Shown here: piece after piece, positions 1-55,946 of the stretch
Layout: each line of letters begins with the position of its first letter
Position numbering within the stretch: position 1 is the first letter of the stretch
Origin: a virus
Direction: 5' to 3' (one strand)
Length of the DNA: 55,946 nucleotides
Virus record (IMG/VR): IMGVR_UViG_3300050504_000274
Position numbers and translations under genes: made by a program
Notes under the pieces: model-generated
The model's input: only the letters and a program-made list of their open reading frames with translations
Told to the model about the DNA's origin: nothing
The model's database searches: none

Positions 1-127
1 CCGCTCGGACTCACGTTGATGTTCGTCGCGATCGTGGCGCTGCCGAACGCCTCCGCCGACGCGATGCCGCTCGGGCTGACGGCGATCGTGGCGGCGATCG
101 CCGGCGTTCCGAAGGCCTCGGTGCTCG
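1..127. repeat. Terminal direct repeat, left copy (1-127 identical to 55820-55946 and to 55688-55814)
   Basis: Read base by base: ccgctcggactcacgttgatg...gaaggcctcggtgctcg is present at both contig ends. This is typical of a circular or terminally redundant genome output as a linear contig. Confidence 0.95.
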
Positions 128-1352
128 CGATGCCGCTCGGCTGGAGCGTCTCCGCGCCGAACGCCAGCACGATTATCTTGCGGTTGTTGCTGATCGGGAC
201 CGCGGTCCAGTTGATCGTGATGCCGACGTCCGGCCACGCGGCCCAGTTGCCGGTGTAGACGACGGAGCCCGAGCCGGTCACCATCCTCACGATCTTGGCG
301 TCGGCGAGCGAGGCGGTGCTCGAGGTGGCCGCGGCGTCCTGCGAGCGCGCTAGGGCGTCGCGCTCTACCGGCGTGCCGGTGCGCCCGCCGATCATGCTGA
401 TCCCGATGCAGCTCGCGGTGTCGTCCGCCAGGAACGAGTCTAGGCTGATGACCGCCGACAGCCCGCACAGTGCGGCCTGCATCTTGATGCCGGGCTCGGT
501 GTGGTTGAAGTTCCCGGTGGCGAGGCGGGAGTTCACGTTGCCGCACCACACCGGGATCCCGGGGAGCTGGAGCGCCAGGACGGCGGTGTCCGGCAGCGCG
601 TTGTTCTGGGTGTTGTTCGTGAGCGTGAAGCCGGTCGAGCTGAACGCCGTGATCTTCCCGGTGTCCGCGAAGTCCGGGCTGGCGAGGCAGTTCGTCTCGC
701 TCATCAGGAGGACCGGCGCGGCGTCGGCGATGTTGTCCGGATCGCGCCAGACCATGCAGGCGTTCTTGATCGACGGCGCGCGCGTGGCGAAGAAGAGGAC
801 CATCTCCGACGACGCGGCGGAGGCGCTCGTGCCGAAGGGTCCGGGGCCGATCCCGATGAGGGCGTCGGGCTGGAAGCTGAGCGACGAGATAGTCGTGGAG
901 AGCGTCGGGCCGGTCACGTCTACGATCGCCGCCAGGGCCGCACTGCCGCCGTAGAACTGGAGATTGATGATCCACGCCGTCGGGGGCGCGGTCGGCGTGC
1001 CGGCCGAGTTGAACCAGGAGAGCTTCACGCCGTTCGTCACGGCCGAGATGGTGGCGTAGGCGGCCACCGCGCCGGTCCCGTCGAGCACGACGAAGAAGCG
1101 GTCGTTCCGCTTGACCTGGTACGTGTCCATCGTGGCCTGCGCGTTCTCGCTGTAGAACGACTTGCCGCGGGTGTTCGTACCGTCCCAGATGCCGGTGGAG
1201 ATCACGCCGTGAGACACCGACGTGCCGTCGGTCGTCCCGAGCGAGAGCGTGCCGAAGCAGCCCGCCACGGTCCCGAAGCTCGAGATCGTGACGTCCTGGG
1301 TCGTGGCGCCGGTGTTGGCCGTCGCCTTGACGTCTTCGATGAGTGACTGCAC
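1..1352 (-). CDS. Repeat-containing fibre-like virion protein, N-terminal part; the gene wraps the contig junction and continues 55819->54616
   Basis: Absent from the ORF track because it has no stop on this side. The reverse strand is open from GTG 1352 (GGAGAG 7 nt upstream) to base 1 (450 codons + 2 nt), and is in frame with ORF 54616..55833 when base 1 is joined to 55819. The ~400-aa Thr/Ser/Gly-rich N-terminal domain starts VQSLIEDVKATANTGATTQDVTISSFG. Confidence 0.75.
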   Translation of the reverse strand, partial: MQSLIEDVKATANTGATTQDVTISSFGTVAGCFGTLSLGTTDGTSVSHGVISTGIWDGTNTRGKSFYSENAQATMDTYQVKRNDRFFVVLDGTGAVAAYATISAVTNGVKLSWFNSAGTPTAPPTAWIINLQFYGGSAALAAIVDVTGPTLSTTISSLSFQPDALIGIGPGPFGTSASAASSEMVLFFATRAPSIKNACMVWRDPDNIADAAPVLLMSETNCLASPDFADTGKITAFSSTGFTLTNNTQNNALPDTAVLALQLPGIPVWCGNVNSRLATGNFNHTEPGIKMQAALCGLSAVISLDSFLADDTASCIGISMIGGRTGTPVERDALARSQDAAATSSTASLADAKIVRMVTGSGSVVYTGNWAAWPDVGITINWTAVPISNNRKIIVLAFGAETLQPSGIASTEAFGTPAIAATIAVSPSGIASAEAFGSATIATNINVSPS

Positions 1353-1384
1353 CCGGCCGCTCTCCTCGGACCCTCAGCTCCCTC

Positions 1385-1801
1385 TCAGAGCTTGAAGATC
1401 TTGTTCGAGCCGTTGTCCCACTGGACGGTGATGTCGCCGCCGTTCGGGGTGACCGGCAGGTTCGTCGCCGTGTCGATGAACGCGAGCAGCGCGGACGTAG
1501 AGGCCGTGCCGGTGTCCTTGTAGATCACCAGATACTCGGACTGGACGCCGGAGACCGCCGTGAACGTGAAGTCCGCCGCGTCGGCCACGCCGGCCGTGTT
1601 CGTCTTGCTCGCGAGGTTGCCGGAGGTCGCGATGCGGGCGCCCGAGGGGATGTCGCTCAGGAACTCGTGGGTCGCGAGGTTCACGGTGTACGCGCCGGAG
1701 TCGACGAGCACGACCTTGATGTTGTCGTTGATCCAGTTCACCTGGCCGGAGGCGGGTCCGAGGAACTTCTCCCGGCCCTTGTCGTAGAGTGCGTTCGCCA
1801 T
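1385..1801 (-). CDS. Conserved phage virion-module protein, function unknown (138 aa)
   Basis: ORF track shows balanced composition (MANALYDKGREKFLG...IKVVLVDSGAYTVNLATHEFLSDI...). It sits between the connector genes and the fibre gene. I recall this N-terminal pattern from other phage structural modules but cannot name a family. Confidence 0.8.
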   Translation of the reverse strand: MANALYDKGREKFLGPASGQVNWINDNIKVVLVDSGAYTVNLATHEFLSDIPSGARIATSGNLASKTNTAGVADAADFTFTAVSGVQSEYLVIYKDTGTASTSALLAFIDTATNLPVTPNGGDITVQWDNGSNKIFKL

Positions 1802-1804
1802 GTC

Positions 1805-2359
1805 TCAGTCCTCGAAGATGCTGCCTCGGCAGCGGTTGCGGATCCTGGTCCGGAGGGAGTCTCCGGGTCGCGGCGCGGGCGTCAGCCTCGTGCCGTCGAA
1901 GGTCTTGATCGAGGTCTCGTCGGGGACGCTCTCCTCGGCGGAGAGGATCTCCATGTCCTCCTCGATCTGGTTCTCGAGCCGGTGGATCTCCTTGTCCAGC
2001 GTGGTCGGCCCTCGCTCGCGGAACGGCGCCTCCTCGTTCCAGATCCTCTGCGCGGCGCCGGAGGCGTCCATGAAGAGGTTCGGGAGCTTGCGGAGGAGCT
2101 GCACGTAGACGATGTTCGTCTCGACCTGGTTCGCCAGCGCGCGGAGTACCTCGTCCCCGCTGACGGGGTTGTCGACGAACGCGATCGCGGAGAGCTGCGC
2201 GACCCGCTGCGCGCCCAGACGCCGGTTGAAGTCCAGGCGCGCCTTCAGGATCGCCTCGTTCAGGATCGCGAGGGTGTCCTCGCGGCTGCCGGGGACGCCC
2301 GAGAGGCGCACGCTCTTCTTCAGCGTGTCCAGGTCTGCGACGAACAGCGGGTCGGTCAC
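1805..2359 (-). CDS. Putative head-tail connector/adaptor protein (184 aa)
   Basis: Real-looking ORF three genes downstream of the major capsid gene. The function is inferred from size and position only. Confidence 0.5.
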   Translation of the reverse strand: MTDPLFVADLDTLKKSVRLSGVPGSREDTLAILNEAILKARLDFNRRLGAQRVAQLSAIAFVDNPVSGDEVLRALANQVETNIVYVQLLRKLPNLFMDASGAAQRIWNEEAPFRERGPTTLDKEIHRLENQIEEDMEILSAEESVPDETSIKTFDGTRLTPAPRPGDSLRTRIRNRCRGSIFED

Positions 2360-2370
2360 GGCTCAGCCCC

Positions 2371-2937
2371 TCACTCGGCCTTCGGCGGTTGCGCCTGGGC
2401 GCGCTCGCGCGCGCGCTCGAGGGCCGCTCTCGCGTTGGCGGACAGGTCCGGGCTGCCGGCGTCCTTGGTCCCCTCGACCGAGATCACCTTGCCGTCCTCC
2501 CGCCTGACCGAGGTGGTCCGCAGCGGGGCGGGGCGGCTCTTGTCGGACGCCAGCGCGAGGTCCTCGCGGAAGGCCGGGTGCCAGTCCGCGGTGAGCTGGG
2601 TCGCCGCGTCCGAGAGGCTCGAGATCCGCTCGACCGAGTAGTCCGGGTCGATCTCGACGATCATCACCAGGAGGTCCTCGAGCGTCTTGCCGACGATCGA
2701 GCCGGGGTCCACGCTCCACTTGCCGCGCTTGGCGGCCGCCGCGATCGCGCTCTCCCGGACGCTGGTGATCGGCTCGATCACGCCCTGCTCGAGCAGGCTC
2801 GCGACCTGCTCCGGCGTCAGCATCCCCTCGGGCACGATCTCGCCCTGACCGATGAAGTCGCTCGCCGCCTTGATCCCGGGCTTGCGCTCCGTGCGCGGGC
2901 GTCTGATGGTTCCCCGCGCGACCTTGAACTGTTCCAC
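2371..2937 (-). CDS. Hypothetical virion-module protein (188 aa)
   Basis: GTG start preceded by GGAGGCAATC. Non-biased composition. It is the first gene after the post-capsid hairpin. Confidence 0.75.
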   Translation of the reverse strand: MEQFKVARGTIRRPRTERKPGIKAASDFIGQGEIVPEGMLTPEQVASLLEQGVIEPITSVRESAIAAAAKRGKWSVDPGSIVGKTLEDLLVMIVEIDPDYSVERISSLSDAATQLTADWHPAFREDLALASDKSRPAPLRTTSVRREDGKVISVEGTKDAGSPDLSANARAALERARERAQAQPPKAE

Positions 2938-2975
2938 GATTGCCTCCGTTTGTTCTGGTGTCTGCCTCCGGCGGT

Positions 2976-3022
2976 GAGAGAAAGACAGGGGCCGGACGCT
3001 CGCCGGGCGCGCCCGGCCCCTG
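2976..3022 (-). terminator. Intrinsic terminator/attenuator just downstream of the major capsid gene
   Basis: 10-bp perfect GC stem (caggggccgg 2986-2995 / ccggcccctg 3013-3022), followed in the transcribed sense by TCTTTCTCTC (2976-2985). Confidence 0.6.
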
Positions 3023-3040
3023 GTAGGGATCAGTCTCGGA

Positions 3041-4105
3041 TCAGACGACCTTCATCGAGACGCTCGCGTCGGGGCGCCGCATGCAGGGCAGCGGGTTCGA
3101 CTCGACGAGCAGCATCCTGGCGGACGGGTCTTCCTCTTCCCAGCTCTTCGAGAAGCGCTTGGACTGGAGGACCTGGCCCGCGCCGATCGCCTTCATGTCC
3201 TCGATCGCGCCGTAGTACGTGACGAACTGCGCGGCCGGGGTGCGGGCGACGAACTCGGCGTGGTCGGGACGGATGAGGCTGACGGCCGAGCCGGCGACCG
3301 AGACCTGGCGAGCGTATCGCCAGACACGGATCCCGTGCACGTACACGCCGAGCAGCATCGCGCCCGACTCCTGGTACTGGTTGTTGAGGTCGATCGCGCC
3401 CGTCTTGAGCGCGACGCCCGTGTTGAGGTTCAGGCGCTCCTGCACCTCGTCGACCGCCAGGAATGCGTCCGCGGCGTCCGCGCCGAGGATCACGTCCGTG
3501 CAGTTCAGGGACACGTCGTCGTTGATGAGCGTCGCCGCGTCCATGAAGTCCTGCGCCGGCTTCGCCGTGCTCGCGGCCGACCACAGGTCGCCGCCGGTGA
3601 GGGTCACGTCGTGGGACGCCGAGCGCGGGAAGGTCACGGTGATGGACTCCTCGTCGGAGACGCTGTAGCTGATCTGGCCGCGGAGGGCCAGGGCGCACAG
3701 GTACTCTTCCGAGTTCGTCACGTCGTCCATGAGCATCCCCAGCTCGTCGGCCATGTACTGTCGCATGGCCGCCTGGATCCCGCCCGCGTCGATGTGGATG
3801 ACCGAGCCCGGGCGCCGCTTGTTCAGCAGCTCGCTCGGATTCATCGGCCGCTTCACGCGGATGTGGGCGGGCTGGACGATGCGGAACTCCTCGTTCCGGC
3901 CGTCCGTCATCAGGGCCGCCCCGTTGCGCTTCACGAACGGAGCGATCTTCCGGCCGCGCCGGAGGAAGCTCAGTTCGATCTGCCGGGTCGGCACCGTGAC
4001 GTCGCGGCCGAAGAGGAGGTTCTTCAGCATCGAGTTCGGGGCCTTCATCTCGTTCACAGCAGGCGTGAGCGTGCTGTAACTGAGGATGTCTGCACTGGTG
4101 GGCAT
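3041..4105 (-). CDS. Major capsid protein, lambda gpE-like family
   Basis: 354 aa. N-terminal pattern (LKNLLFGRDVTVPTRQIELSFLRRGRKIAPFVKRNG) resembles the phage major capsid protein E family. Flanked by decoration and protease-scaffold genes. Confidence 0.85.
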   Translation of the reverse strand: MPTSADILSYSTLTPAVNEMKAPNSMLKNLLFGRDVTVPTRQIELSFLRRGRKIAPFVKRNGAALMTDGRNEEFRIVQPAHIRVKRPMNPSELLNKRRPGSVIHIDAGGIQAAMRQYMADELGMLMDDVTNSEEYLCALALRGQISYSVSDEESITVTFPRSASHDVTLTGGDLWSAASTAKPAQDFMDAATLINDDVSLNCTDVILGADAADAFLAVDEVQERLNLNTGVALKTGAIDLNNQYQESGAMLLGVYVHGIRVWRYARQVSVAGSAVSLIRPDHAEFVARTPAAQFVTYYGAIEDMKAIGAGQVLQSKRFSKSWEEEDPSARMLLVESNPLPCMRRPDASVSMKVV

Positions 4106-4156
4106 TGTCTGTCTCCTTGTCTTGGTAGCGTGCTTCTCAGTTGTTCAGCACTTGGA

Positions 4157-4906
4157 TCAGTGGACGCCTGCGAGGCCCTGGACGTCGATCCCCTTCTTGC
4201 GCAGCTCGGCGTCGAGCAGCGCCTCGTCGAGGTCGGCCTGGGACTCGCCGGTCGGGACCGGGATGTCGTCGCGGTGGATGAGGCCGCGACGGAAGACCTG
4301 GATCAGCGTCTCGCCGGCGGCGAGCGCGAGGTGCGGCTGCTCGGGCGCCCAGAGGAACCCGTCGATCGCCGCGCCGTCGGACGGCGAGACGCCGCCCTGC
4401 TGGCTCGTGGCGAAGACGTGCGGGTTGCCCGTCAGGCCCGCCATGTTGGCGGTGATGATGACGTCCTGGCCGGCGAACGCGCCGCCCCAGGTGAGGGTCA
4501 CGACGTGCGAGCCGGTGCCCAGGTTCGCGCCCGGGCCGCTGTCAACCGCCGCGACGTCACCCGGGGCGACGTTCGAGAGGGCCTCGAGCGCGGCCTGGAC
4601 CGCCGCGGCGTTCGCGTTGAACGCGATGCCCGCCGTGGTCTGGCCGTTCACCGTGAGGGTGAAGGTCCCGGCCGTCGCCGGGGTCGCGGCCGAGGTGATG
4701 GTGTTCACCTCGTTCGACTGCCCGACCCAGACGGCCCACTGGCCGGCCGCGTCGTCGTAGAAGAGCGGGGTGAGGTTCGGGAGCGAGCGGTCGGGCGAGT
4801 AGGAAGCGAGCTTGCCGGGACGGATGCCGTCCTCGCGCGGGAAGGCCCGCAGGTTCGGGGTCTGATTGACGGCAGCCCCGAACAGCTCTTGCGATTGCAG
4901 TGCCAT
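4157..4906 (-). CDS. Head decoration protein (lambda gpD-like) with an inserted Gly/Ala/Thr-rich domain
   Basis: 249 aa, immediately upstream of the capsid gene. C-terminal LIQVFRRGLIHRDDI-type segment, plus an internal TFTLTVNGQTTAGIAFNANAAAVQAALEAL module as seen in decoration proteins. Confidence 0.6.
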   Translation of the reverse strand: MALQSQELFGAAVNQTPNLRAFPREDGIRPGKLASYSPDRSLPNLTPLFYDDAAGQWAVWVGQSNEVNTITSAATPATAGTFTLTVNGQTTAGIAFNANAAAVQAALEALSNVAPGDVAAVDSGPGANLGTGSHVVTLTWGGAFAGQDVIITANMAGLTGNPHVFATSQQGGVSPSDGAAIDGFLWAPEQPHLALAAGETLIQVFRRGLIHRDDIPVPTGESQADLDEALLDAELRKKGIDVQGLAGVH

Positions 4907-4956
4907 TGTCTGTTCTCCTTGTAGCTGGTGGTGGTGATCTCAGCGGGTGGCGTCGA

Positions 4957-6369
4957 TCAGGACTTCACGAGCCGCATGCCGGCCGCCTGGCCGCGCTGCT
5001 CGTTGAAGAGGTTCGCGATCGCCCGACCCTCGTCGGCCGCCGCCTTGGCGACCGCCTCGATCGAGTCCTCGCCGGTCGCGGGCGCGGCGGGCGCGTTGGA
5101 GCGCCGCTTCGCCTTGAAGAGCTGCTGCTTGAGGCTGCGGACCTCGGGCGAGTCTCCGGCCTCGACGCCGGTCTCCTCGTCGGAGGGCTCGCTGGCCGTG
5201 AGCGACTTGCGCAGCTCGGCCACCTTGTCGGCGGAGAGCTTGCCGCTCTTCAGCGACTTGTTCAGCTCGTAGGAGCGCAGCTCCTTCTCGAACGACTCGA
5301 GGTCGCTCGGGTTGGTGGCGTCGCCCTTGAACTCCGGGGCGGCGGGAGCGCCCTTGTCGGCCTCCGGCTCGCCTGCGACGGCGGACTTCACCATCGCGAC
5401 CATCTCCGCCTTGAAGCCGGAGAGGATCTCGGCCATTTCTTCCTTGGTCATCTCGATCTCCTGGTTGTTGACGTCGCGCGACTTTCCGAGACTGTCGGCG
5501 ACGCGCTTCGCGGCGGCCTTGGACTCTGCCTGATCGAACGCCGCTTGTCCGAACAGACTCACGCCGTCCAGCTCGCCGCTACGGCAGGCCTTCTGTAGGA
5601 CGGGATTCTCCAGCTTGACGAGGGTGGCCCAGGCGCCCGTGAGGTCGCCGGCCGGACTCCCGTCGTAGCGCTTCCAGTCGGAGAAGCGCTCGTCGCCCTT
5701 CGCGACGATGAACGACTCCGCGACGTAGGCGTCCTGGGTCGACAGGACTCGGCCGTCGTGCTCGATGTCGAGCGTGCGGTGGTCGCGGTTGTACGAGTGG
5801 CACGCGGCCTTGATGACCGCCGCCGAGGCGAAGTGGCCGTCGTCGTCCTCCTGGTTCGGGGCGTAGACCACCGCGAGCAGCTCGCTCTGGCCGACCGCCT
5901 TCGCGATCGCCTCGAGGCAGAACTGGCCGTCGCCCTTGAGGACCGTGGTGAAGCCGTTCTTGCCCTGCTTGCAGAGCGCGATGCGCGTGACGTCGAGCGC
6001 GCGGATGCGCCGGGCCTTCGCGGTCGGCTCGCCGTCCACCGCGATGTTCGGGAACTTCTTGCGAACGGCCGCCTTCACGCGGGCGATCAGCTCCGGGTCG
6101 CCGTTCTGCGCCGCGCGGGCGAGGGCGTTGCGCGCGTGCGCCTCGTCCTCGATGGGGTAGGACTCGTCGGGTCCGGCGAAGTCCTGGTGGGGGATCTTCT
6201 TGCGGGCGGCCGCGTCGAGGACGGACTTCTTCATCTCCTGCCACTTCTGGTACGCCACGGCTAGCCTCTGTTGCTCGTCCGGGAACTCCGCCTGCATCGC
6301 CGCGTCCTCCATGAACCGGGCTACGAAGGCGCTCTGCGCCTCGTCGGGGCCGGGGTGCGGCATGGGCAT
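4957..6369 (-). CDS. Prohead protease (XkdF-like) fused to a scaffold-like C-terminal region
   Basis: 470 aa. LLAVVYAPNQEDDDGHFASAAVIKAACHSYNRDHRTLDIEHDG matches the XkdF-type putative serine protease pattern. The C-terminal half is charged and coiled-coil-like (scaffold). Confidence 0.7.
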   Translation of the reverse strand: MPMPHPGPDEAQSAFVARFMEDAAMQAEFPDEQQRLAVAYQKWQEMKKSVLDAAARKKIPHQDFAGPDESYPIEDEAHARNALARAAQNGDPELIARVKAAVRKKFPNIAVDGEPTAKARRIRALDVTRIALCKQGKNGFTTVLKGDGQFCLEAIAKAVGQSELLAVVYAPNQEDDDGHFASAAVIKAACHSYNRDHRTLDIEHDGRVLSTQDAYVAESFIVAKGDERFSDWKRYDGSPAGDLTGAWATLVKLENPVLQKACRSGELDGVSLFGQAAFDQAESKAAAKRVADSLGKSRDVNNQEIEMTKEEMAEILSGFKAEMVAMVKSAVAGEPEADKGAPAAPEFKGDATNPSDLESFEKELRSYELNKSLKSGKLSADKVAELRKSLTASEPSDEETGVEAGDSPEVRSLKQQLFKAKRRSNAPAAPATGEDSIEAVAKAAADEGRAIANLFNEQRGQAAGMRLVKS

Positions 6370-6392
6370 CGTTCAGGAAATCCGAGAAATGA

Positions 6393-6407
6393 CTGCCATC
6401 TGGGCAG
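6393..6407. promoter_or_regulatory. Palindromic operator-like site CTGCCATCTGGGCAG
   Basis: CTGCC-N5-GGCAG in the 120-bp divergent region between the protease-scaffold (6369, -) and portal (6490, +) starts. Confidence 0.5.
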
Positions 6408-6425
6408 CCAGAGGGGTAAGATACC

Positions 6426-6440
6426 CTGCCATCCTGGCAG
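6426..6440. promoter_or_regulatory. Palindromic operator-like site CTGCCATCCTGGCAG
   Basis: Perfect CTGCCA-N3-TGGCAG, 33 bp centre-to-centre from the first site. Confidence 0.5.
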
Positions 6441-6489
6441 CCCGCCAGAGAATTCTCGGGAAAACCGTTCGAGGGGATAGATCACTCCC

Positions 6490-8115
6490 ATGACCGAGGC
6501 GACGCCCGCACCGGAGGGCCAAGACCCCTCCTTCAAGCTCATCACCTCCGACCGCAAGACCCGCGACATCTTCGGCACGGAGGGGGTGCTCTACAAGCTC
6601 CTCCGGAAGTCGGTCGCGAAGGAGGACCCCCGGGACCGCACCAACCAGGGCGTCGCCGTAGGGGTGAAGCCGCCGCTGATGGACAAGTTCGTGGCGCGGG
6701 AGCTGCGCGACGCGAACACCACGCACGGCGCCTGCATCGACGCGAAGGCGAGCGCCACGGTCGGGCTCGGCCACCGCGACGAGAAGATCCACGAGGTCCT
6801 CGACCCGCTCTGCCAGTTCTCGTGGCAGGACACGCTCGACGCGCTGGCCGACGACTACTGGGAGACCGGCGAGTGCTTCCTCGAGGCGGTGATGGACGAG
6901 AACAACCCCAACCTGGTCACCGGCCTGCACCACGTCGAGTCGGCGCAGTGCGAGATCGAGGTCGAAGAGGAGAACAACAGCGAGGACTACCACTACGTCG
7001 TGCGCGGAGAGACGGCGGCCGCGCAGCTCAGCATCATGGCGAAGTGGGGAGACCTCGCGCAGCTCAAGGCGCGCTTCAACGTGCAGCAGAACGGCCAGCA
7101 GGATCCGAACGCCGTGAACGCGAACGACGGCCAGCAGGCGCGGCACCGCGGGACGATCGGAGGCCAGATCAAGAACTCGCAGATCATCCACATCCGCCAG
7201 AGCCGCAACCGCTCGCGGTGGTACGGCTTCCCGGACTACATGTCCGCCGTGCCCTCGATCGAGCTGGTGCAGTGCATGACGCAGCACGAGTTCGACTTCT
7301 ACTTCAACCGCGCGGTGCCGGAGTTCCTCGCCTTCCTGATCGGCACGAGCACGAACAGCGCGACGTGGAAGAAGTTCGAGGACATGATGCGCGCGAACCA
7401 GGGGCTCGGCCAGTCGCACAAGAGCTGCGCCGTGCAGATCCCGGGCTCGCCGACGGAGAACGTCGTCCAGATCGAGCGCCTCGCGATGGAGGACAGCGGC
7501 AAGGACGGCTTCAGCGACAAGTCGATGACGCTCGCCATGCTCATCACCACGTCGCACGGCGTGCCCCCGATGCTGGCGAACGTCGCCCTGCCGGCGAAGA
7601 TCGGCGCGGTGAACGAGGGGCCGAACGCGCTCATGCTGATCCAGAAGCGCAAGATCGGGCCTGCCCAGCGGAACTTCAGCACGATCCTCGCGCGGACGCT
7701 CGGGTCCCAGGACACGCTGCTGAACCAGGAGGACGGCACGCCGGTACAGCTCTCGGCCGCGCAGTTCCTCGGCAAGTCGTCGGTCGCCAAGGCGCCGGCC
7801 TCCCCGGTCGCGAAGGCGGCGGGCGCGCTCGGCCCCACCTCGGCGCAGTCGACGAGCGGCCCGGTGGTCGCCGCCCCGGACCCGAACGCGGCCGCGCTCG
7901 GCGTCGGCGGGCCGACGGACGAGAACGGCATGCCGATCCACGTCACGCCCGGCAACGGCTTCAAGACGATCCTCGACGGGATGACGCCCGCGGCGGCCAA
8001 CACGATCGCGAGCATGCGGCAGCCGCTCACCGGCAGCGGTCGCGACCCGAACGCCGGCCTGCTCGGCGGCTCGAGCGATCGCCAGCCCGGCGACCCGCTC
8101 AACACCGGCCACTGA
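6490..8115 (+). CDS. Portal protein
   Basis: 541 aa. WYGFPDYMSAVPSIELVQCMTQHEFDFYFNRAVPEFL and the downstream region resemble the Phage_portal (PBSX/P2-Q type) family. Divergent from the head operon. Confidence 0.85.
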   Translation: MTEATPAPEGQDPSFKLITSDRKTRDIFGTEGVLYKLLRKSVAKEDPRDRTNQGVAVGVKPPLMDKFVARELRDANTTHGACIDAKASATVGLGHRDEKIHEVLDPLCQFSWQDTLDALADDYWETGECFLEAVMDENNPNLVTGLHHVESAQCEIEVEEENNSEDYHYVVRGETAAAQLSIMAKWGDLAQLKARFNVQQNGQQDPNAVNANDGQQARHRGTIGGQIKNSQIIHIRQSRNRSRWYGFPDYMSAVPSIELVQCMTQHEFDFYFNRAVPEFLAFLIGTSTNSATWKKFEDMMRANQGLGQSHKSCAVQIPGSPTENVVQIERLAMEDSGKDGFSDKSMTLAMLITTSHGVPPMLANVALPAKIGAVNEGPNALMLIQKRKIGPAQRNFSTILARTLGSQDTLLNQEDGTPVQLSAAQFLGKSSVAKAPASPVAKAAGALGPTSAQSTSGPVVAAPDPNAAALGVGGPTDENGMPIHVTPGNGFKTILDGMTPAAANTIASMRQPLTGSGRDPNAGLLGGSSDRQPGDPLNTGH

Positions 8116-8666
8116 TGGCGGACCGCGCGTCGCTCTACTCCAGGATCCTGACGGCCTACGGGACGTCGGAGCTGGAGCGCGTCAAGCTGCTGATCGGCTC
8201 GCGCACGCTGCGCGACGCGATCCGGCTGATCGTGGACGTGAACGAGGGCCGCGCCGAGCTGTACATACCACACTACTGGGCGCTGTACTACCACGACGGC
8301 CGCAGGGGCGTGCGCCCGATCCTGGCGAGCAAGCTGGTCTTCTTCGCCGACCCGCACGACGACCCGCGGCTCGCGGGCGGCTACCCGGAGCGCGACTTCG
8401 ACATCCGCACGCTCACGCGCGAGGAGTACGAGGCCGGGCTCGAGGAGAACCGGAAGCGCCGCGAGGTCGGGCTCGGGCCGTTCATGTTCGTGGTCGACGC
8501 AACCGGGCCGGCGGCCGCGCACCCGTTCTTCGACCAGCTCGCGAACAACGCGGCGTCTAGGGCGGACCTGGCGTTCGGCCGCGGGCTCGACGAGTGGATC
8601 CAGGAGATGGTCGACACCGACCCTGCGGTGCGCGCCGAGCGCGGCACGGCGGAGTTCTTCCTGTGA
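8115..8666 (+). CDS. Portal-adjacent virion protein (183 aa), possibly a head-tail joining or minor head protein
   Basis: The ATG at 8115 shares one base with the portal stop (TGATG). MADRASLYSRILTAYG...YIPHYWALYYHDGRRGVRP. This is the real part of the longer biased ORF 6822..8666. Confidence 0.65.
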   Translation: MADRASLYSRILTAYGTSELERVKLLIGSRTLRDAIRLIVDVNEGRAELYIPHYWALYYHDGRRGVRPILASKLVFFADPHDDPRLAGGYPERDFDIRTLTREEYEAGLEENRKRREVGLGPFMFVVDATGPAAAHPFFDQLANNAASRADLAFGRGLDEWIQEMVDTDPAVRAERGTAEFFL

Positions 8667-8672
8667 AGTAGA

Positions 8673-8700
8673 GCGGGCCGGAGATCGCTCCCCGGCCCGC
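8673..8700. terminator. GC-rich stem-loop in a convergent intergenic region (putative bidirectional terminator)
   Basis: gcgggccgg (8673-8681) / ccggcccgc (8692-8700), 10-nt loop. A second small hairpin, acgccgcttcggcgt, lies at 8709-8723. No clear U-tract. Confidence 0.45.
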
Positions 8701-8816
8701 CTCGGTTCACGCCGCTTCGGCGTACTGGTAGTTGGCACTTGACTTGTGGCACCACCTGCCGAACAATCTCGTCTCTCGCGAGCAGTATACCTGCTCGACT
8801 CGAGAAGGTCAAGTTC

Positions 8817-9125
8817 CTAGCGCAGGACTCCCTTGCTCGGGTGGCGCACGTCGGTCCGCATCAGCTCGCGCGGCGGCATGACGCTGCCGGAGGGCCGGCA
8901 GACAGCCAGGTACGTCCACAGGCCCGCGCAGACCGCCTGGACGACCGCCGAGTACAGCAGGCCGAGCGAGGCGTAGGTGATCGCGACGACGGCCACGCCG
9001 AGGGCCGTCGGGATGGACGTCTTGCGCGGGAGCCGCGCGTAGCGGTTCCTCACCGCCGGAATGAGCGCCGCACAGAAGAAAGTGCCGCACGTCGAGAGAA
9101 CGAAGTCCTGCCACGAGTTGAACAT
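8817..9125 (-). CDS. Small multi-pass membrane protein (102 aa), holin candidate
   Basis: GGAGG 5 nt before the ATG. About three hydrophobic segments (FVLSTCGTFFCAALIPAV, IPTALGVAVVAITYASLGLLY, AVCAGLWTYLAV). Last gene of the leftward early operon. Confidence 0.65.
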   Translation of the reverse strand: MFNSWQDFVLSTCGTFFCAALIPAVRNRYARLPRKTSIPTALGVAVVAITYASLGLLYSAVVQAVCAGLWTYLAVCRPSGSVMPPRELMRTDVRHPSKGVLR

Positions 9126-9217
9126 GAAGTGCCTCCGAATGTGACCTTGAGAATTGTCCAGATGACCACGAAGCCGCCAGCGAGCAGCAGACCGAACGCC
9201 GCCCGCAGGAACTTCAT
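9050..9217 (-). CDS. Possible single-TM micropeptide (MKFLRAAFGLLLAGGFVVIWTILKV...)
   Basis: ATGA overlap with the stop of the upstream gene. The hydrophobic N-terminus looks real, but the C-terminal 28 aa overlap the next gene and look out of frame. The true end is uncertain. Confidence 0.3.
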   Translation of the reverse strand: MKFLRAAFGLLLAGGFVVIWTILKVTFGGTSCSTRGRTSFSRRAALSSVRRSFRR

Positions 9218-10293
9218 CGCTTGAGCGCCGGCCGCACCTTGTTGAGGTACAGCAGCGTGTCCGAGACGACGCCGTGCTTGGCGTCCATGAAGAGGAGCCG
9301 CTGGCACGGATCGCCGCAGGCCGCGAGCTGCTCCTTCGCGAAGTCGTTGTCCGACTCCGTGGTGCCGTTCGCGTAGAAGCGCCGGTAGCCGAGCGTGGCC
9401 ATCGCCGGGGTGTGGAAGTGGCCGAAGAGCAGGTGGTCCCACTTCTCCTCGATCGCGTCGATCCAGCCCCAGGCCTTCTTCGCCGTGCCGTACCACGGGA
9501 AGCCGGCGAAGCCCCCGCCGATCTGGTGGCCGTGGACGACCAGGTTGCCCCAGTCGAACACGCGGTCCACGACCCAGAACTCGTCGGTCATCCTCCACTG
9601 GAGCCTGCCGGCCAGCTCCGCGCGGGGGTTGTCCTTCGTGCCGAGCAGCATCGTGCGCAGCGTGATGTACGCCACCTGGTCCCAGTTCGTGCGCGGGTGC
9701 GAGCGGGTGCTCTTCGGGCCGTTGCGCCCGTGGTTCCCCGGCACGCTGAAGACGACCACCCGCTCGAAGTGCTCGAGCGCGAGCAGGAGCGCCTTGCCGA
9801 CGATGCGCGGGAAGTTCAGGCAGGCCTGGTCGATGACCGGGCTGTCGATCTCGTGCGCCTGGTGCGGGAAGATGTCCTCGCCCTCGATCACGTCGCCGCC
9901 GAGGTAGACGTGCAGCTCGTCGATCCTGGCCATGTTGCGCCGCAGGTCGGCGATGTAGATGGTCTTGTCCATCGCCTCGAGCACGCGGGCCTCGCAGACC
10001 GTCGTGTCGTAGGAGCGCGTCGTCTTGCCGAGCTGGAGGTCGGAGAGGTGCAGCACCGCGATCTCCTCGTAGCTCCGCTTGCCGCCGTGCCGCGGGCGCG
10101 GCGGGGCGACGATGCGCGGCGGGCTGTCCGCCAGGCAGGACTGCACGGCCTCGACGATCGCGGCCTCCTTCGTCTGCGACTGGCGCAGGCGCTTCTCGAG
10201 CGCGCGCACCTGCGACTTCAGCTCCGCCGCAGTGGCCGACTTGTCGGCCTCGTCGGCCAGGAACTTCGAGAGCGGGCTCTGCTTCTTCTTCAC
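9214..10293 (-). CDS. Calcineurin-like metallophosphoesterase (359 aa)
   Basis: Motifs LHLSDLQLG, GGDVIEG, PGNHG, HGH and GHFH in the canonical order. Start reassigned to GTG 10293 (AGGAGAG upstream, GTGA overlap with the upstream stop). The longer track ORF has an Arg/Pro-biased leader. Confidence 0.85.
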   Translation of the reverse strand: MKKKQSPLSKFLADEADKSATAAELKSQVRALEKRLRQSQTKEAAIVEAVQSCLADSPPRIVAPPRPRHGGKRSYEEIAVLHLSDLQLGKTTRSYDTTVCEARVLEAMDKTIYIADLRRNMARIDELHVYLGGDVIEGEDIFPHQAHEIDSPVIDQACLNFPRIVGKALLLALEHFERVVVFSVPGNHGRNGPKSTRSHPRTNWDQVAYITLRTMLLGTKDNPRAELAGRLQWRMTDEFWVVDRVFDWGNLVVHGHQIGGGFAGFPWYGTAKKAWGWIDAIEEKWDHLLFGHFHTPAMATLGYRRFYANGTTESDNDFAKEQLAACGDPCQRLLFMDAKHGVVSDTLLYLNKVRPALKR

Positions 10294-10550
10294 GGTAGGG
10301 ACTCTCCTGTGGTGGCGTCGCGTCGGAGGCACTGCTCCACGTGGCGGCGCACGGACGTCTCCGCCGGCCCGTCCGGCCAGCGGGCGCGCACGTGCTCGCG
10401 GTAGAACTCGTGCCACGTATGATGGTTCCCCGCCTTGCGGGCGTCGAGGAACTCCGCCACGTCGCGCGCCAGCTCTGGTCGCGCGCACGTGCGACACTGC
10501 TTCCTGGACGTGCCGGGGGAGGACAGGAACTTGCGCAGGTTGGTCTTCAT
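10290..10550 (-). CDS. Hypothetical Cys/His-containing protein (86 aa)
   Basis: MKTNLRKFLSSPGTSRKQCRTCARPE...HVEQC. ATGA overlap with the RuvC stop. Confidence 0.65.
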   Translation of the reverse strand: MKTNLRKFLSSPGTSRKQCRTCARPELARDVAEFLDARKAGNHHTWHEFYREHVRARWPDGPAETSVRRHVEQCLRRDATTGESLP

Positions 10551-11131
10551 TGTTCTGATGCCCACTTCGCCAGCAGCAGCGCGTCGCCGACGTGCTTCCA
10601 CTGGCCTACGGACACGTGCCGGAAGGCCGGCGGGATCCTGAGCGGCGCGGAGTACGTCGCCTTCTGGTCGTAGCCCCAGCCCAGCTCGTCGTACAGCCTC
10701 GCCTGCATGACCTCCTTCGGGATCTGCCCCTTCCACTCCTCCGGCGTCGGGAAATGGACGGCCGCCTCGCTGAAGCAGAGCATTACGCGCGCCAGCACCG
10801 CGCCTGCCACGTTGCCGAGCACCACGATGTCCTGCGGACGCTTGTGCTGGCGGAGCCCGGTGCGCTGGAGCGTCTGCGCCTCGACGGCCACGGCGTTCAC
10901 CAGCTCCGTGCGTCGGAACATCCCTGTGTGTATCGAGGCCACCATGTCGAGCACGGAGAACTGCTGGCTCTTGCCCTTCCTCTTCGGGACGTGGATGACG
11001 TCGGCCGCGTATGGCTTCCCGTCGCGCCAGTACCCGATGGCGAGGTCGTGCAGGTCCGGGTCTATCCCGATGGTGAGCATGGCGTGCGAGAGAAGACTGA
11101 GGTCCGGGAGGCTGACCGTCGCAGCATTCAT
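10547..11131 (-). CDS. ruvC: RuvC-like Holliday junction resolvase
   Basis: LTIGIDPD (Asp), VAVEAQ (Glu) and HVGDALLLAKWA (Asp) match the RuvC catalytic layout. Start taken at ATG 11131 (MNAATV...); MLTIGIDPD is an alternative. Confidence 0.8.
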   Translation of the reverse strand: MNAATVSLPDLSLLSHAMLTIGIDPDLHDLAIGYWRDGKPYAADVIHVPKRKGKSQQFSVLDMVASIHTGMFRRTELVNAVAVEAQTLQRTGLRQHKRPQDIVVLGNVAGAVLARVMLCFSEAAVHFPTPEEWKGQIPKEVMQARLYDELGWGYDQKATYSAPLRIPPAFRHVSVGQWKHVGDALLLAKWASEQ

Positions 11132-11166
11132 GGCTAGCGTGGCGCCTGCCGTCGCGTCCCGGACCT

Positions 11167-11379
11167 CTAGTCCTTGTAGCGCTCCCCCTTGGTGATCCGG
11201 TAGTCTCCGATCAGCCGAAAGATCGTGCTCTTGCTGATCCCCAGGAGCTTGGCCGCGGCCGTAGCGTCCCCGTCGGTGATCTGCAACGCCGTGATGATAC
11301 ACTGCCGGCGGGCCTCGGTCAAGGTGAGAACCGGAAGTCTCAGGACGACGTTCCGGAGCGGGTCCCTGGGCTCGCTCAT
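11167..11379 (-). CDS. Fis-type helix-turn-helix DNA-binding protein (70 aa)
   Basis: C-terminal ATAAAKLLGISKSTIFRLI resembles the Fis/NtrC-type HTH. ATGA overlap with the upstream gene. Confidence 0.7.
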   Translation of the reverse strand: MSEPRDPLRNVVLRLPVLTLTEARRQCIITALQITDGDATAAAKLLGISKSTIFRLIGDYRITKGERYKD

Positions 11380-11939
11380 CGCACCAGCTCCAGGACGGTC
11401 CTGCCGCCGCGGACGACTCGGACCATCGGGTACATCTCCCTGGCGTGCAGCCACAGCGCCGCGCCCTGCGCGAGCGACTGGGACTCGCGGCCCCCGCCCT
11501 GCTCGACCCACTCCGGCTCGCCGCCCTCGACGGGCACGAGCACCTCGACGTGCCACAGGTCGCTCTCTGGCGGCTGGTAGCTCGGGAGGTCGTCCAGCTC
11601 CGCGGGCTTCAGGCCGCGGGCGATCATCTCCTCGAAGTGCATCATCGCCTGCACGTTCCACATCGCCGCGGCGAGGTGGTCCTCGTCCCGCATCCCGGCG
11701 AGGTGCTTGTACAGGTGGCGCACCGCGCAGTCGAAGAACACGCTCAGCGGCATGCCCTTCTCCCAGTTGCGCGCGTCGTACTTGACCGCGCCCTTCTCGA
11801 GCAGGACCGCGAGGCGGCCCAGCGCGAGCGGCGAGATCAGGTCGTACCGGCCCTTGCCGGTGGCGGCGTCCCGCTTCGCGCCGGTGTCGAACGTCCGCCG
11901 GGTGCCGCTGTCCTTCAGCTCGTAGTCTCTCTGCTCCAT
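11376..11939 (-). CDS. dATP/dGTP pyrophosphohydrolase-like protein (DUF5664-type N-terminal domain) with a ~60-aa C-terminal extension
   Basis: FDTGAKRDAATGKGRYDLISPLALGRLAVLLEKGAVKYDARNWEKG...DEDHLAAAMWNV matches the pattern I know for this phage family. Confidence 0.8.
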   Translation of the reverse strand: MEQRDYELKDSGTRRTFDTGAKRDAATGKGRYDLISPLALGRLAVLLEKGAVKYDARNWEKGMPLSVFFDCAVRHLYKHLAGMRDEDHLAAAMWNVQAMMHFEEMIARGLKPAELDDLPSYQPPESDLWHVEVLVPVEGGEPEWVEQGGGRESQSLAQGAALWLHAREMYPMVRVVRGGRTVLELVR

Positions 11940-11945
11940 GTCCCT

Positions 11946-11973
11946 ATCTTACCATCCTTTGTCCAGGAGTCAA
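11946..11973 (-). promoter_or_regulatory. Sigma70-like promoter TTGACT-N16-TAAGAT; would give a leaderless or near-leaderless mRNA for the 11939 gene
   Basis: -35 at 11968-11973 and -10 at 11946-11951 (minus sense). Only 6 nt separate the -10 from the ATG. The spacer contains CTGGACAAAGG, also present in the 34.2-kb promoter. Confidence 0.4.
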
Positions 11974-11974
11974 G

Positions 11975-14203
11975 CTACTTCTTGGGTTCCCAGGGGACCA
12001 GCCTGCCGTCCGGGCCGAGAACCGGGCCGGAGGCCTTGCTCCACACGCTCGTCAGGTGCGTCTCGTCCGACCGGATGTTGACGTCCGGCAGGATCAGCCG
12101 CGCGTGCTCGACGAGCAGGTCTCGGACCCGCATCGCCTGGTCGTGCCAGAGCGCCCGGTCGAGCGTTGTCTCGGCGACGATCTGGTCGTGGACGAACGCC
12201 ACGGGCCGCACGCCCAGCAGCACCGACCGCTGCGTCGGGTCGTAGCACTCGCGCTGCACCATGATGGCCCAGGTCTCCGCGACCTCGGCCCCCGGCGACT
12301 GCATGCACTTCCCGTTCGCGGCCGCGCAGTACGTCGCGCCGCGGCGGACCATGCCGAGAGGAGTCTCGTACCAGTAGAGCTGCTCGCCCCGCTCGGTCTG
12401 CTCGTTCACGTTGTCCGTCTGGCCCTCGATCCACCGGAAGAAGTACGGCATCTCCGGGTACGTGAGCCGCCAGACCTCCCGCGCGTCGCTCGCCTGCTCC
12501 GCCGTCATGCGCACGTCGTAGGTGCCCCACGCGAACTCGACGAGCGTGTCCGGCCCGAGGCCGCCCGGGAACCCGAGGCCGACTGGCTTCGCGAACTTGC
12601 GGGACTCGGCGAACCACTTCCTCACCGGCTCCTCGCTGTGCCTCTTGCACAGCATGAAGGCCTCGTAGCAGGCCTCCGGGTCGGACAGGATGCCCTCGGC
12701 TCGGCAGGCCTGCTGGAACTCCCTGCCGGGGCCGTCCGTCGCGAGCTGGAGCTGGAGGCTCGTCGCGAGGTAGCCGTGCAGGTCGACCCTCGCGTTGTAC
12801 TTCAGGAGGTGGACCGACTCGCACGGGATGAGGCCCTGGACGTGCAGGTCGTGCGTGACCTGCGCGACCGTCGCCAGCTCGAGGTTCGTGATGTCCGAGT
12901 CGATGAAGGCGCGGCCGGCGCGCGGGCGGTAGCCGCTGCGCGGGTCGATCCCGTCGCGCTCGCCGGGGACCTGCTGGATGTTCGCGCTCGGGTAGAGGGG
13001 CTCGCGGTCGCGGGCGTTGCCGTAGCTCGACGTGCGCCCCGTCTCCTTCAGCACGTCGTACTGCGGGTAGATCACCGGGCCGGACTCGAGGATGTCGAGC
13101 TGCTCGAGGATCTTCTGGAGCGACTGGCGCCCGTAGTAGTGGTCCATCAGCGGGTCCCTCGAGGCGAGGTACTTCTGCACCTCGGCGTCGAGCTGGATCT
13201 GCGGCTCGCGCTCCCCGCCGGCCGTCATCGCCGGGACCTCGCCGAGGAGCCTGTACAGCGCCCCCACGTAGGCCTGGATCGCCTTGGTGTTCCGCTTCGA
13301 GGGCCTCGCCTCGACGAACTTGATCCCGGCCGCAGCGAGCGCGGCTGGGTCCGCGACACCCTGCGCCGCCAGCGCGGCCACCTTCTTCGCCTGGTTCGCG
13401 TGCGGGCGCGCCGGCTGCGCGGCCTCGATCAGGCCGGCGGCGACGAGCGGCCCCTCGCACTCGGCGATCTTGGCGTCCGCCTGCGCGCGGATCTCGGCCA
13501 CGCGCGCCGGGTCGACCTCGACCCCGTGCGCGGACATCAGGTAGAGCGCGACGTGCGTGGCGGTGCGGAACTCCTCGGTCGCCGTCGAGGCGTGCGGGAA
13601 GTCGACCTTGCGCTGCTCCTGCGCCTCGTAGACCAGCAGCGTCGCCTCGGCGTCGGCGAGCGCGTACGCGGCCGCGTCCTCCGGGTACTCGCTCGCGCGC
13701 CAGCCGTCGAGCGCGGCGTAGGCGAGGCGCCAGTGGTCGTCGCCCTCTCCGGCCGCGCCCTGCACCTTCTCCGCGCGCCGGTCGTTGCCGGTGTACTTCA
13801 GCTCGAGGTCGGCGAGCCCGTACTTGATGTCCGCCTTGGACCCGTCGGGCAGCAGCAGCTTGTCCAGGCGGCCGGACGTGCTTAGGTTCAGGAGCTTCTC
13901 GCGCCACTTCGTGTCGGTGAAGCGGCCGGCGAGCGCCGCGGCGAAGATCGCCGGGATGAGCCGCGGGTAGGAGGCCATCGAGACGGACCAGTCGTATCCG
14001 CCGGAGTGCGTGACGATGGTGACGTCCTCGCTCTCTAGGAGCGACAGGATCGTGCCTTCCAGCGCGTCGTCGGGGTGGTTGCCGAGCAGGGCCTTCACGA
14101 CCTCTCCGTCGATCCGCTCCGCGAACGAGCCGCAGACCGCCTTCGGCGCGAGCGCGCCGGGGCCGATCGGGTACGTCTCCGTGTCGAACGCTACTACCCT
14201 CAT
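11975..14203 (-). CDS. Family A DNA polymerase with 3'-5' exonuclease domain
   Basis: VVAFDTET (ExoI); DSDITNLELATVA (motif A); RKFAKPVGLGFPGGLG (motif B); VAFVHDQIV (motif C). Start set to ATG 14203 (ATGA overlap) rather than the biased 23-aa extension. Confidence 0.95.
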   Translation of the reverse strand: MRVVAFDTETYPIGPGALAPKAVCGSFAERIDGEVVKALLGNHPDDALEGTILSLLESEDVTIVTHSGGYDWSVSMASYPRLIPAIFAAALAGRFTDTKWREKLLNLSTSGRLDKLLLPDGSKADIKYGLADLELKYTGNDRRAEKVQGAAGEGDDHWRLAYAALDGWRASEYPEDAAAYALADAEATLLVYEAQEQRKVDFPHASTATEEFRTATHVALYLMSAHGVEVDPARVAEIRAQADAKIAECEGPLVAAGLIEAAQPARPHANQAKKVAALAAQGVADPAALAAAGIKFVEARPSKRNTKAIQAYVGALYRLLGEVPAMTAGGEREPQIQLDAEVQKYLASRDPLMDHYYGRQSLQKILEQLDILESGPVIYPQYDVLKETGRTSSYGNARDREPLYPSANIQQVPGERDGIDPRSGYRPRAGRAFIDSDITNLELATVAQVTHDLHVQGLIPCESVHLLKYNARVDLHGYLATSLQLQLATDGPGREFQQACRAEGILSDPEACYEAFMLCKRHSEEPVRKWFAESRKFAKPVGLGFPGGLGPDTLVEFAWGTYDVRMTAEQASDAREVWRLTYPEMPYFFRWIEGQTDNVNEQTERGEQLYWYETPLGMVRRGATYCAAANGKCMQSPGAEVAETWAIMVQRECYDPTQRSVLLGVRPVAFVHDQIVAETTLDRALWHDQAMRVRDLLVEHARLILPDVNIRSDETHLTSVWSKASGPVLGPDGRLVPWEPKK

Positions 14204-14307
14204 CGCCTCACGAACCCCTTCCCGTCGCAGTGCTCGCACTTCTTCAGGTCGACCTTGCCCCGACCGCCGCACTTGGTGCAGCGCTCCGTCACCTGCCGGC
14301 GCCTCAC
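14200..14307 (-). CDS. 35-aa DnaJ-type zinc-finger microprotein (two CxxCxGxG motifs)
   Basis: My translation is VRRRQVTERCTKCGGRGKVDLKKCEHCDGKGFVRR. It has a GTGA overlap with the MazG-like stop and an ATGA overlap with the polymerase start. Confidence 0.55.
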   Translation of the reverse strand: MRRRQVTERCTKCGGRGKVDLKKCEHCDGKGFVRR

Positions 14308-14696
14308 TTGCGCCCCCGGCTCTCGTCGCAGACCTCGCGAGCGAACCGCAGCGCCATCGCGGCGACCTGGATCGCCTCCTTGCGCATCGCTTGGAGGTCG
14401 CGCTTCTTCTGCGAGAGCTTCACGTGGTCCCACAGCTCGTCGACCTCCTCGGCGAGCACGGCGAAGCCTTCGTGCGCGCTGTTGAACGGCGGCCAGTTGA
14501 GCGTGGCGCCCTCCAGCTCCTTGCAGGCATCGACGACCTCTGGCGGCATGCCGACAGGGAGGACGAGGTGCCAGAAATCTCCGCGCTGCTCCCAGCGACC
14601 GAAACTCAGGCTCTTCCCGCTCTCGTCCTCCAGCTCGACGAACCTGCCTGCTTCCGGTCCGGGAGGGCCGTCGCACACTACGTGTAGCTCCAACAT
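14304..14696 (-). CDS. MazG-like nucleoside triphosphate pyrophosphohydrolase domain protein (130 aa)
   Basis: SAHEGFAVLAEEVDELWDHV...AIQVAAMALRF resembles the MazG/NTP-PPase helix pair. The start at ATG 14696 shares one base with the ligase stop. Confidence 0.7.
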   Translation of the reverse strand: MLELHVVCDGPPGPEAGRFVELEDESGKSLSFGRWEQRGDFWHLVLPVGMPPEVVDACKELEGATLNWPPFNSAHEGFAVLAEEVDELWDHVKLSQKKRDLQAMRKEAIQVAAMALRFAREVCDESRGRK

Positions 14697-15589
14697 CAGT
14701 CGATCTCCGAGCGGAGGCCGAGGAACACCGGGAACCGCGGAGCCTCCAGGGGCGCGGCCGGGTTTGGCTGGAACTTGAACTTCACGACGAGGCCCTTCAG
14801 CCCGGCGCGACCGGCCCACAGCTCGGCGCGCTGCGCCTCGGTGAAGCCGGAGCCGATGCTGAACTGCTGCGTCATCTCGCCCACCTCGCGCACGCACTTG
14901 AGCTTGCCGAGCGTGCCGCCGGCCACCTTGCCGGCCTTGGCGGAGCTGCGCTTCGTGAGGCCCAGCTCGTTCGTGGTGGCCTCGTTCTCGTTGTGCATCA
15001 GCTCCTCGAAGCCTACCACGATGGCCTCGGCGTCCTCGAAGCGCTTGAGCTTCAGGAGGTAGCCCTCCTTCGTGGTGCTGCGGCCGTACTTGTACGGGCC
15101 GGTCAGCGACCGGATCATCAGGCCCTCGAAGCCGCAGTCGAGCGACTGGGCCTCGACGTCTAGCAGGTGCGCCTCGTCCTCCACGATCTTGTGCTCGACG
15201 ATCTGCACGCGCGGGTGGCAGATGTCTTCGACGAGCCGGAAGAGTCGCCCGTAGCGGTCCTGGAAGCCGAGCGGCTCCAGGGCCGGGTCGCGGTCGAACA
15301 CGAAGTAGGTGAAGTCCGGCTCGCCGTCCTCGGACATGACGGCCGAGGAGACCTGGCTGAAGCTGCCCGGCAGGTCGAGCATCAGCTCGCCGTCGAGGCC
15401 CTCCATCGCGAACTCGCCCAGCACCTTCCGGACGAAGCGGTTCGGGATCGGCTTCAGCTTCCTACTCAGGACCTCGCCGCCGCGCACGACGCAGCGCACG
15501 CCGTCGAGCTTCGGCGAGACCATCACCGGGTAGGCGACCTTGGAGAGGTCGGCCTTCCCGGCGAGCATGGGCTGGAAGCGCTCGGCCAC
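14696..15589 (-). CDS. lig: ATP-dependent DNA ligase
   Basis: 297 aa. Motif I SPKLDGVR, followed by EGLMIR and LLKLK-type motifs in the order typical of small phage ligases. Confidence 0.9.
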   Translation of the reverse strand: MAERFQPMLAGKADLSKVAYPVMVSPKLDGVRCVVRGGEVLSRKLKPIPNRFVRKVLGEFAMEGLDGELMLDLPGSFSQVSSAVMSEDGEPDFTYFVFDRDPALEPLGFQDRYGRLFRLVEDICHPRVQIVEHKIVEDEAHLLDVEAQSLDCGFEGLMIRSLTGPYKYGRSTTKEGYLLKLKRFEDAEAIVVGFEELMHNENEATTNELGLTKRSSAKAGKVAGGTLGKLKCVREVGEMTQQFSIGSGFTEAQRAELWAGRAGLKGLVVKFKFQPNPAAPLEAPRFPVFLGLRSEID

Positions 15590-15592
15590 GGC

Positions 15593-16057
15593 TCAGCCCC
15601 CGAGGATCTTGAGGATCGCTCGCGCGTTCTCTCGGACTGCGGAGTGCTTCTGGAGGACCTTCTGCGGAGGTTGGCTCTGAAACGACCATGCGCAGGGCTG
15701 CGATGCCGGGACGCCCGCCTGGCGGAACGCGACGTCGATCTCGCGCCGCTGGATCTCGAGCTTGACCTTGGCGCGGATGTCGTCCGGCGTACGGTCCCAC
15801 GCGGCCAGGTTCCGCAGGTGGCCCATCGAGAGCAGCGCGATGAACCGCGCGTGCCCCTGCTGCGTGCGCCAGATCGCGCCGCCGAGGCCCTCCTTCACGT
15901 CGGCGAGGTGGACCTGGAGCCCCTTGACGTTCTTCTCCGCCTCGTCGAGCCTCGCGTCGGTGGTGATGTACAGCTCCGACTGAAGCTCGCGGACCCGCGC
16001 CTCGAGCGTCTCGAGCCGCTTCTCCAGGGTGGACTTCTTCTTCTTCAGCGCCTTCAT
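15593..16057 (-). CDS. Hypothetical coiled-coil protein (154 aa)
   Basis: MKALKKKKSTLEKRLETLEARVRELQSEL..., non-biased composition. Confidence 0.7.
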   Translation of the reverse strand: MKALKKKKSTLEKRLETLEARVRELQSELYITTDARLDEAEKNVKGLQVHLADVKEGLGGAIWRTQQGHARFIALLSMGHLRNLAAWDRTPDDIRAKVKLEIQRREIDVAFRQAGVPASQPCAWSFQSQPPQKVLQKHSAVRENARAILKILGG

Positions 16058-16081
16058 GTGCAGGTTCCTTGTGTTGAGGGT

Positions 16082-17305
16082 TCAGAGCAGCTCGGCCGTC
16101 GCGTACTCCAGCGCGACCTCGTTCGCCGCGTTCGCGACGCTCATGGTCCACTTGACGTTCAGGGTGCGGTCCGCTGCGTCGCTGTCGACCGCGGCCGCGC
16201 CGTTGATCGGAGTGACGACCGGCACGGAGCCGATCGCCGAGGGCAGGAGCAGGTCGCCGACGCCGGCCGTCGGGGCATTCTTCGCCGCGACCGGCGACAT
16301 GACGAGCTGGCCGTTGAGGGCCTGGTCGTTGTTCGCCTGCGCCTGGACCGTGAAGTCAAGCGCCCACGCGAGCCGGTCGGCGTCGGCCGTGGCCGCGGTC
16401 GAGACGTCCTGGAACATCGTGGTCCCGCCGTAGTCGATCGCGAGCGTCACCGTGGGCACGCCGCTGTTGAGCAGCATCGTGCCCCCGCAGCGCACGCGCA
16501 GCGTCTTGCCGGCGAGGAAGAGCCCGCTCGGCAGGACGATCGAGGCGTAGGTCTGCTGCGCGTTCGTGTTGTTGAAGACGAGCGCCGTCGTGCGCTTGCC
16601 GACCACGACCGGGCCGGTGGTCTGCACGACGCGCACGTCGGTCAGGCTCGAGCCGGCGATCGAGGTCGCGCCGCGGGCCACGTAGACGACCGCGAGCGAG
16701 ACGTCGCCGGCAGAGAGCGACGGGACGACCGGCTTGCGCGAGGGCGTGCCGGCCCGCACGACCTTCGAGCCGGCGGAGTTCACGACCACCAGGTCGAGGC
16801 GGGGCATGTTCGCGTCGGCGGCCGTGATCGTCACGTTGCCGGCCGGGACCGCGAAGAGCGTCCCGCCCGAGAGCACCGCGGCCTTCGCGACCGCGAGCGT
16901 CATGTCCGGGCTGCCCTGCGCGCTGACCGCGCCGCCCGAGAGCACGACGTCGTTCGCCGCGCGCTGGAGCATCAGGATGTACGCGAGCAGGAGCGGCGTC
17001 GCGGGGTTCGGGGCCGCGAGCGTGGCGAGCCGATCCGAGCACTGCTGGAGCGTGTACGCCCCGGCCTCGCCCAGCATCAGCACGTCGTGGATCTCCTCCC
17101 GCGCGATGACGTCGCCGGCCTGCTGGTCGATGAACGTCTGGAGGTCGACCTGCTCCCCGGCGGAGAGGTTGAAGAAGGTCGCGATCGAGGAGACCGAGAC
17201 GCCGGACACGCCGCGCTTCAGCTCCGCCAGGGCGGCCATGAACTGGTGGACGGGCAGCTTGTCCTCGCCCGCTGCGGGCGCGACCAGCCTGGAGAGTAGA
17301 CTCAT
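16082..17305 (-). CDS. Beta-rich, fibre/receptor-binding-like protein (407 aa) embedded in the replication module
   Basis: Start moved to ATG 17305 (GAGGA 7 nt upstream). Ser/Thr/Val/Ala/Gly-rich, with MPRLDLVVVNSAGSKVVRAGTP...LAVVYVARGATSI, a pattern I associate with tail-fibre-type proteins. Confidence 0.75.
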   Translation of the reverse strand: MSLLSRLVAPAAGEDKLPVHQFMAALAELKRGVSGVSVSSIATFFNLSAGEQVDLQTFIDQQAGDVIAREEIHDVLMLGEAGAYTLQQCSDRLATLAAPNPATPLLLAYILMLQRAANDVVLSGGAVSAQGSPDMTLAVAKAAVLSGGTLFAVPAGNVTITAADANMPRLDLVVVNSAGSKVVRAGTPSRKPVVPSLSAGDVSLAVVYVARGATSIAGSSLTDVRVVQTTGPVVVGKRTTALVFNNTNAQQTYASIVLPSGLFLAGKTLRVRCGGTMLLNSGVPTVTLAIDYGGTTMFQDVSTAATADADRLAWALDFTVQAQANNDQALNGQLVMSPVAAKNAPTAGVGDLLLPSAIGSVPVVTPINGAAAVDSDAADRTLNVKWTMSVANAANEVALEYATAELL

Positions 17306-17438
17306 CTTCGGATCCTCGTAGCTCTGCGGTTGTTTGTTCGGGTGAGGGCCTCGCACCCTCTCGGCGGACTTTTCGGGCACCGCTGCAACCACGGTCGGAT
17401 GTTCGGGATCAGCTCGCCTACTTAGTCCGACCGATTGC

Positions 17439-17957
17439 TCAGCCGTTCGGGAAGAACTGCTTGTAGGCGGCGTCCCCGATGGCTTCCCTGATGGCGGCCT
17501 CGTCGAGCGAGGGCTCCCAGGAGTACACGGTGTACTCGAAGGGCTCCCCCGTCTTCTCGTCCTTTGACTTCTTGCTCGTCCGCGACCGGGCGGTGACGAC
17601 CGTCACCAGGCCGATCATGTCGGACTTCTCGCCCTCGTCGATGATCCGCTTCGCGACGGACTCGTCGACGTTCTCGTCGTCCACGTTCAGCACGTTGGCG
17701 ATGAAGGCCTTCAGGTTGCGCTGGAAGACCTCCCGCATCTCCGCGGTGTTCGTGTACTTGAAGAACGTGTGGACGATCTCGCCCGGCTTGTGGTCGCCGT
17801 CGACCACGGCCAGGACGGTCAGCGTGTTCTTCCAGAACTCGCCCTTGTCCGAGTCGAACATCTCGCACTTGTCGATGCGAGCGACGACCTTGCCCGGACG
17901 GAGCGGGTTGCTGTTGAACCCGCGCTTCGCGTCTCTCAGACCTGTGAATGCACCCAT
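17439..17957 (-). CDS. Hypothetical protein (172 aa), possibly DUF669/SSB-like
   Basis: Clean ORF with its own promoter. The size, position in the replication module and acidic C-terminal half suggest a ssDNA-binding-type protein. Function is low confidence. Confidence 0.7.
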   Translation of the reverse strand: MGAFTGLRDAKRGFNSNPLRPGKVVARIDKCEMFDSDKGEFWKNTLTVLAVVDGDHKPGEIVHTFFKYTNTAEMREVFQRNLKAFIANVLNVDDENVDESVAKRIIDEGEKSDMIGLVTVVTARSRTSKKSKDEKTGEPFEYTVYSWEPSLDEAAIREAIGDAAYKQFFPNG

Positions 17958-18014
17958 GTCTTTGTTCTCGTTCTTGACTCTCGTGTAGGATCGTGAATTG
18001 TGCAGGTGTGCCCC

Positions 18015-18042
18015 AGTATATCGGAATCGGGACTGGAGTCAA
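18015..18042 (-). promoter_or_regulatory. Sigma70-like promoter TTGACT-N16-TATACT
   Basis: -35 at 18037-18042 and -10 at 18015-18020 (minus sense), in the 103-bp gap upstream of the gene at 17957. Confidence 0.55.
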
Positions 18043-18060
18043 GGAGTCTTTCCCGGATTC

Positions 18061-18372
18061 CTAGTACCTGCCGATGAACCTCGTGCCCGGCCCCTCCGGC
18101 GCGTCGACCTGGAGGAAGAGGTACCTGCCGTTCTGGCAGTCCCCTACGAACGCCAGCTCCTTGCCGTCCGGCTGATCCGGCAGAGCGTCGCCCTGGCTCA
18201 GCATGACGAAGGTCTCAGACTCCTGCGGCCGCGTGGGGTCGACCAGGGCCGACATGACGACCGTGTAGTCGTTCGGTCCGGCGCGCACCGAGAGCGGGCA
18301 CCAGCCGTCCGGCATCAGCATCGGCGTGACCGAGGACCAGCGCTGTAGGACATATTCTTGAACGCACCTCAT
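18061..18372 (-). CDS. Hypothetical protein (103 aa)
   Basis: MRCVQEYVLQRWSSVTPMLMPDGW... ATGA overlap with the SNF2 stop. This is the only non-biased part of track ORF 18061..19374. Confidence 0.7.
   Translation of the reverse strand: MRCVQEYVLQRWSSVTPMLMPDGWCPLSVRAGPNDYTVVMSALVDPTRPQESETFVMLSQGDALPDQPDGKELAFVGDCQNGRYLFLQVDAPEGPGTRFIGRY
18125..18139. promoter_or_regulatory. CTGCCGTTCTGGCAG palindrome inside the 3' end of a coding region, ~85 bp upstream of the 18.0-kb promoter
   Basis: Perfect CTGCC-N5-GGCAG, the same family as the sites at 6.4 kb and 34.8-35.2 kb. Confidence 0.35.
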
Positions 18373-20429
18373 CGCACCCTCTCCATCGGCCCGAACTTCT
18401 CCTCCAGCGCCGCGCGGGCCTGCGCGTCGAGCTGGCTCACGTCCACGAACCCCCGCTCGCGCAGGAAGTCGATCGGATACACCTTCGGCAGCGGGTCGTG
18501 CGAGCAGATCACGAGCTTCTGCCGCGCGCCCGTGGTCTGGTGGATGTACAGCGCGTCGACGATGCAGGCCGCCATGTTCAGGTGGTCGAACGTCAGCGTG
18601 TTCATCGTGTGCGCGACCAGCTCGTCGGCCGGCTGCCCGTTGCGGTGCGTGCGCCCGAGCACCTGCTCGATTAGGTCGGCCTTGCGCGGGAAGTCGATGA
18701 AGAGCTGGTTGTAGAATTCGTGCTGGAGGTTCTTGCCCGTGCCATGGCCGCCCATCGAGATCACGAGTAGGCGCCGCGCGCCCGGCTTGTGCTCGACCAG
18801 CTCGTTCGAGCCCTTCCGCACCGACTCCGACGGCGCCCACGTGGCGCGGACGCCCGCGGCCTCGAGCGCGTCGCAGAGCCACCGCCCCACCTCGTCGTGG
18901 TGGAACCAGATCAGGCCGCCCTCCGGCTCCTTCCGGTCCTGGAGTGCTCTGGCCCACTCGATCGCGTGGCGGACCTTGTAGTCGCAGACGCGCACCGGCT
19001 CGGAGAGGCGCTCCGGCATCCCCTCGAACTCGAGGTCCTTCGCCTCGCGCCACGCGCCGTACAGCTCCGCGCCGACGTCCCGGTCGCCGTGCTGCGCCAT
19101 GTTCGCGCCGATGAGCAGCGGCGTGTCGAGGCGCGGCCTGCCCTTGTACTCGATCCAGCGGCGCAGCTTCTTGCTGTACTCCTGGTGCGCCTCGTGGTGC
19201 AGCCTCGCGAGCGCGAGGTGCTCCCTCGCGCCCTCGCGCGTGAGGCCGCGGCGCAGGACCAGCTCGTCCTCCGTCGGCCAGCGGAGGTGGTAGTAAAAGC
19301 CGCTCGTCAGCTCGTAGAGGTAGCGCCACTTCTGGAAGCCCCACTCGATCTCGTCGCCGGAGGGCGTGCGCCACAGCTCCTCCACGTCGTCCATCAGGCG
19401 CTTCAGCCGCCTGTACTCGTCGGTGTCCTGCACCGCCGGCAGCGGCACGGGGAGGTTCTGGATCGTGAGCGACACCCCGATCTCGTTGTCCCCGGTCGCC
19501 ACCACCCCTGGCGAGCTGTTGAGCCGCAGGCGGTACGCCTTGCGGAACCCGGGCACGCCCTTAGGCAGGTCCTCGCCCGGGAAGCACCGGCGGCTCCAGT
19601 CGATCAGCGGGGCGATCGGCCCGGTCTGCGCGACACTGGGGTCCGCCGTCGCGTCGAGCACGTACGACCAGTTGCTCGCGAGGGCCTGGTCCAGCGGCAG
19701 CGGGCTGCGCTCCCGCAGCGCGTAGGTGATGAGGTGGTGGTAGTCGCCGATCGACTTCGACGTGATCGTGCCGGAGAGCGCCACCACGCGCGGCTGCCTG
19801 GCCCTCAGGTAGCGCAGGATCCGCGTCGTGCGCGCGGCCTTCTGGTTCTTGACCGCGTGCGCCTCGTCGAAGATGAGGAGGTCGGGCTCGATCCCGGTCA
19901 GCACCGCCTCGGCGTCCTTCGTCGAGAGCTGCGAGTACGGTATCACGTAGCAGCCGCGCTTCCTCGAGGCGGCCGCGCTGGCGCGGGACGAGGCGTCCCG
20001 GCCGCCCATGAGCACGAACGGCACGCGCAGGCCGACGCGGCGCCGCGCCCACGGGATGTCTCGCTGCGTGAGCTGCGAGTAGACTTGCGAGGGCACGAAC
20101 AGGATCGAGCGCTCCGACTCGCGGCGCTCGAAGGCCCGGTTCGCGATCATCAGCGTGATGAGCGTCTTGCCCCAGCCGACGCCGATCGGGAAGAACCCGC
20201 CGCCGTAGATGTCCCACGCGAGCACGCCGCCGACCTGCGTGTTGAACAGGCGGAAGCCCTCGTCGAAGAACTTGGCGTCGACCTCCTGCCGGCAGAACTC
20301 CTCGACCTCCTCCGGCGTCGGGAGCAGGACGACCGGCAGCGAGACTATGCGGTGGATCTCCAGGGAGTCCGCCGTGTCTCGCCGCCGGTTCTGCCTGGCG
20401 CGAGCGAACGGGTCGCTCGTCGCGCTCAC
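18369..20429 (-). CDS. SNF2/RAD54-family helicase
   Basis: GVGWGKTLI (motif I), LLIFDEAHAVKN (DEAH box) and QVLGRTHRNGQ (motif VI). GTG start with GTGA overlap. Confidence 0.9.
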   Translation of the reverse strand: MSATSDPFARARQNRRRDTADSLEIHRIVSLPVVLLPTPEEVEEFCRQEVDAKFFDEGFRLFNTQVGGVLAWDIYGGGFFPIGVGWGKTLITLMIANRAFERRESERSILFVPSQVYSQLTQRDIPWARRRVGLRVPFVLMGGRDASSRASAAASRKRGCYVIPYSQLSTKDAEAVLTGIEPDLLIFDEAHAVKNQKAARTTRILRYLRARQPRVVALSGTITSKSIGDYHHLITYALRERSPLPLDQALASNWSYVLDATADPSVAQTGPIAPLIDWSRRCFPGEDLPKGVPGFRKAYRLRLNSSPGVVATGDNEIGVSLTIQNLPVPLPAVQDTDEYRRLKRLMDDVEELWRTPSGDEIEWGFQKWRYLYELTSGFYYHLRWPTEDELVLRRGLTREGAREHLALARLHHEAHQEYSKKLRRWIEYKGRPRLDTPLLIGANMAQHGDRDVGAELYGAWREAKDLEFEGMPERLSEPVRVCDYKVRHAIEWARALQDRKEPEGGLIWFHHDEVGRWLCDALEAAGVRATWAPSESVRKGSNELVEHKPGARRLLVISMGGHGTGKNLQHEFYNQLFIDFPRKADLIEQVLGRTHRNGQPADELVAHTMNTLTFDHLNMAACIVDALYIHQTTGARQKLVICSHDPLPKVYPIDFLRERGFVDVSQLDAQARAALEEKFGPMERVR

Positions 20430-20623
20430 TGCGGGACTCGCCCCCGCGGCCGCAGCTTTCGGATCCCCGCGGCGCGCAGGATCCTCGTCAGGGTCGTGAG
20501 GGACATCCGCCGCGGCAGCCCCTTCGGCGGGCTCTTCCGGATCTCCCGGAGCGTCTCGCCTGCCCTGTACCGCCTCGCGATGCTGCGCTCCTGGCGCAGC
20601 GTCGTCTCGATCATCGCCGTCAT
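20426..20623 (-). CDS. Small helix-turn-helix DNA-binding protein (65 aa)
   Basis: AGGAGG 6 nt upstream of ATG 20623. IARRYRAGETLREI...LTTLTRILRAAG resembles a resolvase/sigma-region-4-type HTH. Confidence 0.65.
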   Translation of the reverse strand: MTAMIETTLRQERSIARRYRAGETLREIRKSPPKGLPRRMSLTTLTRILRAAGIRKLRPRGRVPQ

Positions 20624-20649
20624 TCCTTGCCTCCTGGTGGTCGCCGAGA

Positions 20650-22602
20650 TCATCCCAGGCGCTCGAGGACCGTCTCGGCGAACGGCTCGAGTGCGTTGAA
20701 GAGCGCCACGAGGTCGAAGTCGTTCGTGCCGCCGGGGAAGACCACGATGGTCCGCCCGAGCGCCTCGGCGACCTTCTCGCCCCGCTCCTTCAGCCTGTCC
20801 TTCCGCTTGTGCGGGTCCAGCGCCCAGTAGGACTCCGCCATCATGTCGGTGGCCATCTCGGCCCCGACCTTGTTCATCAGGTCCGCCGCCATGACGACGG
20901 GCCGGTCCGCCCCCTTGAGCTGCACCACGCCGAGGTAGAGCGAGAGCCCCACCCGCGGGCGCCCCCGGCCGTCCTTCGGCCTCCGGTCCACGACGGGCGC
21001 CTCGACCGCGGGCGGCTCGGGGCTCGGCGCCGGGGCCGCAGGAGCGGGCGCCGGGGCCGCCGCCTTCGGGGCGGCCTTCGGAGCGGGCGGAGGGGCCGCC
21101 GGCGCTGGCGCCGGGGCCGCGGCGGGGGCCGAGACCTTGACGCCCGACTGCGCCCACTCCAGGGCCGCGCCCATCGCCGCCAGCGCCTCGGCCCTGTCCT
21201 CGCGGGCCACCGCGACCGCGCCCTCGTCGGTGATCTCGACGTGGTACGCCTCGCTGCTCGGGCGGCCGTCCTTCGCGGCCGTCTTGTCGCAGATCATGCA
21301 CGGGCGGCCCTCCTTGTTCATGCCGATGCCCTTGCACACCGGGCAGCTCGGCCGCGCCCACGGGGCGCCGCCGGTGACCGACGCCTGCGGCGCGGTCGGG
21401 CCGGAGTTGATCGCCGGGGCCGCCGGCTGCGGGGCGGCCGGGGCCGCCTGGGCCTTCGGCGCGGCCGGAGCCGGCGCCTGGGCCGCTGTCTGCGCGGCTC
21501 GCGCCGCCTTCTGCTTCTTCGCACGCTCGAAAAGGTCCACGTTGCCTCCTGTGTCTTTCTTGTCCTTCTTCCGCTTCGGCTCGAGCCCGAGGTTCGGGCG
21601 CTGACGCTCCGCGCGGTCCTTGGTCTGTCTCTCGATTCGCTTAGTATACCCCGCCACCGTCTCGCGGCGAGAACATATCCCCTGGAAAGGGCAGCCCCCG
21701 TACTGCGAGCACACGTCCGTCGTCTCGGGTCCCGGCGCGTCCTCCCACCGCTTGATCCCCCTGACGGCCAGCATGCCCCGCCCGACCTCCTGGAGGAACT
21801 CCCAGTGCTTGGACAATCTCTTCGACGAGACGAGCGCCGAGACTTTACGGACTCCCCTCGGGTCCCTGAACTTAGGGAACTGGTTGTGCCGCACGAAGAC
21901 TGGGCCGTCGTACCCGTCGAGGCGCGACGTCGCGGCCGCGTAGGTGAGGAGCTGCTGGTTGTGCCCCACGCAGTTGGGGCTCGTGCCGTCGCCCGGGGAG
22001 TAGGGCTCCTGGATCTGCTCGTACTGGTCGATCTCGTTCTGCGGCCCAGGCTGCTTGAGGTAGCGCACCGAGGACTCCCCGAAGGACTTGTGGTCGTGGA
22101 CCTCCGGGGCCGAGACGATGTACTTCGTCCCGTCGGGCTGGTGGACGACCGTCTCCGCCGGCCGGAACCAGTCCACGTAGCCGAGCAGCTCCACGCCGTC
22201 GACCAGCGGCAGGCGGACCTCGCGCTCGACCTGCACCTTCGGGTCGCGGGACAGGACCCCCTTCTCCACCGCGTCGGCGAGCAGGTCGCGGATGAGCTTC
22301 GCCTCGTTCGGCGTCACGCTGGCCGCCGCGCCGCGCTCCTCGACGGTCTCCCATCCGGAGGGGAAGGGGTCGACCGCCGCTCCGGCGGCCTGGCCCGCCA
22401 GGACCTCGGGCACCGGGGACGGCACGCGCCCCTGCGCGTCGGCCGCCTTCCAGCGCTCGATGCAGCCGTGCAGCACTGTGCCGAAGGTGAAGTAGCCGCG
22501 CTGCTCCTCGGGCAGCCGCGCGACGCGCTTGAGCCACCAGCGGCGCCTACACGCCGTGAAATCCTCGACCTGCGAGGCGGAGGTGACGAGCGGCTCGCTC
22601 AC
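20650..22602 (-). CDS. Cas4/RecB-like PD-(D/E)XK nuclease fused to Ala/Pro linkers, a zinc ribbon, an AT-hook and an unknown C-terminal domain (650 aa)
   Basis: GTG 22602 (GGAGGAGGA upstream, GTGA overlap). The N-terminus has FTACRRRWWLK...GTVLHGCIE...LLGYVDW...EVHDHK plus a C-terminal Cys cluster CSQYGGCPFQGIC. Then CPVCKGIGMNKEGRPCMICD, then KDGRGRPRV. Confidence 0.8.
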   Translation of the reverse strand: MSEPLVTSASQVEDFTACRRRWWLKRVARLPEEQRGYFTFGTVLHGCIERWKAADAQGRVPSPVPEVLAGQAAGAAVDPFPSGWETVEERGAAASVTPNEAKLIRDLLADAVEKGVLSRDPKVQVEREVRLPLVDGVELLGYVDWFRPAETVVHQPDGTKYIVSAPEVHDHKSFGESSVRYLKQPGPQNEIDQYEQIQEPYSPGDGTSPNCVGHNQQLLTYAAATSRLDGYDGPVFVRHNQFPKFRDPRGVRKVSALVSSKRLSKHWEFLQEVGRGMLAVRGIKRWEDAPGPETTDVCSQYGGCPFQGICSRRETVAGYTKRIERQTKDRAERQRPNLGLEPKRKKDKKDTGGNVDLFERAKKQKAARAAQTAAQAPAPAAPKAQAAPAAPQPAAPAINSGPTAPQASVTGGAPWARPSCPVCKGIGMNKEGRPCMICDKTAAKDGRPSSEAYHVEITDEGAVAVAREDRAEALAAMGAALEWAQSGVKVSAPAAAPAPAPAAPPPAPKAAPKAAAPAPAPAAPAPSPEPPAVEAPVVDRRPKDGRGRPRVGLSLYLGVVQLKGADRPVVMAADLMNKVGAEMATDMMAESYWALDPHKRKDRLKERGEKVAEALGRTIVVFPGGTNDFDLVALFNALEPFAETVLERLG

Positions 22603-25262
22603 CGGTCCTCCTCCCCGTTGCGCGAGATGATCTGCGTCGCCAGGGCCTCGCCGCCGGGCTGCGTGCGGAGGAGTCGCTCGATGCGCTCGCACGCCATGCC
22701 GTAGCGCAGGCCCTCCTCGAACACCACGGCCAGATTCACCTCGATCCAGCGGCCGCGCTCCTGGCCCTTCGGCCGGCGCTTCTGCGTCTCGCCGTCGTAC
22801 TCGTGCGCGGCGAACTGGCGCAGCACCGCAGCGCACTTGCTGAGGCTCACGCGCTCGGGGATCATGGACGTGGGCGAGCCGATGTAGTCGACCACGCCGG
22901 ACGCGGTGACCCAGACGTAGCCACCCTCGCAGTGCACGCCGCGCCGCTCGCCGGGCGACTCGACCATCCTCACGATCGCCTTCAGCACGGCCTGCGAGGC
23001 CTGCGTGCGCAGCCGCATCGAGCGCACCATGCTGGTGTGGACCTCGCCCTCGACTAGCAGGCGGTTCGTCCCGCGCCGACTCGGGGTGCGGTTCGCGTAG
23101 AGCCAGGCGACGTGGTTCGCGACCACGTACCTGCTCGGCTCGCGGCCGCCGACCCAGCCCGAGGTGTAGGCGTAGTTGCCGCGCGAGGTGAGCAGGTCGC
23201 GGGCGCGGTGGCCGACCTCGACCGAGAGCAGCCGCACCTCGATCGCGCGGACGTCCTCGTCGGTGAGGTCGCGGTGCCCGACGATCGAGCGCAGCATGTC
23301 GCGGTCGTTGCCGGTGAACAGGATCCGCGGGTAGACGCTCGCGTTGAACGGGTCGCGGTACATCGAGCGGATCGTGAGCCGGCCGCCAGAGACGAACGCG
23401 CGGAAGGCCTGGTCGATCGGGAGCGACTCGTCGGACTGGATCTGCGGCAGGCCCTCGTCGCAGTTGATGACCGGCGAGTGGAGGAGGCCCTCGTTGAACT
23501 TGCCGAGCGCGCGGCCGTCGTTCGACCGCTCGCCCTCGAAGCACTCGGCGAGACCCTGCGCCAGCATCCCCTTGCCGGCCCCGCTCGCGCCGTAGAGGTT
23601 GAGCGCGCAGATCGGCGCGGTGACGTCGAGCGCCCACGAGAGCCACTCGACGAGGAGGTCGGACTTCTCGCCGGCCATAGCCTCGAGCCACTCCTGCACC
23701 TGGGCGCTGTACTCGCCGCCCCTCCGCAGCCGCGGGTTCAGCCGGTGCACCGGCAGGTGCAGGACGCGCGCGCCCTGGTCGCCGTCGATGTACGCGAAGG
23801 AGTCGCGCGACGAGCAGGACACCGAGGAGATCGGGGTGGCGTGGTCGTTCAGGATCGACTGCGCGCTCCGCGGAACCCACGCCCTGCCGCGCAGCTCGGA
23901 GGTCTCGATCACGTCCTCCATGCCCAGCTCGCGGATCATCGGCACGAGCATGGAGTCGCCGCACGGCCGCACGTTGTACGTGGAGTCGGGGCGCATCACG
24001 TAGTGGTTCCGGCCGTCGCTCGCGACCATCCGCTGGCGCAGCCACTCCTCCGCGTCCGCCGGCGACTGCGGCACGGAGAGGGGCTGGTCCTTCCTCACGA
24101 TCGCCATGATCTCCTCGCGCACGCCCTTGGCCCGCTGGAGGCTGCGCTCGCGCTCCTCGTTCGCCGCCTGGATCTGGGCCTGCTCGCTCGCCCACATCCG
24201 GCACACGATGTCCCACGCCTTCGGGAGCCACTGGGTCTCGCGGGCGCCGGAGTCCTCGTCGGCCTGGAGCTGCTGGAGCGCCGGCACCAGCAGCGCGAAC
24301 ACGCCCTCTGGCGTCGCGCTCTCGATGCGCGCCGTCATGCCGACGACCTGGCCGACGAGCCGGGTCACGCCGTTGTTCCAGCCCCTCGATACGTCGACCT
24401 TCCCGTCCTCGAAGCACGCGGCGTAGGCCTCGCGGCCCTGGAGGTACTTCTGTGCCTCGCGCCCGAAGTCGGTCGGCACCTCGCGGCCGTTGCTCGACCG
24501 CCTGAGGACCAGCTCCCGGCACTCGTCCGGGTCCGGCATGTCGGCCCGGTACGGCACGACCTGGGCGAACTCGTCCTGAGCCGCGGCCGTCACCTGGATC
24601 GTCGAGGCGTCGAGCGCCGGGCCGCCGCCGAGGTACCTGAACATGGGGTCCGTCGAGAAGCTCGCGCCGGTGTCCGCGCGCGTCGCTCCGGGCAGGCGGA
24701 AGAGGCGCGTCCAGTCCTTGCACGCCGGGTCGAGCTGGACCCCCTGCGCGGCGAAGCGCGCCATCATCTCGGCGCACAGCGGCTCGGCCTCCAGGTGGCT
24801 CACAGGCGCCGCGAGCGCGTACACGAAGCGGCAGCCGTGCAGCGTGGTGTACCAGTAGGTCGGGGAAGGGAGGTCGGCCCCGGCGAGCACCTGCACGAAC
24901 TCGCCGAGGCCTTCCTCGGTCCAGACGGTCTTTGATCCGTCCGGATTCTTGGGTAGGTCGTAGTCGAAGAGCAGCACCGATACGTCGATCCGGCCGCCGA
25001 GCAGCGCCAGCTCCGCCGCGATCGGGGCGCGCTTGTTCGCGCGGGCGTAGCAGCGGTCTCCGTCCTCGTCGACCAGCGCGTACGAGACGACGTGGGCGTC
25101 CCGGTCCCACTCGCGCGACATCGCCTCCGACAGCGGGAGGTGCTCGTCGCACATCACGCGCGAGGCCCTGTTCTGGTCGGCCAGGTCCGCGAGCACGCCG
25201 GCGCCGGGGTGGCGCTCGCGGTCGAAGATCACTCCGACGATCGGATCCGGTGCAGGTTCCAT
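22599..25262 (-). CDS. Primase-polymerase (AEP-like) fused to an SF3 (D5/P4-type) helicase
   Basis: 887 aa. VLLFDYDLPK and TTLHGCRF are AEP-like motifs. Walker A YGASGAGKG. Walker B VINCDEG. Confidence 0.85.
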   Translation of the reverse strand: MEPAPDPIVGVIFDRERHPGAGVLADLADQNRASRVMCDEHLPLSEAMSREWDRDAHVVSYALVDEDGDRCYARANKRAPIAAELALLGGRIDVSVLLFDYDLPKNPDGSKTVWTEEGLGEFVQVLAGADLPSPTYWYTTLHGCRFVYALAAPVSHLEAEPLCAEMMARFAAQGVQLDPACKDWTRLFRLPGATRADTGASFSTDPMFRYLGGGPALDASTIQVTAAAQDEFAQVVPYRADMPDPDECRELVLRRSSNGREVPTDFGREAQKYLQGREAYAACFEDGKVDVSRGWNNGVTRLVGQVVGMTARIESATPEGVFALLVPALQQLQADEDSGARETQWLPKAWDIVCRMWASEQAQIQAANEERERSLQRAKGVREEIMAIVRKDQPLSVPQSPADAEEWLRQRMVASDGRNHYVMRPDSTYNVRPCGDSMLVPMIRELGMEDVIETSELRGRAWVPRSAQSILNDHATPISSVSCSSRDSFAYIDGDQGARVLHLPVHRLNPRLRRGGEYSAQVQEWLEAMAGEKSDLLVEWLSWALDVTAPICALNLYGASGAGKGMLAQGLAECFEGERSNDGRALGKFNEGLLHSPVINCDEGLPQIQSDESLPIDQAFRAFVSGGRLTIRSMYRDPFNASVYPRILFTGNDRDMLRSIVGHRDLTDEDVRAIEVRLLSVEVGHRARDLLTSRGNYAYTSGWVGGREPSRYVVANHVAWLYANRTPSRRGTNRLLVEGEVHTSMVRSMRLRTQASQAVLKAIVRMVESPGERRGVHCEGGYVWVTASGVVDYIGSPTSMIPERVSLSKCAAVLRQFAAHEYDGETQKRRPKGQERGRWIEVNLAVVFEEGLRYGMACERIERLLRTQPGGEALATQIISRNGEEDR

Positions 25263-25281
25263 GTCGCTCAGGGGAGGCTGC

Positions 25282-25309
25282 GGCCGGCGCGTCGCTCGTC
25301 GCGCCGGCC
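25282..25309 (-). promoter_or_regulatory. Strong GC hairpin in the predicted 5' UTR of the primase-helicase gene
   Basis: Perfect 10-bp arms ggccggcgcg / cgcgccggcc with an 8-nt loop, between the predicted promoter (25347-25374) and the ATG at 25262. Confidence 0.45.
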
Positions 25310-25346
25310 CCAGTGGGCTCTCGCCCAGCCGCGGAGCAGTCCCCTC

Positions 25347-25374
25347 ATACTACTCCGACTCGGCCCTCGGTCAA
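25347..25374 (-). promoter_or_regulatory. Sigma70-like promoter TTGACC-N16-TAGTAT
   Basis: -35 at 25369-25374 and -10 at 25347-25352 (minus sense), in the 121-bp gap between the HD gene and the primase gene. Confidence 0.5.
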
Positions 25375-25383
25375 GCGGTTGTC

Positions 25384-25956
25384 TCAGAAGCCCTCGAGCC
25401 CGAGCTGGCTCGCGCGCTTCTTGAAGGCGAAGCGGGCGGTGCGAGGGTCGTGCGCCCAGACCTTCGCGATCGCGGGCGCGTCGAGGGCGACCCGGTGGTC
25501 GACCCAGCCCACGCCCTCCGGCAGGAGGTAGTGCGCCTCCAGGTGGAGCGCGCGGGTGTCGTAGACCTTCACGCGCGGCCAGATCCACGAGTCCTCCGGC
25601 GGGAGCCCGAGGTCCTCGCGCACCGCGGCCTGGATCCTCGCCTCCCAGGCCTCGTGCTCCGGAAGATCGATCTTGAACGGGCTCGGGAAGTCGCCGCAGT
25701 ACGCCTCGTGGGCGTCGTGCAGGAGCGCGCACTGCTGCACCACCAGCGGCTCGCCGGCCGCCTCGGCCAGCACCGAGACCAGCACCGAGTGCTCGGCCAC
25801 GGAGTAGAACTCGCGGACGTGCCCGAGGTAGCGGCAGATCATCGACAGCGCGTGCGTGACGTCCTCGCGCTCGAAGTTGCAGTGCGAGTCGAGCGAGAAG
25901 AACTTCCGGCCGCTGACCGTCGTGATGTAGCCGTGCTTCTTCGCGGGGTGCTCCAT
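25384..25956 (-). CDS. HD-domain phosphohydrolase (5'-deoxynucleotidase/dNTPase-like)
   Basis: SVAEHSVLV (His) and ALLHDAHEAYCGDFPSP (HD...D). Start set to ATG 25956 (MEHPAKK), which shares one base with the upstream stop. Confidence 0.8.
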   Translation of the reverse strand: MEHPAKKHGYITTVSGRKFFSLDSHCNFEREDVTHALSMICRYLGHVREFYSVAEHSVLVSVLAEAAGEPLVVQQCALLHDAHEAYCGDFPSPFKIDLPEHEAWEARIQAAVREDLGLPPEDSWIWPRVKVYDTRALHLEAHYLLPEGVGWVDHRVALDAPAIAKVWAHDPRTARFAFKKRASQLGLEGF

Positions 25957-26360
25957 CAGTCGTCCGATCCGCACGGCGTGGCGTCGTCGCGCACGTCGAA
26001 GTCGTCGGGCTGCTCGGCCTGGGGCGGCGGCATCAGGTCGCCGCGCATGGTGCTCAGGTACACGTGGTTGCCGGCCTCCGCCCGGACCGTGAGGCCGCCG
26101 AGCGAGCTGCGGACCTCGAGCCCCAGCGCCCCGTCCGCGCCGCGACCGATCCTCACGTGAATCTTGTGGGCGCGCAGATACTTGTCTTCGCCCAAGTCGA
26201 ACACCACGTCGGCGTTCTTGTGTATGTCGAACGAGGAGAGCGAGTCGTCCTCCTCGCTCCTCACGATCACGTCGATCGACTCCTCGGTCCTCGGCAATCT
26301 CCGCTCGCCCATCGCAGTCGCCCCCAGCCGCGCGTAGCGGCCCGTAGTCGTCAGGTCCAT
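25956..26360 (-). CDS. Hypothetical acidic protein (134 aa)
   Basis: MDLTTTGRYARLGATAMGERRLPRTEESIDVIVRSEEDD... ATGA overlap with the lipoprotein gene stop. Confidence 0.65.
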   Translation of the reverse strand: MDLTTTGRYARLGATAMGERRLPRTEESIDVIVRSEEDDSLSSFDIHKNADVVFDLGEDKYLRAHKIHVRIGRGADGALGLEVRSSLGGLTVRAEAGNHVYLSTMRGDLMPPPQAEQPDDFDVRDDATPCGSDD

Positions 26361-26812
26361 CACCGCCTCCACGTCAGCCCGAACAACACCACCTCGCCCC
26401 TGTCGGAGAGCAGGTCGACGCCGATCGAGCACTCGCGCGTCAGTCGCTTCTCGATCCCGAGCCGCGCGTAGGGCGTCAGCTCGTCGGTGGCCCCGAGCGC
26501 GACGTGCGCCCAGTCGGCCAACTCCACCCGCAGGCCGAGGCGGCCCAGCACGTCCTCCTCGTCCTCGACCCTCTCCCCGTACCTGTTCCGCCAGGGCTTG
26601 CCGTTCTTCTTCTTGAGGGGCACGCGCTCCGTCTCCTCCGAGGACCGCCGCTCGACCGAGGCCTCCACCTCCAGGCTCCCTCCGGTCCCCCTGACCGGGG
26701 CGAGAGCGCCGACCTCGGCCGAGCGGCCGCCTCCCGCGACCCACGCGGAGTTCGGAGCGGCGCACGCGGCGCAGCTCATCAGGACTGCCAGCAGCAGAGA
26801 GTTGTTCTTCAT
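26360..26812 (-). CDS. Predicted lipoprotein (150 aa)
   Basis: MKNNSLLLAVLMSCAACAAP is a signal peptide with a lipobox-like LMSC/AAC. Alternating beta-like C-terminal segments. Has its own promoter. Confidence 0.75.
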   Translation of the reverse strand: MKNNSLLLAVLMSCAACAAPNSAWVAGGGRSAEVGALAPVRGTGGSLEVEASVERRSSEETERVPLKKKNGKPWRNRYGERVEDEEDVLGRLGLRVELADWAHVALGATDELTPYARLGIEKRLTRECSIGVDLLSDRGEVVLFGLTWRR

Positions 26813-26818
26813 GGAGGA

Positions 26819-26847
26819 ATCGTACTCCGGTATCGGCCGGTTGTCCA
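26819..26847 (-). promoter_or_regulatory. Sigma70-like promoter TGGACA-N17-TACGAT; near-leaderless for the lipoprotein gene
   Basis: -35 at 26842-26847, -10 at 26819-26824, and 6 nt to ATG 26812. Lies in a 43-bp gap. Confidence 0.4.
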
Positions 26848-26855
26848 GGTGGACT

Positions 26856-27176
26856 TTAGAGGCCGTCGGGAGCGAAGCCCTCGGCCTGCGGCAGCGGGCG
26901 GGCCACGGCCTCGAAGGAGCTGGACAGCTCCTCGCAGAGGGAGGGCTGCATCTCCTTCGGCACAGGCTCGTGCGTGTCGAGGGCTCTGGTCGCCGCGTTC
27001 CAGCCCGCCCGCTCGGCCTGCTCGAAGGCGTGCGCGACCACGGCGAACAGCGGGTGCGCGATCGCCGCCTCGGGCTCCACGCCCGCCAAGTACTTGTACA
27101 CCGCCATCGCGCGCTCGCGCGGGCCGATGTGAGGCCTCGGGCTGTCGGGCTGCGGATAGGTCCTGGTGATCTTCAC
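26856..27176 (-). CDS. Hypothetical protein (106 aa; start uncertain)
   Basis: GTG 27176 has a GTGA overlap with the upstream stop. An alternative ATG gives MAVYKYLAGVEPEA... Confidence 0.55.
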   Translation of the reverse strand: MKITRTYPQPDSPRPHIGPRERAMAVYKYLAGVEPEAAIAHPLFAVVAHAFEQAERAGWNAATRALDTHEPVPKEMQPSLCEELSSSFEAVARPLPQAEGFAPDGL

Positions 27177-28051
27177 TCGTTGCTGTACTCCCCTTCGACG
27201 AAGTTGAAAGGATGTTTGAACGCCTCGTGCTGGAGGGCGCGAGGGCTCCGCACCGTCTGCACCCGGTTGTCGTCTGCGCCGCTGCGGTGGCACTCGATCC
27301 CGGCGACCATTACGGGTCCTGTGTAGTGCTTCGCCCTCGCCCCGCTCGGCAGTCGGCCCTTCACGCGGAGCTGCTCCACGAGCGCGTCGTATGCCCGCTC
27401 GCCGAGGATCATGGTGTCCACGCCGTGGCCCATCCTCTCCATCTGCTCCTTGGCGTCGAAGATATCCTGCATCACGTCCCTGCCGGTGGGGAACGACCAG
27501 CACAGTTCTCGCGATCCTGAGACTAGTGTGTCCATTCCAGACTTCCACGTCGCGTCATCCACATGCGCGGCCTCGTCCAGGAAGATCGAGTCGCCGGAGC
27601 TGAACTTCTCGACGACCTTCCTCTCGCCCTTAGGGCTGAGCAGGTCTCGGACCTCCCAACCCTGCTCCCTCGCCTTCTCGAGCACCGGCGACATAGCGCG
27701 CAGCGCCTCGCGCTCGATCCGCTCGCGCTCCTGCCGCGCTATGATCGCCCTCTGGTCCGCGGGCAGAGTCTCGTCGTCCAGGAGGGCAGTCGTGGGGTTT
27801 CCGCTGACGTTCCGCCCGGAGCGCACGTCCTCCGCGTACTCGGTGAAGGTCACCCTCGAGCCGTCGGCGCCGGTCAGCGTCACGACGGCCGCGTCCACGC
27901 GCTGGTCGCCGACGTGCGGGCCGAGCGCGGCGCGGGCCGCCTCCGATGCCTCGCGCGCGCCGGCGACGTCGCCGGACCACAGCGGGTAGCGCGAGCCCAC
28001 CTCGCGGCCGGCGCGGTCGCGCAGCACGGCGTTGGCGCGGAAGACCGTCAC
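27173..28051 (-). CDS. Hypothetical protein (292 aa) with a Walker-B/terminase-like FLDEAAH...SFPTG segment
   Basis: GDSIFLDEAAHVDDATWKSGMDTLVSGSRELCWSFPTG resembles the Walker B plus coupling motif of terminase-type ATPases, but I found no Walker A. Confidence 0.75.
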   Translation of the reverse strand: MTVFRANAVLRDRAGREVGSRYPLWSGDVAGAREASEAARAALGPHVGDQRVDAAVVTLTGADGSRVTFTEYAEDVRSGRNVSGNPTTALLDDETLPADQRAIIARQERERIEREALRAMSPVLEKAREQGWEVRDLLSPKGERKVVEKFSSGDSIFLDEAAHVDDATWKSGMDTLVSGSRELCWSFPTGRDVMQDIFDAKEQMERMGHGVDTMILGERAYDALVEQLRVKGRLPSGARAKHYTGPVMVAGIECHRSGADDNRVQTVRSPRALQHEAFKHPFNFVEGEYSNE

Positions 28052-28239
28052 AGCTCGCCCAGCTTCCTGGCCAGCTCGTCCACGGCGTCCTCGCGCTGCT
28101 TCCGCGCGACGTGCTCGGGGACCAGCCAGCCGAGGCGCAGGGCCTCCCAGCCGCCGCGCAGGAGCAGGCCGACCAGCACGAACGCCAGCCCGACCGTCCA
28201 GAACGCGAGGCCGAACAAGACCTTGGCCGCGAGCCGCAC
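28048..28239 (-). CDS. Small single-pass membrane protein (63 aa)
   Basis: GTG 28239 with GGGGAGGA upstream. VRLAAKVLFGLAFWTVGLAFVLVGLLL..., then a charged tail. Confidence 0.5.
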   Translation of the reverse strand: MRLAAKVLFGLAFWTVGLAFVLVGLLLRGGWEALRLGWLVPEHVARKQREDAVDELARKLGEL

Positions 28240-28343
28240 TAGAGGTCCTCCCCGTCCATCAGGATGATGATGAGGATGATGAGCCCGAAGAGCCCGACCC
28301 TGCGCCACACGCGCACGCCGGGAGGAGCGTCGAAGTCGTTCAC
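28239..28343 (-). CDS. 34-aa single-TM micropeptide
   Basis: My translation is VNDFDAPPGVRVWRRVGLFGLIILIIILMDGEDL. AGGAGA upstream, GTGA overlap with the UDG-like stop, TAGTG overlap with the next start. Confidence 0.45.
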   Translation of the reverse strand: MNDFDAPPGVRVWRRVGLFGLIILIIILMDGEDL

Positions 28344-28897
28344 TGCTTATCTCCTGTGGTGTGCGAGCCGCCGCCCGCCGGCATAGCGGGGCCGACCGTG
28401 ACCGGCCGGCTCTGCTGCGGCGGCTCCCACACGTCCGTCGCGAGCCGGTTGAAGAACCGGCGCGCTGCTCTCCTGTTGTTCTGGTCGTTCCACCAGCGGT
28501 TGCGGCCTGAGGGGTGCGGGCACACGTAGGCCCGCGTCCCCCTGCTCCGGGCCGAGGTCGCGCAGCCGTAGAACGCGCAGCGGAAGAACGGCGCCGAGCC
28601 GACCTCTCGGAAGGAGTCCGCGACCCTGCGCCCCAGCAGCACCACGTGCTCGTACCTGGCCCAGTCGTCGACCACCATCGTCGTCGCCGCGTCGCGGGCC
28701 GACACCGGCCCCCACCGCTCCTGCGGGTGCTCGAACAGGTTCGTCCGGTCGGCCAGTCGCAGGAACTCCTCGCGCGACCAGCCGGTGTACCCGAGCAGCC
28801 TGCGTCCCGCGTCGCAGTAGTCCGGGTGGAGCGGGAACCCGACGTTCGAGATCGTCGGCGCCTCGCCCACGAAGAGCACGCGGGCGCTCACCCGCAC
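28340..28897 (-). CDS. Uracil-DNA glycosylase superfamily protein (family 4/5-like)
   Basis: VLFVGEAP (motif A) and CPHPSGRN (motif B). The start is GTG at either 28897 or 28891. Confidence 0.8.
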   Translation of the reverse strand: MRVSARVLFVGEAPTISNVGFPLHPDYCDAGRRLLGYTGWSREEFLRLADRTNLFEHPQERWGPVSARDAATTMVVDDWARYEHVVLLGRRVADSFREVGSAPFFRCAFYGCATSARSRGTRAYVCPHPSGRNRWWNDQNNRRAARRFFNRLATDVWEPPQQSRPVTVGPAMPAGGGSHTTGDKQ

Positions 28898-28998
28898 CTC
28901 CCGCGCGCCTCCGCGGCGAGCCTGCGCCTGCGGCCCTTCGAGCCGGCGCGCACGCGCAGCGGCACGAGGCGGCCGTTGACCCTCCTGCGGCGCCTCAT
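28888..28998 (-). CDS. Possible 36-aa arginine-rich peptide (MRRRRRVNGRLVPLRVRAGSKGRRRRLAAEARGRCG)
   Basis: It exactly bridges two genes with overlapping stop/start codons at both ends. Its composition could equally be GC-bias noise. Confidence 0.25.
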   Translation of the reverse strand: MRRRRRVNGRLVPLRVRAGSKGRRRRLAAEARGRCG

Positions 28999-29315
28999 CA
29001 CCAGATCCACCCTCGCGCCCTGGCGATCGAGCGCTCCGCTGGCGTCAGCATTCCCACGCGCCGCGCGCGCGTCTTCGGCGTCTGCCGCCGCGTGAAGTGG
29101 CTCGGCCCGAGCTTGCGCTTGACGACGAACTCGTCGAAGGTCAGGCGCACCGCGTCCCGGCGCGTCGGCCGCCTGGCCGACTGCACCTCGCGCGGGGGCA
29201 TCTTCATCCCGCGCCCGGCCTGAGCCATCGCGCCGACCTGCGCCGCGTCCCTAGACGTCCCGCGGAGCAGTCGCTCCCGGACCCAGCGCTCGATCCCGCC
29301 GAATATCCCGAACAT
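28998..29315 (-). CDS. Hypothetical basic protein (105 aa)
   Basis: MFGIFGGIERWVRERLLRG... First gene after the 29.36-kb promoter. Confidence 0.6.
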   Translation of the reverse strand: MFGIFGGIERWVRERLLRGTSRDAAQVGAMAQAGRGMKMPPREVQSARRPTRRDAVRLTFDEFVVKRKLGPSHFTRRQTPKTRARRVGMLTPAERSIARARGWIW

Positions 29316-29343
29316 AGGCGTGCAGTCCTCCTGTCCAGCAGTC

Positions 29344-29371
29344 AGTGTACAGCGTCTCGTCCGGAAGTCAA
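29344..29371 (-). promoter_or_regulatory. Sigma70-like promoter TTGACT-N16-TACACT
   Basis: -35 at 29366-29371 and -10 at 29344-29349 (minus sense), in the 85-bp gap between the lipoprotein gene and the 29315 gene. Confidence 0.5.
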
Positions 29372-29400
29372 GTCCGCGTCCTAGGATTCAGTCCCCGGCC

Positions 29401-29703
29401 CTAGTTCGAGGTCACCCTGTCGACGCAGGCGACCGTGCCGTCCGGCCTCACCCTGTAGACCAGCAGCCCGCCCCTAGGGGCTGCGGGTCGCGGCCGGAGG
29501 TACACCACCAGGGAGACGTTGCCGTCCCTGTCCGCGACGCGGACCACCCGGTCCGTAGGGAACGCCAGCGGCACCTCGGCCTCCGTGCGCGGCGGGCGCC
29601 CGAGCCCCCTCGGCCCGGCGCACCCCAGGCAGCACGCCGCGATCAGGGCCATCTCCAGGAACATTATCCCCACGTACACGCTCAGTCGCTTGCTGGTCGT
29701 CAC
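29401..29703 (-). CDS. Predicted lipoprotein (100 aa)
   Basis: VTTSKRLSVYVGIMFLEMALIAACCLGCAGP is a signal peptide plus the lipobox LGC. GTG start with GTGA overlap on the GGDEF gene stop. Confidence 0.7.
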   Translation of the reverse strand: MTTSKRLSVYVGIMFLEMALIAACCLGCAGPRGLGRPPRTEAEVPLAFPTDRVVRVADRDGNVSLVVYLRPRPAAPRGGLLVYRVRPDGTVACVDRVTSN

Positions 29704-30275
29704 AGGATCCTCCTCTGCGCTATCTCACGCAGGCGCAGCCACGCCGCCGAGAAGGTCGGCAGCGTCCTCGCCCGCTTCTCCTCCTTGTCCAGGTACATCG
29801 CCGCGTCCGCGGCCTCCACGTCCGCGCCGAGGCCGGCGCTCGCCGACACCCGGCCGTCGCGCGAGCGCCAGCGGCGCACCAGGTCGCGCACGCGGCGCGC
29901 CCCGGCCCGGCTGTCGATGCGCACGACGAACTCGTCCCCGCCCTCGCGGGCGAGCGTCACGTCCGAGCCCCGAGTCTGCTCGGAGAGGAAGTGCGCGAAC
30001 TCCCGCAGCACCTCGTCCCCGTAGGCGTGCCCGAGCGGGTGCGCGTCCTGCGCCGCCTTGAACCCGTCCAGGTCGACGAAGACGAACCAGCTCTGGCCGT
30101 CGCGCCGCGTCCGGCGGTCTAGTCCGCGCCGGTTGTAGAGTCCCGTGAGAGAGTCCACCTCCGCGTCCCGCGCCCGCGCCTCGGCCTCGCGCTCCAGGTC
30201 GGGGAGCCGCGCCAGCCGCTCGCGCAGCGTCGCGTACTTCGTCTCGGTCAGGTCGGACCAGGCGGGAGAGTCCAA
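29700..30275 (-). CDS. Stand-alone GGDEF-domain protein (putative diguanylate cyclase), 191 aa
   Basis: DSLTGLYNRRG, FVDLDGFK, GHAYGDEVLREFA, REGGDEFVV (checked against the DNA at 29921-29960) and SASAG...AADAAMYLDK. A ~40-aa coiled-coil N-terminus and no sensor domain. Confidence 0.9.
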   Translation of the reverse strand: MDSPAWSDLTETKYATLRERLARLPDLEREAEARARDAEVDSLTGLYNRRGLDRRTRRDGQSWFVFVDLDGFKAAQDAHPLGHAYGDEVLREFAHFLSEQTRGSDVTLAREGGDEFVVRIDSRAGARRVRDLVRRWRSRDGRVSASAGLGADVEAADAAMYLDKEEKRARTLPTFSAAWLRLREIAQRRIL

Positions 30276-30277
30276 GC

Positions 30278-30484
30278 CTAGAGTCCTTCCCGCAGGTAGC
30301 GCCGAGGAACTCGGACCACGCCGAGGGGCTCCACGTGCAGGATGTAGCCGGGCACGGGAGACTCCTCCTCCGCGATCCGACGGACCTCCTCCAGGTTCCA
30401 GGGATAGAACTCCTCGAACGACCCGTCGATCGTGTCGACCCTGAACCTCTGCTCGATCGTCGCGCGTCCTGCTCGCGAATCCAC
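30278..30484 (-). CDS. Hypothetical protein (68 aa)
   Basis: MDSRAGRATIEQRFRVDTIDGSFEEFYPWNLEEVRRIAEEE..., non-biased composition. Confidence 0.6.
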   Translation of the reverse strand: MDSRAGRATIEQRFRVDTIDGSFEEFYPWNLEEVRRIAEEESPVPGYILHVEPLGVVRVPRRYLREGL

Positions 30485-30486
30485 GC

Positions 30487-30819
30487 CTACAGTCCTCCCG
30501 GGGGAACGCCGTCGGGCACCGCCACGCCGTCGAAGGGGCCGGCGCGCCCGCGGTCCTCCTTCTCGACCTGCTCCCCCAGCGCGTCCGCGCAGAGGAGGTA
30601 GTTCGCCTGCTGGAGCAGGAGCGCGTCGCGCCGGAGCGCGAGGAACGCGGCCCGCAACTCCGGCGACACCTCCGACCCCGCGACCAGCTCGAGCGCGCGG
30701 GCCTGGCTGAGCCGGGCCGTGCGCTCCTCGATCTCCCGCGCCCGCCGGCGCAGGACCTCGGCCCTCGCCGAGAGTCCCTCCGAGTAGTCCATCGGCTCGC
30801 CCGTGAGTATCAGTATCAA
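30487..30819 (-). CDS. Hypothetical helical protein (110 aa; start uncertain, alternative ATG 30792)
   Basis: ...MDYSEGLSARAEVLRRRAREIEERTARLSQARALE... Confidence 0.55.
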   Translation of the reverse strand: MILILTGEPMDYSEGLSARAEVLRRRAREIEERTARLSQARALELVAGSEVSPELRAAFLALRRDALLLQQANYLLCADALGEQVEKEDRGRAGPFDGVAVPDGVPPGGL

Positions 30820-30897
30820 GGCGTTTCCTCGTCCGCGACCCGAGTCCCTAGTCCGCGTCGGCGAACGTCGTCCGGCGGTCGAGTCCTGGCAGACAGT

Positions 30898-31104
30898 CTA
30901 CACCTCCCCCAGCCCTAGGGCAAGTCCGGAGGCGGGGAAGTAGTCGGGGACGCCGAAGAACTCAGCCTCCCAGCGCCAGGAGGCCCGGGCCTCCTCCGGA
31001 GACAGCCGCAGGGCGCGGTAGTACAGGACGGGGACCGGCCCCACCATGTCAGCGAGCGCGAGCGCGCGCCGGTCGAAGTAGTCGGAGAGGTAGGACAAGT
31101 CCAC
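30898..31104 (-). CDS. Hypothetical protein (68 aa)
   Basis: GTG 31104 overlaps the upstream TAG (TAGTG). VDLSYLSDYFDRRALALADMVGPVPVLYYRALRLSPEE... Confidence 0.5.
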   Translation of the reverse strand: MDLSYLSDYFDRRALALADMVGPVPVLYYRALRLSPEEARASWRWEAEFFGVPDYFPASGLALGLGEV

Positions 31105-31340
31105 TAGCGCGCTCCGCAGGGGCACGGGCGCCCGCTCATCTTGACGGCCGCGGACGTCGCCGAGGTCCTGGACATGTAGCGGGAGGACCCCCCGCCTAGG
31201 CACGTGGCGCAGACCACGCGGAAGTCCCCCGGCGCCCGCTTGCGCACGGTCCGCGTGCCGCACGTGAACGGCCGCGAGTCCGGGTCCTCGCGTAGCCGCG
31301 CCTCGTCGGGCGCCCGGCGCCAGCCTTGTAGGTCGCTCAC
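31104..31340 (-). CDS. Hypothetical Cys-rich protein (78 aa)
   Basis: GTGA overlap at 31337-31340. ...FTCGTRTVRKRAPGDFRVVCATC...PCPC. Confidence 0.4.
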   Translation of the reverse strand: MSDLQGWRRAPDEARLREDPDSRPFTCGTRTVRKRAPGDFRVVCATCLGGGSSRYMSRTSATSAAVKMSGRPCPCGAR

Positions 31341-31618
31341 GGCCCGTACCTCGCGGCCGATCCGAGCTGGTCGGACGGGGCGCGGCTCGAGTCTATCCAG
31401 CTCGAGGCCCGAGGGTCCACCTCGCGGAGGTAGCACAGCCAACGGTCCTCGCTCTGCTCCGCGGCTCGCGCGCCGGCGCGCCCGAGGATCGCGGCTCGCC
31501 CCGGGCAGGAGCACTGCCCTACTCTCCAGACCACTGCGCACCCCGCCGCGTGGCCGTAGGCCGTCGCGGCCCGGTAGCTGAACCTCGCGGAGTTGACTGC
31601 TACTTCCGAATTGTCCAT
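31337..31618 (-). CDS. Hypothetical protein (93 aa)
   Basis: ATG 31618. MDNSEVAVNSARFSYRAATAYGHAAGCAVVWRVGQCSCPG... Confidence 0.5.
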   Translation of the reverse strand: MDNSEVAVNSARFSYRAATAYGHAAGCAVVWRVGQCSCPGRAAILGRAGARAAEQSEDRWLCYLREVDPRASSWIDSSRAPSDQLGSAARYGP

Positions 31619-31643
31619 CGTCCTAGTCCTGCGGCCGAGTCTC

Positions 31644-31874
31644 TCAGGACAGTCCGCGCGGCCGCGCGCAGTCCGCCCTTGGTAGGTGGGGCACGGGCGC
31701 CAACCCGTGCCCCGGGAAGGAAGCCCCGGCCGGGTATGATCCGACCCGACCGGCGCGCCCATTGTGTTGAATCAGCCGGAGCGGGTACGCGCGGCACCGA
31801 TTGAGCGCGCGCAGGTACGCCAGCGGCAGCCGGCCCCAGCGGTCCGCGCTCCTCCCGCCGCGCAGGTAGATCAT
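31644..31874 (-). CDS. Hypothetical protein (76 aa)
   Basis: ATGA overlap at 31871-31874. MIYLRGGRSADRWGRLPLAYLRALNRC... The second half is compositionally weak. Confidence 0.4.
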   Translation of the reverse strand: MIYLRGGRSADRWGRLPLAYLRALNRCRAYPLRLIQHNGRAGRVGSYPAGASFPGHGLAPVPHLPRADCARPRGLS

Positions 31875-32155
31875 CGATTGCGCTCCCGCCGATTCTCGGC
31901 CTCGCTGCCGCACAATATCCAGAGGGCTCGCCCGCGGATCTCCTCCTCGCTCGCTGTCTCCAGGTCTGCCCAGGTTCCCCAGTGCGCGAGCATCCTCCGC
32001 ACCTCGGGAGTAGGCATGATCCACTCCAGCTCGCCGGACGCGAGCCAGGAGGCTACGTCTCCGTCGCACGGTCCAGGGTGCGAGCACTCTTCGATTGCAT
32101 CCTCCGGAACTCGGACGACCACCGCTCCGCTGTCTCCGTCGATTAGGTCGATCAC
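31871..32155 (-). CDS. Hypothetical acidic protein (94 aa)
   Basis: GTGA overlap at 32152-32155. VIDLIDGDSGAVVVRVPEDAIEECSHPGPCDGDVASWLASGELEW... Confidence 0.6.
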   Translation of the reverse strand: MIDLIDGDSGAVVVRVPEDAIEECSHPGPCDGDVASWLASGELEWIMPTPEVRRMLAHWGTWADLETASEEEIRGRALWILCGSEAENRRERNR

Positions 32156-32592
32156 GCTCGCACCTCCTGAGCCTGTCCGGCTCGGCACGTGTACTGCGCC
32201 TCCTGCCCTCGGTTCGCCCGGAGGCGCACGTACATGCCCGGCCCTGCCCCGGTCCCGTAGTAGCGCACCCCCTCGGCAGTGACGGCCCGAACGAAGTAGC
32301 GCCGGGTCCCGCCGCGGCCGTGCCCCTGGAACCCGACCGCGGCGGACCGCAGGGAGGTCACGCTCGCGACGTCCCCGCCGCTCCACGTGTGGATCCTCCT
32401 CCTCCCGTCGCCGGACAGGTAGAGGAACTGAGGCTCCCCGCGCGCCATTTGCGCGCGAGTCCGCGCGTCGCAGCACGAGTAGCACGCGGTGCGCCCGGTC
32501 CGGGAGTCCCGACCGAAGCCGGTCCCGCCGGAGCCATCCTCCTGCGGAGTGCTGGGGTGGCCGCAGTCGCACAAGGCTAGGTAGGTAATCAC
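32152..32592 (-). CDS. Hypothetical Cys-cluster (zinc-binding-like) protein (146 aa)
   Basis: GTGA overlap at 32589-32592. LCDCGH...ACYSCCD. Confidence 0.6.
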   Translation of the reverse strand: MITYLALCDCGHPSTPQEDGSGGTGFGRDSRTGRTACYSCCDARTRAQMARGEPQFLYLSGDGRRRIHTWSGGDVASVTSLRSAAVGFQGHGRGGTRRYFVRAVTAEGVRYYGTGAGPGMYVRLRANRGQEAQYTCRAGQAQEVRA

Positions 32593-33512
32593 GACCCCAC
32601 CTCCTGGACGGCCGGCGCCTCGTCCAGCGCGCGGGCCAGCTCCTCGATTCTCTCCCGCGTGAACGTGTGGCAGCCCGCGCGCACCTCGTCCGCTCCGATG
32701 CTGTCTACCTGGAAGGGACCCACCCGTAGAGTCTCCCCGTTCCGGCGCCACTGCTCCCCGCGCGTCCAGACCGAGCGCACAAACGCCAGCGCGCGCCGCG
32801 CGTGCTCGATCGGGACCCGCGCGCCGCGGGACGTCACCACCTCGGCCCCGTGCACCGCGAGGTACGCCGAGCCTTTTTCGTCCACGTGGTAGCTGTAGGG
32901 GCAGTCCGCGCGCGTCCCCGCCCTCCACTCCTCGAAGGCCTCGGACTGCTCCCTCCGCCGCGCGCTCGCCTTCGCGCGCTCGCTCTTGAGCCACGCCCCC
33001 CGCGCCGCCCGAGCCTCGGCCACGAGGTCCTGGAGGTCCGCCCGCGCGCGCCTCCCGAGGGTGGACAGCACGCCGAAGAAGCGCGCGTACTCCACGGCCT
33101 CCCGCTGTAGGCGCAGGGCCGCGTCCGCGTGCGCTCCGCGCGTGTAGTCCCTCCTCGCCCGCGTCGCCTTGAGCGCCTGCTCGACAGCTCGCGCGAGCAG
33201 CCTCCGCGCGTTCCGCGTGTGGTCCGCGGGACAGTGCGGCTCCACGTTCGGGACCTCGAACGCGCGGACGTTCGGCAGCCCGTCCACCGCGTCCCGCACC
33301 TCGCGGTAGTGCGCCGCGGTGGACACGCTCCGCGATAGGCTGTCTACCTGGAGCAGGACCGCGCGCCGGCCGCGGTGCGAGGTGAAGCGCGCGAGTACCC
33401 AGTGGTGCCCGTGCGAGTAGATCGAGGCGCCCTCGTAGAACATCCGCGAGCCTCGGCCGCTCGCTCGATGGTCCTGCTGCGCCCAGCGGTGCGCTACCTG
33501 TGCGTGGTTCAT
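32589..33512 (-). CDS. Hypothetical protein (307 aa)
   Basis: MNHAQVAHRWAQQDHRASGRGSRMFYEGASIYSHGHHWVLARF... RBS AAGGAAGGAAG upstream. Confidence 0.8.
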   Translation of the reverse strand: MNHAQVAHRWAQQDHRASGRGSRMFYEGASIYSHGHHWVLARFTSHRGRRAVLLQVDSLSRSVSTAAHYREVRDAVDGLPNVRAFEVPNVEPHCPADHTRNARRLLARAVEQALKATRARRDYTRGAHADAALRLQREAVEYARFFGVLSTLGRRARADLQDLVAEARAARGAWLKSERAKASARRREQSEAFEEWRAGTRADCPYSYHVDEKGSAYLAVHGAEVVTSRGARVPIEHARRALAFVRSVWTRGEQWRRNGETLRVGPFQVDSIGADEVRAGCHTFTRERIEELARALDEAPAVQEVGS

Positions 33513-33578
33513 GGCTAGTGCTTCCTTCCTTGTGTTTATGCGTGCGCCTTGGCGGGCGCGTGTCGATTGTCCAGGTCC

Positions 33579-34019
33579 CTACTTCGGCTCCTCCGGTCGT
33601 CCCGCTTGAGCCGCTCGGCGAGCCGCGCCGGCCTTCAGACAGTCCGCGTAGCTCGCTAGGTTCCCCCGCCCGACCCGGCGCGCCATCTCTCGAGCCGCGC
33701 TCGGGGGCGGCATGCGCTCCTCGCGCACCACCTCGCGGAGGTCCGCTACCAGGAGCCTCCGACCCCCGGCGTCCAGCGCGAGGAACTCCCTGCCGAACGC
33801 GGACCGGAGCGCGAGGAGGTCCAGCCGGTAGGCCTCCCCGTCCTTCATCGGCTCGGCCTCGTCGCGCGCGGGCGGAGACTTCCGGTCCGCGCAGTCCTCG
33901 GAGCAGTAGCACGCCACGAGATCGCGGCCGCGCAGTCCGCCGGGTGCGACGTCGTAGTACCCGTCCGCGTCGTCCTGGACGAACCTGCCGCACGTCGGAC
34001 ACTTGTCGGAGTGCTTCAT
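33579..34019 (-). CDS. Zinc-ribbon protein (146 aa)
   Basis: ATG 34019 with GGAAGGGAG upstream. MKHSDKCPTCGRF...ACYCSEDC. Confidence 0.7.
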   Translation of the reverse strand: MKHSDKCPTCGRFVQDDADGYYDVAPGGLRGRDLVACYCSEDCADRKSPPARDEAEPMKDGEAYRLDLLALRSAFGREFLALDAGGRRLLVADLREVVREERMPPPSAAREMARRVGRGNLASYADCLKAGAARRAAQAGRPEEPK

Positions 34020-34051
34020 GGTGGGTCGCTCCCTTCCGTGGTCAGCCGAGC

Positions 34052-34171
34052 CTAGCTCGGGACCACCTCCGCGAGCCTCAAGACCGCGAAGACCACCACC
34101 GCGACGATCGGCAGGGCGCCGAGGAGCTTCAGGCCGGCGGGGGTCACGTTGGCTTGGATCATGTGCTTCAT
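34052..34171 (-). CDS. 39-aa single-TM micropeptide, first ORF of the leftward early operon
   Basis: My translation is MKHMIQANVTPAGLKLLGALPIVAVVVFAVLRLAEVVPS. RBS AAGGAAGGAAG 9 nt upstream. About 45 nt downstream of the predicted early promoter. Confidence 0.5.
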   Translation of the reverse strand: MKHMIQANVTPAGLKLLGALPIVAVVVFAVLRLAEVVPS

Positions 34172-34223
34172 GGCTTCTGGCTTCCTTCCTTTGGTGTCTC
34201 GTGGCTTCCGACCACGGTAGCCG

Positions 34224-34252
34224 AGTATATCGGCCGACCGAACCTTTGTCCA
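34224..34252 (-). promoter_or_regulatory. Leftward early promoter TGGACA-N17-TATACT
   Basis: -35 at 34247-34252 and -10 at 34224-34229 (minus sense), at the left edge of the noncoding hub. Confidence 0.55.
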
Positions 34253-34342
34253 GCGGAAAAAGCCGGGAATCGCCTAATTGATCTCCTAGCAATAGGTTAG
34301 AGTCTCGGAATCGGGACGTTGTTACCGATAGTCGGACTGCCC

Positions 34343-34408
34343 GGCCCGAGGTGCGGGCGCACCTAAGTAGAGCTAGGACAGGAGCTTGCGCCGGTAGGCC
34401 CGAGGTGC
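34343..34408. repeat. 12-bp exact direct repeat ggcccgaggtgc (34343-34354, 34397-34408) overlapping a 7+2+7 palindrome aggtgcgggcgcacct (34349-34364)
   Basis: Read directly in the noncoding hub. Confidence 0.8.
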
Positions 34409-34447
34409 CCAGCCTTTCCTATGTCCCGCTATACACGTACCCTTATA

Positions 34448-34614
34448 CTACTTTCGGGATATCTCGAAAACAGTATAAGGGGTCGCGCACACGTTAGAGG
34501 GGGACCGTTTTGCAGGAGTCTCGATCCTAGGCCTCCGACTACTATCCGTTGTGGTCCTACTTTCGGGACCTCCGAGCCTAATGTTACGCATAGCGCAGAA
34601 TTCGGATATCTCGA
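34448..34614. repeat. Dispersed direct repeats in the noncoding hub
   Basis: ctactttcggga occurs at 34448 and 34557. ggatatctcga occurs at 34457 and 34604, inside an imperfect palindrome around GATATC. Both are exact matches read by eye. Further partial matches: aggggtc, gggac(c)(g)ttttgca. Confidence 0.75.
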
Positions 34615-34804
34615 TCTACGTACAGGGGTCCGTTCTACGGGACTTTTGCACCGTTCTTACCTAATTGGTCGTCCTAAGTCCATGCAGGAGGCCTACTTAG
34701 GCGTGTGTTGCATTAGTGGAATAATGTAAGTTTTCAGTCAAAACCCACCTAAATCGAATTGATTCTAGATCAAACCCCTAGATCGAGGGCTTGTCGCACC
34801 CTAA

Positions 34805-34842
34805 ATGCCATTATGGCAGGGCCTCGGCTGCCATAATGGCAG
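34805..34842. promoter_or_regulatory. Pair of operator-like palindromes ATGCCATTATGGCAG and CTGCCATAATGGCAG; together they form a 13-bp perfect inverted repeat
   Basis: gccattatggcag (34807-34819) and ctgccataatggc (28-40) are reverse complements separated by 8 nt. Each half is itself a CTGCC-N5-GGCAG-type palindrome. Centres are 23 bp apart. Confidence 0.55.
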
Positions 34843-34990
34843 GCCATTTGTTACGATGTCGTAACACATTGATGTGAGATCAATTCGAAGGCGAGGCCTC
34901 GGGCAGGCTCCTGGGAAATTGATCGCGCGCCAAACCCCTCCACGTGCGCGATTCCGGGCAGGGAGACTGCCCCTCCTCGCGTCGCGGGAC

Positions 34991-35078
34991 CCAGAATTTC
35001 GGGCTGGGAAATTCGGCCGGGAAAAATCTGGGCAGAAAATCCGGGCCTAGGAATTCGGCCGGAGGAATTCAGGCTAGG
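34991..35078. repeat. Six tandem degenerate ~14-bp units (GRAAWWTYC-GGSC), iteron/phased A-tract-like
   Basis: GAAWT cores start at 34994, 35008, 35021, 35035, 35051 and 35065, giving spacings of 14, 13, 14, 16 and 14. Confidence 0.7.
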
Positions 35079-35139
35079 AGAGCGGCGGCCGCACGCTCCG
35101 GCACACGTGCACGTTCCCGCACGGAATCCCGGAATCCGC

Positions 35140-35168
35140 TTGACCCTGCCGTTTTGGCAGCGTACGCT
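35140..35168 (+). promoter_or_regulatory. Rightward promoter TTGACC-N17-TACGCT with CTGCCGTTTTGGCAG filling the spacer
   Basis: -35 at 35140-35145, palindrome at 35146-35160, -10 at 35163-35168. The first possible start codon (TTG 35174) is 6 nt after the -10. Confidence 0.5.
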
Positions 35169-35173
35169 GGGGG

Positions 35174-36259
35174 TTGCGGCGCGCCCGAGCGCAGCACCCA
35201 ACGCGAGCACCCCCGGCCGTGGCCCAGAGGCACCAGGTAGACGTCGCGACCCCGGCGCTGGACCGCTTCCTGTCCGAGCCCGCGGCCCGCCAGCTCCTCG
35301 GCGACGAGCTGGGCCGGGTGCTGTCCGAGGCGTTCCTGCCGCCCGGCTACGAGGCCCAGTACCCGCGCCAGGAGGACCTCCGCTGGCGCGTCCTGGTCTG
35401 CTGGCGCCTCGCTCGCGGGATCGCGCTGGTGCTCGGCCTGTGCGCCGAGGACGAGCCGCTCGAGCGCGCCGCGGACGCCGAGGACTACGCCGAGAGCCCG
35501 TGGACCTTCCCGACCGCGCCGCGGCTCTCCCCGAGCCAGCAGCAGCTCGTCCGGCTCGGCGAGGCGACCGACATGCACCGGCTCGCCGCCGGGGGCGTGA
35601 CGCTGCTGCCGCCGGCCGACCCGGCCCTCGCCCGGGCCTGGTGCCCGGTCGCCGCGGTGCTCGCCGAGGAGCTGGGCGTCGCCGCCTCGGAGGGCGGGGC
35701 GGCCGGGCTGCGCGGCCTGCTCGACCCGAGGACCTGCGGCCACGCGGGCGTGACCCCGAAGATGGTGGTGGGCCTGGAGGAGCTGCTCGTCGACGAGGCG
35801 GCCCGGGCGATCCTGGAGTGCGGCGAGCGCGCGACGGTGGAGCACCTGCGCGGCCGCTACGGCCTGGCCCGCCGGGAGGCCGCGGCGCTGGTGCGCCTGG
35901 CGCGCGCCGACGCGATGCGCGGGGGCTCCTCCTCGGTTGAGGAGGACCGCGCCCTGATGGTGCTGATGCTGAAGGACCTCGCGGCCCGCACCAAGGAGGA
36001 GATGAACACCGACAAGGAGCTGCGCGTGCTGAAGGAGCTGGCCCGCGTGCAGGGCCTCACGCGCTCGGAGCCCGAGGACCTGGGGCGGCTCTTCGCCGGC
36101 GTGATCGCGGGGGTGGCCGAGCGGCAGGACCGCCGGCTGCTAGAGAGCCAGAGGAGGATCGTCGACGCGGACGCGGTGGACGTGACCCCCGAGCCCGCGG
36201 TAGACTCGGGGGACGAGGACCCGGCGGCCCTCGCGGAGTTCGACAGGGAGGAGACGTGA
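35174..36259 (+). CDS. Hypothetical protein, possible small terminase subunit (361 aa; start uncertain)
   Basis: First gene of the rightward block. The C-terminal KELRVLKELARVQGLTRSEPEDL resembles the ...ALELLGKHLGLF tail of some TerS families. The TTG start would be leaderless; GTG 35219 is an alternative. Confidence 0.6.
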   Translation: MRRARAQHPTRAPPAVAQRHQVDVATPALDRFLSEPAARQLLGDELGRVLSEAFLPPGYEAQYPRQEDLRWRVLVCWRLARGIALVLGLCAEDEPLERAADAEDYAESPWTFPTAPRLSPSQQQLVRLGEATDMHRLAAGGVTLLPPADPALARAWCPVAAVLAEELGVAASEGGAAGLRGLLDPRTCGHAGVTPKMVVGLEELLVDEAARAILECGERATVEHLRGRYGLARREAAALVRLARADAMRGGSSSVEEDRALMVLMLKDLAARTKEEMNTDKELRVLKELARVQGLTRSEPEDLGRLFAGVIAGVAERQDRRLLESQRRIVDADAVDVTPEPAVDSGDEDPAALAEFDREET

Positions 36260-36798
36260 TGCTGCGATGGGCGAGATCAGGCGGAAGACGTGAGAGCGCT
36301 GCGACCCGGAGGCGGCCCGTGAGGCGCGCCGCGCTGAGCGCGATCGGCTTCGCGCTCGACAGAGCGCTATGCGCGCTGCTCTTCTGGGGCGTCGTCCTGG
36401 CGAACCTGGAGGGCTGCGCGGCGGTGGGCCGCGGCCTGAAGTTCGTCGGTGAGAGGCTCATCCAGATCGGGGGAGGCGCCGTCGTCGGCTTCCTCGCCTG
36501 GGTCCTCTACCCGGTCGGCTGGGCCGGCGTCGCGCTCGCGACGTTCGTGGCGAGCGTGTTCTCCGCGCTCGCCGCCCCGCCGACCGTCGTGGACAAGAAC
36601 GGCCACGGAGGCCCAGACCGCCTGACGTGGGTGCTCGTCGGCGCGGGCGGCGCGCTGCTGCTCCGCGCGTGGGCGCACTACCCGGAGGTGTTCCGGCGCG
36701 CGTGGGCGCTCGTCCGCGGCGGCGCGAGGGCGTTCCTCGGCGGGGTCGAGCGGAGGCTGCCAGAGCTGCCGCCGGAGTCCAAGGAGGTCGGCAGGTGA
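36256..36798 (+). CDS. Multi-pass membrane protein (180 aa)
   Basis: At least four hydrophobic stretches (ALCALLFWGVVLANL, GGAVVGFLAWVLYPVGWAGVALATFVASVFSALA, LTWVLVGAGGALLL). The start overlaps the upstream stop. Confidence 0.7.
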   Translation: MMLRWARSGGRRESAATRRRPVRRAALSAIGFALDRALCALLFWGVVLANLEGCAAVGRGLKFVGERLIQIGGGAVVGFLAWVLYPVGWAGVALATFVASVFSALAAPPTVVDKNGHGGPDRLTWVLVGAGGALLLRAWAHYPEVFRRAWALVRGGARAFLGGVERRLPELPPESKEVGR

Positions 36799-36926
36799 GG
36801 CCCGACCAGCGAGGCTACTACGCGGCCGACGAGGACCCGCTCGACGAGCCCGAGGACCAGTCGGACGAGATGGACGACCCCCTGAGCTTCGTCTTCCCCG
36901 AGGACGAGCACGCGAACTACCAGTAG
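36795..36926 (+). CDS. 43-aa highly acidic peptide
   Basis: GTGA overlap. VRPDQRGYYAADEDPLDEPEDQSDEMDDPLSFVFPEDEHANYQ has 16 Asp/Glu in 43 aa. Confidence 0.5.
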   Translation: MRPDQRGYYAADEDPLDEPEDQSDEMDDPLSFVFPEDEHANYQ

Positions 36927-36960
36927 TCCCCCTTTTCGGCGGCTCCGCCGCCTCACCTCC

Positions 36961-37254
36961 ATGATCTCCTTCGACGACCTGACCGACCTCCCGCCCTGGG
37001 TCAAGACCGGCGCGACCCTCCTGCTCGGCGCAGGGGCCTCGAAGGTCCTCGCCGTGTGGCTCGAGAGCCGCCGGCTCGCGAAGAGGGAGTACCGCGACAC
37101 GCTGCTCCAGCGGATCCGCGAGCTGGAGACCAAGATCGACCGCATGTACCACGAGCTGGGGCAGCGCGACGTGCTGATCGAGCAGCTCAGGAACGACCTG
37201 GAGCAGTACAAGGAGCCCCGTGCTCAGTCTCGCCGCCCTCCGAGGAAGGCTTGA
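36961..37254 (+). CDS. N-terminal TM plus coiled-coil protein (97 aa)
   Basis: TGATLLLGAGASKVLAVWL, followed by the heptad-like REYRDTLLQRIRELETKIDRMYHELGQRDVLIEQLRNDLEQ. Confidence 0.7.
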   Translation: MISFDDLTDLPPWVKTGATLLLGAGASKVLAVWLESRRLAKREYRDTLLQRIRELETKIDRMYHELGQRDVLIEQLRNDLEQYKEPRAQSRRPPRKA

Positions 37255-37762
37255 GGTCTTGCGGGACCCCCTGAGCCTCTGCGACTCGCTCGAGCTGAGG
37301 CCCACGCCCCGGCAGCGCGAGGTCCTCGGGGTCCTCGCCACCAACCCGAGCTTCTACCAGGTCGTCGGGGACGCCCGGAACGAGATGTCCAGGGCCGCCG
37401 CGATGTACGCGCTGTGGCGCGTCCTCGCGAACCAGTCGTCCAGCGGGCTCGTCCTGGCCTCGACGCAGGACGAGGGGGCCAAGATCATGGCCTTCCTACA
37501 GCAGGTGACGACCAAGATCAACCCGCAGCTCGCCTCCGTGACCGGGTTCCCCTACTGGAACGTGCTCCGGGTCGGCGGGCAGCGCTCCTGGGAGATCCAC
37601 CTGCTCGAGAATCGCGCCCCGATCGTCGCCCAGAGGGCGCCGGGAGCGCTCCTGAGCGTCGTCGTGGGCGACAGGAGCAGCGATCCGGCGTTCCGGGAGG
37701 CCGTGACGGCCCTCGAGCAGCACTCGACGCACCCCAAGCACACCAGGATCGTCGTCTGGTGA
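37220..37762 (+). CDS. Hypothetical protein immediately upstream of terL; possibly a degenerate terminase-ATPase-like fold (start uncertain, alternative TTG 37259)
   Basis: LELRPTPRQREVLGVL...GDARNEMSRAAAMYALWRVL...LLSVVVGDRSSD loosely mirrors the TerL N-terminal layout but lacks a GK[ST] Walker A. Confidence 0.6.
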   Translation: MLSLAALRGRLEVLRDPLSLCDSLELRPTPRQREVLGVLATNPSFYQVVGDARNEMSRAAAMYALWRVLANQSSSGLVLASTQDEGAKIMAFLQQVTTKINPQLASVTGFPYWNVLRVGGQRSWEIHLLENRAPIVAQRAPGALLSVVVGDRSSDPAFREAVTALEQHSTHPKHTRIVVW

Positions 37763-37777
37763 CGATTTTCGGCTGAA

Positions 37778-39256
37778 ATGTCCACGTTCGCGAGGAAATT
37801 CACGCCCCTGTACGAGCGCTGGCGCTCCAGCATCCACGACTTCTTCGACACGGGCCTCAACTTCGGCAAGGAGGCGCCCGGGAGCGGCCCGACGTGGCAG
37901 CAGAGGCAGCTCCTAGACGTGATCCAGCTCGAGAGCGAGCTTCCGGTCGAGAAGAGGCTCAAGCGGGTGGCCGTCCGGAGCGGCCAGGGGCCGGGGAAGA
38001 CGTCCATGAGCGGCGGAGTCGCCCTCTGGCGCTGCCTCCGCTACCCGGACGCCCTCTGCGTGGTCACCGCGCCGAACATGCGGCAGTGCAAGCAGTTCAT
38101 CGACGAGATCGACCGCATCCTGAAGGGCGCGCACCCCTTCCTGCGCGGGTTCGTCGAGTGCTACGGCACGAAGGTCGTCGTCAACGGCTCGCGGACGTGG
38201 CAGATCCGCTCCGCGACGGCCTCGCGGCCGCAGAACCTCCAGGGGATCCACGAGAAGCGCCTGACGTTCATCGCCGACGAGGCCTCTGGCGTGGCCCGGT
38301 CGATCATGGAGACGATCCAGGGCACGCTGTCGAACCCGGACGCGCTCTTCCTGGCGATCGGGAACCCCAACACGACCGACTGCAAGTTCCACGAGTGCTT
38401 CACCACGCAGGCCGACCTGTGGCACCGGCTCGCGTGGAACGCCGAGGACACGGCGCGCGACTACCCGCACATCGTCTCGCCGAGCCGCAACCGCGCGCTC
38501 GAGCTGGAGTACGGCCGCGACAGCGACGTGTACCGCGTACGGGTCCTCGGGGAGTTCCCGCGCAGCGACCCGAACTCGATCATGGCGCTCGAGGACCTGA
38601 TCGCCTGTACCAAGACGACCATGTACGGGTGCGCGACGATCACGGACATCCTCCCGGTGAACAAGGCCATCGGCATCGACTACGCGCGCTACGGCGGCGA
38701 CGAGTCGGTCGTGGTCCGGCGCAGCGGGCTGGCCGTCGTGGACTTCAAGGTCTTCGTGAAGCGCGACCCGCGCGAGGTCACCGACTACGCCTTCCGCCAG
38801 CAGTACGACGCCGGCTGGAAGAACGACGACTGCTGGTACGTCCCCGACGCGGGCGGCATGGGCCAGGGCATCGTGCACTCGTTCTGGGAGGGCGGCAAGC
38901 AGGTGCACGAGTTCCACACGCAGGCCGTCGCGAGCGACAGCTCGATGTTCGCCGACGCCTACAGCGAGGCCTGGTGGAACCTGCGCAACCTCGTGCAGGA
39001 GCGCATCGTCCACCTCCCTAACGACCCGCGCCTGCTGAAGCAGCTCTCGACGCGGCAATACTACACCGACCGCAAGGGGCGCCTGAAGGTGGAGTCGAAG
39101 GACGAGTGGCGCGAGCGCACCGAGATCGACGAGTCGCCCGACCGCGCCGACGCGGTGGTGATGGCTTTCTATAGCCGGATGGGCCGCGACGGTAAGGTCG
39201 TCCAGATGCAGCAGAAGGCGTACAAGCTCGGGTCCCGGGCGAGGAGGAGCCGGTGA
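37778..39256 (+). CDS. terL: Terminase large subunit
   Basis: Walker A SGQGPGKTS, Walker B LTFIADEASG, and nuclease-domain acidic motifs IGIDYARYGGDES and SPDRADAVVMAF. Confidence 0.9.
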   Translation: MSTFARKFTPLYERWRSSIHDFFDTGLNFGKEAPGSGPTWQQRQLLDVIQLESELPVEKRLKRVAVRSGQGPGKTSMSGGVALWRCLRYPDALCVVTAPNMRQCKQFIDEIDRILKGAHPFLRGFVECYGTKVVVNGSRTWQIRSATASRPQNLQGIHEKRLTFIADEASGVARSIMETIQGTLSNPDALFLAIGNPNTTDCKFHECFTTQADLWHRLAWNAEDTARDYPHIVSPSRNRALELEYGRDSDVYRVRVLGEFPRSDPNSIMALEDLIACTKTTMYGCATITDILPVNKAIGIDYARYGGDESVVVRRSGLAVVDFKVFVKRDPREVTDYAFRQQYDAGWKNDDCWYVPDAGGMGQGIVHSFWEGGKQVHEFHTQAVASDSSMFADAYSEAWWNLRNLVQERIVHLPNDPRLLKQLSTRQYYTDRKGRLKVESKDEWRERTEIDESPDRADAVVMAFYSRMGRDGKVVQMQQKAYKLGSRARRSR

Positions 39257-39444
39257 AGTGCCCGTGCGGAGGGACGATCGGCGTGACGCACACGTACGCC
39301 GTCGACACGAAGAAGTTCCAGCGAGCCTACTGCCTGAAGTGCAAGCTCGTCTACTGTCTCGAGACCCTCATGCACCAGGTCGGTGCGCGGGGCTCGGGCG
39401 CGAAGGCCCGCGCGCAGCGGGCCGAGAAGGAGAAGGTCAGATGA
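39253..39444 (+). CDS. Zinc-ribbon protein (63 aa)
   Basis: GTGA overlap with the terL stop. KCPCGG...CLKCK, then a basic tail. Confidence 0.65.
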   Translation: MKCPCGGTIGVTHTYAVDTKKFQRAYCLKCKLVYCLETLMHQVGARGSGAKARAQRAEKEKVR

Positions 39445-39950
39445 AGAAGCTGATGATGTCCCTGGCGGCGCTGGCGCTGGTCGCGGCGGGCTGCCACACG
39501 ATGGACCGCTACCGCCCGACGCCCAGGCCCACCCCGGCCGAGAAGGCTATCGACCCGCGTCCGGACCTGCCCGGCAGGCCGGTCGAGGTGGGGAGCCCGC
39601 TGTTCGAGCTGGAGCGCGCCCTGCGCGCTCACTTCCCCACCGCTCACCCCTGGGTCCTCCGCTCGAGCCCGCTGAAGGACCCGTACCTCGGGCTGACGCA
39701 CCCGGACCCGAAGGCCGCGGCCGCCGGCGAGGACCCCTGGTCGCCGACGTCCTCGATCCTCACCGAGGTCCGCGACGACGTGGACCCCTGGATCCAGCGC
39801 GACATCCTGATCCACGAGTACGCGCACGTGCTAGCGTGGGACGCGCAGGAGAGCCCGCACGGCCCGGTCTGGGCCAGCCAGTTCGGCATCCTGTACAAGT
39901 ACACCAGGGGGGAGCCGATGATCCGGCTCTTCTTCCGCGGGGGACCGTGA
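39441..39950 (+). CDS. Lipoprotein with a SprT-like HExxH zinc-metallopeptidase motif (169 aa)
   Basis: MKKLMMSLAALALVAAGC (lipobox). ILIHEYAHVLAWDAQESPHGPVWASQFG fits the HExxH...HGxxW SprT-like pattern. ATGA overlap with the upstream stop. Confidence 0.75.
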   Translation: MKKLMMSLAALALVAAGCHTMDRYRPTPRPTPAEKAIDPRPDLPGRPVEVGSPLFELERALRAHFPTAHPWVLRSSPLKDPYLGLTHPDPKAAAAGEDPWSPTSSILTEVRDDVDPWIQRDILIHEYAHVLAWDAQESPHGPVWASQFGILYKYTRGEPMIRLFFRGGP

Positions 39951-40000
39951 AAGGTGCGAGCCCCGGAGGAGGAGGCTTTCCCCCGAGGCTCGCGGCAGAC

Positions 40001-40018
40001 GGCGCTCTGGAAAGCGCC
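40001..40018. terminator. Hairpin in the convergent gap between the rightward block and the tail operon
   Basis: ggcgct/agcgcc stem with a 6-nt loop. A second pair of 7-bp arms, gcgagcc/ggctcgc, lies at 39956-39993. Confidence 0.4.
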
Positions 40019-40026
40019 CCTTGCTC

Positions 40027-40557
40027 TCAGACGACGTACCAGGTCGTGCCGTCGCTGTACAGGCGGACGACCCCGTACTGCGTCGTGATCGTGACCGTGG
40101 TCGCCCCGTCGATCGTGTCGCTCCCGGCGCGGGAGATCGTCAGCGTGCCGGCGACGAGCGTCTTGAACGCGACCGAGCGGCCCTTGAAGGCGCTCGCCGC
40201 GGGCAGCGTGATCGTGTAGGGCAGCGTGCCGCTCGCGGTGACGAGCCAGGCCTGCTCCGACGTCGTGAGCGTCGCGGCGCCCGTCACGTTGCGCGAGACG
40301 CGGCGCTGGGCGTCGAACGGGTGCCAGTCGGTCCCGTCCGAGCGGTACAGCGTGTAGCCGTAGACGGAGTGGTTCACCCAGACCAGGCAGCGGTCGAAGC
40401 TGGCCGGCGGGAAGGTCGCCGCGAGGTTGGACTCGGTGAGCGACGCGCTCTCGTAGATCGGGAGCGGGCCGTTCGCGAGGACGTCGAAGTCGTCGTCGAT
40501 GCGGCCGTCCCATCCCTGGTTGCCGCTGTTGATCGGGGTCGTTGCCGGGCGTGCCAT
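40027..40557 (-). CDS. Putative tail fibre/receptor-binding accessory protein (176 aa)
   Basis: Last gene of the tail operon. NQGWDGRIDDDFDVL N-terminus and a beta-rich Thr/Ser/Gly C-terminus. Confidence 0.65.
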   Translation of the reverse strand: MARPATTPINSGNQGWDGRIDDDFDVLANGPLPIYESASLTESNLAATFPPASFDRCLVWVNHSVYGYTLYRSDGTDWHPFDAQRRVSRNVTGAATLTTSEQAWLVTASGTLPYTITLPAASAFKGRSVAFKTLVAGTLTISRAGSDTIDGATTVTITTQYGVVRLYSDGTTWYVV

Positions 40558-40565
40558 GATGCCTC

Positions 40566-43310
40566 CTAGGTGACGTGCGTGACGGAGAGTACGACCGAGT
40601 TCGAGACGTACCCGTTGTTCGTGTGGGTGATGCGGACCTTGAAGTTGCCGTTGCTGATCGGCGCGGCCGCGAGGACCGTCGAGGGGTAGGTGATCTGCGC
40701 GACGTTCACCGTGTCGGTCTGCACGACGACGAGGGCCGGGGTCAGCAGCTCGACGATGAACGCGCCCTTGAGCACGGCGACGCCGACCGGCGTGCCGGCG
40801 TTCTGGAAGCCGGCGCCGGTGTTCGAGGACGACGCCGTGGACCAGTTCCAGCGGACCGTCACGTTGTCGCCCGACTGGTACGACGGAGAGCCCTTGTGCG
40901 GCGCGGAGACGTAGGGGTTCTCCGGGTCGATCGGGACGAGGCCCTTGCCGCGGAGCACGTCGGCGTACGGCGGGATCGCGCCGATCGCGACCTGGCCGCC
41001 GGACGTGCTCGGCTGGCTCTTCGTGTAGAGGTCCTCGCCGGGGACGAGCAGGATGTCGTCGAAGGTCGAGAACGTCGAGTCCTGGAAGACGTAGACGGCC
41101 GCGCCGCTCGGGTGCGCGAGTTTCCGCGTGTCGTAGCGCGCGCGCAGGAGGCCGTCGAGCCGGTAGATCCCTCCGCCCATCGCCGTGAGCTTCTGCACGT
41201 AGCCGATCTCGATGCCGGCCGTCGAGACGATGGCGACGACCTGGCGGCCGAGCCCGAAGTTCGTCGGGTCGGCCGAGAGGTCGAGCGCGGTGGAGACGTC
41301 CGGCCCCCGCAGCACGAACGTCGGACCCTGGGCCAGCTCGTTCGGGCCGCCGGCCGACATCGCGACGTTGGTGGTGCCGCCGGTCGCCACGCCGGTCTCG
41401 ACGCCGACCTGGGTGTAGCTCGTGTTGTCGCGCGAGAGGTGGATCGCGGCCTCGGTGATCTGCGAGTGCGCGCGGATCCGCGGCACGAGCAGGAACATCT
41501 CCTCGGTCGAGGAGAGCTGCTCGGGCAGCTCGAGCGCCGCGAACTGGAGGTCCTGCTCGGGGTCGAGGAAGTTCGGGTCTCCCCCGCCGCGCTCGTTCAC
41601 GAAGTCGCTCTTGCGCGCGCCGTAGAAGTCTGGGACCACCTTCAGCGTGACGGTCTCCGAGAGCGGGTCGACGGTGGACTCGAGCAGGCGGAGCACCTCG
41701 TCGAAGCTGGCGGAGACGAACGGGTCGCCGGGGAGCAGGTTGCGCGCCTCGCGGTTCGACTTCAGCGTCACCGTGCCGGCGCCGGCCAGCTCCTCCTGCG
41801 ACCGCAGCTCCGAGAGCTGCGCGGCCGTGGAGAACTCGGTCGTGCTGGAGATCGGGACCTTCTTCGGCTTCGCGAAGTCGAGGTAGGCCATCTGGCCGTC
41901 GTCGTCGACCGAGATCGTCATGTCGCTGTAGCCGTGGTCTCGGTCGGTGAAGCTGAAGACCATCTTGTCTACGCGCTTCTCGGCGTGGAGCGACTCGACC
42001 TCGGGCAGGGAGTCGGCCTCCATGTCGACCGAGATGTTCGGCAGCGTGCCCGAGGGCTCGCGGCAGCGCTTGAACGTGAGGTCCCCGCTGGTCGTGTCGA
42101 TCGGCAGGAGCGTGCCGTGGTCCTGGAGCAGGTTGCCGAGGATGGCGTCGGCCTGCTCCCCGTCGACCGCGACGAGCGACGCGCGCCAGTCGAAGGACTC
42201 CGCCTCGGCGCCTAGCGCCTCGAGCGACGGGATGCTCCAGGACTCAGGGCCGCTCGGGTCGCGCTGGAGGCCGAGCGGGTAGCTCGCGAAGAGCAGCTCG
42301 GCCGCCGCCCAGGCTACGTTCACCCCGTCGTCGGTCGCGAAGCTGAAGAGCTGCACCGTCCCGGAGCTGTTGGCCCCGGCAGTGCCGCCCTCCAGGAAGA
42401 TCCGCGTGTGCGTGGCGTAGATAGGCAGGCCGTTGTAGGGGTTCGTCCCGACGACGACGATGACCGTCGTCGCCCGGCGCACCTCGTAGTTGCCGTCCGG
42501 CTTCGAGTTGCCGGTCAGGCGGATCGGCAGGCCGGGCTCGATGTCGCGCGAGTGGTCCCCGGCGACCTCCAGGTAGCCGACGTCCGGCGCGGCGTTGGCG
42601 ACCGCCGCCACGATCGTGAGCGTGGGGCCGTCGAGCGTCGCCGTCGGCTCGTACCAGGATTGCGAGCCGGAGAGCACGCTCGTCGTCGGCCGGCGCTCCA
42701 GCTCGTAGTTGAGGAGCGACCAGTTCGGGCTCGAGCCGAGGCGCTTCTTGTTCCAGACCACGTAGCAGCAGTAGGGCCAGCGGGAGCTGATGCCGACGCG
42801 CGCCGCGTCGCCGAGGAAGGCGTTGATCGGCTGGTTCGGCTCTCCCCAGTAGATGGTGAAGGACTCGTTCGTGCTGAGCTGGATCGTCGAGCCGCTCGGG
42901 TGCGACGTGCGCGTGATCGGGCCGCGGAAGATGATCTTGCCGTTGTCCGTGATAGAGTGCAGGGCGTCGCACGGTCCGACGGCGAGCTGGTGCCAGCCGG
43001 CCTCGTACCAGACGTCCACGCGCGGCGCGGGCGTGCCCTTGCCGCCGCCCGAGCGCTCGGAGCGGCTCTCGCGGTCGCCGGCCCAAGCGAAGACCGGGCC
43101 GATCTGGCGGATGCCGCAGATCCAGTTGATGTACGAGCCGCGCAGCGTGAGCGTCGTCGGCTTGTCGTCCTGGACCGGGGACTTGCTCTTCGGCTTCAGC
43201 AGCATGCCCGCGATGATCGCGAGGCTGACCGAGATCGCGAAGTAGATGAGGCTCGCCTCGCCGCACCGCGGGCTCGAGTGGTCGGGTCGCCGCAGGAGTC
43301 TCGCGTTCAT
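40566..43310 (-). CDS. Host-specificity/central tail fibre protein (lambda gpJ / GTA g15-like), 914 aa
   Basis: ATG 43310 (ATGA overlap). Size and position after an NlpC/P60 gene. The N-terminal TLRGSYINWICGIRQIGPVFAW...YEAGWHQLAVGPCDALH pattern matches that of Phage-tail_3-type proteins. Confidence 0.8.
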   Translation of the reverse strand: MNARLLRRPDHSSPRCGEASLIYFAISVSLAIIAGMLLKPKSKSPVQDDKPTTLTLRGSYINWICGIRQIGPVFAWAGDRESRSERSGGGKGTPAPRVDVWYEAGWHQLAVGPCDALHSITDNGKIIFRGPITRTSHPSGSTIQLSTNESFTIYWGEPNQPINAFLGDAARVGISSRWPYCCYVVWNKKRLGSSPNWSLLNYELERRPTTSVLSGSQSWYEPTATLDGPTLTIVAAVANAAPDVGYLEVAGDHSRDIEPGLPIRLTGNSKPDGNYEVRRATTVIVVVGTNPYNGLPIYATHTRIFLEGGTAGANSSGTVQLFSFATDDGVNVAWAAAELLFASYPLGLQRDPSGPESWSIPSLEALGAEAESFDWRASLVAVDGEQADAILGNLLQDHGTLLPIDTTSGDLTFKRCREPSGTLPNISVDMEADSLPEVESLHAEKRVDKMVFSFTDRDHGYSDMTISVDDDGQMAYLDFAKPKKVPISSTTEFSTAAQLSELRSQEELAGAGTVTLKSNREARNLLPGDPFVSASFDEVLRLLESTVDPLSETVTLKVVPDFYGARKSDFVNERGGGDPNFLDPEQDLQFAALELPEQLSSTEEMFLLVPRIRAHSQITEAAIHLSRDNTSYTQVGVETGVATGGTTNVAMSAGGPNELAQGPTFVLRGPDVSTALDLSADPTNFGLGRQVVAIVSTAGIEIGYVQKLTAMGGGIYRLDGLLRARYDTRKLAHPSGAAVYVFQDSTFSTFDDILLVPGEDLYTKSQPSTSGGQVAIGAIPPYADVLRGKGLVPIDPENPYVSAPHKGSPSYQSGDNVTVRWNWSTASSSNTGAGFQNAGTPVGVAVLKGAFIVELLTPALVVVQTDTVNVAQITYPSTVLAAAPISNGNFKVRITHTNNGYVSNSVVLSVTHVT

Positions 43311-43822
43311 CGGAGCCACCTCTCCCTGTCGCCGAAGCGGTACGCGGCGAAGAGCCGCTCGAAGCCGAGGCCGAGCGCCCAGCCGCACTGCGCGAAGCCG
43401 CTGGCCGACGTCGCGTGCCAGAGCGTGTTCTTCCGCCCGCCGACGATCATCACGTGGCCCGGGCCGCCGTCGGTCGTGCCGACGACGAGCACGTCGCCGG
43501 GCTGGTAGAGCCAGTGCCGCAGGCGCTCGGCGGGCCGGTACAGCCGGCGGAGCGCGGCGACCGCGCGGTAGGCCGCCTGCGGGTTGTGGAAGGCCGTGTC
43601 GTGCGGCATCGAGGAGTCCTGCCGGCGCGATCGCCCGTCCATCTCGTCGACCACGCCGAACACCGCCCCGATGCAGTCGCCCTCGACGCCGCGCATCGAG
43701 CCGCCGCTCCGGTACGGGGTGCGGTCCCACGACGCGAGCACGCGCTCGAGCCTCGCCTGCGCCGGCAGCAGCTCGGTCGGCATGGGCTCCCAGCGCGCCC
43801 CTATGATGGCGTGGGTCCTCAC
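43307..43822 (-). CDS. NlpC/P60-family cysteine peptidase (lambda gpK C-terminal/GTA g14-like)
   Basis: GVEGDCIGAVFGV (catalytic Cys) and GHVMIVGG (His). GTG 43822 with GTGA overlap. Confidence 0.75.
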   Translation of the reverse strand: MRTHAIIGARWEPMPTELLPAQARLERVLASWDRTPYRSGGSMRGVEGDCIGAVFGVVDEMDGRSRRQDSSMPHDTAFHNPQAAYRAVAALRRLYRPAERLRHWLYQPGDVLVVGTTDGGPGHVMIVGGRKNTLWHATSASGFAQCGWALGLGFERLFAAYRFGDRERWLR

Positions 43823-44679
43823 GCCGGGTTCTCGAAGAGGGGGTTGTACGGGAGCATGGCGTAGCCGAGGCCGGCGAAGTGCTGCTCGTTGTCCCAGACG
43901 GCGCGACAGTCCTGGATCGTCTTGTGGCAGCCGGGCACGAACTTGATAGACGTCGCCCCGGCGAGGAGCCACGAGTTCGGCGGCCGGCGGCGCAGCACGA
44001 ACTTGGTCGGGTCGGTCAGCACCCAGATGTGCACGCCGATCTGGAGGCCGTCCTTCTCGAGGTAGCCGCGCTCCCAGAAGCGGTCGACGTTGCCGCCCGG
44101 CGACGTCGGGGACGTCAGCGCCGCGTTAGGCGTCGTGATCGTGACCTCCTTGCCGTCCATCACCGCGATCTGGCCGAACTCCTGGAAGGAGGTGATGTTG
44201 AGCTGGCAGAGCGGCCCGAAGAGGCGGGCGTAGCAGTGGTGGTTGCACTGGAGGCCCATCGGGATGTCCAGGCGCGACTTGGCCGGCAGCGCGAAGAGCG
44301 CCACGGAGTTCCCGCGGCCCTGGAAGTTCTTCACCGAGCGCACGATTCGCCCCTTGTAGAGGACGCGGCGCGACCCGCTCTGGCCGATGAACGTCGGGAC
44401 GGTCACCTCGTCGACCTGGAGGAACATCGGCGAGTGCGGCAGCCCGCTCGCGACCTCCTCGGTGAAGTCGTCGATCGGGAGCATCAGCTTCAGCTCGCTC
44501 TTGTCGAACGTGCCGCTGTTGTCGGGGATCTCGACCGAGAGGCCGGGCGTGCTGACGTGCCCCTCCACGTCGGAGGCGAAGTCGGTGTAGCGCTCGAACG
44601 TGGGCGACAGCGGGTCTCCGTGGCGGATCACCACGAGGAGGTAGCTGTTTTTCTCCGGGCTCTGGTTGGCGTTCGTCAT
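43819..44679 (-). CDS. Tail hub protein, DUF2163 / BR0599-like (lambda gpL / GTA g13 analogue)
   Basis: C-terminal FVPGCHKTIQDCRAVWDNEQHFAGLGYAMLPYNP matches the PGC-x4-C...F-G-[FG]-P signature I know for BR0599-type proteins. Confidence 0.75.
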   Translation of the reverse strand: MTNANQSPEKNSYLLVVIRHGDPLSPTFERYTDFASDVEGHVSTPGLSVEIPDNSGTFDKSELKLMLPIDDFTEEVASGLPHSPMFLQVDEVTVPTFIGQSGSRRVLYKGRIVRSVKNFQGRGNSVALFALPAKSRLDIPMGLQCNHHCYARLFGPLCQLNITSFQEFGQIAVMDGKEVTITTPNAALTSPTSPGGNVDRFWERGYLEKDGLQIGVHIWVLTDPTKFVLRRRPPNSWLLAGATSIKFVPGCHKTIQDCRAVWDNEQHFAGLGYAMLPYNPLFENPA

Positions 44680-44681
44680 GT

Positions 44682-46361
44682 TCAGATGGAGACGTTCTTC
44701 TCCTCCAGGGTCTCGAGGAAGGAGAGCTGCGTGCTGAGGTAGCCGGCGCTGGACCAGCGCTCCTCCAGCTCGTCGCTGTCGAAGCGGGTGCGCCGGCCGC
44801 GCGAGATCCGCACGACCTGGGTCACGTCGAGGTTAGTCGGGAGGACGGGGCTGACGGTGATGCGGAAGACCGTGAGCACCTGCTGGACCGTGACCGCCTG
44901 GCGCACGTACTCCGTTCCGTCGGCCATCACGAGGCCGATCCACTCGCCCTGAAGTTCGGCCTGGAAGTCGGCGAAGTTCCCGATCTCGTTGACGCCGACG
45001 AAGTTCCCGGTCGGGTCGATCGACGCCGGCGTCCAGACCTGCTCCTGGTCGATCAGCCAGAAGGAGCGCAGGCGGCCGCGGCGCGTCTCCCAGAACTCGA
45101 CGATGCGCCAGATGTCGTCGCGGGTCGACGGCGCGCAAGCTCCGCGCAGGCCGGTGAAGGACATCGCGTGCGTCTGGCGCGAGCGGCCGGCGGCCGCCCA
45201 CACGAGGCTCGTGCGCCCCTGCTGGTAGCGCTCGCCCTGGCGGTTCCGGCCCGTCTCGATCGAGTCGAGCCAGTCCGGCTCGTACTCGAAGATCGGCGCG
45301 TCGGAGAAGACCTGCGCGTTCGTAGGCATGTCCGTCTTCACCGGCGGAAGCTGGGACGCGCCGGCCACCTCGACCAGCTCGAGGTCGACCTGGTACATGA
45401 GGGCGCTGACCAGCTTCGACTTGGCCTCGAGCGTGACCTCGCAGTCGATCATCGGCATCACGAGCGAGCCGGCCGGCACGGCGACGCCGAGGTTCGCCGT
45501 GAAGACGAGCCGGTCGTCCTGGAGGTCCTCGATCAGGTGGAACGAGTGCGACTTGTACTGGCCGGCGTAGTCGAGCTGCACAATCACCACGCGGGCTCCG
45601 AGGAAGTAGCGGCCCTTCGAGGTGTCGAAGAAGATCGTGTCGACGCCGGAGCCGTAGGAGGCGGCCAGCTCCACCTGGTCCATGTAGAGGGGCACTGCGA
45701 CGCGCTCGTCGGTCAGCTTCCGCAGCATCACCAGCAGCCGATCTATGCGAGCGCGCTGGGCGCCGTCGTCCCCGTACTGGTGCCAGGAGAGGCTGAGGGT
45801 GCGCTGCGGCTTGGACACGAGCCCGCGGCGGCTCTCGGCTCCCGAGGCCGGGGCGACGGATACGTCGGTCAGGAAGGAGGTCCGGAGGACGGCCTCGCTG
45901 GCCCAGTTGTGCAGGAAGACCTCGATGCCGGAGGCGAGCGGCAGGGGCTCCACCGGACCGGAGGCGCCGCGATGCGCGGCCACCTCGGCGGTGATCCTGC
46001 TGACCAGCGCGCGCCCCGCAGTGGACGCCTGGAGGCGCGTGGCGACCTCGGCGTCGAGGCGCGTGGCGACCGCGATCTTCAGGTTCCGGGCGCCGACCTC
46101 GGCGCTCATCCGGGTGACCTGGGCCTTGCCGCTCGTGGGCGCCTGGAGCTTCGTGGCGGCCTCGGCGTCGAGGCGGGTGACGCGGGCGGTCCCCGGGTTG
46201 CGGCCGCAGACCTCGGCGGTCATGCGGGTGACCTGGGCCTTGCCGCTCGTCGCGGCCTGGAGCGGCGTCGCTACCTCGGCGTCGAGGCGACCGGCGGCCG
46301 CCTGGGCGGGGGCCAGCGCCCCCGCCTCTAGCGACTGCCTCGAGACCTTGACTGCGACCAC
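44682..46361 (-). CDS. Distal tail protein-like (DUF2460/GTA g12 analogue) with an N-terminal triple 38-aa repeat
   Basis: GTG 46361 after GGAGG. It sits upstream of the hub gene but is separated from the tape measure by two paralogous genes. Repeats are described separately. Confidence 0.65.
   Translation of the reverse strand: MVAVKVSRQSLEAGALAPAQAAAGRLDAEVATPLQAATSGKAQVTRMTAEVCGRNPGTARVTRLDAEAATKLQAPTSGKAQVTRMSAEVGARNLKIAVATRLDAEVATRLQASTAGRALVSRITAEVAAHRGASGPVEPLPLASGIEVFLHNWASEAVLRTSFLTDVSVAPASGAESRRGLVSKPQRTLSLSWHQYGDDGAQRARIDRLLVMLRKLTDERVAVPLYMDQVELAASYGSGVDTIFFDTSKGRYFLGARVVIVQLDYAGQYKSHSFHLIEDLQDDRLVFTANLGVAVPAGSLVMPMIDCEVTLEAKSKLVSALMYQVDLELVEVAGASQLPPVKTDMPTNAQVFSDAPIFEYEPDWLDSIETGRNRQGERYQQGRTSLVWAAAGRSRQTHAMSFTGLRGACAPSTRDDIWRIVEFWETRRGRLRSFWLIDQEQVWTPASIDPTGNFVGVNEIGNFADFQAELQGEWIGLVMADGTEYVRQAVTVQQVLTVFRITVSPVLPTNLDVTQVVRISRGRRTRFDSDELEERWSSAGYLSTQLSFLETLEEKNVSI
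45966..46289 (-). repeat. Three tandem 114-bp (38-aa) coding repeats RLDAE(V/A)AT-LQA-TSGKAQVTRM(T/S)AEV...
   Basis: Residues 25-62, 63-100 and 101-132 of the 559-aa protein align with few substitutions. The DNA repeat is visible by eye. Confidence 0.85.
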
Positions 46362-46383
46362 GGTGCCTCCGCTCGCCCCTGGA

Positions 46384-47526
46384 TCAGGCGCTCAGCTTCA
46401 CGCCCATCTGCTGGCCCTGGAGGTCCGCGAGCACCCACGCGGCGCCCGTGTTGGGGTCGGTCTCGCGCGTCTCCGCCGCGCCGGTGTAGGCGGTCGTGCT
46501 GAAGACCTGGTTCCCGCCGCTCGTCTCCGCCGGCGTGCCGGTCGTCTTCCGGTAGTAGAAGTCCACCGTGCGGGTGCCGGTGCTGTCCATCTTGCCGTAG
46601 ACGCGCACCTGCACGCCGACGATCGGCGTCGTGCCGAACTTCGACGAGAGGTTCGACATCGTGGCGAGCGCGACCTGGCCTACGGTGCTGGAGGTGATCC
46701 GCTTGTCGTCCTCGGAGGTGCTCTGGGTGTCGGCCGGCTCGTCGAGGGCGTCCTCGATGTCGGTGGCGGTGCCGGCGAGCGTCCAGCTCATCGTGCTCCC
46801 GGTCCCGTCCGGCTTCATCGCCTCGCAGTAGATCATCCCGAGGTAGTCGTTGTTGACCGACCCCGAGGTGTCCAGGGCGTAGAAGTCCGTGATCGCCACG
46901 TTGTCGGAGGCGTCGCCGGTGTCGAAGCTGATCTCCACGCGGTCCACGCCGTCGGAGCCCTGGTTCGCCGTGTTGATCCCGGTCGCGGCGGCGTCCCACG
47001 TCGCGGTGCTAATCGTGCCGTGGTCCTTCAGGGTCGTGTACTTCAGCTCGAAGGAGCCGTTCGTGCCGGTGCGCACCGTGGCCTTGAACTGGAAGTACGT
47101 CCTGTACTGGTCCAGCGTGCCAGTGGCCCCGTTGAAGCGCTGCACGGTGCGGGCCAGCTCGGTCGCGCCCCGCATCACGCGCAGCTTGTAGTACGTGCCG
47201 CCGGGCTTGCCGGAGTCGCTGGCGTCGACCGCCTCGATCCGGAGCTGCTCCCCGCCGGACACGCGCAGGCCGACGTAGGGGGCCGCCGTGGGCGAGGTGT
47301 TCAGCACCGCGCTGTTGATGAGCTGGAAGCCGAAGCCGCAGACCCACGTGTTCGTCGGCGAGCCGACGAGGCTGGACGTCCGGAGCTTCAGGTTGGCCGA
47401 GTAGAGGACGGTCCGGCCGTACTCGTCGGTGAACGTGGCGCCGACCGCCCCGGAGACCACGGCGTAGAGCCTGGAGAAGATCGTCGCGTGGCGACAGCCC
47501 TGGAAGGCCTCGATCCAGCGGAGCAT
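46384..47526 (-). CDS. Jelly-roll/lectin-like tail protein, paralogue B (380 aa)
   Basis: MLRWIEAFQGC... Shares its N-terminus, the ...SGSVNNDYLG... core and the C-terminal ...AWVLADLQGQQMGVKLSA end with the neighbouring gene. Confidence 0.75.
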   Translation of the reverse strand: MLRWIEAFQGCRHATIFSRLYAVVSGAVGATFTDEYGRTVLYSANLKLRTSSLVGSPTNTWVCGFGFQLINSAVLNTSPTAAPYVGLRVSGGEQLRIEAVDASDSGKPGGTYYKLRVMRGATELARTVQRFNGATGTLDQYRTYFQFKATVRTGTNGSFELKYTTLKDHGTISTATWDAAATGINTANQGSDGVDRVEISFDTGDASDNVAITDFYALDTSGSVNNDYLGMIYCEAMKPDGTGSTMSWTLAGTATDIEDALDEPADTQSTSEDDKRITSSTVGQVALATMSNLSSKFGTTPIVGVQVRVYGKMDSTGTRTVDFYYRKTTGTPAETSGGNQVFSTTAYTGAAETRETDPNTGAAWVLADLQGQQMGVKLSA

Positions 47527-48569
47527 CAGGCCACCTCCACCCCGATCTGACCGCCGTTGATGTCGCTGACGTCCCAGGCGACCGAGGTCACCGGATTCAC
47601 GTCGAGCACCACGTCGAACTCGTCGAACGTCGTGCTGGCGACGGTGACCGTGGCGGCATCGCCGTCCGTGCCCCCGTCGTCGCGGTACTTGATCTTCACG
47701 TTCCTGGAACCCGCGGCCTGCATCGCGAGCTGGGCCTCGATCTGCACCGCGGCGATCGCGCCGTCGATGTGCGCGAGGTCCGTCATCGCGTAGAGGTCCT
47801 TCTGGCCGGACGTGTCGGAGCTGTTCGTGCCGCCGGGGCCGGACTCGTCGGGCGCGGCGTTGCCGGGATCCTGGACGTTGTTGAAGTTCGAGCCGCTGCC
47901 GGCGTCGTTCGTCCACTGGGTCGAGGCGCCCGCGCCGTTGATCGTGCACCCCTCGACGATGAAGTCGCCGAGGAAGTCGTTGTTCACGGAGCCGGTGCCG
48001 TCCTTGAAGTTGATGTCGTCGAGCAGGAACGTCGTCGACACGTTCGAGGTGAAGCGCAGGGCGAAGATGTCGGCCTGGTTCGAGCCGGCGTTCGCCGTGT
48101 TCTGCCCGGTCGCGGAGGTCACGAACACCTCGTCGTGTCGCAGCTCGTAGGCCCCGGTCGACGTGTTGACCGTGACCTTCAGCTCGAAGTGGTGCCAGTT
48201 CCCGTAGGCGTAGGCGGCCGACGTCGTGAAGAGCGTGGTCGACCCGCGCTTGAGCCGGATCTCGAAGCTGCCGGCGTTGTTCACGAACTCGACGTGGACC
48301 TGCTCCGCCGAGGCCTTCTCGATGTAGAGGCCCTGGTTGCCGGAGTTCAGGCCGGTCTGCTGGGACGTGATCCGCACCGCGAAGGCGAGGATCCACGTGT
48401 CGGCGAGCCCGAGGCTCTTCGTCACGGCGACGGTCGAGAGGATCCCGGCCGAGTTGCCGAACACGCGGCCGGCCTGCGAGGAGATCGAGCCCGTGAACGT
48501 CGCGTACTTCCTGATGAGCTGGTTGGTGTTCGTGTGAGTCTCCCAGCCCTCCATCCACCGCATCGCCAT
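47526..48569 (-). CDS. Jelly-roll/lectin-like tail protein, paralogue A (347 aa)
   Basis: MAMRWMEGWETH...TGSVNNDFLG...VAWDVSDINGGQIGVEVA. Lies directly after the tape measure gene. Confidence 0.75.
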   Translation of the reverse strand: MAMRWMEGWETHTNTNQLIRKYATFTGSISSQAGRVFGNSAGILSTVAVTKSLGLADTWILAFAVRITSQQTGLNSGNQGLYIEKASAEQVHVEFVNNAGSFEIRLKRGSTTLFTTSAAYAYGNWHHFELKVTVNTSTGAYELRHDEVFVTSATGQNTANAGSNQADIFALRFTSNVSTTFLLDDINFKDGTGSVNNDFLGDFIVEGCTINGAGASTQWTNDAGSGSNFNNVQDPGNAAPDESGPGGTNSSDTSGQKDLYAMTDLAHIDGAIAAVQIEAQLAMQAAGSRNVKIKYRDDGGTDGDAATVTVASTTFDEFDVVLDVNPVTSVAWDVSDINGGQIGVEVA

Positions 48570-48571
48570 GA

Positions 48572-51500
48572 CTACTTCCCTCCCTGGAGGATACCACGGA
48601 TCGTGGTCGCGTTCTCCCTGATGTTCCGGATGAAGGCGTTCTTGCCGCCGGCCTGGAGCTTGTCGTACTCCTTCTCGCCGGCGACCTGGACGGGCAGGAC
48701 CACGAGGTCCCTGCCGCCCGCCTTCTGGTCGGCCGCGGCGCGGCGCTCGAGCCGGTCGGTGACGAGCCCGCCGCGCGCCATGCCGGCGGCCTCGCCCGCG
48801 CCCGCGCCCGAGGGTGCGGAAGGCAGGGCCGGCGCGGCGCCCTGGTTGACGCTGTTGAAGAACCCGAGGCCGAGGCTGTCGACGACCGCCTTGCGCACCA
48901 CGAACTCGCCGGGCTGGAGCCAGGCGGGCACGGTGTCGAGCGGGTGGATCCCGGCGGGGCGGCCGCCCGAGGCGAGGCCCTGCACGGCCACCCTGGCCGC
49001 GCTGGCCGCGCGCATCGCCGACCCGACTACGCCGCCGCGGGCGAACCCGCGCGGCACGTAGCCGCCCTCGTGGAAGCCCAGGCCGGCCCCGGAGGCGGCC
49101 CGGATGGCCGCGGCCGCGGTGGCGTTGGCGACCTCGATCGCGCCGGCCGTCTCGGCCGCGGTGACAGTGATCCCGGCCGCGGTAGTAGCGGCCCCCACGG
49201 TGATCGCGCCGGCCTCGGTCTGCCCGAGGGCCTGCTGGATGGCGCTCGAGATGGCGAGCGAGACGATCTGCTGGAGGATGATGTTCGCGATGCCCTGGAG
49301 GAACCGGGCGAAGCGCTCCTGGAGCGACTGGTCCTGCGTAGGGTCGAACGCGGTGACGATCGACGTCGAGATGAAGTCGGCGAGCGCCTGCGTGCTCTGC
49401 TTGACGATCGCGATGCCGGCCTCGAACGCCGTCGGCAGCTCCTTCGCGAGGTCCTGGAAGCCGCGCTCGACGCCCTGGCCGAGCGAGCCGTGGATCACCA
49501 GCTCCGCCTCCTGCCGCTGCTTCTCGAGCTGCTTCTCCTTCTCGCCGGAGATGGCCTTCTCGATCTCGAGCCGCTGCTCGAGGGCCGTCAGGTTGTCCAG
49601 GAGCGCCGAGCGCTCCGCGGCCGTCGGGCCGCCGGGGCCGGTGCGGTTCGCCGCCAGGAACGCCTCCCTGGCGACCGCGATCTGGCGCTCGAGCGCCTGC
49701 TGCTGCTGGGCGGACTCGACGCGGGCGAGGTTGAGCGCATTCTGGGCCTCGACGACGGCCTGCTGGCGGGCGCCGAGCCGGCGGACCACCACGTCGGTGA
49801 TCGCCCGCTCGTTCTCGGCCTGCTGCGCCAGGAGCACGTTCTCGCGCGAGAGGGTGCGCGAGGACTCCAGCGCCACGACGGCGGCCTTCTTCAGGGCCAG
49901 CTCGAGGTTCTTCTCGGCGATGGCGGCGAGGGCCTGCTGAAGCTCCCGCTGGTCCTGGAACAGCGAGACGAGCTGGGCCTCGGCCTCGCTGATCTTCAGC
50001 GCCTTCACCTGCTGGTCGCTCAGGGCGCCGTCGGCGACGCTCTCGAGCTGCGCGCGGCGCGCCACGTCGACGTTCTGCGCCTTCACGATGTCCGCGATCT
50101 CCTGCTCGACGCGCGCCTGGTCCGAGCGGATCTTCTTCAGGTCGACCGCCGACTTGACCAGGCTCTCGCTGAAGATCGACTGGATCTGCTTCGCCGAGCC
50201 CTCGACGTCCTTCGAGTTGAACGCGACCGAGAACTCCCGCCCGGCCTTGAACGTCTCGTCGTCGATGGACTTGATGAGGGCGTCCAGCTCCTTCACCTGG
50301 CGGCCGACGCCGGACAGGATGCCCTGGAAGTCCTGCGCGTTCTTCTTCGCCTTCGCGAACGGGTCGAAGCCGGGGCCGCGGTTAGAGCGCTCGGCCGCCT
50401 TGGTGGTGACGTCGGCGATCTGCTTGTCGATGTCGAGCTGCCGCTGCTTGCTCTGCTCTACAGCCCTGGCGTTCTCGGCGTCGATCTGCTCCTGGGTCTG
50501 GAGGGTGAACGCGCCCTTGAACTGGTTCGCGACCTTCTTCAGGGCGAGCGCCGCGCTCTCGATGCCGCCGACCAGGCCGAGGCCGATCAGCTTCACGGTC
50601 TCGGCGAGGTTCAGGTTGACGTCGAAGATGCTGCCGAGGATCAGGTCGAAGGCCCCGACGGCGAGCGCGAGGATGCCGGCGACGATCGCGGCCTCCTTGC
50701 CGAGCGCCTTCATGCCGGCGGGGAGCTGCGGGAACTTCGCGATCAGGTTGTCGACCAGGAAGGTGACGATCGTGCCGACCCGGAGGCCGGTCAGGCCGAG
50801 CGTGTTGTTCCAGACGACCGTGAGGCCGACGATGGTGCCGAGCGCGCCGGCGATCTGACCCAGGCCCTTCTCGCCGATCCCGAGGAAGTTCCCGACCGCG
50901 CGGACCGCGCCCACGACGGCCGTCAGGATCCTCAGCAGGGTCTCCGCGAAGCCGATCGCGAACTTGAGCGAGGAGACCAGCGCGGCGCCGACCGCCGCCA
51001 GGGCGTCGCGCAGGCCGCCGAAGCCGAGGTCCTTGAAGGCGTCCCGGAGGGCGACGACGCCCTCTTCGAGCGCCACGAAGATCGCCCGGAAGGACTGGAC
51101 GACCTGCGGGTTGACCCGGATCTTCCCGGCGGCGTCCCTGACGGTGAGCACCCGGTCCAGCAGCTCGTTGCCCACGCGCACCAAGGCCTCGAACAGCGGC
51201 CTGGCCGCCTCGCCGAGGATCTGGTTCACGACGCCGTGCACGACCTCCTGGAGGCCGCTGAGCGTGCTGCGGGCCTGCCGCTGGGCGGCCTCGTTGAAGG
51301 AGGCGAACTTCTTCTCCAGGAAGTCGAAGAGCTGGCCGGTCTCCTTGAGGCGCTTCACGTCGGCGTTCGTGATGCCGAGCGCGGTCGCGATCCGCGTGGT
51401 GCGGGCCTGGATCGTGCCGGCGAGCAGCGACCGGATCTCCTCGGCGAGCTGGTTCTGCGGCAGGCCGATCGCCTTCGCCGCGGCCGCGATCGAGCCGGTG

Positions 51501-52723
51501 AGCTGCCGGATCTGGTTGATGTTCAGGCCGGCGCCGAAGCCCGGCGCGACGGCGATCTGGAACGTCTCGACGAGGCTCTCGAAGGGCACGCCGAGGGCGA
51601 TCGCGTCCTTCTGGAGCTGCCGGACCTGCTGGTCGGCGACCTGGACGGCGATCGCGAACGCCTGCGCGCCCTGGACCGGGCGGCCGAACTGGTCGCGCAC
51701 CTCGGCCGTCGCGACGATGAGGCCGGCGATGCCGACGCGCGCCGAGTCGATGACGTTGCTGAACTGGAGCGCGGAGCTGACGAGGTTCTTGAACCCCTGC
51801 ACGGTCTCGCGCGCGATCGTGAACACCGCGAGGATGCCCACCAGCCGGCGGAACGTGAAGAGCGTCTGGCTCGCGCTCGAGCCGACGTCGCGCAGGCTCT
51901 CCTTCAGGTCCTTCGCCTGGTTGATCGACTTCGCGCCGCCGAGGAGGTCGCCGGCCGCGAACTGCTGCTGCGCGCGCGCCCGGAGCTGCGTGATCTGCGC
52001 GCGCACGATCGCCTCCTCGCGGAGCGAGTCGTTGATGCGCTGCTGGGCGAGGAAGTTCGGGTCCTGCGCCTGCCTCGCCCGGGCGTCGCGGGCCTGCGCG
52101 GCCGCTATCTTGGCGGCCTCCCGCTCCGTGCTCGCCTGCTGGTCGGCGAAGGCCTTGAGCTGCGCCTGCTCGTCCTTCCGGAGCGAGGCGCTGATCTTCG
52201 AGGCCTCGCGCTCCGCCTTGGTCTTGCTGTCCGCGGCCGCCTTGACGTCGCGCTGCTGCTTGAGGAGCGCGGCCGCCTCGTCCGCCCTGGCGGCGCGGCT
52301 GATCTTCGCCGCCTCGCGCTCGGCGCTCGCCTTGGCCCGGATGTTCGCCTGGATCGCCTGCTGCTCGGCGCGCTGCTGCTGGGCCGCTGCCTGGGCGGCG
52401 TCGCGCTGCTGGCGGGCCTGGTCGGCCGCGTTGCGGGCGGAGTCGCGGGCCTGCGTGGTGCGGATCTTGACGGCCTCGCGCTCGACGGCCTGCTGCCGCT
52501 TCGACTCGGCCTGGAGCCGCTGGAGGGCGGCCTTGTTCTCGTCGACCGCCGCGGCCGTCTTCTTGAAGCTGTCGGCCGCCCCGCGCTGCGAGACGGACGC
52601 CTGCTGTAGGTCCTTGAAGGCGGCCTTGGCGGACTCCAGCTCCGTGCGGAACTTCGCGGTGGTCTTCGAGAACTGGTCTCGAATCGCGATCGTGTACTGG
52701 AGCCCGCCTCGGTCTACCGCCAC
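48572..52723 (-). CDS. Tape measure protein (1383 aa)
   Basis: Length, a long Ala/Gln/Arg/Glu coiled-coil N-terminal third, hydrophobic Gly/Ala/Val central segments, and its position after the chaperone pair. Confidence 0.9.
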   Translation of the reverse strand: MAVDRGGLQYTIAIRDQFSKTTAKFRTELESAKAAFKDLQQASVSQRGAADSFKKTAAAVDENKAALQRLQAESKRQQAVEREAVKIRTTQARDSARNAADQARQQRDAAQAAAQQQRAEQQAIQANIRAKASAEREAAKISRAARADEAAALLKQQRDVKAAADSKTKAEREASKISASLRKDEQAQLKAFADQQASTEREAAKIAAAQARDARARQAQDPNFLAQQRINDSLREEAIVRAQITQLRARAQQQFAAGDLLGGAKSINQAKDLKESLRDVGSSASQTLFTFRRLVGILAVFTIARETVQGFKNLVSSALQFSNVIDSARVGIAGLIVATAEVRDQFGRPVQGAQAFAIAVQVADQQVRQLQKDAIALGVPFESLVETFQIAVAPGFGAGLNINQIRQLTGSIAAAAKAIGLPQNQLAEEIRSLLAGTIQARTTRIATALGITNADVKRLKETGQLFDFLEKKFASFNEAAQRQARSTLSGLQEVVHGVVNQILGEAARPLFEALVRVGNELLDRVLTVRDAAGKIRVNPQVVQSFRAIFVALEEGVVALRDAFKDLGFGGLRDALAAVGAALVSSLKFAIGFAETLLRILTAVVGAVRAVGNFLGIGEKGLGQIAGALGTIVGLTVVWNNTLGLTGLRVGTIVTFLVDNLIAKFPQLPAGMKALGKEAAIVAGILALAVGAFDLILGSIFDVNLNLAETVKLIGLGLVGGIESAALALKKVANQFKGAFTLQTQEQIDAENARAVEQSKQRQLDIDKQIADVTTKAAERSNRGPGFDPFAKAKKNAQDFQGILSGVGRQVKELDALIKSIDDETFKAGREFSVAFNSKDVEGSAKQIQSIFSESLVKSAVDLKKIRSDQARVEQEIADIVKAQNVDVARRAQLESVADGALSDQQVKALKISEAEAQLVSLFQDQRELQQALAAIAEKNLELALKKAAVVALESSRTLSRENVLLAQQAENERAITDVVVRRLGARQQAVVEAQNALNLARVESAQQQQALERQIAVAREAFLAANRTGPGGPTAAERSALLDNLTALEQRLEIEKAISGEKEKQLEKQRQEAELVIHGSLGQGVERGFQDLAKELPTAFEAGIAIVKQSTQALADFISTSIVTAFDPTQDQSLQERFARFLQGIANIILQQIVSLAISSAIQQALGQTEAGAITVGAATTAAGITVTAAETAGAIEVANATAAAAIRAASGAGLGFHEGGYVPRGFARGGVVGSAMRAASAARVAVQGLASGGRPAGIHPLDTVPAWLQPGEFVVRKAVVDSLGLGFFNSVNQGAAPALPSAPSGAGAGEAAGMARGGLVTDRLERRAAADQKAGGRDLVVLPVQVAGEKEYDKLQAGGKNAFIRNIRENATTIRGILQGGK

Positions 52724-52726
52724 GGA

Positions 52727-53649
52727 TCAGATCCCCTTCCCGAAGTCCTTCAGGAACTCGCGCGTCTCGCTCCTCGCGGCGCCGCCCTCCAGGCCGACGG
52801 CCTGGCGCATGGACCGGACGTACTTGCCGATCCCCTTGCTCTGGAGCTGCGCCCCGGCCATCGTGTCGTACACGAGGCCGATCCGCTCCTGGACGTCGCT
52901 GCGATTGATGGAGACCATGAGGCGGTCGAACTGGATCAGGTCGAGGGACTCGACGAACTCGAGAGGGAAGCCGAAGCCGACGGCTCGGACGACGGCATCG
53001 TAGAGCTGGCTCCATCGACCGCGCTGGCCTCCGTCGTCGGCGGAGGCGTCTGGAGTTCCGCCAGCTTCTCCTTCACCATCGCGGTCACCTTCTCCCCCAG
53101 GTCGCCGAAGACCTTCGCGTTCGCCGCGAGCCAGCCCTGGCAGAGCTGCACTAGCATCGGGAGAGACAGGCCCTCGTAGGACTCGCCGTCTCCGTAGAGG
53201 AACTCCTCCACCTGGTCGGTCTTGCGCGCCGGGTCGTAGTCGAACTCCTCGCGCAGGGAGTCCATGAGGAGCTTCCCGAGCAGGATCCGGTTCGGCTTGC
53301 TCGCGACCGCGCCGAGGATCTGGTTGACCGCCGACTCGCGCTCCTGGCGCCGGTGCCGGCTGATCTCCGGCGTCGGGGCGGCGACGATCGTTCGGTCGAT
53401 GGTGCTGTCGGCCGTCTCGGTGTTGGCGCGCAGGTCCTTGCGCACCTTCTCCTTGAAGTTCTCGGTCGTGACGTTGCGCGTCTCGTCTCGGTCGAGCAGG
53501 GACGAGATCGCGAGCCCCACGGGCTTGCTGACCTCGGCCAGCTCCTCGAGGAGCGCGATGCGGTTGGAGTAGAAGCGGAAGGTGCGGCCGTCGATCTCTC
53601 GCTCGACGAACACCTTGCTCTTCCACGTGAAGCGTTCTTTCCAGTTCAT
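52727..53649 (-). CDS. Tail assembly chaperone, putative -1 frameshift fusion product (G-T analogue)
   Basis: The frame of ORF 52727..53626 is -1 relative to ORF 52936..53649. It becomes protein-like only from about WSQLYDAVVRAVGFGFPLEFVESLDLIQFDRL (~53010 onward). The slip site is not identified. Confidence 0.45.
52936..53649 (-). CDS. Tail assembly chaperone (G analogue)
   Basis: 237 aa, located between the tube protein and the tape measure. The last ~30 aa are low-complexity Ser/Pro, consistent with a frameshift overlap zone. Confidence 0.7.
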   Translation of the reverse strand: MNWKERFTWKSKVFVEREIDGRTFRFYSNRIALLEELAEVSKPVGLAISSLLDRDETRNVTTENFKEKVRKDLRANTETADSTIDRTIVAAPTPEISRHRRQERESAVNQILGAVASKPNRILLGKLLMDSLREEFDYDPARKTDQVEEFLYGDGESYEGLSLPMLVQLCQGWLAANAKVFGDLGEKVTAMVKEKLAELQTPPPTTEASAVDGASSTMPSSEPSASASLSSSSSPST

Positions 53650-53675
53650 GTCTGCCTTCTCCTTGTGTAGCGGTC

Positions 53676-53707
53676 GTGGGCCGGGAGCGTCTCCGCCCCC
53701 GGCCCGC
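53676..53707 (-). terminator. GC hairpin directly after the major tail protein gene (attenuator-like; no U-tract)
   Basis: gggccggg (53678-53685) / cccggccc (53698-53705). Confidence 0.4.
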
Positions 53708-53721
53708 CTCTCGACCTCAGA

Positions 53722-54585
53722 TCACGCGACCATCGGGTCGTAGGTGCGCACGGTGAGCACCTTCGACACGTCGGGCACGCTGTTGTTGATCTCCGCGACG
53801 CCCTTGAAGGCCATCGTGGCCACGTCGTCGCCGATCATCGCCAGGTCGCCGTCGGCCGACAGCGAGACCCGGTGGAACCGGAACTCGACCTTCTGTCCGC
53901 AGTCGCCGGCGTTGTCCTGGATGAACAGGCAGGCGCCCTCGACCACCGCGCGGGTCAGCGCGTCCACCTCGTCGACGTCGTTCGCGGAGGTGGCACCCGT
54001 GGAGATCGTCCACTGCGAGGTGTCGCCCTCGGCGATGTTGGTCGCCGTCGGGAGGAACCGGATGAGGCCGAGCTGCTCGTCGATCTCGTAGTCGGTCCCC
54101 TCGACCAGCAGGACGTCGGTCACGGCGTCCTTCTCGATCGTGTAGACGAGCCCCGCGGCGTCCAGGTTGTACTCCCGGAGGCCGGCGGCGTTCCGCAGCT
54201 CGTACCAGGCACCCAGGTGGGTGTCGACCGAGATCACGACGTCGGTGTGGGTCGTGTCGTGCGGGTTGTCGTAGGTCGAGGTCTGGCCGCTGAAGAAGTC
54301 GGCGAGGTTCTGGAAGTTGCGCGTCTCGTCGAGCTTGAACCCGATCCCGATTTCCTGCGAGACCACGAACCGCTTGTCCGTGAACTTGACGCAGGAGCGG
54401 GAGTTCTTGTGGCGCAGGTCCTCGACGGTCACGGAGATCGTGAACTCGGGCGAGTTGCCCACGTCACGGTAACCGTTCACGTCGGGGAGGCCGGTGCTCG
54501 GGTCGAGCCTGGCGAGGTAGACGCGCCCACGCCCGAGAACGTAGTCCCGTTCGTTGGGAGCGCCGGTGAGATTGATTCCGGGCAT
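53722..54585 (-). CDS. Major tail (tube) protein
   Basis: 287 aa, beta-rich, immediately upstream of the chaperone pair and tape measure. The call is positional plus compositional. Confidence 0.75.
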   Translation of the reverse strand: MPGINLTGAPNERDYVLGRGRVYLARLDPSTGLPDVNGYRDVGNSPEFTISVTVEDLRHKNSRSCVKFTDKRFVVSQEIGIGFKLDETRNFQNLADFFSGQTSTYDNPHDTTHTDVVISVDTHLGAWYELRNAAGLREYNLDAAGLVYTIEKDAVTDVLLVEGTDYEIDEQLGLIRFLPTATNIAEGDTSQWTISTGATSANDVDEVDALTRAVVEGACLFIQDNAGDCGQKVEFRFHRVSLSADGDLAMIGDDVATMAFKGVAEINNSVPDVSKVLTVRTYDPMVA

Positions 54586-54615
54586 GTGTGTTTCTCCTAG
54601 GAGTTGCGGAAAGGG

Positions 54616-55946
54616 TTATCTGGGGCTCAGCTCGGCCTGGAAACGGAAGCGAGCGTGGGTCCCGTTCGACGCACCCTCCCGCGGAGGGTGCTCGTACTGG
54701 GTGTCGACGAGCTTGACGGTGACCTGGCGGTCCTCGTTCTCGTCGCGCGGGATGCAGATGGGGTCCTCGAGGAGGGCGCGAACGAACGGCTCGCAGATGA
54801 CCTCCTCGTTGAACTTCAGGATCAGGAGCCACTGCCACGACGTCGGGTCGAGCACGTACTTGCGCCCGAGGCGGTGGAGCGTCTGGTAGGCGGCGGTCAG
54901 CTCGTTGACCTCGACCGAGGCGGGCTGGACCTGGAGTCCCTGGACTAGCTCGCAGGCGTCGGAGTCGTAGGTGGCCTCGATGAACGTGCCGAGCTGCGCG
55001 GCGAGGCACAGCGCGTCGTGGACCTTCTTCTTCAGGGTCACGGCGATGAACCCTCCTCTGATGAAGGGATACCCGAACGCCTCCGCGCTCGCGATCCCGT
55101 GCGGCTGGACGACTTGCAGGCCGAGGGTGGAGAGCAGCGGCGTGCCGAACGCCTCCGCGCTCGCGATCCCCTGGCCGTCGAGGTCGACGACCTGAGCCCC
55201 GGAGACGACCACTACCGGCGTCCCGAAGGCCTCGAGGCTGGCGATGCCCTGGCCGTCGAGGTCGATCACGACCGCGCCGACGAGCAGGTCCGGAGATCCG
55301 AAGGCCTCCTCCGACGCGATGCCCTGGCCGTCGAGGTCGACGATGGTGGCGAACGTGACCGTGGGAGATCCGAACGCCTCGGCCGACGGGATGCCCTGGG
55401 CGTCGAGGTCGATCGCGACCGCTCCGGGCTGGACCTCGGGCGCGCCGAAGGCCTCGGCCGAGGCGATCCCCTGGCCGTCGAGGTCGATCGTCACCGCGCC
55501 GACCAGCAGGTCCGGCGAGCCGAAGGCCTCCGCGCTCGGGATGCCCTGGGCGTCGAGGTCGATCGCGATGGTCGCCGCGATCGTCGGAGAGCCGAACGCC
55601 TCGGACGATGGGATTCCCTGCCCGCTCAGGTCGACGGCGATCGACGCGGCGATCGTGGCGCTGCCGAACGCCTCCGCTGATGCGATGCCGCTCGGACTCA
55701 CGTTGATGTTCGTCGCGATCGTGGCGCTGCCGAACGCCTCCGCCGACGCGATGCCGCTCGGGCTGACGGCGATCGTGGCGGCGATCGCCGGCGTTCCGAA
55801 GGCCTCGGTGCTCGTGATGCCGCTCGGACTCACGTTGATGTTCGTCGCGATCGTGGCGCTGCCGAACGCCTCCGCCGACGCGATGCCGCTCGGGCTGACG
55901 GCGATCGTGGCGGCGATCGCCGGCGTTCCGAAGGCCTCGGTGCTCG
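54616..55946 (-). CDS. Repeat-containing fibre-like virion protein, C-terminal part (joins 1..1352 across the junction; ~851 aa in the circular model)
   Basis: The track ORF 54616..55833 stays open to the window end. It comprises 13 GI(A/P)SxEAFG(S/T)P units and then a 144-aa non-repetitive C-terminal domain (FIAVTLKKKVHDALCLAAQ...RFRFQAELSPR). Confidence 0.8.
   Translation of the reverse strand, partial: STEAFGTPAIAATIAVSPSGIASAEAFGSATIATNINVSPSGITSTEAFGTPAIAATIAVSPSGIASAEAFGSATIATNINVSPSGIASAEAFGSATIAASIAVDLSGQGIPSSEAFGSPTIAATIAIDLDAQGIPSAEAFGSPDLLVGAVTIDLDGQGIASAEAFGAPEVQPGAVAIDLDAQGIPSAEAFGSPTVTFATIVDLDGQGIASEEAFGSPDLLVGAVVIDLDGQGIASLEAFGTPVVVVSGAQVVDLDGQGIASAEAFGTPLLSTLGLQVVQPHGIASAEAFGYPFIRGGFIAVTLKKKVHDALCLAAQLGTFIEATYDSDACELVQGLQVQPASVEVNELTAAYQTLHRLGRKYVLDPTSWQWLLILKFNEEVICEPFVRALLEDPICIPRDENEDRQVTVKLVDTQYEHPPREGASNGTHARFRFQAELSPR
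55051..55946 (-). repeat. In-frame tandem coding repeats of 66-78 bp; the 5'-most copies form exact 132-bp double units
   Basis: Repeats continue to ~146 at the left end. 55688-55814 is identical to 55820-55946. Confidence 0.9.
55820..55946. repeat. Terminal direct repeat, right copy
   Basis: Identical to 1-127. Confidence 0.95.

Follow-up and report, generated by a model that had tools for sequence, protein, structure and literature searches.

Does a phage-encoded GGDEF protein of 191 aa act as a nucleotide cyclase in the infected cell, which product would it make, and does the lipoprotein-like gene that overlaps its 3′ end belong to the same function? We addressed these questions in a 55,946-nt (~56 kb) stretch of DNA, here called the window, which has terminase, portal, capsid and tail genes and represents the near-complete genome of a tailed phage that has not been cultured. 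A first-pass annotation had recognized two ORFs on the minus strand at 29401-30275, and both were confirmed (Table 1). The explanation towards which we lean is that the product of the first is a minimal c-di-GMP synthase, expressed early, by which the host is reprogrammed, and that the lipoprotein gene is an independent accessory gene.

Genomic setting of the GGDEF gene

The GGDEF gene has a coding-type GC3 of 0.95 and lies in a leftward block that runs from a promoter-like site at 34252-34224 into the replication genes. Two sigma-70-like sites were detected in 8.5 kb, compared with 0.2 expected from shuffles. The location of the gene behind the first of these sites and ahead of the replication genes makes it plausible that the cyclase is produced early, as the first-pass annotation had proposed, and host RNA polymerase would then transcribe it together with the first leftward gene block of the phage. 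The second site suggests, by its match to the consensus, that transcription starts anew ahead of the next gene (28998-29315). A DNA-level search with positions 28000-32000 against GenBank phages gave zero matches. The idea of a Z-genome, which was prompted by MazZ-like and HD genes, was not supported, as no adenylosuccinate-synthetase-like PurZ was present among the proteins scanned or in the Pfam calls of the replication block.

Table 1. Positions of the genes, protein segments, residues and putative signals discussed in the text
Feature	Positions	Strand	Basis
Sigma-70-like promoter TGGACA-17-TATACT	34224..34252	-	Head of leftward early gene block; match to consensus alone
191-aa minimal GGDEF protein gene	29700..30275	-	ORF; TTG start 30273-30275, TGA stop 29700-29702
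N-terminal stalk helix (residues 7-39), possibly a dimerising coiled coil	30159..30257	-	AF2 helix, pLDDT 86-96
Catalytic GGDEF core, residues 40-171	29763..30158	-	AF2 secondary structure a1-b1-a2-b2-b3-a3-b4-a4
Gln76 codon CAG, position of PleD Asn335 (guanine contact)	30048..30050	-	Gln in 34/34 family members vs Asn in 84/84 cellular cyclases
Asp87 codon GAC, position of PleD Asp344	30015..30017	-	HMMER alignments to solved cyclases; invariant in family
R102-G-S-D105, RxxD-like, possible I-site	29961..29972	-	HMMER aligns it with RxxD of 5xgb and 6d9m
GGDEF motif, residues 112-116, GGC GGG GAC GAG TTC	29928..29942	-	Read from sequence; invariant in 34/34 family members
Shine-Dalgarno GAGGAGG of lipoprotein gene, inside 3′ end of GGDEF gene	29709..29715	-	5 nt before GTG
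100-aa exported protein, probable lipoprotein	29401..29703	-	ORF; GTG start; GC3 0.94
Sigma-70-like promoter TTGACT-16-TACACT	29344..29371	-	85-nt gap just 3′ of lipoprotein gene; match to consensus alone

Domain and fold of the 191-aa protein

The 191-aa protein is a genuine member of the GGDEF family (PF00990) with a palm (RRM-like) fold. It was matched by the Pfam profile HMM PF00990 with 62.8 bits (cut-off 23.8, E 4.2e-17) and by TIGR00254 with 67.6 (cut-off 37.4, E 1e-18). The domain had been described as complete on the strength of the motifs DSLTGLYNRRG (residues 41-51), DLDGFK (68-73), GDEVLREFA (86-94), GGDEF (112-116) and SAG..ADAAMYLDK (146-164). All of these motifs are present, but the PF00990 alignment covers only profile positions 1-105 of 161; compared with canonical cyclases such as PleD, WspR and DgcZ, the stretch between GGDEF and the last helix, a4, lacks ~19 residues, and the C-terminal GRN motif and the final strand are absent. 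What the phage protein has in common with these cyclases is the palm fold with the metal Asp, the GGDEF hairpin, the guanine Asp and the phosphate Lys. In the AF2 model (pLDDT 90.6), the GGDEF hairpin (b2-b3) is formed by the strands at residues 106-112 and 115-120, and the stalk helix takes the place of the short coiled coil that had been read from the sequence as the sole element preceding GGDEF; a sensor domain, as found in canonical cyclases, is lacking.

A Foldseek search with the cyclase model returned 102 PDB structural matches at E ≤ 0.001, and the best 50 of these 102 were all GGDEF-domain proteins, nearly all of them diguanylate cyclases. Closest in structure (E 1e-11 to 1e-10; TMq reaching 0.69 with 6ttr) were SiaD of P. 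aeruginosa (7e6g), DgcB of C. crescentus (coiled coil plus GGDEF, 6ttr) and the engineered GCN4-WspR (3i5c), with alignments of 185-193 columns that reflect the same architecture of a single helix followed by GGDEF. Unlike the phage protein, these three are cellular and have a full-length GGDEF domain with Asn at the base contact. Judged by its likeness to 6ttr, 7e6g and 3i5c, the stalk helix may serve in dimerisation: this helix of ~33 residues would join two copies of the protein, and the two GGDEF domains would condense two GTP to c-di-GMP.

A clade restricted to phages

An identical protein of 191 aa is predicted on 14 metagenome contigs. The clade to which it belongs comprises 34 short proteins (E 1e-116 to 1e-28), is separated by a gap from the cellular cyclases starting at E 1e-12 and is located almost exclusively on viral contigs of 45-70 kb. 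All source records of the clade are metagenomic. The clade accounts for 18 loci in IMG/VR, for a single match in 185,579 species genomes, which was located on a 10.5-kb MAG contig, and short mini-GGDEF clusters number about 50 in 1.84 billion representatives. Two profile hits of 3558 and 2640 aa were considered as polyvalent phage proteins and rejected, because they are ordinary cellular PAS-GGDEF-EAL proteins with a high score that stems from several domains.

Phage GGDEF genes are already annotated elsewhere, and the window gene extends a known kind. Annotated examples from cultured phages are those of Bordetella Vojvodinavirus LK3/CN1 (152 aa), Pseudomonas Yuavirus, Bacillus SP-15 (183 aa) and Bacillus phage G (gp350), which match the cyclase model in BFVD (E 6e-12 to 3e-8) and, like the window protein, are mostly short and sensor-less; the sequence relationship to the window protein is remote or undetectable. 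In the annotations, these genes of cultured phages are assigned to host interaction, and lysogens of LK3 make biofilm in excess. A tblastn search of the cyclase against 50,697 phage records yielded only remote canonical GGDEF matches, with coverage of at most 58% and identity under 60% (coverage 41% or less for matches above 30% identity), and no Bordetella phage was matched among these records. Pseudomonas phage Y11 was rejected as a relative: the protein is a canonical GGDEF protein of 542 aa with Asn at the base contact, and the record is unverified. We found no biochemically characterised phage cyclase in the literature searched.

Active-site residues and the probable product

To place the catalytic residues, we compared the 34 phage-clade proteins, which diverge to 46% identity, with 84 cellular cyclases. 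Residues D68, K73, Q76, D77, H83, G86, D87, R110, GGDEF and K164 are invariant in all 34 family members in spite of this divergence, and the catalytic residue set is therefore under purifying selection. D68, D87 and K164 are equivalent to D327, D344 and K442 of PleD, and the roles of catalytic residues of the D327, D344, GGDEF and K442 type have been described (PMC7288161). The metal-site residues of active cyclases (D327 and E370 in PleD) are present and invariant as D68 and D114/E115.

The clade is set apart from the 84 cellular cyclases by four fixed length changes. From N(RR) to the metal Asp, the phage protein has 20 residues and the cellular cyclases have 28, which bears out the earlier estimate that the helix after NRR (a1) is ~8 residues shorter than in PleD. 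An AHP-type insertion of 2 residues, also fixed in the phage clade, follows the (N/Q)D motif beside Gln76.

The first-pass annotation had not been able to place the Asp/Ser residue that determines specificity and had left the product open. The alignments place this residue at Asp87, opposite PleD D344, which is replaced by Ser in Hypr cGAMP synthases (PMC7288161). Because the metal Asp, GGDEF, Lys164 and Asp87 are retained, the 191-aa protein is, as far as its residues tell, not of the Hypr/cGAMP type. The question of the product is settled in this way with regard to Asp/Ser, but it persists at another point, as the guanine-contact pair of active cyclases is only half present: Asp87 is kept, whereas the position of PleD Asn335, which is described as essential for activity (PMC7288161), is occupied by an invariant Gln. 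From the conserved catalytic residues, we infer that the protein is probably active and most likely makes c-di-GMP.

The position of PleD Arg446 is occupied by Arg168 in the window protein (+4 from K164) and is not conserved in the family, some members of which end before it. This lack of conservation, the missing GRN motif and last strand, and the exchange of the 'essential' Asn335 for Gln in every member, beside the 2-residue insertion, speak against active c-di-GMP synthesis.

The exchange at Asn335 also bears on a second reading, in which the base pocket has been reshaped by Gln76 and the AHP-type 2-residue insertion and the active enzyme makes a product other than or besides c-di-GMP, for example another cyclic dinucleotide or a linear pppGpG-type or mixed-base compound, which could disturb cyclic-nucleotide immune signalling instead of c-di-GMP physiology. 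The strict separation of Gln (34/34 members) from Asn (84/84 cellular cyclases), its coupling to a fixed insertion and the restriction of the clade to phages are in line with this reading. A precedent for such a switch is OptS of the Panoptes system, in which the substitutions S30N and N31S at the nucleobase-recognition residue switch the adenine/guanine preference, a result that the Panoptes authors connect with the recognition of bases by Ser/Asn in Cas10 and in GGDEF proteins. On the other hand, Asp87 is invariant, and it corresponds to D344, which reads the edge of the guanine and is exchanged for Ser in Hypr enzymes; the amide group survives the exchange of Asn for Gln, and no defence or anti-defence model in PADLOC matches the protein. 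We consider a different product quite unlikely and c-di-GMP the better assignment.

An RxxD-like motif and the regulation of activity

The cyclase had been regarded as constitutively active on the grounds that an RxxD I-site was not seen. An RGSD motif does exist at residues 102-105, in the alpha2-beta2 loop of the AF2 model, with six rather than five residues between it and GG. This spacing of 6 residues is maintained throughout the phage family, compared with 5 in cellular cyclases; D105 is nearly invariant, and Arg occurs at D-3 in about 21 of the 34 members. The motif may confer product inhibition on the cyclase, and its location in the same loop as a canonical I-site, one residue further out, weakens the claim of constitutive activity. 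Nor does the lack of a sensor imply constitutive activity, because the closest structural match, the stalk-type SiaD, was solved in complex with its activator SiaC; an equivalent partner is not known for the phage protein.

The RxxD-like pair R102/D105 could also be taken to indicate that the protein is no cyclase in vivo but a nucleotide-binding module that senses GTP or, via RGSD, binds c-di-GMP or serves as a sponge for it; free c-di-GMP would then decrease, or its level would be passed on to a partner from the phage. This would accommodate the near-invariance of D105, the loss of the 'essential' Asn and the C-terminal truncation of the domain, and degenerate GGDEF domains that act as receptors are known. 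The GG(D/E)EF motif of such receptors is degenerate (PMC7288161), whereas all 34 phage proteins keep GGDEF, the metal Asp and the phosphate Lys unchanged, which is hard to explain without catalysis, and the Arg of the motif is shared by only about two thirds of the members. A mere binding function therefore appears very unlikely to us, and a catalytically competent, stripped-down diguanylate cyclase remains the reading that we prefer.

The downstream gene and its junction with the cyclase gene

As noted in the first-pass annotation, the stop codon of the GGDEF gene overlaps the start codon of the 100-aa gene in the sequence GTGA (29700-29703). The annotation of the 100-aa product as a lipoprotein draws support from its orthologues, which have canonical lipoboxes (VSSC in L005, MAGC in L006), but the signal of the window protein itself is non-canonical: K5/R6 are followed by a hydrophobic stretch that is interrupted by Glu17, and although Cys24 in IAAC fits the lipobox [LVI][ASTVI][GAS]C, the Cys that is conserved throughout the four orthologues corresponds to Cys28 of CLGC (codon at 29620-29622, minus strand). 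No family match for the 100-aa protein was obtained in Pfam, PHROGs, PADLOC or NCBIfam, and the confidence of its AF2 model (pLDDT 55.6) is too low for fold comparison. A homologue search returned two clusters only, both of close relatives, and the protein is restricted to four close relatives, in which it is paired with the cyclase. T5 Llp, phi80/T1 Cor and TP-J34 Ltp are small lipoproteins with which phages block receptors or the entry of DNA; compared by general description only, they are, like the probable lipoprotein of 100 aa, exported and encoded by the phage outside the lysis cassette.

The overlap had been interpreted as the mark of a functional pair. In the phages analysed here, 42 of 136 gene junctions (31%) are 4-nt overlaps and a further 15 of 136 are 1-nt overlaps; the GTGA overlap is real but ordinary for these phages. 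The geometry of the pair itself varies: the overlap is GTGA in the window and 1 nt in L006 and L038, and in L005 the two genes are 4 nt apart. We also followed the earlier suggestion to check the co-occurrence of the pair in related phages, and found that the downstream slot of other relatives is taken by unrelated genes, which encode small membrane proteins or nucleotide hydrolases. A small membrane or exported protein is encoded directly 3′ of the cyclase gene in 10 of 20 distinct contigs, whereas such proteins make up 14 of 82 small genes overall, 7 of these 14 being the same downstream genes; a soluble enzyme or another gene fills the slot in the remaining half of the contigs. The downstream membrane proteins belong to several unrelated families, and a relationship between the lipoprotein family (A) and the membrane proteins of other relatives (family B) was rejected (profile comparison probability 0.4%).

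These observations have to be weighed against the view that the cyclase and the downstream membrane protein or lipoprotein form one two-gene module for superinfection exclusion or abortive exclusion of rival phages, in which the nucleotide controls the membrane protein or the cyclase owes its location or activation to the lipoprotein. The tight join with an internal Shine-Dalgarno sequence, the recurrence of the same pair in four related contigs and the excess of small membrane or exported proteins in the slot, drawn from several unrelated families, are what such a module would lead one to expect. It would also resemble Panoptes, in which a minimal palm cyclase, OptS, stands beside a small membrane protein, the effector OptE, which it controls, and in which a base-contact residue sets the nucleotide choice. 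OptS is a bacterial defence protein without a GGDEF motif that makes 2′,3′-c-di-AMP, whereas the window protein is a bona fide PF00990 member with an intact GGDEF motif, is encoded on a phage genome and has a neighbour that is not conserved; for these reasons, we rejected a membership of the window pair in Panoptes. PADLOC gave no match to the cyclase, in a 2023 release that is older than Panoptes. With overlaps routine in these phages, a partner that is exchanged between contigs and a lipoprotein model too uncertain to compare, we rate the two-gene module as unlikely. The lipoprotein is most likely encoded by a separate envelope-acting accessory gene in a variable slot and is not an obligate partner of the cyclase.

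A more far-reaching combination of these ideas is that the phage mini-GGDEF clade has evolved a new nucleotide specificity or product, possibly together with the small membrane proteins, as a second-messenger module directed against host immunity or rival phages, which we hold to be scarcely probable.

Possible role in infection

If the 191-aa protein is a diguanylate cyclase, as we prefer to think, its synthesis with the early genes would cause a surge of c-di-GMP by which the infected cell is reprogrammed. Likely outputs would be the shutdown of motility and pili, or other surface or developmental changes controlled by c-di-GMP, and these would block superinfection and keep the cell in a state favourable to the phage. 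A takeover of host behaviour via c-di-GMP, as envisaged in the first-pass annotation, has a precedent in the YIP peptides of Pseudomonas phages, which activate the host cyclase YfiN and so lead to more c-di-GMP and to less swimming, swarming and twitching; one benefit that has been discussed is superinfection exclusion. PlzR, an inhibitor of type IV pilus assembly, is induced by c-di-GMP. The proposed outcome is the same for the YIPs and the window protein, namely that a lytic phage raises c-di-GMP in its host, but the YIPs are small peptides that act on a host cyclase, whereas the window phage would bring an enzyme of its own.

If active, the protein would be among the smallest natural diguanylate cyclases, consisting of a core of ~130 residues and a stalk helix, and it would provide direct evidence that lytic-type phages carry their own c-di-GMP synthase and do not just manipulate host enzymes. 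The clade offers a clean test of how much of the GGDEF domain can be dispensed with and of the true contribution of the 'essential' Asn335, and a compact constitutive cyclase would serve as a tool.

Among the neighbours of the cyclase gene in related contigs, we observed a SpoT-like HD_4 protein in L029 and, in L011, L017, L018 and L019, pyrophosphohydrolases of the MazG/PRA-PH type, which agree with a module for the takeover of nucleotide signals. The repeated pairing of the cyclase with small membrane proteins or with MazG- or SpoT-like hydrolases hints at an early-gene takeover of host nucleotide signalling.

A stalk-plus-GGDEF protein encoded in an overlapping gene pair

The first-pass annotation had described a sensor-less GGDEF cyclase whose stop codon overlaps, in a GTGA, the start of a lipoprotein gene, and had read the two as a functional pair; its observations were largely right, its interpretation only partly so. 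The ORF pair and its overlap are present at 29401-30275 on the minus strand. Because both ORFs follow the pattern GC1 > GC2 << GC3, with a GC3 of 0.95 (GGDEF ORF) and 0.94 (100-aa ORF) in a window of 69% GC, both look like real genes, and the GTG of the 100-aa ORF has a GAGGAGG Shine-Dalgarno sequence 5 nt upstream.

The 191-aa protein matched the Pfam GGDEF family with an E-value of 4.2e-17 (62.8 bits, cut-off 23.8) and TIGR00254 with 67.6 bits (cut-off 37.4). AF2 modelling with 34 homologues (mean pLDDT 90.6) places a helix of 33 residues at the N-terminus (residues 7-39), ahead of the elements a1-b1-a2-b2-b3-a3-b4-a4, and one more helix at the C-terminus. The best 50 Foldseek matches in the PDB were all GGDEF-domain proteins, nearly all diguanylate cyclases. 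Full-length structural alignments were obtained with the stalk-plus-GGDEF proteins SiaD (7e6g), WspR (3bre), GCN4-WspR (3i5c) and DgcB, whose coiled coil plus GGDEF (6ttr) gave a TMq of 0.69, and the description of a sensor-less GGDEF domain behind a helix is thus correct. The C-terminal helix, LPTFSAAWLRLREIAQRRIL (residues 172-191; helical at 174-190 in the model), is amphipathic and limited to the seven closest relatives, P0001-P0007; the remaining family members stop a few residues past the YxxK motif and do not have it.

Coordinates of features in the window and in related contigs carrying a mini-GGDEF gene (L-numbers)
Feature	Contig	Position	Strand	Remark
191-aa GGDEF gene	window	29700-30275	-	TTG start
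100-aa protein gene	window	29401-29703	-	GTG start
GTGA overlap	window	29700-29703	-	
C-terminal amphipathic helix	window	29700-29762	-	
Arg-rich protein	window	28998-29315	-	
Arg-rich protein	L005	6016-6336		
Arg-rich protein	L006	5938-6186		
Arg-rich protein	L007	5958-6248		
Arg-rich protein	L008	5877-6125		
PRA-PH/MazG-type pyrophosphohydrolase	L011	6450-7034		after cyclase
PRA-PH/MazG-type pyrophosphohydrolase	L017	6480-6875		after cyclase
PRA-PH/MazG-type pyrophosphohydrolase	L018	1191-1679		after cyclase
PRA-PH/MazG-type pyrophosphohydrolase	L019	4917-5399		after cyclase
SpoT-like HD_4 protein	L029	4497-4994		after cyclase
Beta-barrel-like and two pentapeptide-repeat proteins	L028	15-551, 792-1668		
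Sigma-70-like promoter match	window	34252-34224	-	head of leftward small-gene block containing cyclase
Sigma-70-like promoter match	window	29371-29344	-	85-nt gap just downstream of lipoprotein gene
Divergent intergenic region	window	34172-35173		
Terminator-like hairpin	window	34828-34842	+	
Lowest GC of window	window	34001-36000		0.658
Large terminase	window	37778-39256	+	
Tail proteins	window	40566-55833	-	
Major capsid protein E	window	3041-4105	-	
138-aa protein	window	1385-1801	-	phrog_644
Protein matching Caulobacter and Brevundimonas phages	window	32589-33512		
Multi-pass hydrophobic protein	window	36256-36798	+	
Multi-pass hydrophobic protein	window	8817-9125	-	
MazZ-like protein	window	11376-11939	-	PF18909
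HD/YfbR-like protein	window	25384-25974	-	
UDG-superfamily protein	window	28340-28897	-	

A phage-restricted clade with an altered active site

A homologue search returned 34 short proteins (150-211 aa, E-values of 1e-116 to 1e-28), many on contigs of 52-70 kb; the next matches were ordinary cellular cyclases at 1e-12. A pattern scan for these mini-GGDEF proteins found 18 loci in IMG/VR and, in one genome for each of 185,579 species, a single match, on a 10.5-kb contig in an Actinomycetota MAG bin. With E <= 1e-30 as the limit, a profile search of 1.84 billion representative proteins gave 58 clusters, of which about 50 consist of short proteins; the few long ones were cellular multi-domain PAS-GGDEF-EAL proteins. 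Judged by these searches, the mini-GGDEF proteins are a distinct, phage-restricted clade.

Compared with 84 cellular cyclase hits, the 34 family members have 20 rather than 28 residues from N(RR) to the metal Asp, 8 rather than 6 from Lys to Gly-His, 6 rather than 5 from xxD to GG, and 44 rather than 63 from GG to the start of the last helix, and they lack the C-terminal GRN motif and last strand present in the cellular proteins. D68 (D327 of the reference cyclase PleD), K73, D77, H83, G86, D87 (D344), R110, GGDEF and K164 (K442) are invariant in the family; the catalytic roles of the PleD-equivalent residues are described in a review (PMC7288161), which also lists Asn at the PleD 335 position as essential. 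That position is Asn in 84/84 cellular cyclases and Gln in 34/34 family members, and by alignment Gln76 in place of an "essential" Asn is the truly unusual feature. It is very unlikely that the protein is a non-catalytic nucleotide binder. Gln76 could instead lead to a product other than c-di-GMP, and in Panoptes OptS a Ser/Asn nucleobase-recognition residue tunes base choice; we consider this quite unlikely. The protein is not of the Hypr cGAMP type, because the Asp/Ser specificity residue, which the first-pass annotation could not place, is Asp87 (PleD D344). That annotation had also found no RxxD I-site five residues before GGDEF, but an RxxD motif is present: R102-G-S-D105 lies in the a2-b2 loop and is HMMER-aligned with the I-site of solved cyclases, one residue farther from GG than usual, so that product inhibition is possible.

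Many members of the wider short GGDEF set have HGDEF or SGDEF instead of GGDEF, and base-contact motifs there also include YQD/FQD or ordinary IND (P0133, P0140, P0146, P0150-P0153, P0156, P0157, P0160, P0163, P0166, P0167, P0171, P0190, P0202 and P0209), so that the mini clade has several active-site variants.

The gene downstream of the cyclase

Pfam, PHROGs, PADLOC and NCBIfam gave no family for the 100-aa protein, and relatives were detected only in the closest phages (clusters P0122 and P0123, 99 and 66% identical, and copies in L005 and L006). What the aligned proteins have in common is a hydrophobic N-terminal helix, a single Cys that never varies (the next residues are A/V-G/A-P) and a mature part whose conserved sequence includes RPAAP-GG. 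Lipoboxes of the orthologues are canonical (VSSC, MAGC); that of the window copy is less so, since its conserved Cys stands in CLGC and its hydrophobic core includes Glu17. The protein is probably a lipoprotein; with a pLDDT of 55.6, the AF2 model made of it is unreliable.

The pair recurs in four related contigs, with a junction that varies from GTGA (window) to a 1-nt overlap (L006, L038) or a 4-nt gap (L005). Overlaps of these kinds are routine in these phages (4 nt in 42/136 junctions, 1 nt in 15/136). We recorded the gene directly after the cyclase in 20 distinct contigs, a census outside which L038 lay: the lipoprotein family occupied this slot in three, an unrelated family of ~100-aa membrane proteins in five, a short hydrophobic peptide in two (L007, L028), a PRA-PH/MazG-type NTP pyrophosphohydrolase in four, a SpoT-like HD_4 protein in one and other genes in five. 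Homology between the membrane and lipoprotein families was rejected (hhalign probability 0.4%). A small membrane or exported protein thus follows the cyclase in 10/20 contigs, which are not independent, against a base rate of 14/82 small genes, half of the 14 being these same downstream genes; this is suggestive of a preferred slot for such proteins. Because the occupants are not homologous and the contigs not independent, functional coupling is no more than possible; a true two-gene module of cyclase and membrane neighbour is an unlikely rival reading.

The nucleotide hydrolases next to the cyclase in five relatives (E-values of 1e-13 to 1e-16 for the pyrophosphohydrolases, 5e-17 for HD_4) suggest a module manipulating nucleotide signals or pools.

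One or two genes downstream of mini-GGDEF, most relatives (also L013-L016 and L021) encode an Arg-rich protein of 80-105 aa ('VKRKLG.S.FTRR ... LT..E..LAR.RGW') with no family match. All 6 IMG/VR contigs with its motifs also carry mini-GGDEF, and it may be a neighbour inherited together with the cyclase gene or else a candidate effector.

Expression and proposed role

The window is a tailed-phage genome, which further encodes a family-A-like DNA polymerase, helicase, ATP-dependent DNA ligase, portal protein and exonuclease. Because contigs with the identical cyclase reach 56.6 kb at most, its 55.9 kb are close to a whole genome; no DNA-level relative was found among 50,697 GenBank phage records. 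On the minus strand of 27500-36000, two sigma-70-like promoter matches were found versus 0.2 expected from shuffles. The leftward block continues into replication genes (DUF5906 primase, PD-(D/E)XK nuclease, helicase, ligase, polymerase), and from gene position and promoter match it is reasonable to infer that the cyclase would be expressed early by the host polymerase.

The best-supported reading is a presumably active minimal diguanylate cyclase that the stalk helix would dimerise and that would raise c-di-GMP early in infection. Pseudomonas phage YIP peptides have a directly analogous outcome: they activate the host cyclase YfiN, raising c-di-GMP and reducing swimming, swarming and twitching. 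PlzR, an inhibitor of type IV pilus assembly, is induced by c-di-GMP. Annotated GGDEF genes exist in Bordetella Vojvodinavirus phages, whose lysogens over-produce biofilm, in Pseudomonas Yuavirus and in Bacillus phages SP-15 and G, and PHROGs has at least seven GGDEF-containing families (all labelled 'unknown function'), so that phage GGDEF proteins are of a known kind; no report on the biochemistry of a phage-encoded cyclase was found in the literature searched. What is new, on sequence comparison, is a metagenome-only clade in which the domain is cut down and a base-contact residue differs. Its interest lies in its minimal size, in the Gln that never varies and in the repeated presence of membrane-protein or nucleotide-hydrolase genes next to the cyclase.

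Host and further features of the genome

The ligase is 47-49% identical to those of roughly 55-64 kb siphophages of Pseudomonas, Xanthomonas, Stenotrophomonas, Variovorax, Janthinobacterium and Burkholderia, the capsid protein ~27-30% identical to proteobacterial phage proteins, and the 32589-33512 protein ~36% to those of Caulobacter and Brevundimonas phages. In L028, one gene product is like an outer-membrane beta-barrel (PF13505 at 27.7 bits, slightly short of the 28.7 cut-off) and two are pentapeptide-repeat proteins, which hints weakly that the host of this phage is Gram-negative. These matches point to a high-GC proteobacterial host. Pointing to Actinomycetota are the sole genome-collection match and the 138-aa protein, whose function is unknown (E 8e-49 to its PHROG). 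Proteins up to 73% identical to it were found in 398 mycobacteriophage records, although 37 Pseudomonas phage records have it too; being far more conserved than the rest of the genome, it suggests a widely exchanged gene. Terminase and DNA polymerase comparisons gave no host information. We lean towards a proteobacterial host without claiming it.

The divergent intergenic region separates the leftward early block from rightward genes (35174 onward, towards the terminase); it lies within the lowest-GC stretch and holds both the promoter-like site at 34252-34224 and a terminator-like hairpin. The window proteins scanned included no recognisable endolysin or lysis cassette. Two multi-pass hydrophobic proteins are without a family match (PHROGs scan for 36256-36798 only), and the gene of one of them directly precedes the presumed small terminase gene. 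No PurZ-like gene was seen among the window proteins scanned or the Pfam calls of the replication block; a MazZ-like protein (dATP/dGTP diphosphohydrolase N-terminal domain, E 4e-19), an HD/YfbR-like protein and a UDG-superfamily protein form a set reminiscent of modified-DNA phages.

Follow-up and report, generated by a model that had tools for sequence, protein, structure and literature searches.

Why does a phage genome hold a kilobase without genes, and what does this stretch, which we call the hub, do for the phage? The question arises in an uncultured phage with a circularly assembled, high-G+C (70%) genome of about 55.8 kb, analysed here as a window of 55,946 nucleotides. A sequence-only reading had described the hub as a noncoding, low-G+C and repeat-rich stretch in an otherwise almost gap-free genome and as a candidate for a regulatory centre, a replication origin, a packaging site or a cluster of small RNAs. 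Other gaps do exist in the genome, but the hub is by far the largest of them and the one with the lowest G+C. The gene-free span was correctly recognized except for its right limit at 35173: the rightward gene starts at GTG 35219 and not at TTG 35174, as supported by the alignment and by a database protein of 346 aa (P0001). The hub, its flanking genes and its most A/T-rich part are:

34172..35218, no strand: whole hub, 1047 bp, between the 39-aa gene and the 346-aa gene
34052-34171, minus strand: gene of a 39-aa membrane protein, left flank of the hub
35219-36259, plus strand: gene of a 346-aa protein starting at GTG 35219, right flank of the hub
34590..34890, no strand: G+C trough, 41-52% G+C per 100 nt

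The G+C content of the hub is 57.0% (56.0% for 34172-35173 alone) compared with 69.8% in the remaining genome. Genome-wide, the 1000-bp window of lowest G+C starts at 34144 (55.3%; genome mean 69.5%, sd 2.7) and the lowest 300-bp window at 34590 (46.3%; sd 4.0); our recount of 34681-34740 agrees with the earlier hand count of 26/60. The absence of a credible ORF is borne out by comparison: in tblastn searches against the relatives, none of the hub ORFs had a match at E<0.01. Gene predictions made independently on contigs of this phage and its relatives placed nothing in the gap either, with the single exception of a 30-aa call in L021.

The same layout is found in the metagenomic relatives L001, L004, L013-L016, and L021: a minus-strand gene of 39-41 aa, a gene-free low-G+C gap of 0.9-1.5 kb, and a plus-strand gene of 340-360 aa. 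Relatives in which the neighbouring protein is 37-79% identical still have the gap, with its low G+C and repeat content. The hub and the 7.8 kb downstream have no DNA match to INPHARED phages; 50,697 phage records contain no DNA match to this phage, and none of them has a capsid or terminase more than about 30% identical to its own. Searches with the 346-aa family for prophages or metagenomic members returned nothing, either from genome contigs (two scans) or from metagenome contigs. As the lineage has no cultured relative, the hub gives a first map of its wiring. We consider it probable, from the arrangement of its sequence elements, that the hub is the central transcription-control region of the phage. 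It is as such an ordinary, familiar class of element, and its value is descriptive rather than conceptual.

The hub carries two predicted sigma-70-type promoters that face outward, toward the early genes on the left and the packaging genes on the right:

34224..34252, minus strand: P_L, leftward early promoter, TGGACA-17-TATACT, from the promoter scan
35140..35168, plus strand: P_R, rightward promoter, TTGACC-17-TACGCT
35122..35137, plus strand: CGGAATCC CGGAATCC, abutting the P_R -35 hexamer

The promoter scan gave one match against 0.6 expected in shuffles, so that the support for these promoters comes mainly from conservation. Both pairs of hexamers, at 17-nt spacing, are conserved in relatives, in agreement with the divergent promoters that had been proposed. 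L001 has a P_L equivalent (TTGCCA-17-TATACT), and the P_L -10 block CCGAGTATATCGG is conserved in L013. Its extended -10, CCGATATACT, has only one other genomic site, which is a second leftward promoter at 18016-18043. Downstream of P_L, the ribosome-binding site GGAAGGAAG is followed by the ATG at 34171. P_R is an exact match to TTGACY-N17-TACGST, and 13 relatives retain its TTGAC-like -35 and TANNNT -10. The pair of CGGAATCC copies in front of it matches the palindromic GAAATCCGGGATTCC of relatives, and CGGAATC has only four genomic occurrences, all within promoter regions. The operon downstream of P_R (35219-39950) includes the gene of the large terminase TerL (37778-39256). We also considered sigma-54 promoters and rejected them, as their nine matches in the window, against 12.9 expected, are not above chance. 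Relative L004 displays a striking sigma-54 promoter array.

A 15-bp dyad, CTGCC-N5-GGCAG, recurs in the hub and at promoters elsewhere:

34805..34819, no strand: candidate operator O1, aTGCCATTATGGCAG, with the dyad TGCCATTATGGCA at 34806
34828..34842, no strand: candidate operator O2, CTGCCATAATGGCAG, with the dyad TGCCATAATGGCA at 34829
35146..35160, no strand: candidate operator O3, CTGCCGTTTTGGCAG, filling the 17-nt spacer of P_R
6393-6407 and 6426-6440, no strand: two late dyads between the divergent protease and portal genes

The operator pair previously pointed out is thus present, with 23 bp from O1 to O2, about 320 bp upstream of P_R. L001, L009, L010, and L013 have such a pair 250-340 bp ahead of their rightward promoter; the distances from O1/O2 to O3 across relatives (248-341 bp) have no helical phase in common. 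A dyad occupies the P_R spacer in all eight members of the closer clade (the window, L001, L009, L010, L013, L014, L015, and L016). Its arms are fixed and its 5-nt centre varies, which is the expected look of a dyad site bound by a protein. Genome-wide, TGCC-N5-GGCA occurs seven times against 1.1 expected, and TGCCATWATGGCA with up to three mismatches seven times against 2.0 expected, a count reached by none of 100 shuffles. Six dyads have full or near-full arms, and five of these lie in noncoding DNA: the three of the hub and the two between the protease and portal genes. At 6417-6423 the late dyads overlap the -10-like hexamers TAAGAT (plus strand) and TATCTT (minus strand), and in the protease and portal promoters it is the -35 or the spacer that a dyad overlaps. 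Since the motif is also found on these divergent promoters, both here and in relatives (a pair is present at this position in L017 and L018), it appears to mark a regulon. One dyad (18125) is located inside a probable 86-aa gene, which counts against such a regulon.

The sequences themselves, their placement with respect to the hexamers, their more-than-chance frequency and their conservation are observed; from them we infer where transcription starts, that a protein binds the dyads, and in which direction it regulates. Early leftward transcription would begin with the host sigma-70-type RNA polymerase starting at P_L (34252-34224), and the transcript would run over the genes of the 39-aa membrane protein and of a 147-aa zinc-ribbon protein (33579-34020) into the replication genes. 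The P_R transcript would begin with the gene of the 346-aa orphan protein and reach as far as that of the large terminase. One putative dimeric DNA-binding protein may act on the dyads and co-regulate the packaging and head operons. Most likely it would be a repressor delaying both, because the P_R hexamers are near consensus and the promoter looks strong alone; O1 and O2 would then be auxiliary sites. Alternatively, given the poor -35 hexamers of the late promoters, the protein could be an activator. No repressor or helix-turn-helix family was recognized in the flanking genes, and a small ORF near 20.4-20.65 kb has a weak HTH_33 match (E 0.009, below the curated cut-off). The proposal of a regulatory centre is thus upheld by the conservation in relatives of both divergent promoters and of the dyads, and by the recurrence of the dyad on late promoters. 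The map of the hub names the early and the late/packaging promoters, and the six-site dyad regulon that it suggests would tie the packaging operon to the head genes.

Control regions of temperate phages of the lambda OR/OL type combine divergent promoters, dyad operators that overlap them and auxiliary distant operators. Like these, the hub has two outward-facing sigma-70-type promoters with short dyad sites over core elements, and extra dyad copies a few hundred base pairs away and at other promoters. In contrast, no cI/Cro-like repressor gene flanks the hub, and neither an integrase nor prophage relatives were found for this phage. The hub promoters are about 900 bp apart instead of back to back, and the dyads accompany the late and packaging promoters but are missing from the early one. 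Actinophages also have repressor sites distributed over their genomes: conserved inverted repeats in Streptomyces phage phiC31, stoperators in mycobacteriophage L5. There, as here, one short motif is repeated at intergenic, promoter-proximal places of a high-G+C phage genome and marks the regulon of a single phage regulator. However, the present phage has only six copies, of a different sequence (CTGCC-N5-GGCAG), and no evidence of lysogeny.

Between the O1/O2 pair and P_R lies the one deeply conserved cis module of the hub, an obvious place to seek a packaging site (pac) or an origin:

34937-34944, plus strand: box CCTCCACG, invariant columns in the alignment of 12 relatives
34966-34976, plus strand: box ACTGCCCCTCC, invariant columns in the same alignment
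34978-34988, plus strand: box CGCGTCGCGGG, which reads AACGCGCGGG in relatives
34990..35079, plus strand: A-tract array, about six GAAAAATCCGGGCC-type units of 14 nt, direct repeat D1

The module spans about 160 bp and consists of CCTCCACG, CTGCCCC, AACGCGCGGG, and then A-tract units spaced by about 14 nt; it is present in 12 of 12 aligned relatives. The array itself, already noticed as a 14-bp periodicity at about 34990-35079, is found in 13 of 13 relatives, directly after the CGCGCGG box and with a spacing of 13-17 nt or double. In the 56-kb genome, units with at least four A are confined to this array, and all of them have the plus orientation. The distance from the first A-run to the first base of the -10 hexamer varies among relatives from 70 to 181 nt upstream. 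Because of this variation, a fixed-geometry activator or an UP element is a poor fit. Within the proposed control region, 34937-35079 would be an element of its own, located upstream of P_R and bound by a protein across the family; it could also be a pac site or the iterons of an origin.

By analogy with pacL of SPP1, the module, possibly through P_R, might be the pac site, with a DNA-recognition subunit of the terminase wrapping its A-tract/GC-phased repeats beside the terminase-operon promoter; we regard this as a possibility, though a doubtful one. In SPP1, pac (pacL-pacC-pacR) overlaps the terminase-operon promoters and its direct repeats lie in intrinsically bent DNA; sequences fit for wrapping around the small terminase have been compared with those that position nucleosomes, in which G/C pairs separate runs of 5-7 A/T bp, and binding of the small terminase gp1 at pac both starts packaging and represses the operon (PMC6316719, PMC4737164). 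The genome-unique direct repeats in A-tract DNA that characterize such a site are found in the hub as about six units (34990-35079). They are in one orientation, upstream of the operon containing TerL, in DNA that is presumably bent. The units are present in every relative, in step with TerL (70-92% identity, eight loci with substantial match), and their varying distance to P_R suits an independent cis site. The array period of 14 nt is, however, out of helical phase. The contig is circularly assembled, and the contig ends of relatives show no consistent terminus. Many contigs end inside the hub, but the ends inspected (L020, L022, and L026-L028) were rejected as physical genome ends: they fall in tandem repeats, which break k-mer assemblies, and are an artefact of assembly.

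The protein that would recognize such a site also bears on the question. No canonical small terminase is recognizable, and the first gene downstream of P_R encodes the 346-aa orphan protein, with TerL 2.6 kb downstream, unlike in SPP1. The AlphaFold model of this protein is all-helical and has weak BFVD matches, some named small terminase or DNA-binding (E 0.06-2). It has no significant small-terminase match by sequence or fold, and searches of Pfam, PHROGs, PDB sequences, and, with Foldseek, PDB structures gave it no function. We tentatively suggest that the module, which is single in each genome and of one orientation, may be the recognition site of a new DNA-handling system, for which initiation of packaging (or of replication) via the 346-aa protein would be likeliest. 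If true, this protein would be a new terminase DNA-recognition subunit, coupled to a dyad-operator switch in which the head genes share. The 180-aa protein encoded just before TerL, considered as a small terminase, has no family match. By eye, this protein resembles a degenerate P-loop domain.

The left and central parts of the hub are rich in shorter repeats:

34343 and 34397, no strand: direct repeat GGCCCGAGGTGC, from the direct-repeat search
34349-34364, no strand: palindrome AGGTGCGGGCGCACCT, adjoining the GGCCCGAGGTGC repeat
34448 and 34557: direct repeat CTACTTTCGGGA
34457 and 34604: direct repeat GGATATCTCGA
34440..34481, no strand: 42-bp imperfect palindrome with centre GATATC, inverted repeat I3
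34759..34773, no strand: palindrome F1, TTGATTCTAGATCAA, inverted repeat I4
34869..34883, no strand: palindrome F2, TTGATGTGAGATCAA, inverted repeats I4 and I7

Every element listed in the sequence-only reading was located where it had been placed, and the density of repeats exceeds that of shuffled sequence. We counted six exact direct 11-mer pairs in the hub against 0.22 expected and 11 direct 10-mer pairs against 0.83 expected; in 300 first-order Markov shuffles neither count was ever attained, and inverted 9-mers and 10-mers are enriched to a similar degree. The alignment across relatives, which had been suggested as a means of separating conserved elements from filler, retains the promoters, the dyads, and the A-tract module but neither the 42-bp palindrome nor the central stretch. 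The second GGCCCGAGGTGC copy (34397) opens a 26-nt block conserved in L013. The 42-bp palindrome, which includes one CTACTTTCGGGA and one GGATATCTCGA copy (direct repeats D8 and D9), is not conserved in sequence in the relatives. F1 and F2 bracket the O1/O2 pair almost symmetrically. F1 is lineage-specific: the L001 hub is devoid of GATC and has TTACAATG-type palindromes instead. Clustering of GATC as Dam sites was rejected, with 6.7 per kb in the hub compared with 8.1 per kb elsewhere. Every relative has its own repeat set at the hub position: in L015, L020, and L022, A/T-rich DNA is surrounded by GGCCCACG-type repeats in both orientations, L008 has 28 copies of an 18-bp repeat, and L004 has about 10 copies of a 26-bp repeat.

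Could these repeats belong to a replication origin? The A-tract units or the lineage-specific repeats would be iterons for an initiator such as the 887-aa primase-helicase, the 41-52% G+C trough would be the unwinding element, and transcription from the promoters might activate or prime replication, as at the primary origin of T7. We judge this unlikely, despite several features in its favour. The hub is the lowest-G+C stretch of the genome, with several repeat families in direct and inverted orientation, and the different repeat sets in the same place in each relative favour an origin, as they would be the product of iteron-initiator co-evolution. Its make-up is that of the SPP1 origins, which combine direct repeats and an A/T-rich unwinding element (PMC6316719). 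The position of short repeats beside the genome's most A/T-rich DNA, and their lineage-specific sets, also recall lambda ori, SPP1 oriL/oriR, and P4 ori. Unlike these, the hub is neither in nor beside an initiator gene. The replication genes are 9-25 kb distant:

22599-25262: primase-helicase gene
11975-14272: PolA gene

An iteron origin would be expected beside its initiator gene or with DnaA boxes, and the hub has neither. Of iteron-like features, it has the six or so A-tract units and the trough; the other repeat families of the window have only two or three copies each. The cumulative GC skew, a computation that had been proposed for the hub, does reach its minimum nearby (35.6 kb; 35633), with the maximum at 6.2 kb. 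However, codon-position analysis led us to drop the skew as evidence, since the position-3 bias tracks early versus late genes: whichever strand they lie on, late genes favour codons ending in C. The plus-strand genes TerL and portal likewise show a negative position-3 skew on their coding strand, contrary to a leading/lagging-strand pattern. The skew minimum thus says nothing about an origin.

That the hub encodes at least one small noncoding RNA, regulatory or anti-defence, was suggested by the long stretch without genes between strong promoters and by two spots with strong folding. In addition, the O2 dyad followed by GCCATTTGTT was flagged as terminator-like, as was its L001 counterpart. 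We find this very improbable. The Rfam search that had been advised for the proposed small-RNA cluster returned no family at gathering score in the whole 55,946-nt window. A relaxed search of the hub gave chance-level hits only, the best being eukaryotic miRNA models (E>2) on the 42-bp palindrome, and tRNA/tmRNA scans found none. Folding z-scores are significant only at two palindromes, including the 42-bp one (-3.5 to -5.4), and about 0 elsewhere in the hub; they are equal on both strands, the signature of DNA inverted repeats. The sole deeply conserved module has zero consensus base pairs and no consensus RNA structure in the alignment of 12 relatives, and the hub centre is unconserved even in the closest relatives. 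The dyads keep their arms and vary in their centres, and the cross-hairpin between O1 and O2 is not kept in L001. This 14-bp hairpin was rejected as an RNA terminator: its L001 counterpart would not pair, and each dyad is symmetric by itself. An ncRNA locus is therefore not supported.

In the probable transcription-control region, 34400-34890 would be a fast-evolving low-G+C spacer, rich in repeats and with lineage-specific palindromes; its trough (34590-34890) is the least conserved part of the hub relative to the related phages. A point against this reading is that the approximately 900 bp between the two promoters exceed what transcription control alone would need.

The window, a complete phage contig, has 69.5% G+C, and its first 127 bases recur at its end (1-127 = 55820-55946), which indicates a circular assembly. 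This terminal overlap falls within a tail gene, in a 132-bp tandem repeat (55622-55946; 2.5 copies, 92% matches), so that neither the number of repeat copies nor the precise genome length is certain. We found no similarity to cultured phages at the DNA level, and the capsid and terminase proteins reach at most about 33% identity against a set of 50,697 phage records. A family scan identified the following genes:

3041-4105, minus, major capsid protein
4957-6369, minus, prohead protease
6490-8115, plus, portal
9214-10497, minus, exonuclease
11975-14272, minus, PolA-type polymerase
18369-20429, minus, helicase
22599-25262, minus, DUF5906 primase-helicase
37778-39256, plus, large terminase (TerL)
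40027 to contig end, minus, tail genes

Genes read leftward over the full stretch from about 8.8 kb to 34171 and rightward over 35219-39950, so that the gene-free hub lies exactly at the divergence point. The sequence-only reading had delimited this region as 34172-35173. Its left border stands, but the right one does not: the real gap is 34172-35218 (1047 bp), since the alignment with the homologue in the related locus L001 and the database protein P0001 (346 aa) place the start of the 346-aa gene at GTG 35219. The other properties ascribed to the hub were recovered, and all the items listed there are present in the sequence. The lowest 1-kb (55.3%) and 300-bp (46.3%) G+C windows of the genome both lie inside it, more than 5 standard deviations under the genome mean. 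Its repeat density is high, with six direct 11-mer pairs against 0.22 expected (0 of 300 shuffles yielded as many) and a similar enrichment of inverted 9- and 10-mers. No credible ORF was found: tblastn against relatives gave no match at E<0.01 for any of the 25 open frames, and separate annotations, whether of other contigs of this phage or of relatives, place no gene in the gap.

A search with the 346-aa protein as query returned 26 database proteins in total, its own entry counted, and relative loci were taken from IMG/VR, JGI, ENA, and Logan. In other samples, two contigs of this phage carry an identical hub. The layout is constant in the seven loci whose contigs reach far enough (L001, L004, L013-L016, and L021): a 39-41-aa membrane-protein gene (minus), 0.9-1.5 kb without called genes, and a 340-360-aa gene (plus). 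In all loci examined, hub G+C is below that of the flanks by 3-17 points (53-63% vs 63-72%). The conservation of such a long gap amid tightly packed genomes argues for a function. An alignment of relatives had been proposed to tell conserved elements from filler; the promoters, the dyads, and an A-tract module proved conserved, the middle of the hub poorly so.

Most likely, the hub is the central transcription-control region of the phage. The elements concerned are:

34252-34224, minus, predicted leftward promoter P_L (TGGACA-17-TATACT)
35140-35168, plus, predicted rightward promoter P_R (TTGACC-17-TACGCT)
18016-18043, minus, second leftward promoter (TTGACT-16-TATACT), strong by sequence
34805, 34828, and 35146, hub dyads O1, O2, and O3 (CTGCC-N5-GGCAG), putative operators
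6393 and 6426, two dyads within the 120 bp separating the divergent protease and portal genes
18125, sixth dyad, inside a probable 86-aa gene
34937-35079, A-tract module of about 160 bp

An equivalent of P_L, which was detected by a promoter scan, was found in L001, and its block CCGAGTATATCGG is kept in L013 too. The extended -10 CCGATATACT of P_L has only one further genomic site, the second leftward promoter, which also shares the 13-mer TCGGAATCGGGAC with the hub. This promoter lies just downstream of the probable 86-aa gene (18064-18321, minus), which is absent from the composition-based gene call. At the position of P_R, all 13 of 13 relatives have a TTGAC-like -35 and a TANNNT -10.

The core of the dyad, TGCC-N5-GGCA, occurs seven times in the window vs 1.1 expected, and six copies have full or near-full arms. 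In 8/8 members of the closer clade, the O3 dyad fills the P_R spacer, with fixed arms and a variable 5-nt center. A pair similar to O1/O2 lies 250-340 bp upstream of P_R in four relatives (L001, L009, L010, and L013). The dyads between protease and portal overlap -10-like hexamers on both strands, and the same gap contains a dyad pair in two further relatives (L017 and L018). With its conserved arms, its overlap with promoters, and its presence at several of them, the dyad looks like the operator of a dimeric regulator. No recognizable DNA-binding family was found among the hub-flanking genes. A small ORF at 20426-20650 (minus) has a helix-turn-helix-like sequence at its end (RSIARRYRAGETLREI...LTTLTRILRAAGI); its single family match, HTH_33, is weak (E 0.009, under the curated cut-off), and its product is one candidate for the dyad-binding regulator.

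According to this model, P_L would drive the early genes leftward, and P_R, strong by sequence, would be gated by a protein on O3. The same protein would occupy the protease and portal promoters, coupling the packaging operon to the head genes, with O1/O2 as auxiliary sites. As the P_R hexamers are good and the dyad lies in the spacer, a repressor is favored; since the late promoters have weak -35 hexamers, the dyad-binding protein could instead be an activator. The logic is like that of classical phage promoter-operator regions and of genome-wide repressor-site systems. Because the family-defining proteins were not found, these likenesses, and that of the A-tract module to SPP1 pac described below, are functional analogies rather than memberships. 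What is new is the lineage with its motifs; the element is of a known kind.

The A-tract module consists of CCTCCACG, ACTGCCCCTCC, and a CGCG(C/T)CGCGGG box, directly followed by GAAAAATCCGGGCC-type units spaced 13-17 nt. It could be aligned across 12 relatives, including those in which the neighboring protein is only 37-40% identical, and its boxes and A-tract units are also visible in seven loci (L020, L022-L024, and L026-L028). Units with at least four A are absent from the rest of the 56-kb genome, and their orientation is always the same. The distance to P_R is variable, the first A-run preceding the first base of the -10 hexamer by 70-181 nt. We infer a putative separate protein-binding element. 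Its tentatively preferred role is that of an architectural or activator site for P_R. Somewhat less probable is a packaging (pac) site: the module matches SPP1 pacL in form, with A-tract DNA that carries direct repeats and lies at the terminase-operon promoter, and like pacL it is unique in the genome. The SPP1 pac site also serves as an autoregulatory site (PMC6316719, PMC4737164). However, the 346-aa protein encoded downstream is an orphan in Pfam, PHROG, and PDB-sequence searches. Its AlphaFold model (pLDDT 80, all-helical) has no match in the PDB and only weak ones in BFVD, some named small terminase or DNA-binding, and no canonical small terminase is recognizable in the genome. Origin iterons are an unlikely identity for the module, and something else altogether is less likely still. 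Just upstream of TerL, a conserved 180-aa protein (37220-37762, plus) without family match resembles by eye a degenerate P-loop/terminase N-terminal domain (PTPRQREVL..., with VGDxRNE at the Walker A position).

A replication origin in the hub would be compatible with its low-G+C trough and lineage-specific repeats, but we found no DnaA boxes in it and no initiator gene adjoins it. The cumulative GC skew, proposed as a check, reaches its minimum at 35633 and peaks at 6224, a curve that at first glance resembles bidirectional replication from the hub. Per-gene analysis of position 3 ruled it out as origin evidence. Late structural genes favor C-ending codons on either strand (position-3 skew mostly -0.1 to -0.27, about 0 in two of them), the coding-strand skew of the plus-strand TerL and portal genes being negative too, and the coding strands of the early genes adjoining the hub are mostly rich in G. 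As the skew follows gene class whichever the strand, the minimum marks a change of gene class and is uninformative on replication; gene-class codon bias alone yields a replication-like curve. The suggestion of a small-RNA cluster failed: the hub has no Rfam match and its conserved module 0 consensus base pairs. Sliding-window folding z-scores are significant only at 34400-34524 and 34750-34924, equally strongly on both strands, the signature of DNA inverted repeats, and a noncoding RNA locus was rejected.

The middle of the hub (about 34400-34890) is poorly conserved even among the closest relatives, and its set of repeats and palindromes differs by lineage. The window has a 42-bp palindrome and TTGAT-N5-ATCAA sites, L001 has TTACAATG palindromes and a 16-bp tandem repeat, and L015, L020, and L022 have GGCCCACG-type arrays. 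In the hub of a distant relative (L004:3471-3761; IMGVR_UViG_3300017971_000058), a 26-bp repeat brings about ten tandem copies of CTGGCACGGCCCTTGCTA, 26-27 bp apart and all oriented toward the 353-aa gene. They match the sigma-54 -24/-12 consensus, TGGCACG-N4-TTGCW, and a similar TGGCACG-N4-GTGCTA is contained in the rightward promoter of L005 and L008. The array could represent tandem sigma-54 promoters, a palindromic operator of TGGCA type, or a decoy for sigma-54, and it would count against an actinobacterial host for L004. The window has no excess of the sigma-54-like motif. Left of the hub, L008:1620-2125 carries 28 tandem copies of the 18-bp unit GATGCTCGCGTGGGATCC, which may be coding (a repetitive peptide) or iteron-like.

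Many related phages assembled from independent samples have contigs that break off within the hub (L003, L006, L009, L010, L020, and L022-L029). The ends examined (L020, L022, and L026-L028) lie within short tandem repeats, among them ATATACATAAT and GGCCCACG arrays, so we rejected them as genome ends in favor of an assembly effect; within this phage group, the hub is a point where assemblies break.

The gene immediately downstream of PolA encodes a dATP/dGTP diphosphohydrolase-like protein (PF18909, E 4e-19); the window also has genes for a UDG-superfamily protein and an HD-domain dNMP/dNTP hydrolase-like protein. This nucleotide-metabolism set with PolA (11376-11939, 25384-25974, 28340-28897, and 11975-14272, all minus) recalls phages that modify their bases or nucleotide pools; the window proteins scanned included nothing PurZ-like. 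The product of an early gene (29700-30275, minus) has a GGDEF diguanylate-cyclase domain (PF00990, E 4e-17), which suggests phage manipulation of host c-di-GMP signaling.

Follow-up and report, generated by a model that had tools for sequence, protein, structure and literature searches.

A palindrome on the late promoters of a metagenomic phage family matches a likely sigma-54 heat-shock enhancer sequence of Gemmatimonadota

A short palindrome, CTGCC-N5-GGCAG, lies on the packaging and structural promoters of a phage from an IMG/VR record and of its relatives, and our analysis supports it as a conserved regulatory protein-binding site there. Arrays of the same sequence lie beside heat-shock genes in Gemmatimonadota, so the motif is not private to the phage, a point that an earlier note on this DNA had overlooked. 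We consider it rather probable that the palindrome is an operator of the HTH_8 type that gates the late promoters. The identity of its occupant is more tentative: the host heat-shock activator is our predicted binder, with a phage-encoded protein of 70 aa (p70) a close second. We infer protein binding, the sign of its effect, the release mechanism, the binder and the host phylum from the patterns described below.

Results

Genome organization

The stretch of DNA analysed (the window) is the 55,946-nucleotide record IMGVR_UViG_3300050504_000274. Its first 127 nt are identical to its last 127 nt, so the window is a closed phage genome, with an assembly of ~55.8 kb. Its G+C content is ~70%. Our gene calls and domain scans give the following layout.

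34171 down to 8817, minus strand: early/replication block
35219-39950, plus strand: packaging operon, whose first gene encodes a 346-aa protein and which contains TerL
37778-39256, plus strand: TerL (phrog_2)
6490-8666, plus strand: portal unit, with the portal gene at 6490-8115
4957-6369, minus strand: head-protease gene
6369 through the junction to 40027, minus strand: head-tail block
11167..11379, minus strand: p70, a stand-alone NtrC/Fis-type HTH protein of 70 aa (Pfam HTH_8), in the early/replication block
20426-20623: 65-aa HTH candidate, with a weak HTH_33 hit (E 0.006) below the cut-off

The early/replication block encodes GGDEF, UDG and HD proteins, a DUF5906 primase-like protein, a PD-(D/E)XK nuclease, a helicase, a ligase, a PolA-like protein and a MazZ-like dGTP_diPhyd_N protein in addition to p70. 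Between this block and the packaging operon lies a non-coding hub (34172-35218) of low G+C content (53-59%), at the minimum of the cumulative GC skew. The Pfam and PHROG domain scans covered ~60 phage proteins, and neither an integrase nor a CI-like protein was found among them, in agreement with the earlier remark that a CI/Cro-type gene is absent. No tRNA and no Rfam family was found in the window.

The phage belongs to a family with 828 TerL relatives at E <= 1e-40, and its TerL is at most 33% identical to that of any deposited phage. Megablast gave no near match to the hub in GenBank phages, and a TerL search of species genomes found no prophages of this family. Two distant TerL relatives lie in metagenome-assembled genomes (MAGs) labelled Planctomycetota. 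The GGDEF protein is a hallmark of the family, and its cellular relatives are distant according to a GGDEF homologue search.

The palindrome and the promoters it overlaps

The window has six copies of the palindrome, as had been counted before: exact copies of CTGCC-N5-GGCAG at 6393, 6426, 18125, 34828 and 35146, and a copy with one mismatch (ATGCC...GGCAG) at 34805. The refined consensus CTGCCA-N3-TGGCAG (12 positions) is matched with at most one mismatch at those six places only. The palindrome is a dyad of 15-17 bp whose two half-sites of 5-6 bp are about one helical turn apart. The chance expectation of the exact form is 0.08, with a maximum of 1, in 100 dinucleotide-preserving shuffles; the rarity claimed in the earlier note, which had roughly estimated ~0.2-0.3, stands. 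Five of the six sites are intergenic, as the note had also said, versus 7.0% of the genome by our gene calls with a codon model (P about 9e-6), so the scan it had proposed against shuffled sequence and the genome comes out in favour of intergenic enrichment. The copies and the elements near them are as follows.

35146..35160, unstranded: putative proximal operator CTGCCGTTTTGGCAG, filling the packaging promoter spacer
34805..34842, unstranded: distal tandem pair ATGCCATTATGGCAG / CTGCCATAATGGCAG, 23 bp centre to centre
6393..6440, unstranded: putative portal-region operator pair, 33 bp apart, bracketing TAAGAT (6417-6422)
18125..18139, unstranded: intragenic copy, inside a conserved 86-aa ORF (18061-18321, minus strand)
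35140..35168, plus strand: sigma-70-type packaging-operon promoter TTGACC-17-TACGCT, with conserved hexamers and spacing
35123..35137, unstranded: second element GGAATCC-C-GGAATCC, 2 nt upstream of the -35 hexamer
6376-6390: counterpart of the second element at the portal promoter, GGAAATCCGAGAAAT
34994..35075, plus strand: about six direct repeats GAAWWYCGGSC with a 14-nt period, in the hub
34224..34252, minus strand: leftward early promoter TGGACA-17-TATACT, with no CTGCC site

The late units marked by the sites are the packaging operon and the portal gene, probably with the head-tail block as a third. The early promoters (TTGACY-16/17-TAYACT) have no CTGCC sites, and the leftward one is kept in a relative, L001, as TTGCCA-17-TATACT.

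At the packaging operon, the 17-nt spacer between TTGACC (35140-35145) and TACGCT (35163-35168) consists of the 35146 copy plus CG, which bears out the earlier description of a copy filling this spacer. A consensus promoter scan misses the promoter because TACGCT matches TATAAT at three of six positions only; the case for its reality is based on conservation in relatives, where the hexamers read TTGCCC/TACTCT, TTGCCT/TACTCT, TTGACA/TAGAAT, TTGACA/TAGACT and TTGACA/TAGGGT. The distal pair lies 318 bp upstream of the proximal site. It forms an inverted repeat with 100% complementarity, 34806-34819 with 34828-34841 and 8 nt between, which is 14 nt long and not 13 as first reported. Ten of these 14 positions are automatic, each site being itself palindromic.

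On the portal side, the two copies lie within a 120-bp divergent region between the head-protease gene (minus strand) and the portal gene (plus strand); the 6393 copy is over the -35 position of the TAAGAT promoter and the 6426 copy covers about -4 to +11. A putative leftward head/tail promoter would also have a palindrome in its spacer; it shows a -10-like hexamer only and a poor -35. The sites thus overlap a -35, a spacer or a start, here and likewise in the relatives L001, L002, L025 and L027, and this overlap with the promoter core agrees with the repressor-type geometry proposed in the earlier note. No sigma-54-like GG-N10-GC promoter was found in the geometry of an upstream activating sequence (UAS) with the phage sites, in the window or in the relatives.

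The 18125 copy is probably fortuitous and not functional. It was said to lie near a promoter, and it does lie ~90 bp upstream of TTGACT-16-TATACT (18042-18015, minus strand); the copy is intragenic and not conserved. The closest relative lacks it at the orthologous codons, and L005 does not conserve it despite 47% identity of the protein. A single stray copy would be expected about as often as the figure of 0.08 implies, so it may be due to chance.

Conservation in related phages

Relatives keep the sites at the same promoters at TerL identities of 41-82% and portal identities of 50-76%, with the flanking DNA diverged. The closest relative, an IMG/VR contig of 54.7 kb (TerL 82% identical), has the hub tandem pair, a copy in the spacer of TTGCCC-17-TACTCT and a portal-side pair bracketing TAGAAT, and the intergenic DNA around these sites is barely alignable. 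These three sets of sites are therefore conserved at orthologous positions, without which the earlier note would have given up its proposal. The packaging promoter is arranged as follows in the window and in the relatives.

Window: TTGACC / site / cg / TACGCT
L001: TTGCC(C)-site / gcg / TACTCT
L025: TTGC(CT)-site / cccg / TACTCT
L027: TTGACA / t / site / gc / TAGAAT
L023: TTGACA-17-TAGACT, no site
L037: TTGACA-17-TAGGGT, no site

The spacer copy in L001, L025 and L027 is 2-4 nt from the -10 hexamer, in spacers of 17-18 nt. The earlier note had also considered a MerR-like activator that binds the spacer, which these data make unlikely, the spacers being 17-18 and not 19-20 nt long and the site sliding by 2-4 nt against the -10. 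In L023, L037, L051 and L014 the -35 and -10 are kept without the palindrome, as by a clean insertion or deletion. These relatives indicate that the promoter is functional in design without the site and that the palindrome is a sliding overlay on it.

Of the 19 distinct contigs fetched by portal homology (50-76% identity), 14 have a pair upstream of the portal gene, and portal-side pairs are also present in L027 and L227/L228. In a far clade the pair follows the portal promoter TTGCSG-17-TACCGT at about +8 to +43 and has no T-tail; L014 has the same portal promoter and leader as this clade, with the pair cleanly missing. The portal promoter is the only site location in L010. Two to three copies lie upstream of the same first packaging-operon gene in L050, L080 and L106, and those of L080 and L106 (TerL ~41% identical) occupy positions of about -76 to -128 relative to a TTGACA-17-TAGCCT-like promoter. 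Four relatives, including L001 (a pair), L025 and L026, have distal copies 288-357 bp upstream, with no conserved helical phase. Overall, the site positions relative to the promoters vary among the relatives (-22, -29, +8 to +43, -76/-94), and copies of one cluster are 17-23, 30-33 or 53 bp apart.

In nearly all relatives, those without CTGCC sites included, both late promoters have the GGAATCC-type element of 15 bp, placed 2-4 nt upstream of their -35. Its form in the far clade is GAAATCC-G-GGATTTC. A perfect AAATC..GATTT palindrome was also considered and proved to be confined to that clade.

The same palindrome in bacterial chromosomes

We scanned 185,579 species, one genome each, for the exact tandem pair CTGCC-N4-TGGCAG-N(1-10)-CTGCC-N4-TGGCAG and obtained at least 120 loci. 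Gemmatimonadota contribute 34 of the 120 listed, from 26 genomes, a share among the matches listed that is not a calibrated enrichment. These Gemmatimonadota loci are, among the matches listed, mostly on Longimicrobiales chromosomes, and their arrays are intergenic, with 2-6 copies and the consensus CTGCCAAAATGGCAG. By tblastn, a heat-shock gene lies at most 425 bp from the site in 24 of the 34 Gemmatimonadota loci versus 2 of the 86 other loci among the matches listed; the 24 neighbours are DnaK (3), ClpB (10) and Hsp20 (11), and Pfam confirms HSP70, ClpB and HSP20 beside the arrays.

A sigma-54-type promoter lies between the array and the gene, such as cGGCACgccccTTGCC before dnaK and TGGCACggccgaTGCA before hsp20. 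Matches of at least 10/12 to the sigma-54 consensus were found in 17 of the 34 Gemmatimonadota loci listed; they are 23-66 nt from the site, usually 23-46 nt from the site start. The arrangement in these 17 loci is that of a UAS, with at least two sites upstream of GG-N10-GC, and the betaproteobacterial cydAB loci show it too. The CTG...CAG ends could suggest LexA and an SOS box; this reading was rejected, since the genes beside the arrays are those of heat shock and their promoters are of the GG-N10-GC type.

Counted position by position, the 121 host sites and the 57 phage sites agree. Common to both are A far above G at position 6, T far above C at position 10, an A/T-rich centre and a G after the site, and the stem is invariant over the 178 phage and host sites, with no compensatory double changes. 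The GAAWWYCGGSC repeats of the hub resemble a host element, GGCCCGRWTCTTYC, which lies 40-43 nt from the heat-shock arrays.

In six betaproteobacterial loci among the matches listed, the pair has as its neighbour an activator gene, recognised by GAFTGA and an HTH_8 at the C terminus; in those of the six that were read through, a sigma-54 promoter of cydAB follows. The position of the palindrome beside such activator genes in Betaproteobacteria argues independently that it belongs to a class of site read by HTH_8 domains. A search of the 34 Gemmatimonadota loci (8 kb each) by the GAFTGA motif and by a p70 HMM did not reveal the host activator gene.

Arrays in phyla other than Gemmatimonadota are heterogeneous among the matches listed. 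We rejected those of Acidovorax and Actinomycetota (coding Ala/Lys repeats), those of Bdellovibrionales and Verrucomicrobia (plain tandem repeats) and those of one Pirellulaceae MAG (part of a 41-nt repeat element). The loci were also considered as prophages of the phage family and rejected as such, tblastn of all window proteins giving two GGDEF hits only.

Sigma-54-linked chaperone genes have been reported for Planctomycetota and Bacteroidota (PMC12316311), and a search of that source by terms found no mention of Gemmatimonadota and no enhancer sequence. Our literature search found nothing on sigma-54 heat-shock regulation in Gemmatimonadota. The palindrome looks like the enhancer of a Gemmatimonadota sigma-54 heat-shock activator, and on the shared motifs alone Gemmatimonadota is the likely host phylum of the phage.

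Candidate binding proteins

Two small proteins had been proposed as binders. The 70-aa Fis-type HTH protein, p70, remains a candidate by its Pfam HTH_8 match and its fold, whereas the 65-aa protein drops back, its HTH hit being sub-threshold. p70 scores 24.6 bits against HTH_8 (PF02954), above the gathering cut-off of 22, and its AlphaFold model (pLDDT 87) has a three-helix core, as an HTH_8 protein has. The closest PDB entries are 2m8g, 1ojl, 4l5e (rmsd 0.9 A over 46 columns), 3e7l/4fth and Fis, so that the best structural matches are solved DNA-binding domains of sigma-54 activators, among them ZraR, NtrC1 and NtrC4 (with DNA), together with Fis. The E-values of these fold matches are weak (0.07-0.3, probability 1.00) because the protein is small. 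In sequence, p70 aligns weakly with helices B-D of Fis, and it aligns with the C-terminal HTH_8 of the activator that lies beside the same palindrome.

We found 82 homologues of p70, most of them 62-76 aa long and nearly all with PF02954 precomputed, and those looked up are on phage contigs of 50-58 kb. A HMMER search of representatives with the p70 profile gave multi-repeat and short HTH_8 proteins. The p70 gene overlaps the stop of the MazZ-like gene, and in every locus fetched it follows that gene downstream of PolA. It is 4.7 kb from the nearest CTGCC site.

All relatives examined for p70 have it, but the distribution of the CTGCC sites is patchy. L014 and L051 are one phage (308-nt overlap, 100% identity), which has p70 but no site in 42.6 of 55.9 kb, both late promoters included, and L234, L230 and L231 are similar in having p70 and no sites. 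p70 is therefore not dependent on the sites, and the co-occurrence of the two, considered as a test of the binder, does not discriminate. The recognition helices of p70 differ among clades (KSTIFRLI versus ASTMYRKV) while the motif is invariant. The GGAATCC/GAAATCC element is universal and would fit the distribution of p70 at least as well as the palindrome does, and we regard p70 as a candidate binder of the palindrome or of this neighbouring element.

Among the ~60 proteins scanned there is no AAA+ domain of the Sigma54_activat type, only the HTH_8 part (p70), and no MerR-family regulator by Pfam and PHROG. The genes flanking the hub and the portal region gave no hits to a DNA-binding domain.

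Discussion

A heat-shock enhancer sequence as a proposed late operator

In our best explanation, (c)CTGCCA-N3-TGGCAG(g) would be a DNA operator for a dimer of an NtrC/Fis-type HTH domain (Pfam HTH_8), and the phage would have put the sigma-54 heat-shock enhancer sequence of its host, that of dnaK, clpB and hsp20, on its own late promoters. The bound dimer would cover a sigma-70-type promoter core, exclude RNA polymerase and so hold back the virion genes. Such occlusion is expected at all five intergenic sites of the window except the distal pair, which lies ~300 bp upstream and would probably add cooperative binding by looping. The preferred occupant would be the host heat-shock activator, repressing through its DNA-binding domain, and its occupancy would couple late expression to the protein-folding stress state of the host. 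p70 would either compete for the palindromes or bind the GGAATCC element as a late activator.

The varied positions of the sites and their slide of 2-4 nt against the -10 suit steric occlusion better than an activator for which the phase is critical. A host protein is favoured as the binder by the invariance of the motif across differing p70 recognition helices, and by the universal presence of p70 where sites are patchy. Counting against this explanation, the sites of L080 and L106 lie upstream of the promoter in a geometry more typical of activation. Late-gene repression also requires a release mechanism, and none is pinpointed by our data. The two distant TerL relatives in MAGs labelled Planctomycetota count against the host reading. 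Taken as a whole, the explanation seems to us evenly poised between right and wrong, and the host activator as the occupant a little less likely than not.

Alternative explanations

The circuit may instead be the phage's own, with p70 binding the palindromes and repressing the late promoters up to the point at which it is titrated or inactivated; the match to the host arrays would then come from descent of p70 from a host activator domain, and p70 would also sit on the host enhancers. The domain class and fold of p70 do suit this role. p70 is a hallmark of the family, lies within the replication module, where it overlaps the MazZ-like stop, and aligns with the HTH_8 of the activator beside the same palindrome. 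The phages with p70 and no sites speak against this circuit, as do the motif being identical in clades with different p70 recognition helices and the universal GGAATCC/GAAATCC element matching the p70 distribution better, and we find it somewhat doubtful. A related speculation is a two-sided mimicry, in which p70 is the bare domain of the host activator and occupies the host dnaK, clpB and hsp20 enhancers, while competition between p70 and the host activator times the virion genes. We think this scenario unlikely; if it is true, p70 would act as a dominant-negative enhancer decoy and mimic aimed at the sigma-54 regulon, and the host heat-shock response would be blunted or re-timed by it.

That p70, as a small Fis-like dimer, or a host protein stimulates late transcription at these sites, by contact with RNA polymerase from upstream or by twisting the spacer DNA, would be consistent with sites that mark exactly the late units, with the copies at about -76 to -128 of a sigma-70-type promoter in L080 and L106, and with the poor -35 of the leftward head promoter in the window. 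Spacer-twisting activators are known (MerR, Mu C, P1 Lpa), and the late promoters of P1 have a palindrome centred near -22. The spacers of 17-18 nt with good -35 hexamers (TTGACC, TTGACA) indicate, however, that activator help is not needed, and relatives use the same promoter without a site. In the far clade the pair comes after the start, at about +8 to +43, the distance of the sites from the -10 varies, and no MerR-family protein is among the ~60 scanned; activation is improbable in our judgement. We give still less weight to another unrecognised phage protein as the binder, such as the 65-aa HTH protein (20426-20623) or a small ribbon-helix-helix protein, with the Gemmatimonadota match a coincidence. 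Many small early proteins have no detectable domain, and the 65-aa protein has its sub-cut-off HTH_33 hit, but the counts match over all 12 specified positions and the flanking G, and the tandem-array habit and a second motif are common to phage and host, which makes coincidence unlikely.

Least probable of all, and hardly credible to us, is a role other than that of an operator, as RNA hairpins or terminators in leaders or as terminase recognition (pac/cos) repeats. The hub pair folds as RNA at -25.3 kcal/mol (z = -3.2), its second copy is flagged as terminator-like and, both in the window and in L001, precedes a T-rich tail, and clusters lie upstream of the packaging operon in many relatives. 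Single sites, on the other hand, fold no better than shuffles, the stem shows no double changes in the 178 sites, one copy is in a promoter spacer that is not transcribed, and the host copies are upstream of promoters. The T-tail is found at the second hub copy only, with none in the far clade, and Rfam gave no hit. A pac site would not be expected at the portal promoter 28 kb away, or there as the sole location, as in L010.

Comparison with known systems

The enhancer sites of NtrC read TGCACC-N5-GGTGCA at glnAp2. The palindrome resembles such an NtrC-type UAS in its 5-N5-5 or 6-N3-6 dyad of 15-17 bp, in its arrays and in a C-terminal HTH_8 dimer as the reader, and the Gemmatimonadota and betaproteobacterial (cydAB) palindromes hold the position of a UAS relative to GG-N10-GC. 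The phage sites differ in that they overlap sigma-70-type promoters, with no GG-N10-GC and no AAA+ activator among the proteins scanned.

The operators of lambda CI/Cro (OR/OL) are similar in having palindromes over the -35, the spacer and the start, in tandem at about two helical turns, with a distal set that could loop. Unlike lambda, the phage has neither an immunity region nor a divergent repressor gene next to the sites, and late rather than early genes would be controlled. Fis also shares features with p70, which is small and has a Fis-like three-helix DNA-binding core, and a 15-bp core site is typical of Fis; p70 is without the N-terminal arm and helix A of Fis. Mor and C of phage Mu bind dyads next to the -35 of middle and late promoters, and the GGAATCC element likewise adjoins the -35 of late promoters here, but p70 has no hit to Pfam Mor.

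Phage promoters wired to the code of a host regulator are already known in kind. LexA boxes are used in Bacillus phage GIL01 and in CTXphi, CtrA boxes or ctrA homologues occur in alphaproteobacterial phages, VqmA-Phi of vibriophage VP882 is a phage-encoded copy of a host regulator, and some phage-encoded regulator homologues read both host and phage sites. The phage described here is like these in that its promoters appear tied to the recognition sequence of a host transcription factor, and unlike them in the use of a sigma-54 heat-shock enhancer code, of a bare 70-aa domain and of late promoters. What appears to be new is an operator that shares the sequence of the host's sigma-54 heat-shock enhancer in a phage that also encodes a bare domain of the matching class. 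We found no case in the literature of a phage using the sites of a sigma-54 enhancer-binding protein. Should the sites be bound by the host activator, or by a phage copy of its DNA-binding domain, late genes placed on a sigma-54 enhancer code would have no precedent that we could find.

Implications

Our data point to a regulatory code for a large phage family, with genomes of 50-60 kb, that only metagenomes have revealed. We know of almost no cultured phage-host pairs for Gemmatimonadota, and the shared cis-regulatory sequence alone suggests this phylum as the host of the family. As a by-product, the analysis gives the likely enhancer sequence of the sigma-54-dependent heat-shock regulon of Gemmatimonadota.

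Elements at the late promoters and beside arrays of the probable host phylum

Both late promoters of the phage, those of the packaging operon and the portal gene, carry a second element of 15 bp located 2-4 nt 5' of the -35 box, which is kept in nearly all relatives. Its variants are GGAATCC-C-GGAATCC, GAAATCC-G-GGATTTC and AAATCCGAGATTT, and direct repeats of GAAWWYCGGSC with a 14-nt period are also found in the hub, the low-GC non-coding stretch ahead of the packaging operon (window 34994-35075). This second element may be a late-activator site, and possibly it is the true target of p70, the 70-aa HTH_8 protein of the phage.

Positions of the non-coding elements in the window and in related phage contigs (L numbers)
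35123-35137 and 6376-6390, window: second element
about 3738 in L037, and upstream of portal in L008-L017: second element of relatives
about 3760-3790 in L037/L038 and about 5010-5040 in L032: sigma-54-like spacer
L008-L017, L010 and L014, between promoter and portal start, and window 6470-6489: portal leader hairpin region

An element resembling the hub repeats GAAAATCCGGGCC occurs in the likely host phylum. The sequence GGCCCGRWTCTTYC, whose reverse complement ATGRAAGATCCGGGCCA has a conserved ATG within it, is conserved in 10 of the 34 Gemmatimonadota loci (L112, L145, L179, L181, L193, L199, L212, L213, L221 and L222), at a fixed 40-43 nt off the edge of the palindrome array beside the heat-shock genes.

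The spacer of the packaging-operon promoter is CTGGCACGGAGTGTGCT or CTGGCACGCAGCGTGCT in some far relatives, matching the sigma-54 promoter consensus at 11 of 12 positions and a host hsp20-type promoter (bacterial locus L166) at 14 of 16. It is overlapped there by a perfect TTGACA-17-(TGc)TAGGGT, and the sigma-54-like spacer might reflect a relic, a dual promoter or mere coincidence.

Portal leader and other non-coding regions

In the far clade the leader of the portal gene is long and contains two conserved hairpins, CACAGG..CCTGTG and GGGATAG..CTATCCC, with apparent compensatory and G-U changes as judged by eye rather than by a formal count, and a third hairpin, CCCTGACGAGGG, holds the ribosome-binding site. 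Taken together, the three structures suggest that the portal gene is under translational control.

We also observed a strong promoter-like site on the minus strand, TTGACC-17-TATACT (about 8812-8784, within window 8667-8816), which faces the convergent gap toward a GC-rich hairpin (about 8675-8698). Transcription from this site could yield an RNA of roughly 100 nt, antisense to the last part of the portal unit. Between 34300 and 34800 lie about 500 bp of non-coding DNA with a low GC content (53-59%), flanked on one side by the leftward early promoter and on the other by the distal operator pair. This stretch contains several inverted repeats (e.g. 34440-34481) and might serve as an origin or encode a non-coding RNA. 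The first ORF of the early operon is a conserved 39-aa ORF (34052-34171).

Genome ends

The assembly is circular because its 127-nt ends repeat each other (window 1-127 equals 55820-55946). The junction falls within a minus-strand gene in which a 132-bp unit is repeated internally in tandem (at 55688 and 55820). Plus-strand ORFs were also called at 19-1059; these are probably shadows of this same gene, a large one for a tail or fibre protein that contains the repeats.

Possible nucleotide-pool and signalling genes

Among the phage's gene products are an HD-domain protein and one with a MazZ-like dATP/dGTP diphosphohydrolase domain (window 11376-11939, 25384-25956, 9214-10293), and relatives additionally have a nucleoside deoxyribosyltransferase or a metallophosphatase. 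The two encoded by the phage suggest that it manipulates the nucleotide pool or modifies DNA bases; no match to PurZ (adenylosuccinate-synthetase-like) was found among the window proteins scanned. There is also a stand-alone GGDEF-domain protein of 190 aa (29700-30275, minus strand) with 172 homologues at E <= 1e-10, and it recurs on many related contigs of phage size. The closest have 146-228 aa, several on 50-59-kb contigs, and the cellular relatives are distant ones only. The protein may make a cyclic nucleotide signal for the phage.

Betaproteobacterial loci

In six betaproteobacterial loci (L120, L182, L187, L190, L200 and L216) the palindrome pair known from the phage (consensus CTGCCA-N3-TGGCAG) adjoins a sigma-54 activator gene, with a GG-N10-GC promoter seen beside the pair in five of them and cytochrome bd genes (cydAB) adjoining it in three. 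The activator gene and the palindrome pair look like an undescribed activator-enhancer pair.
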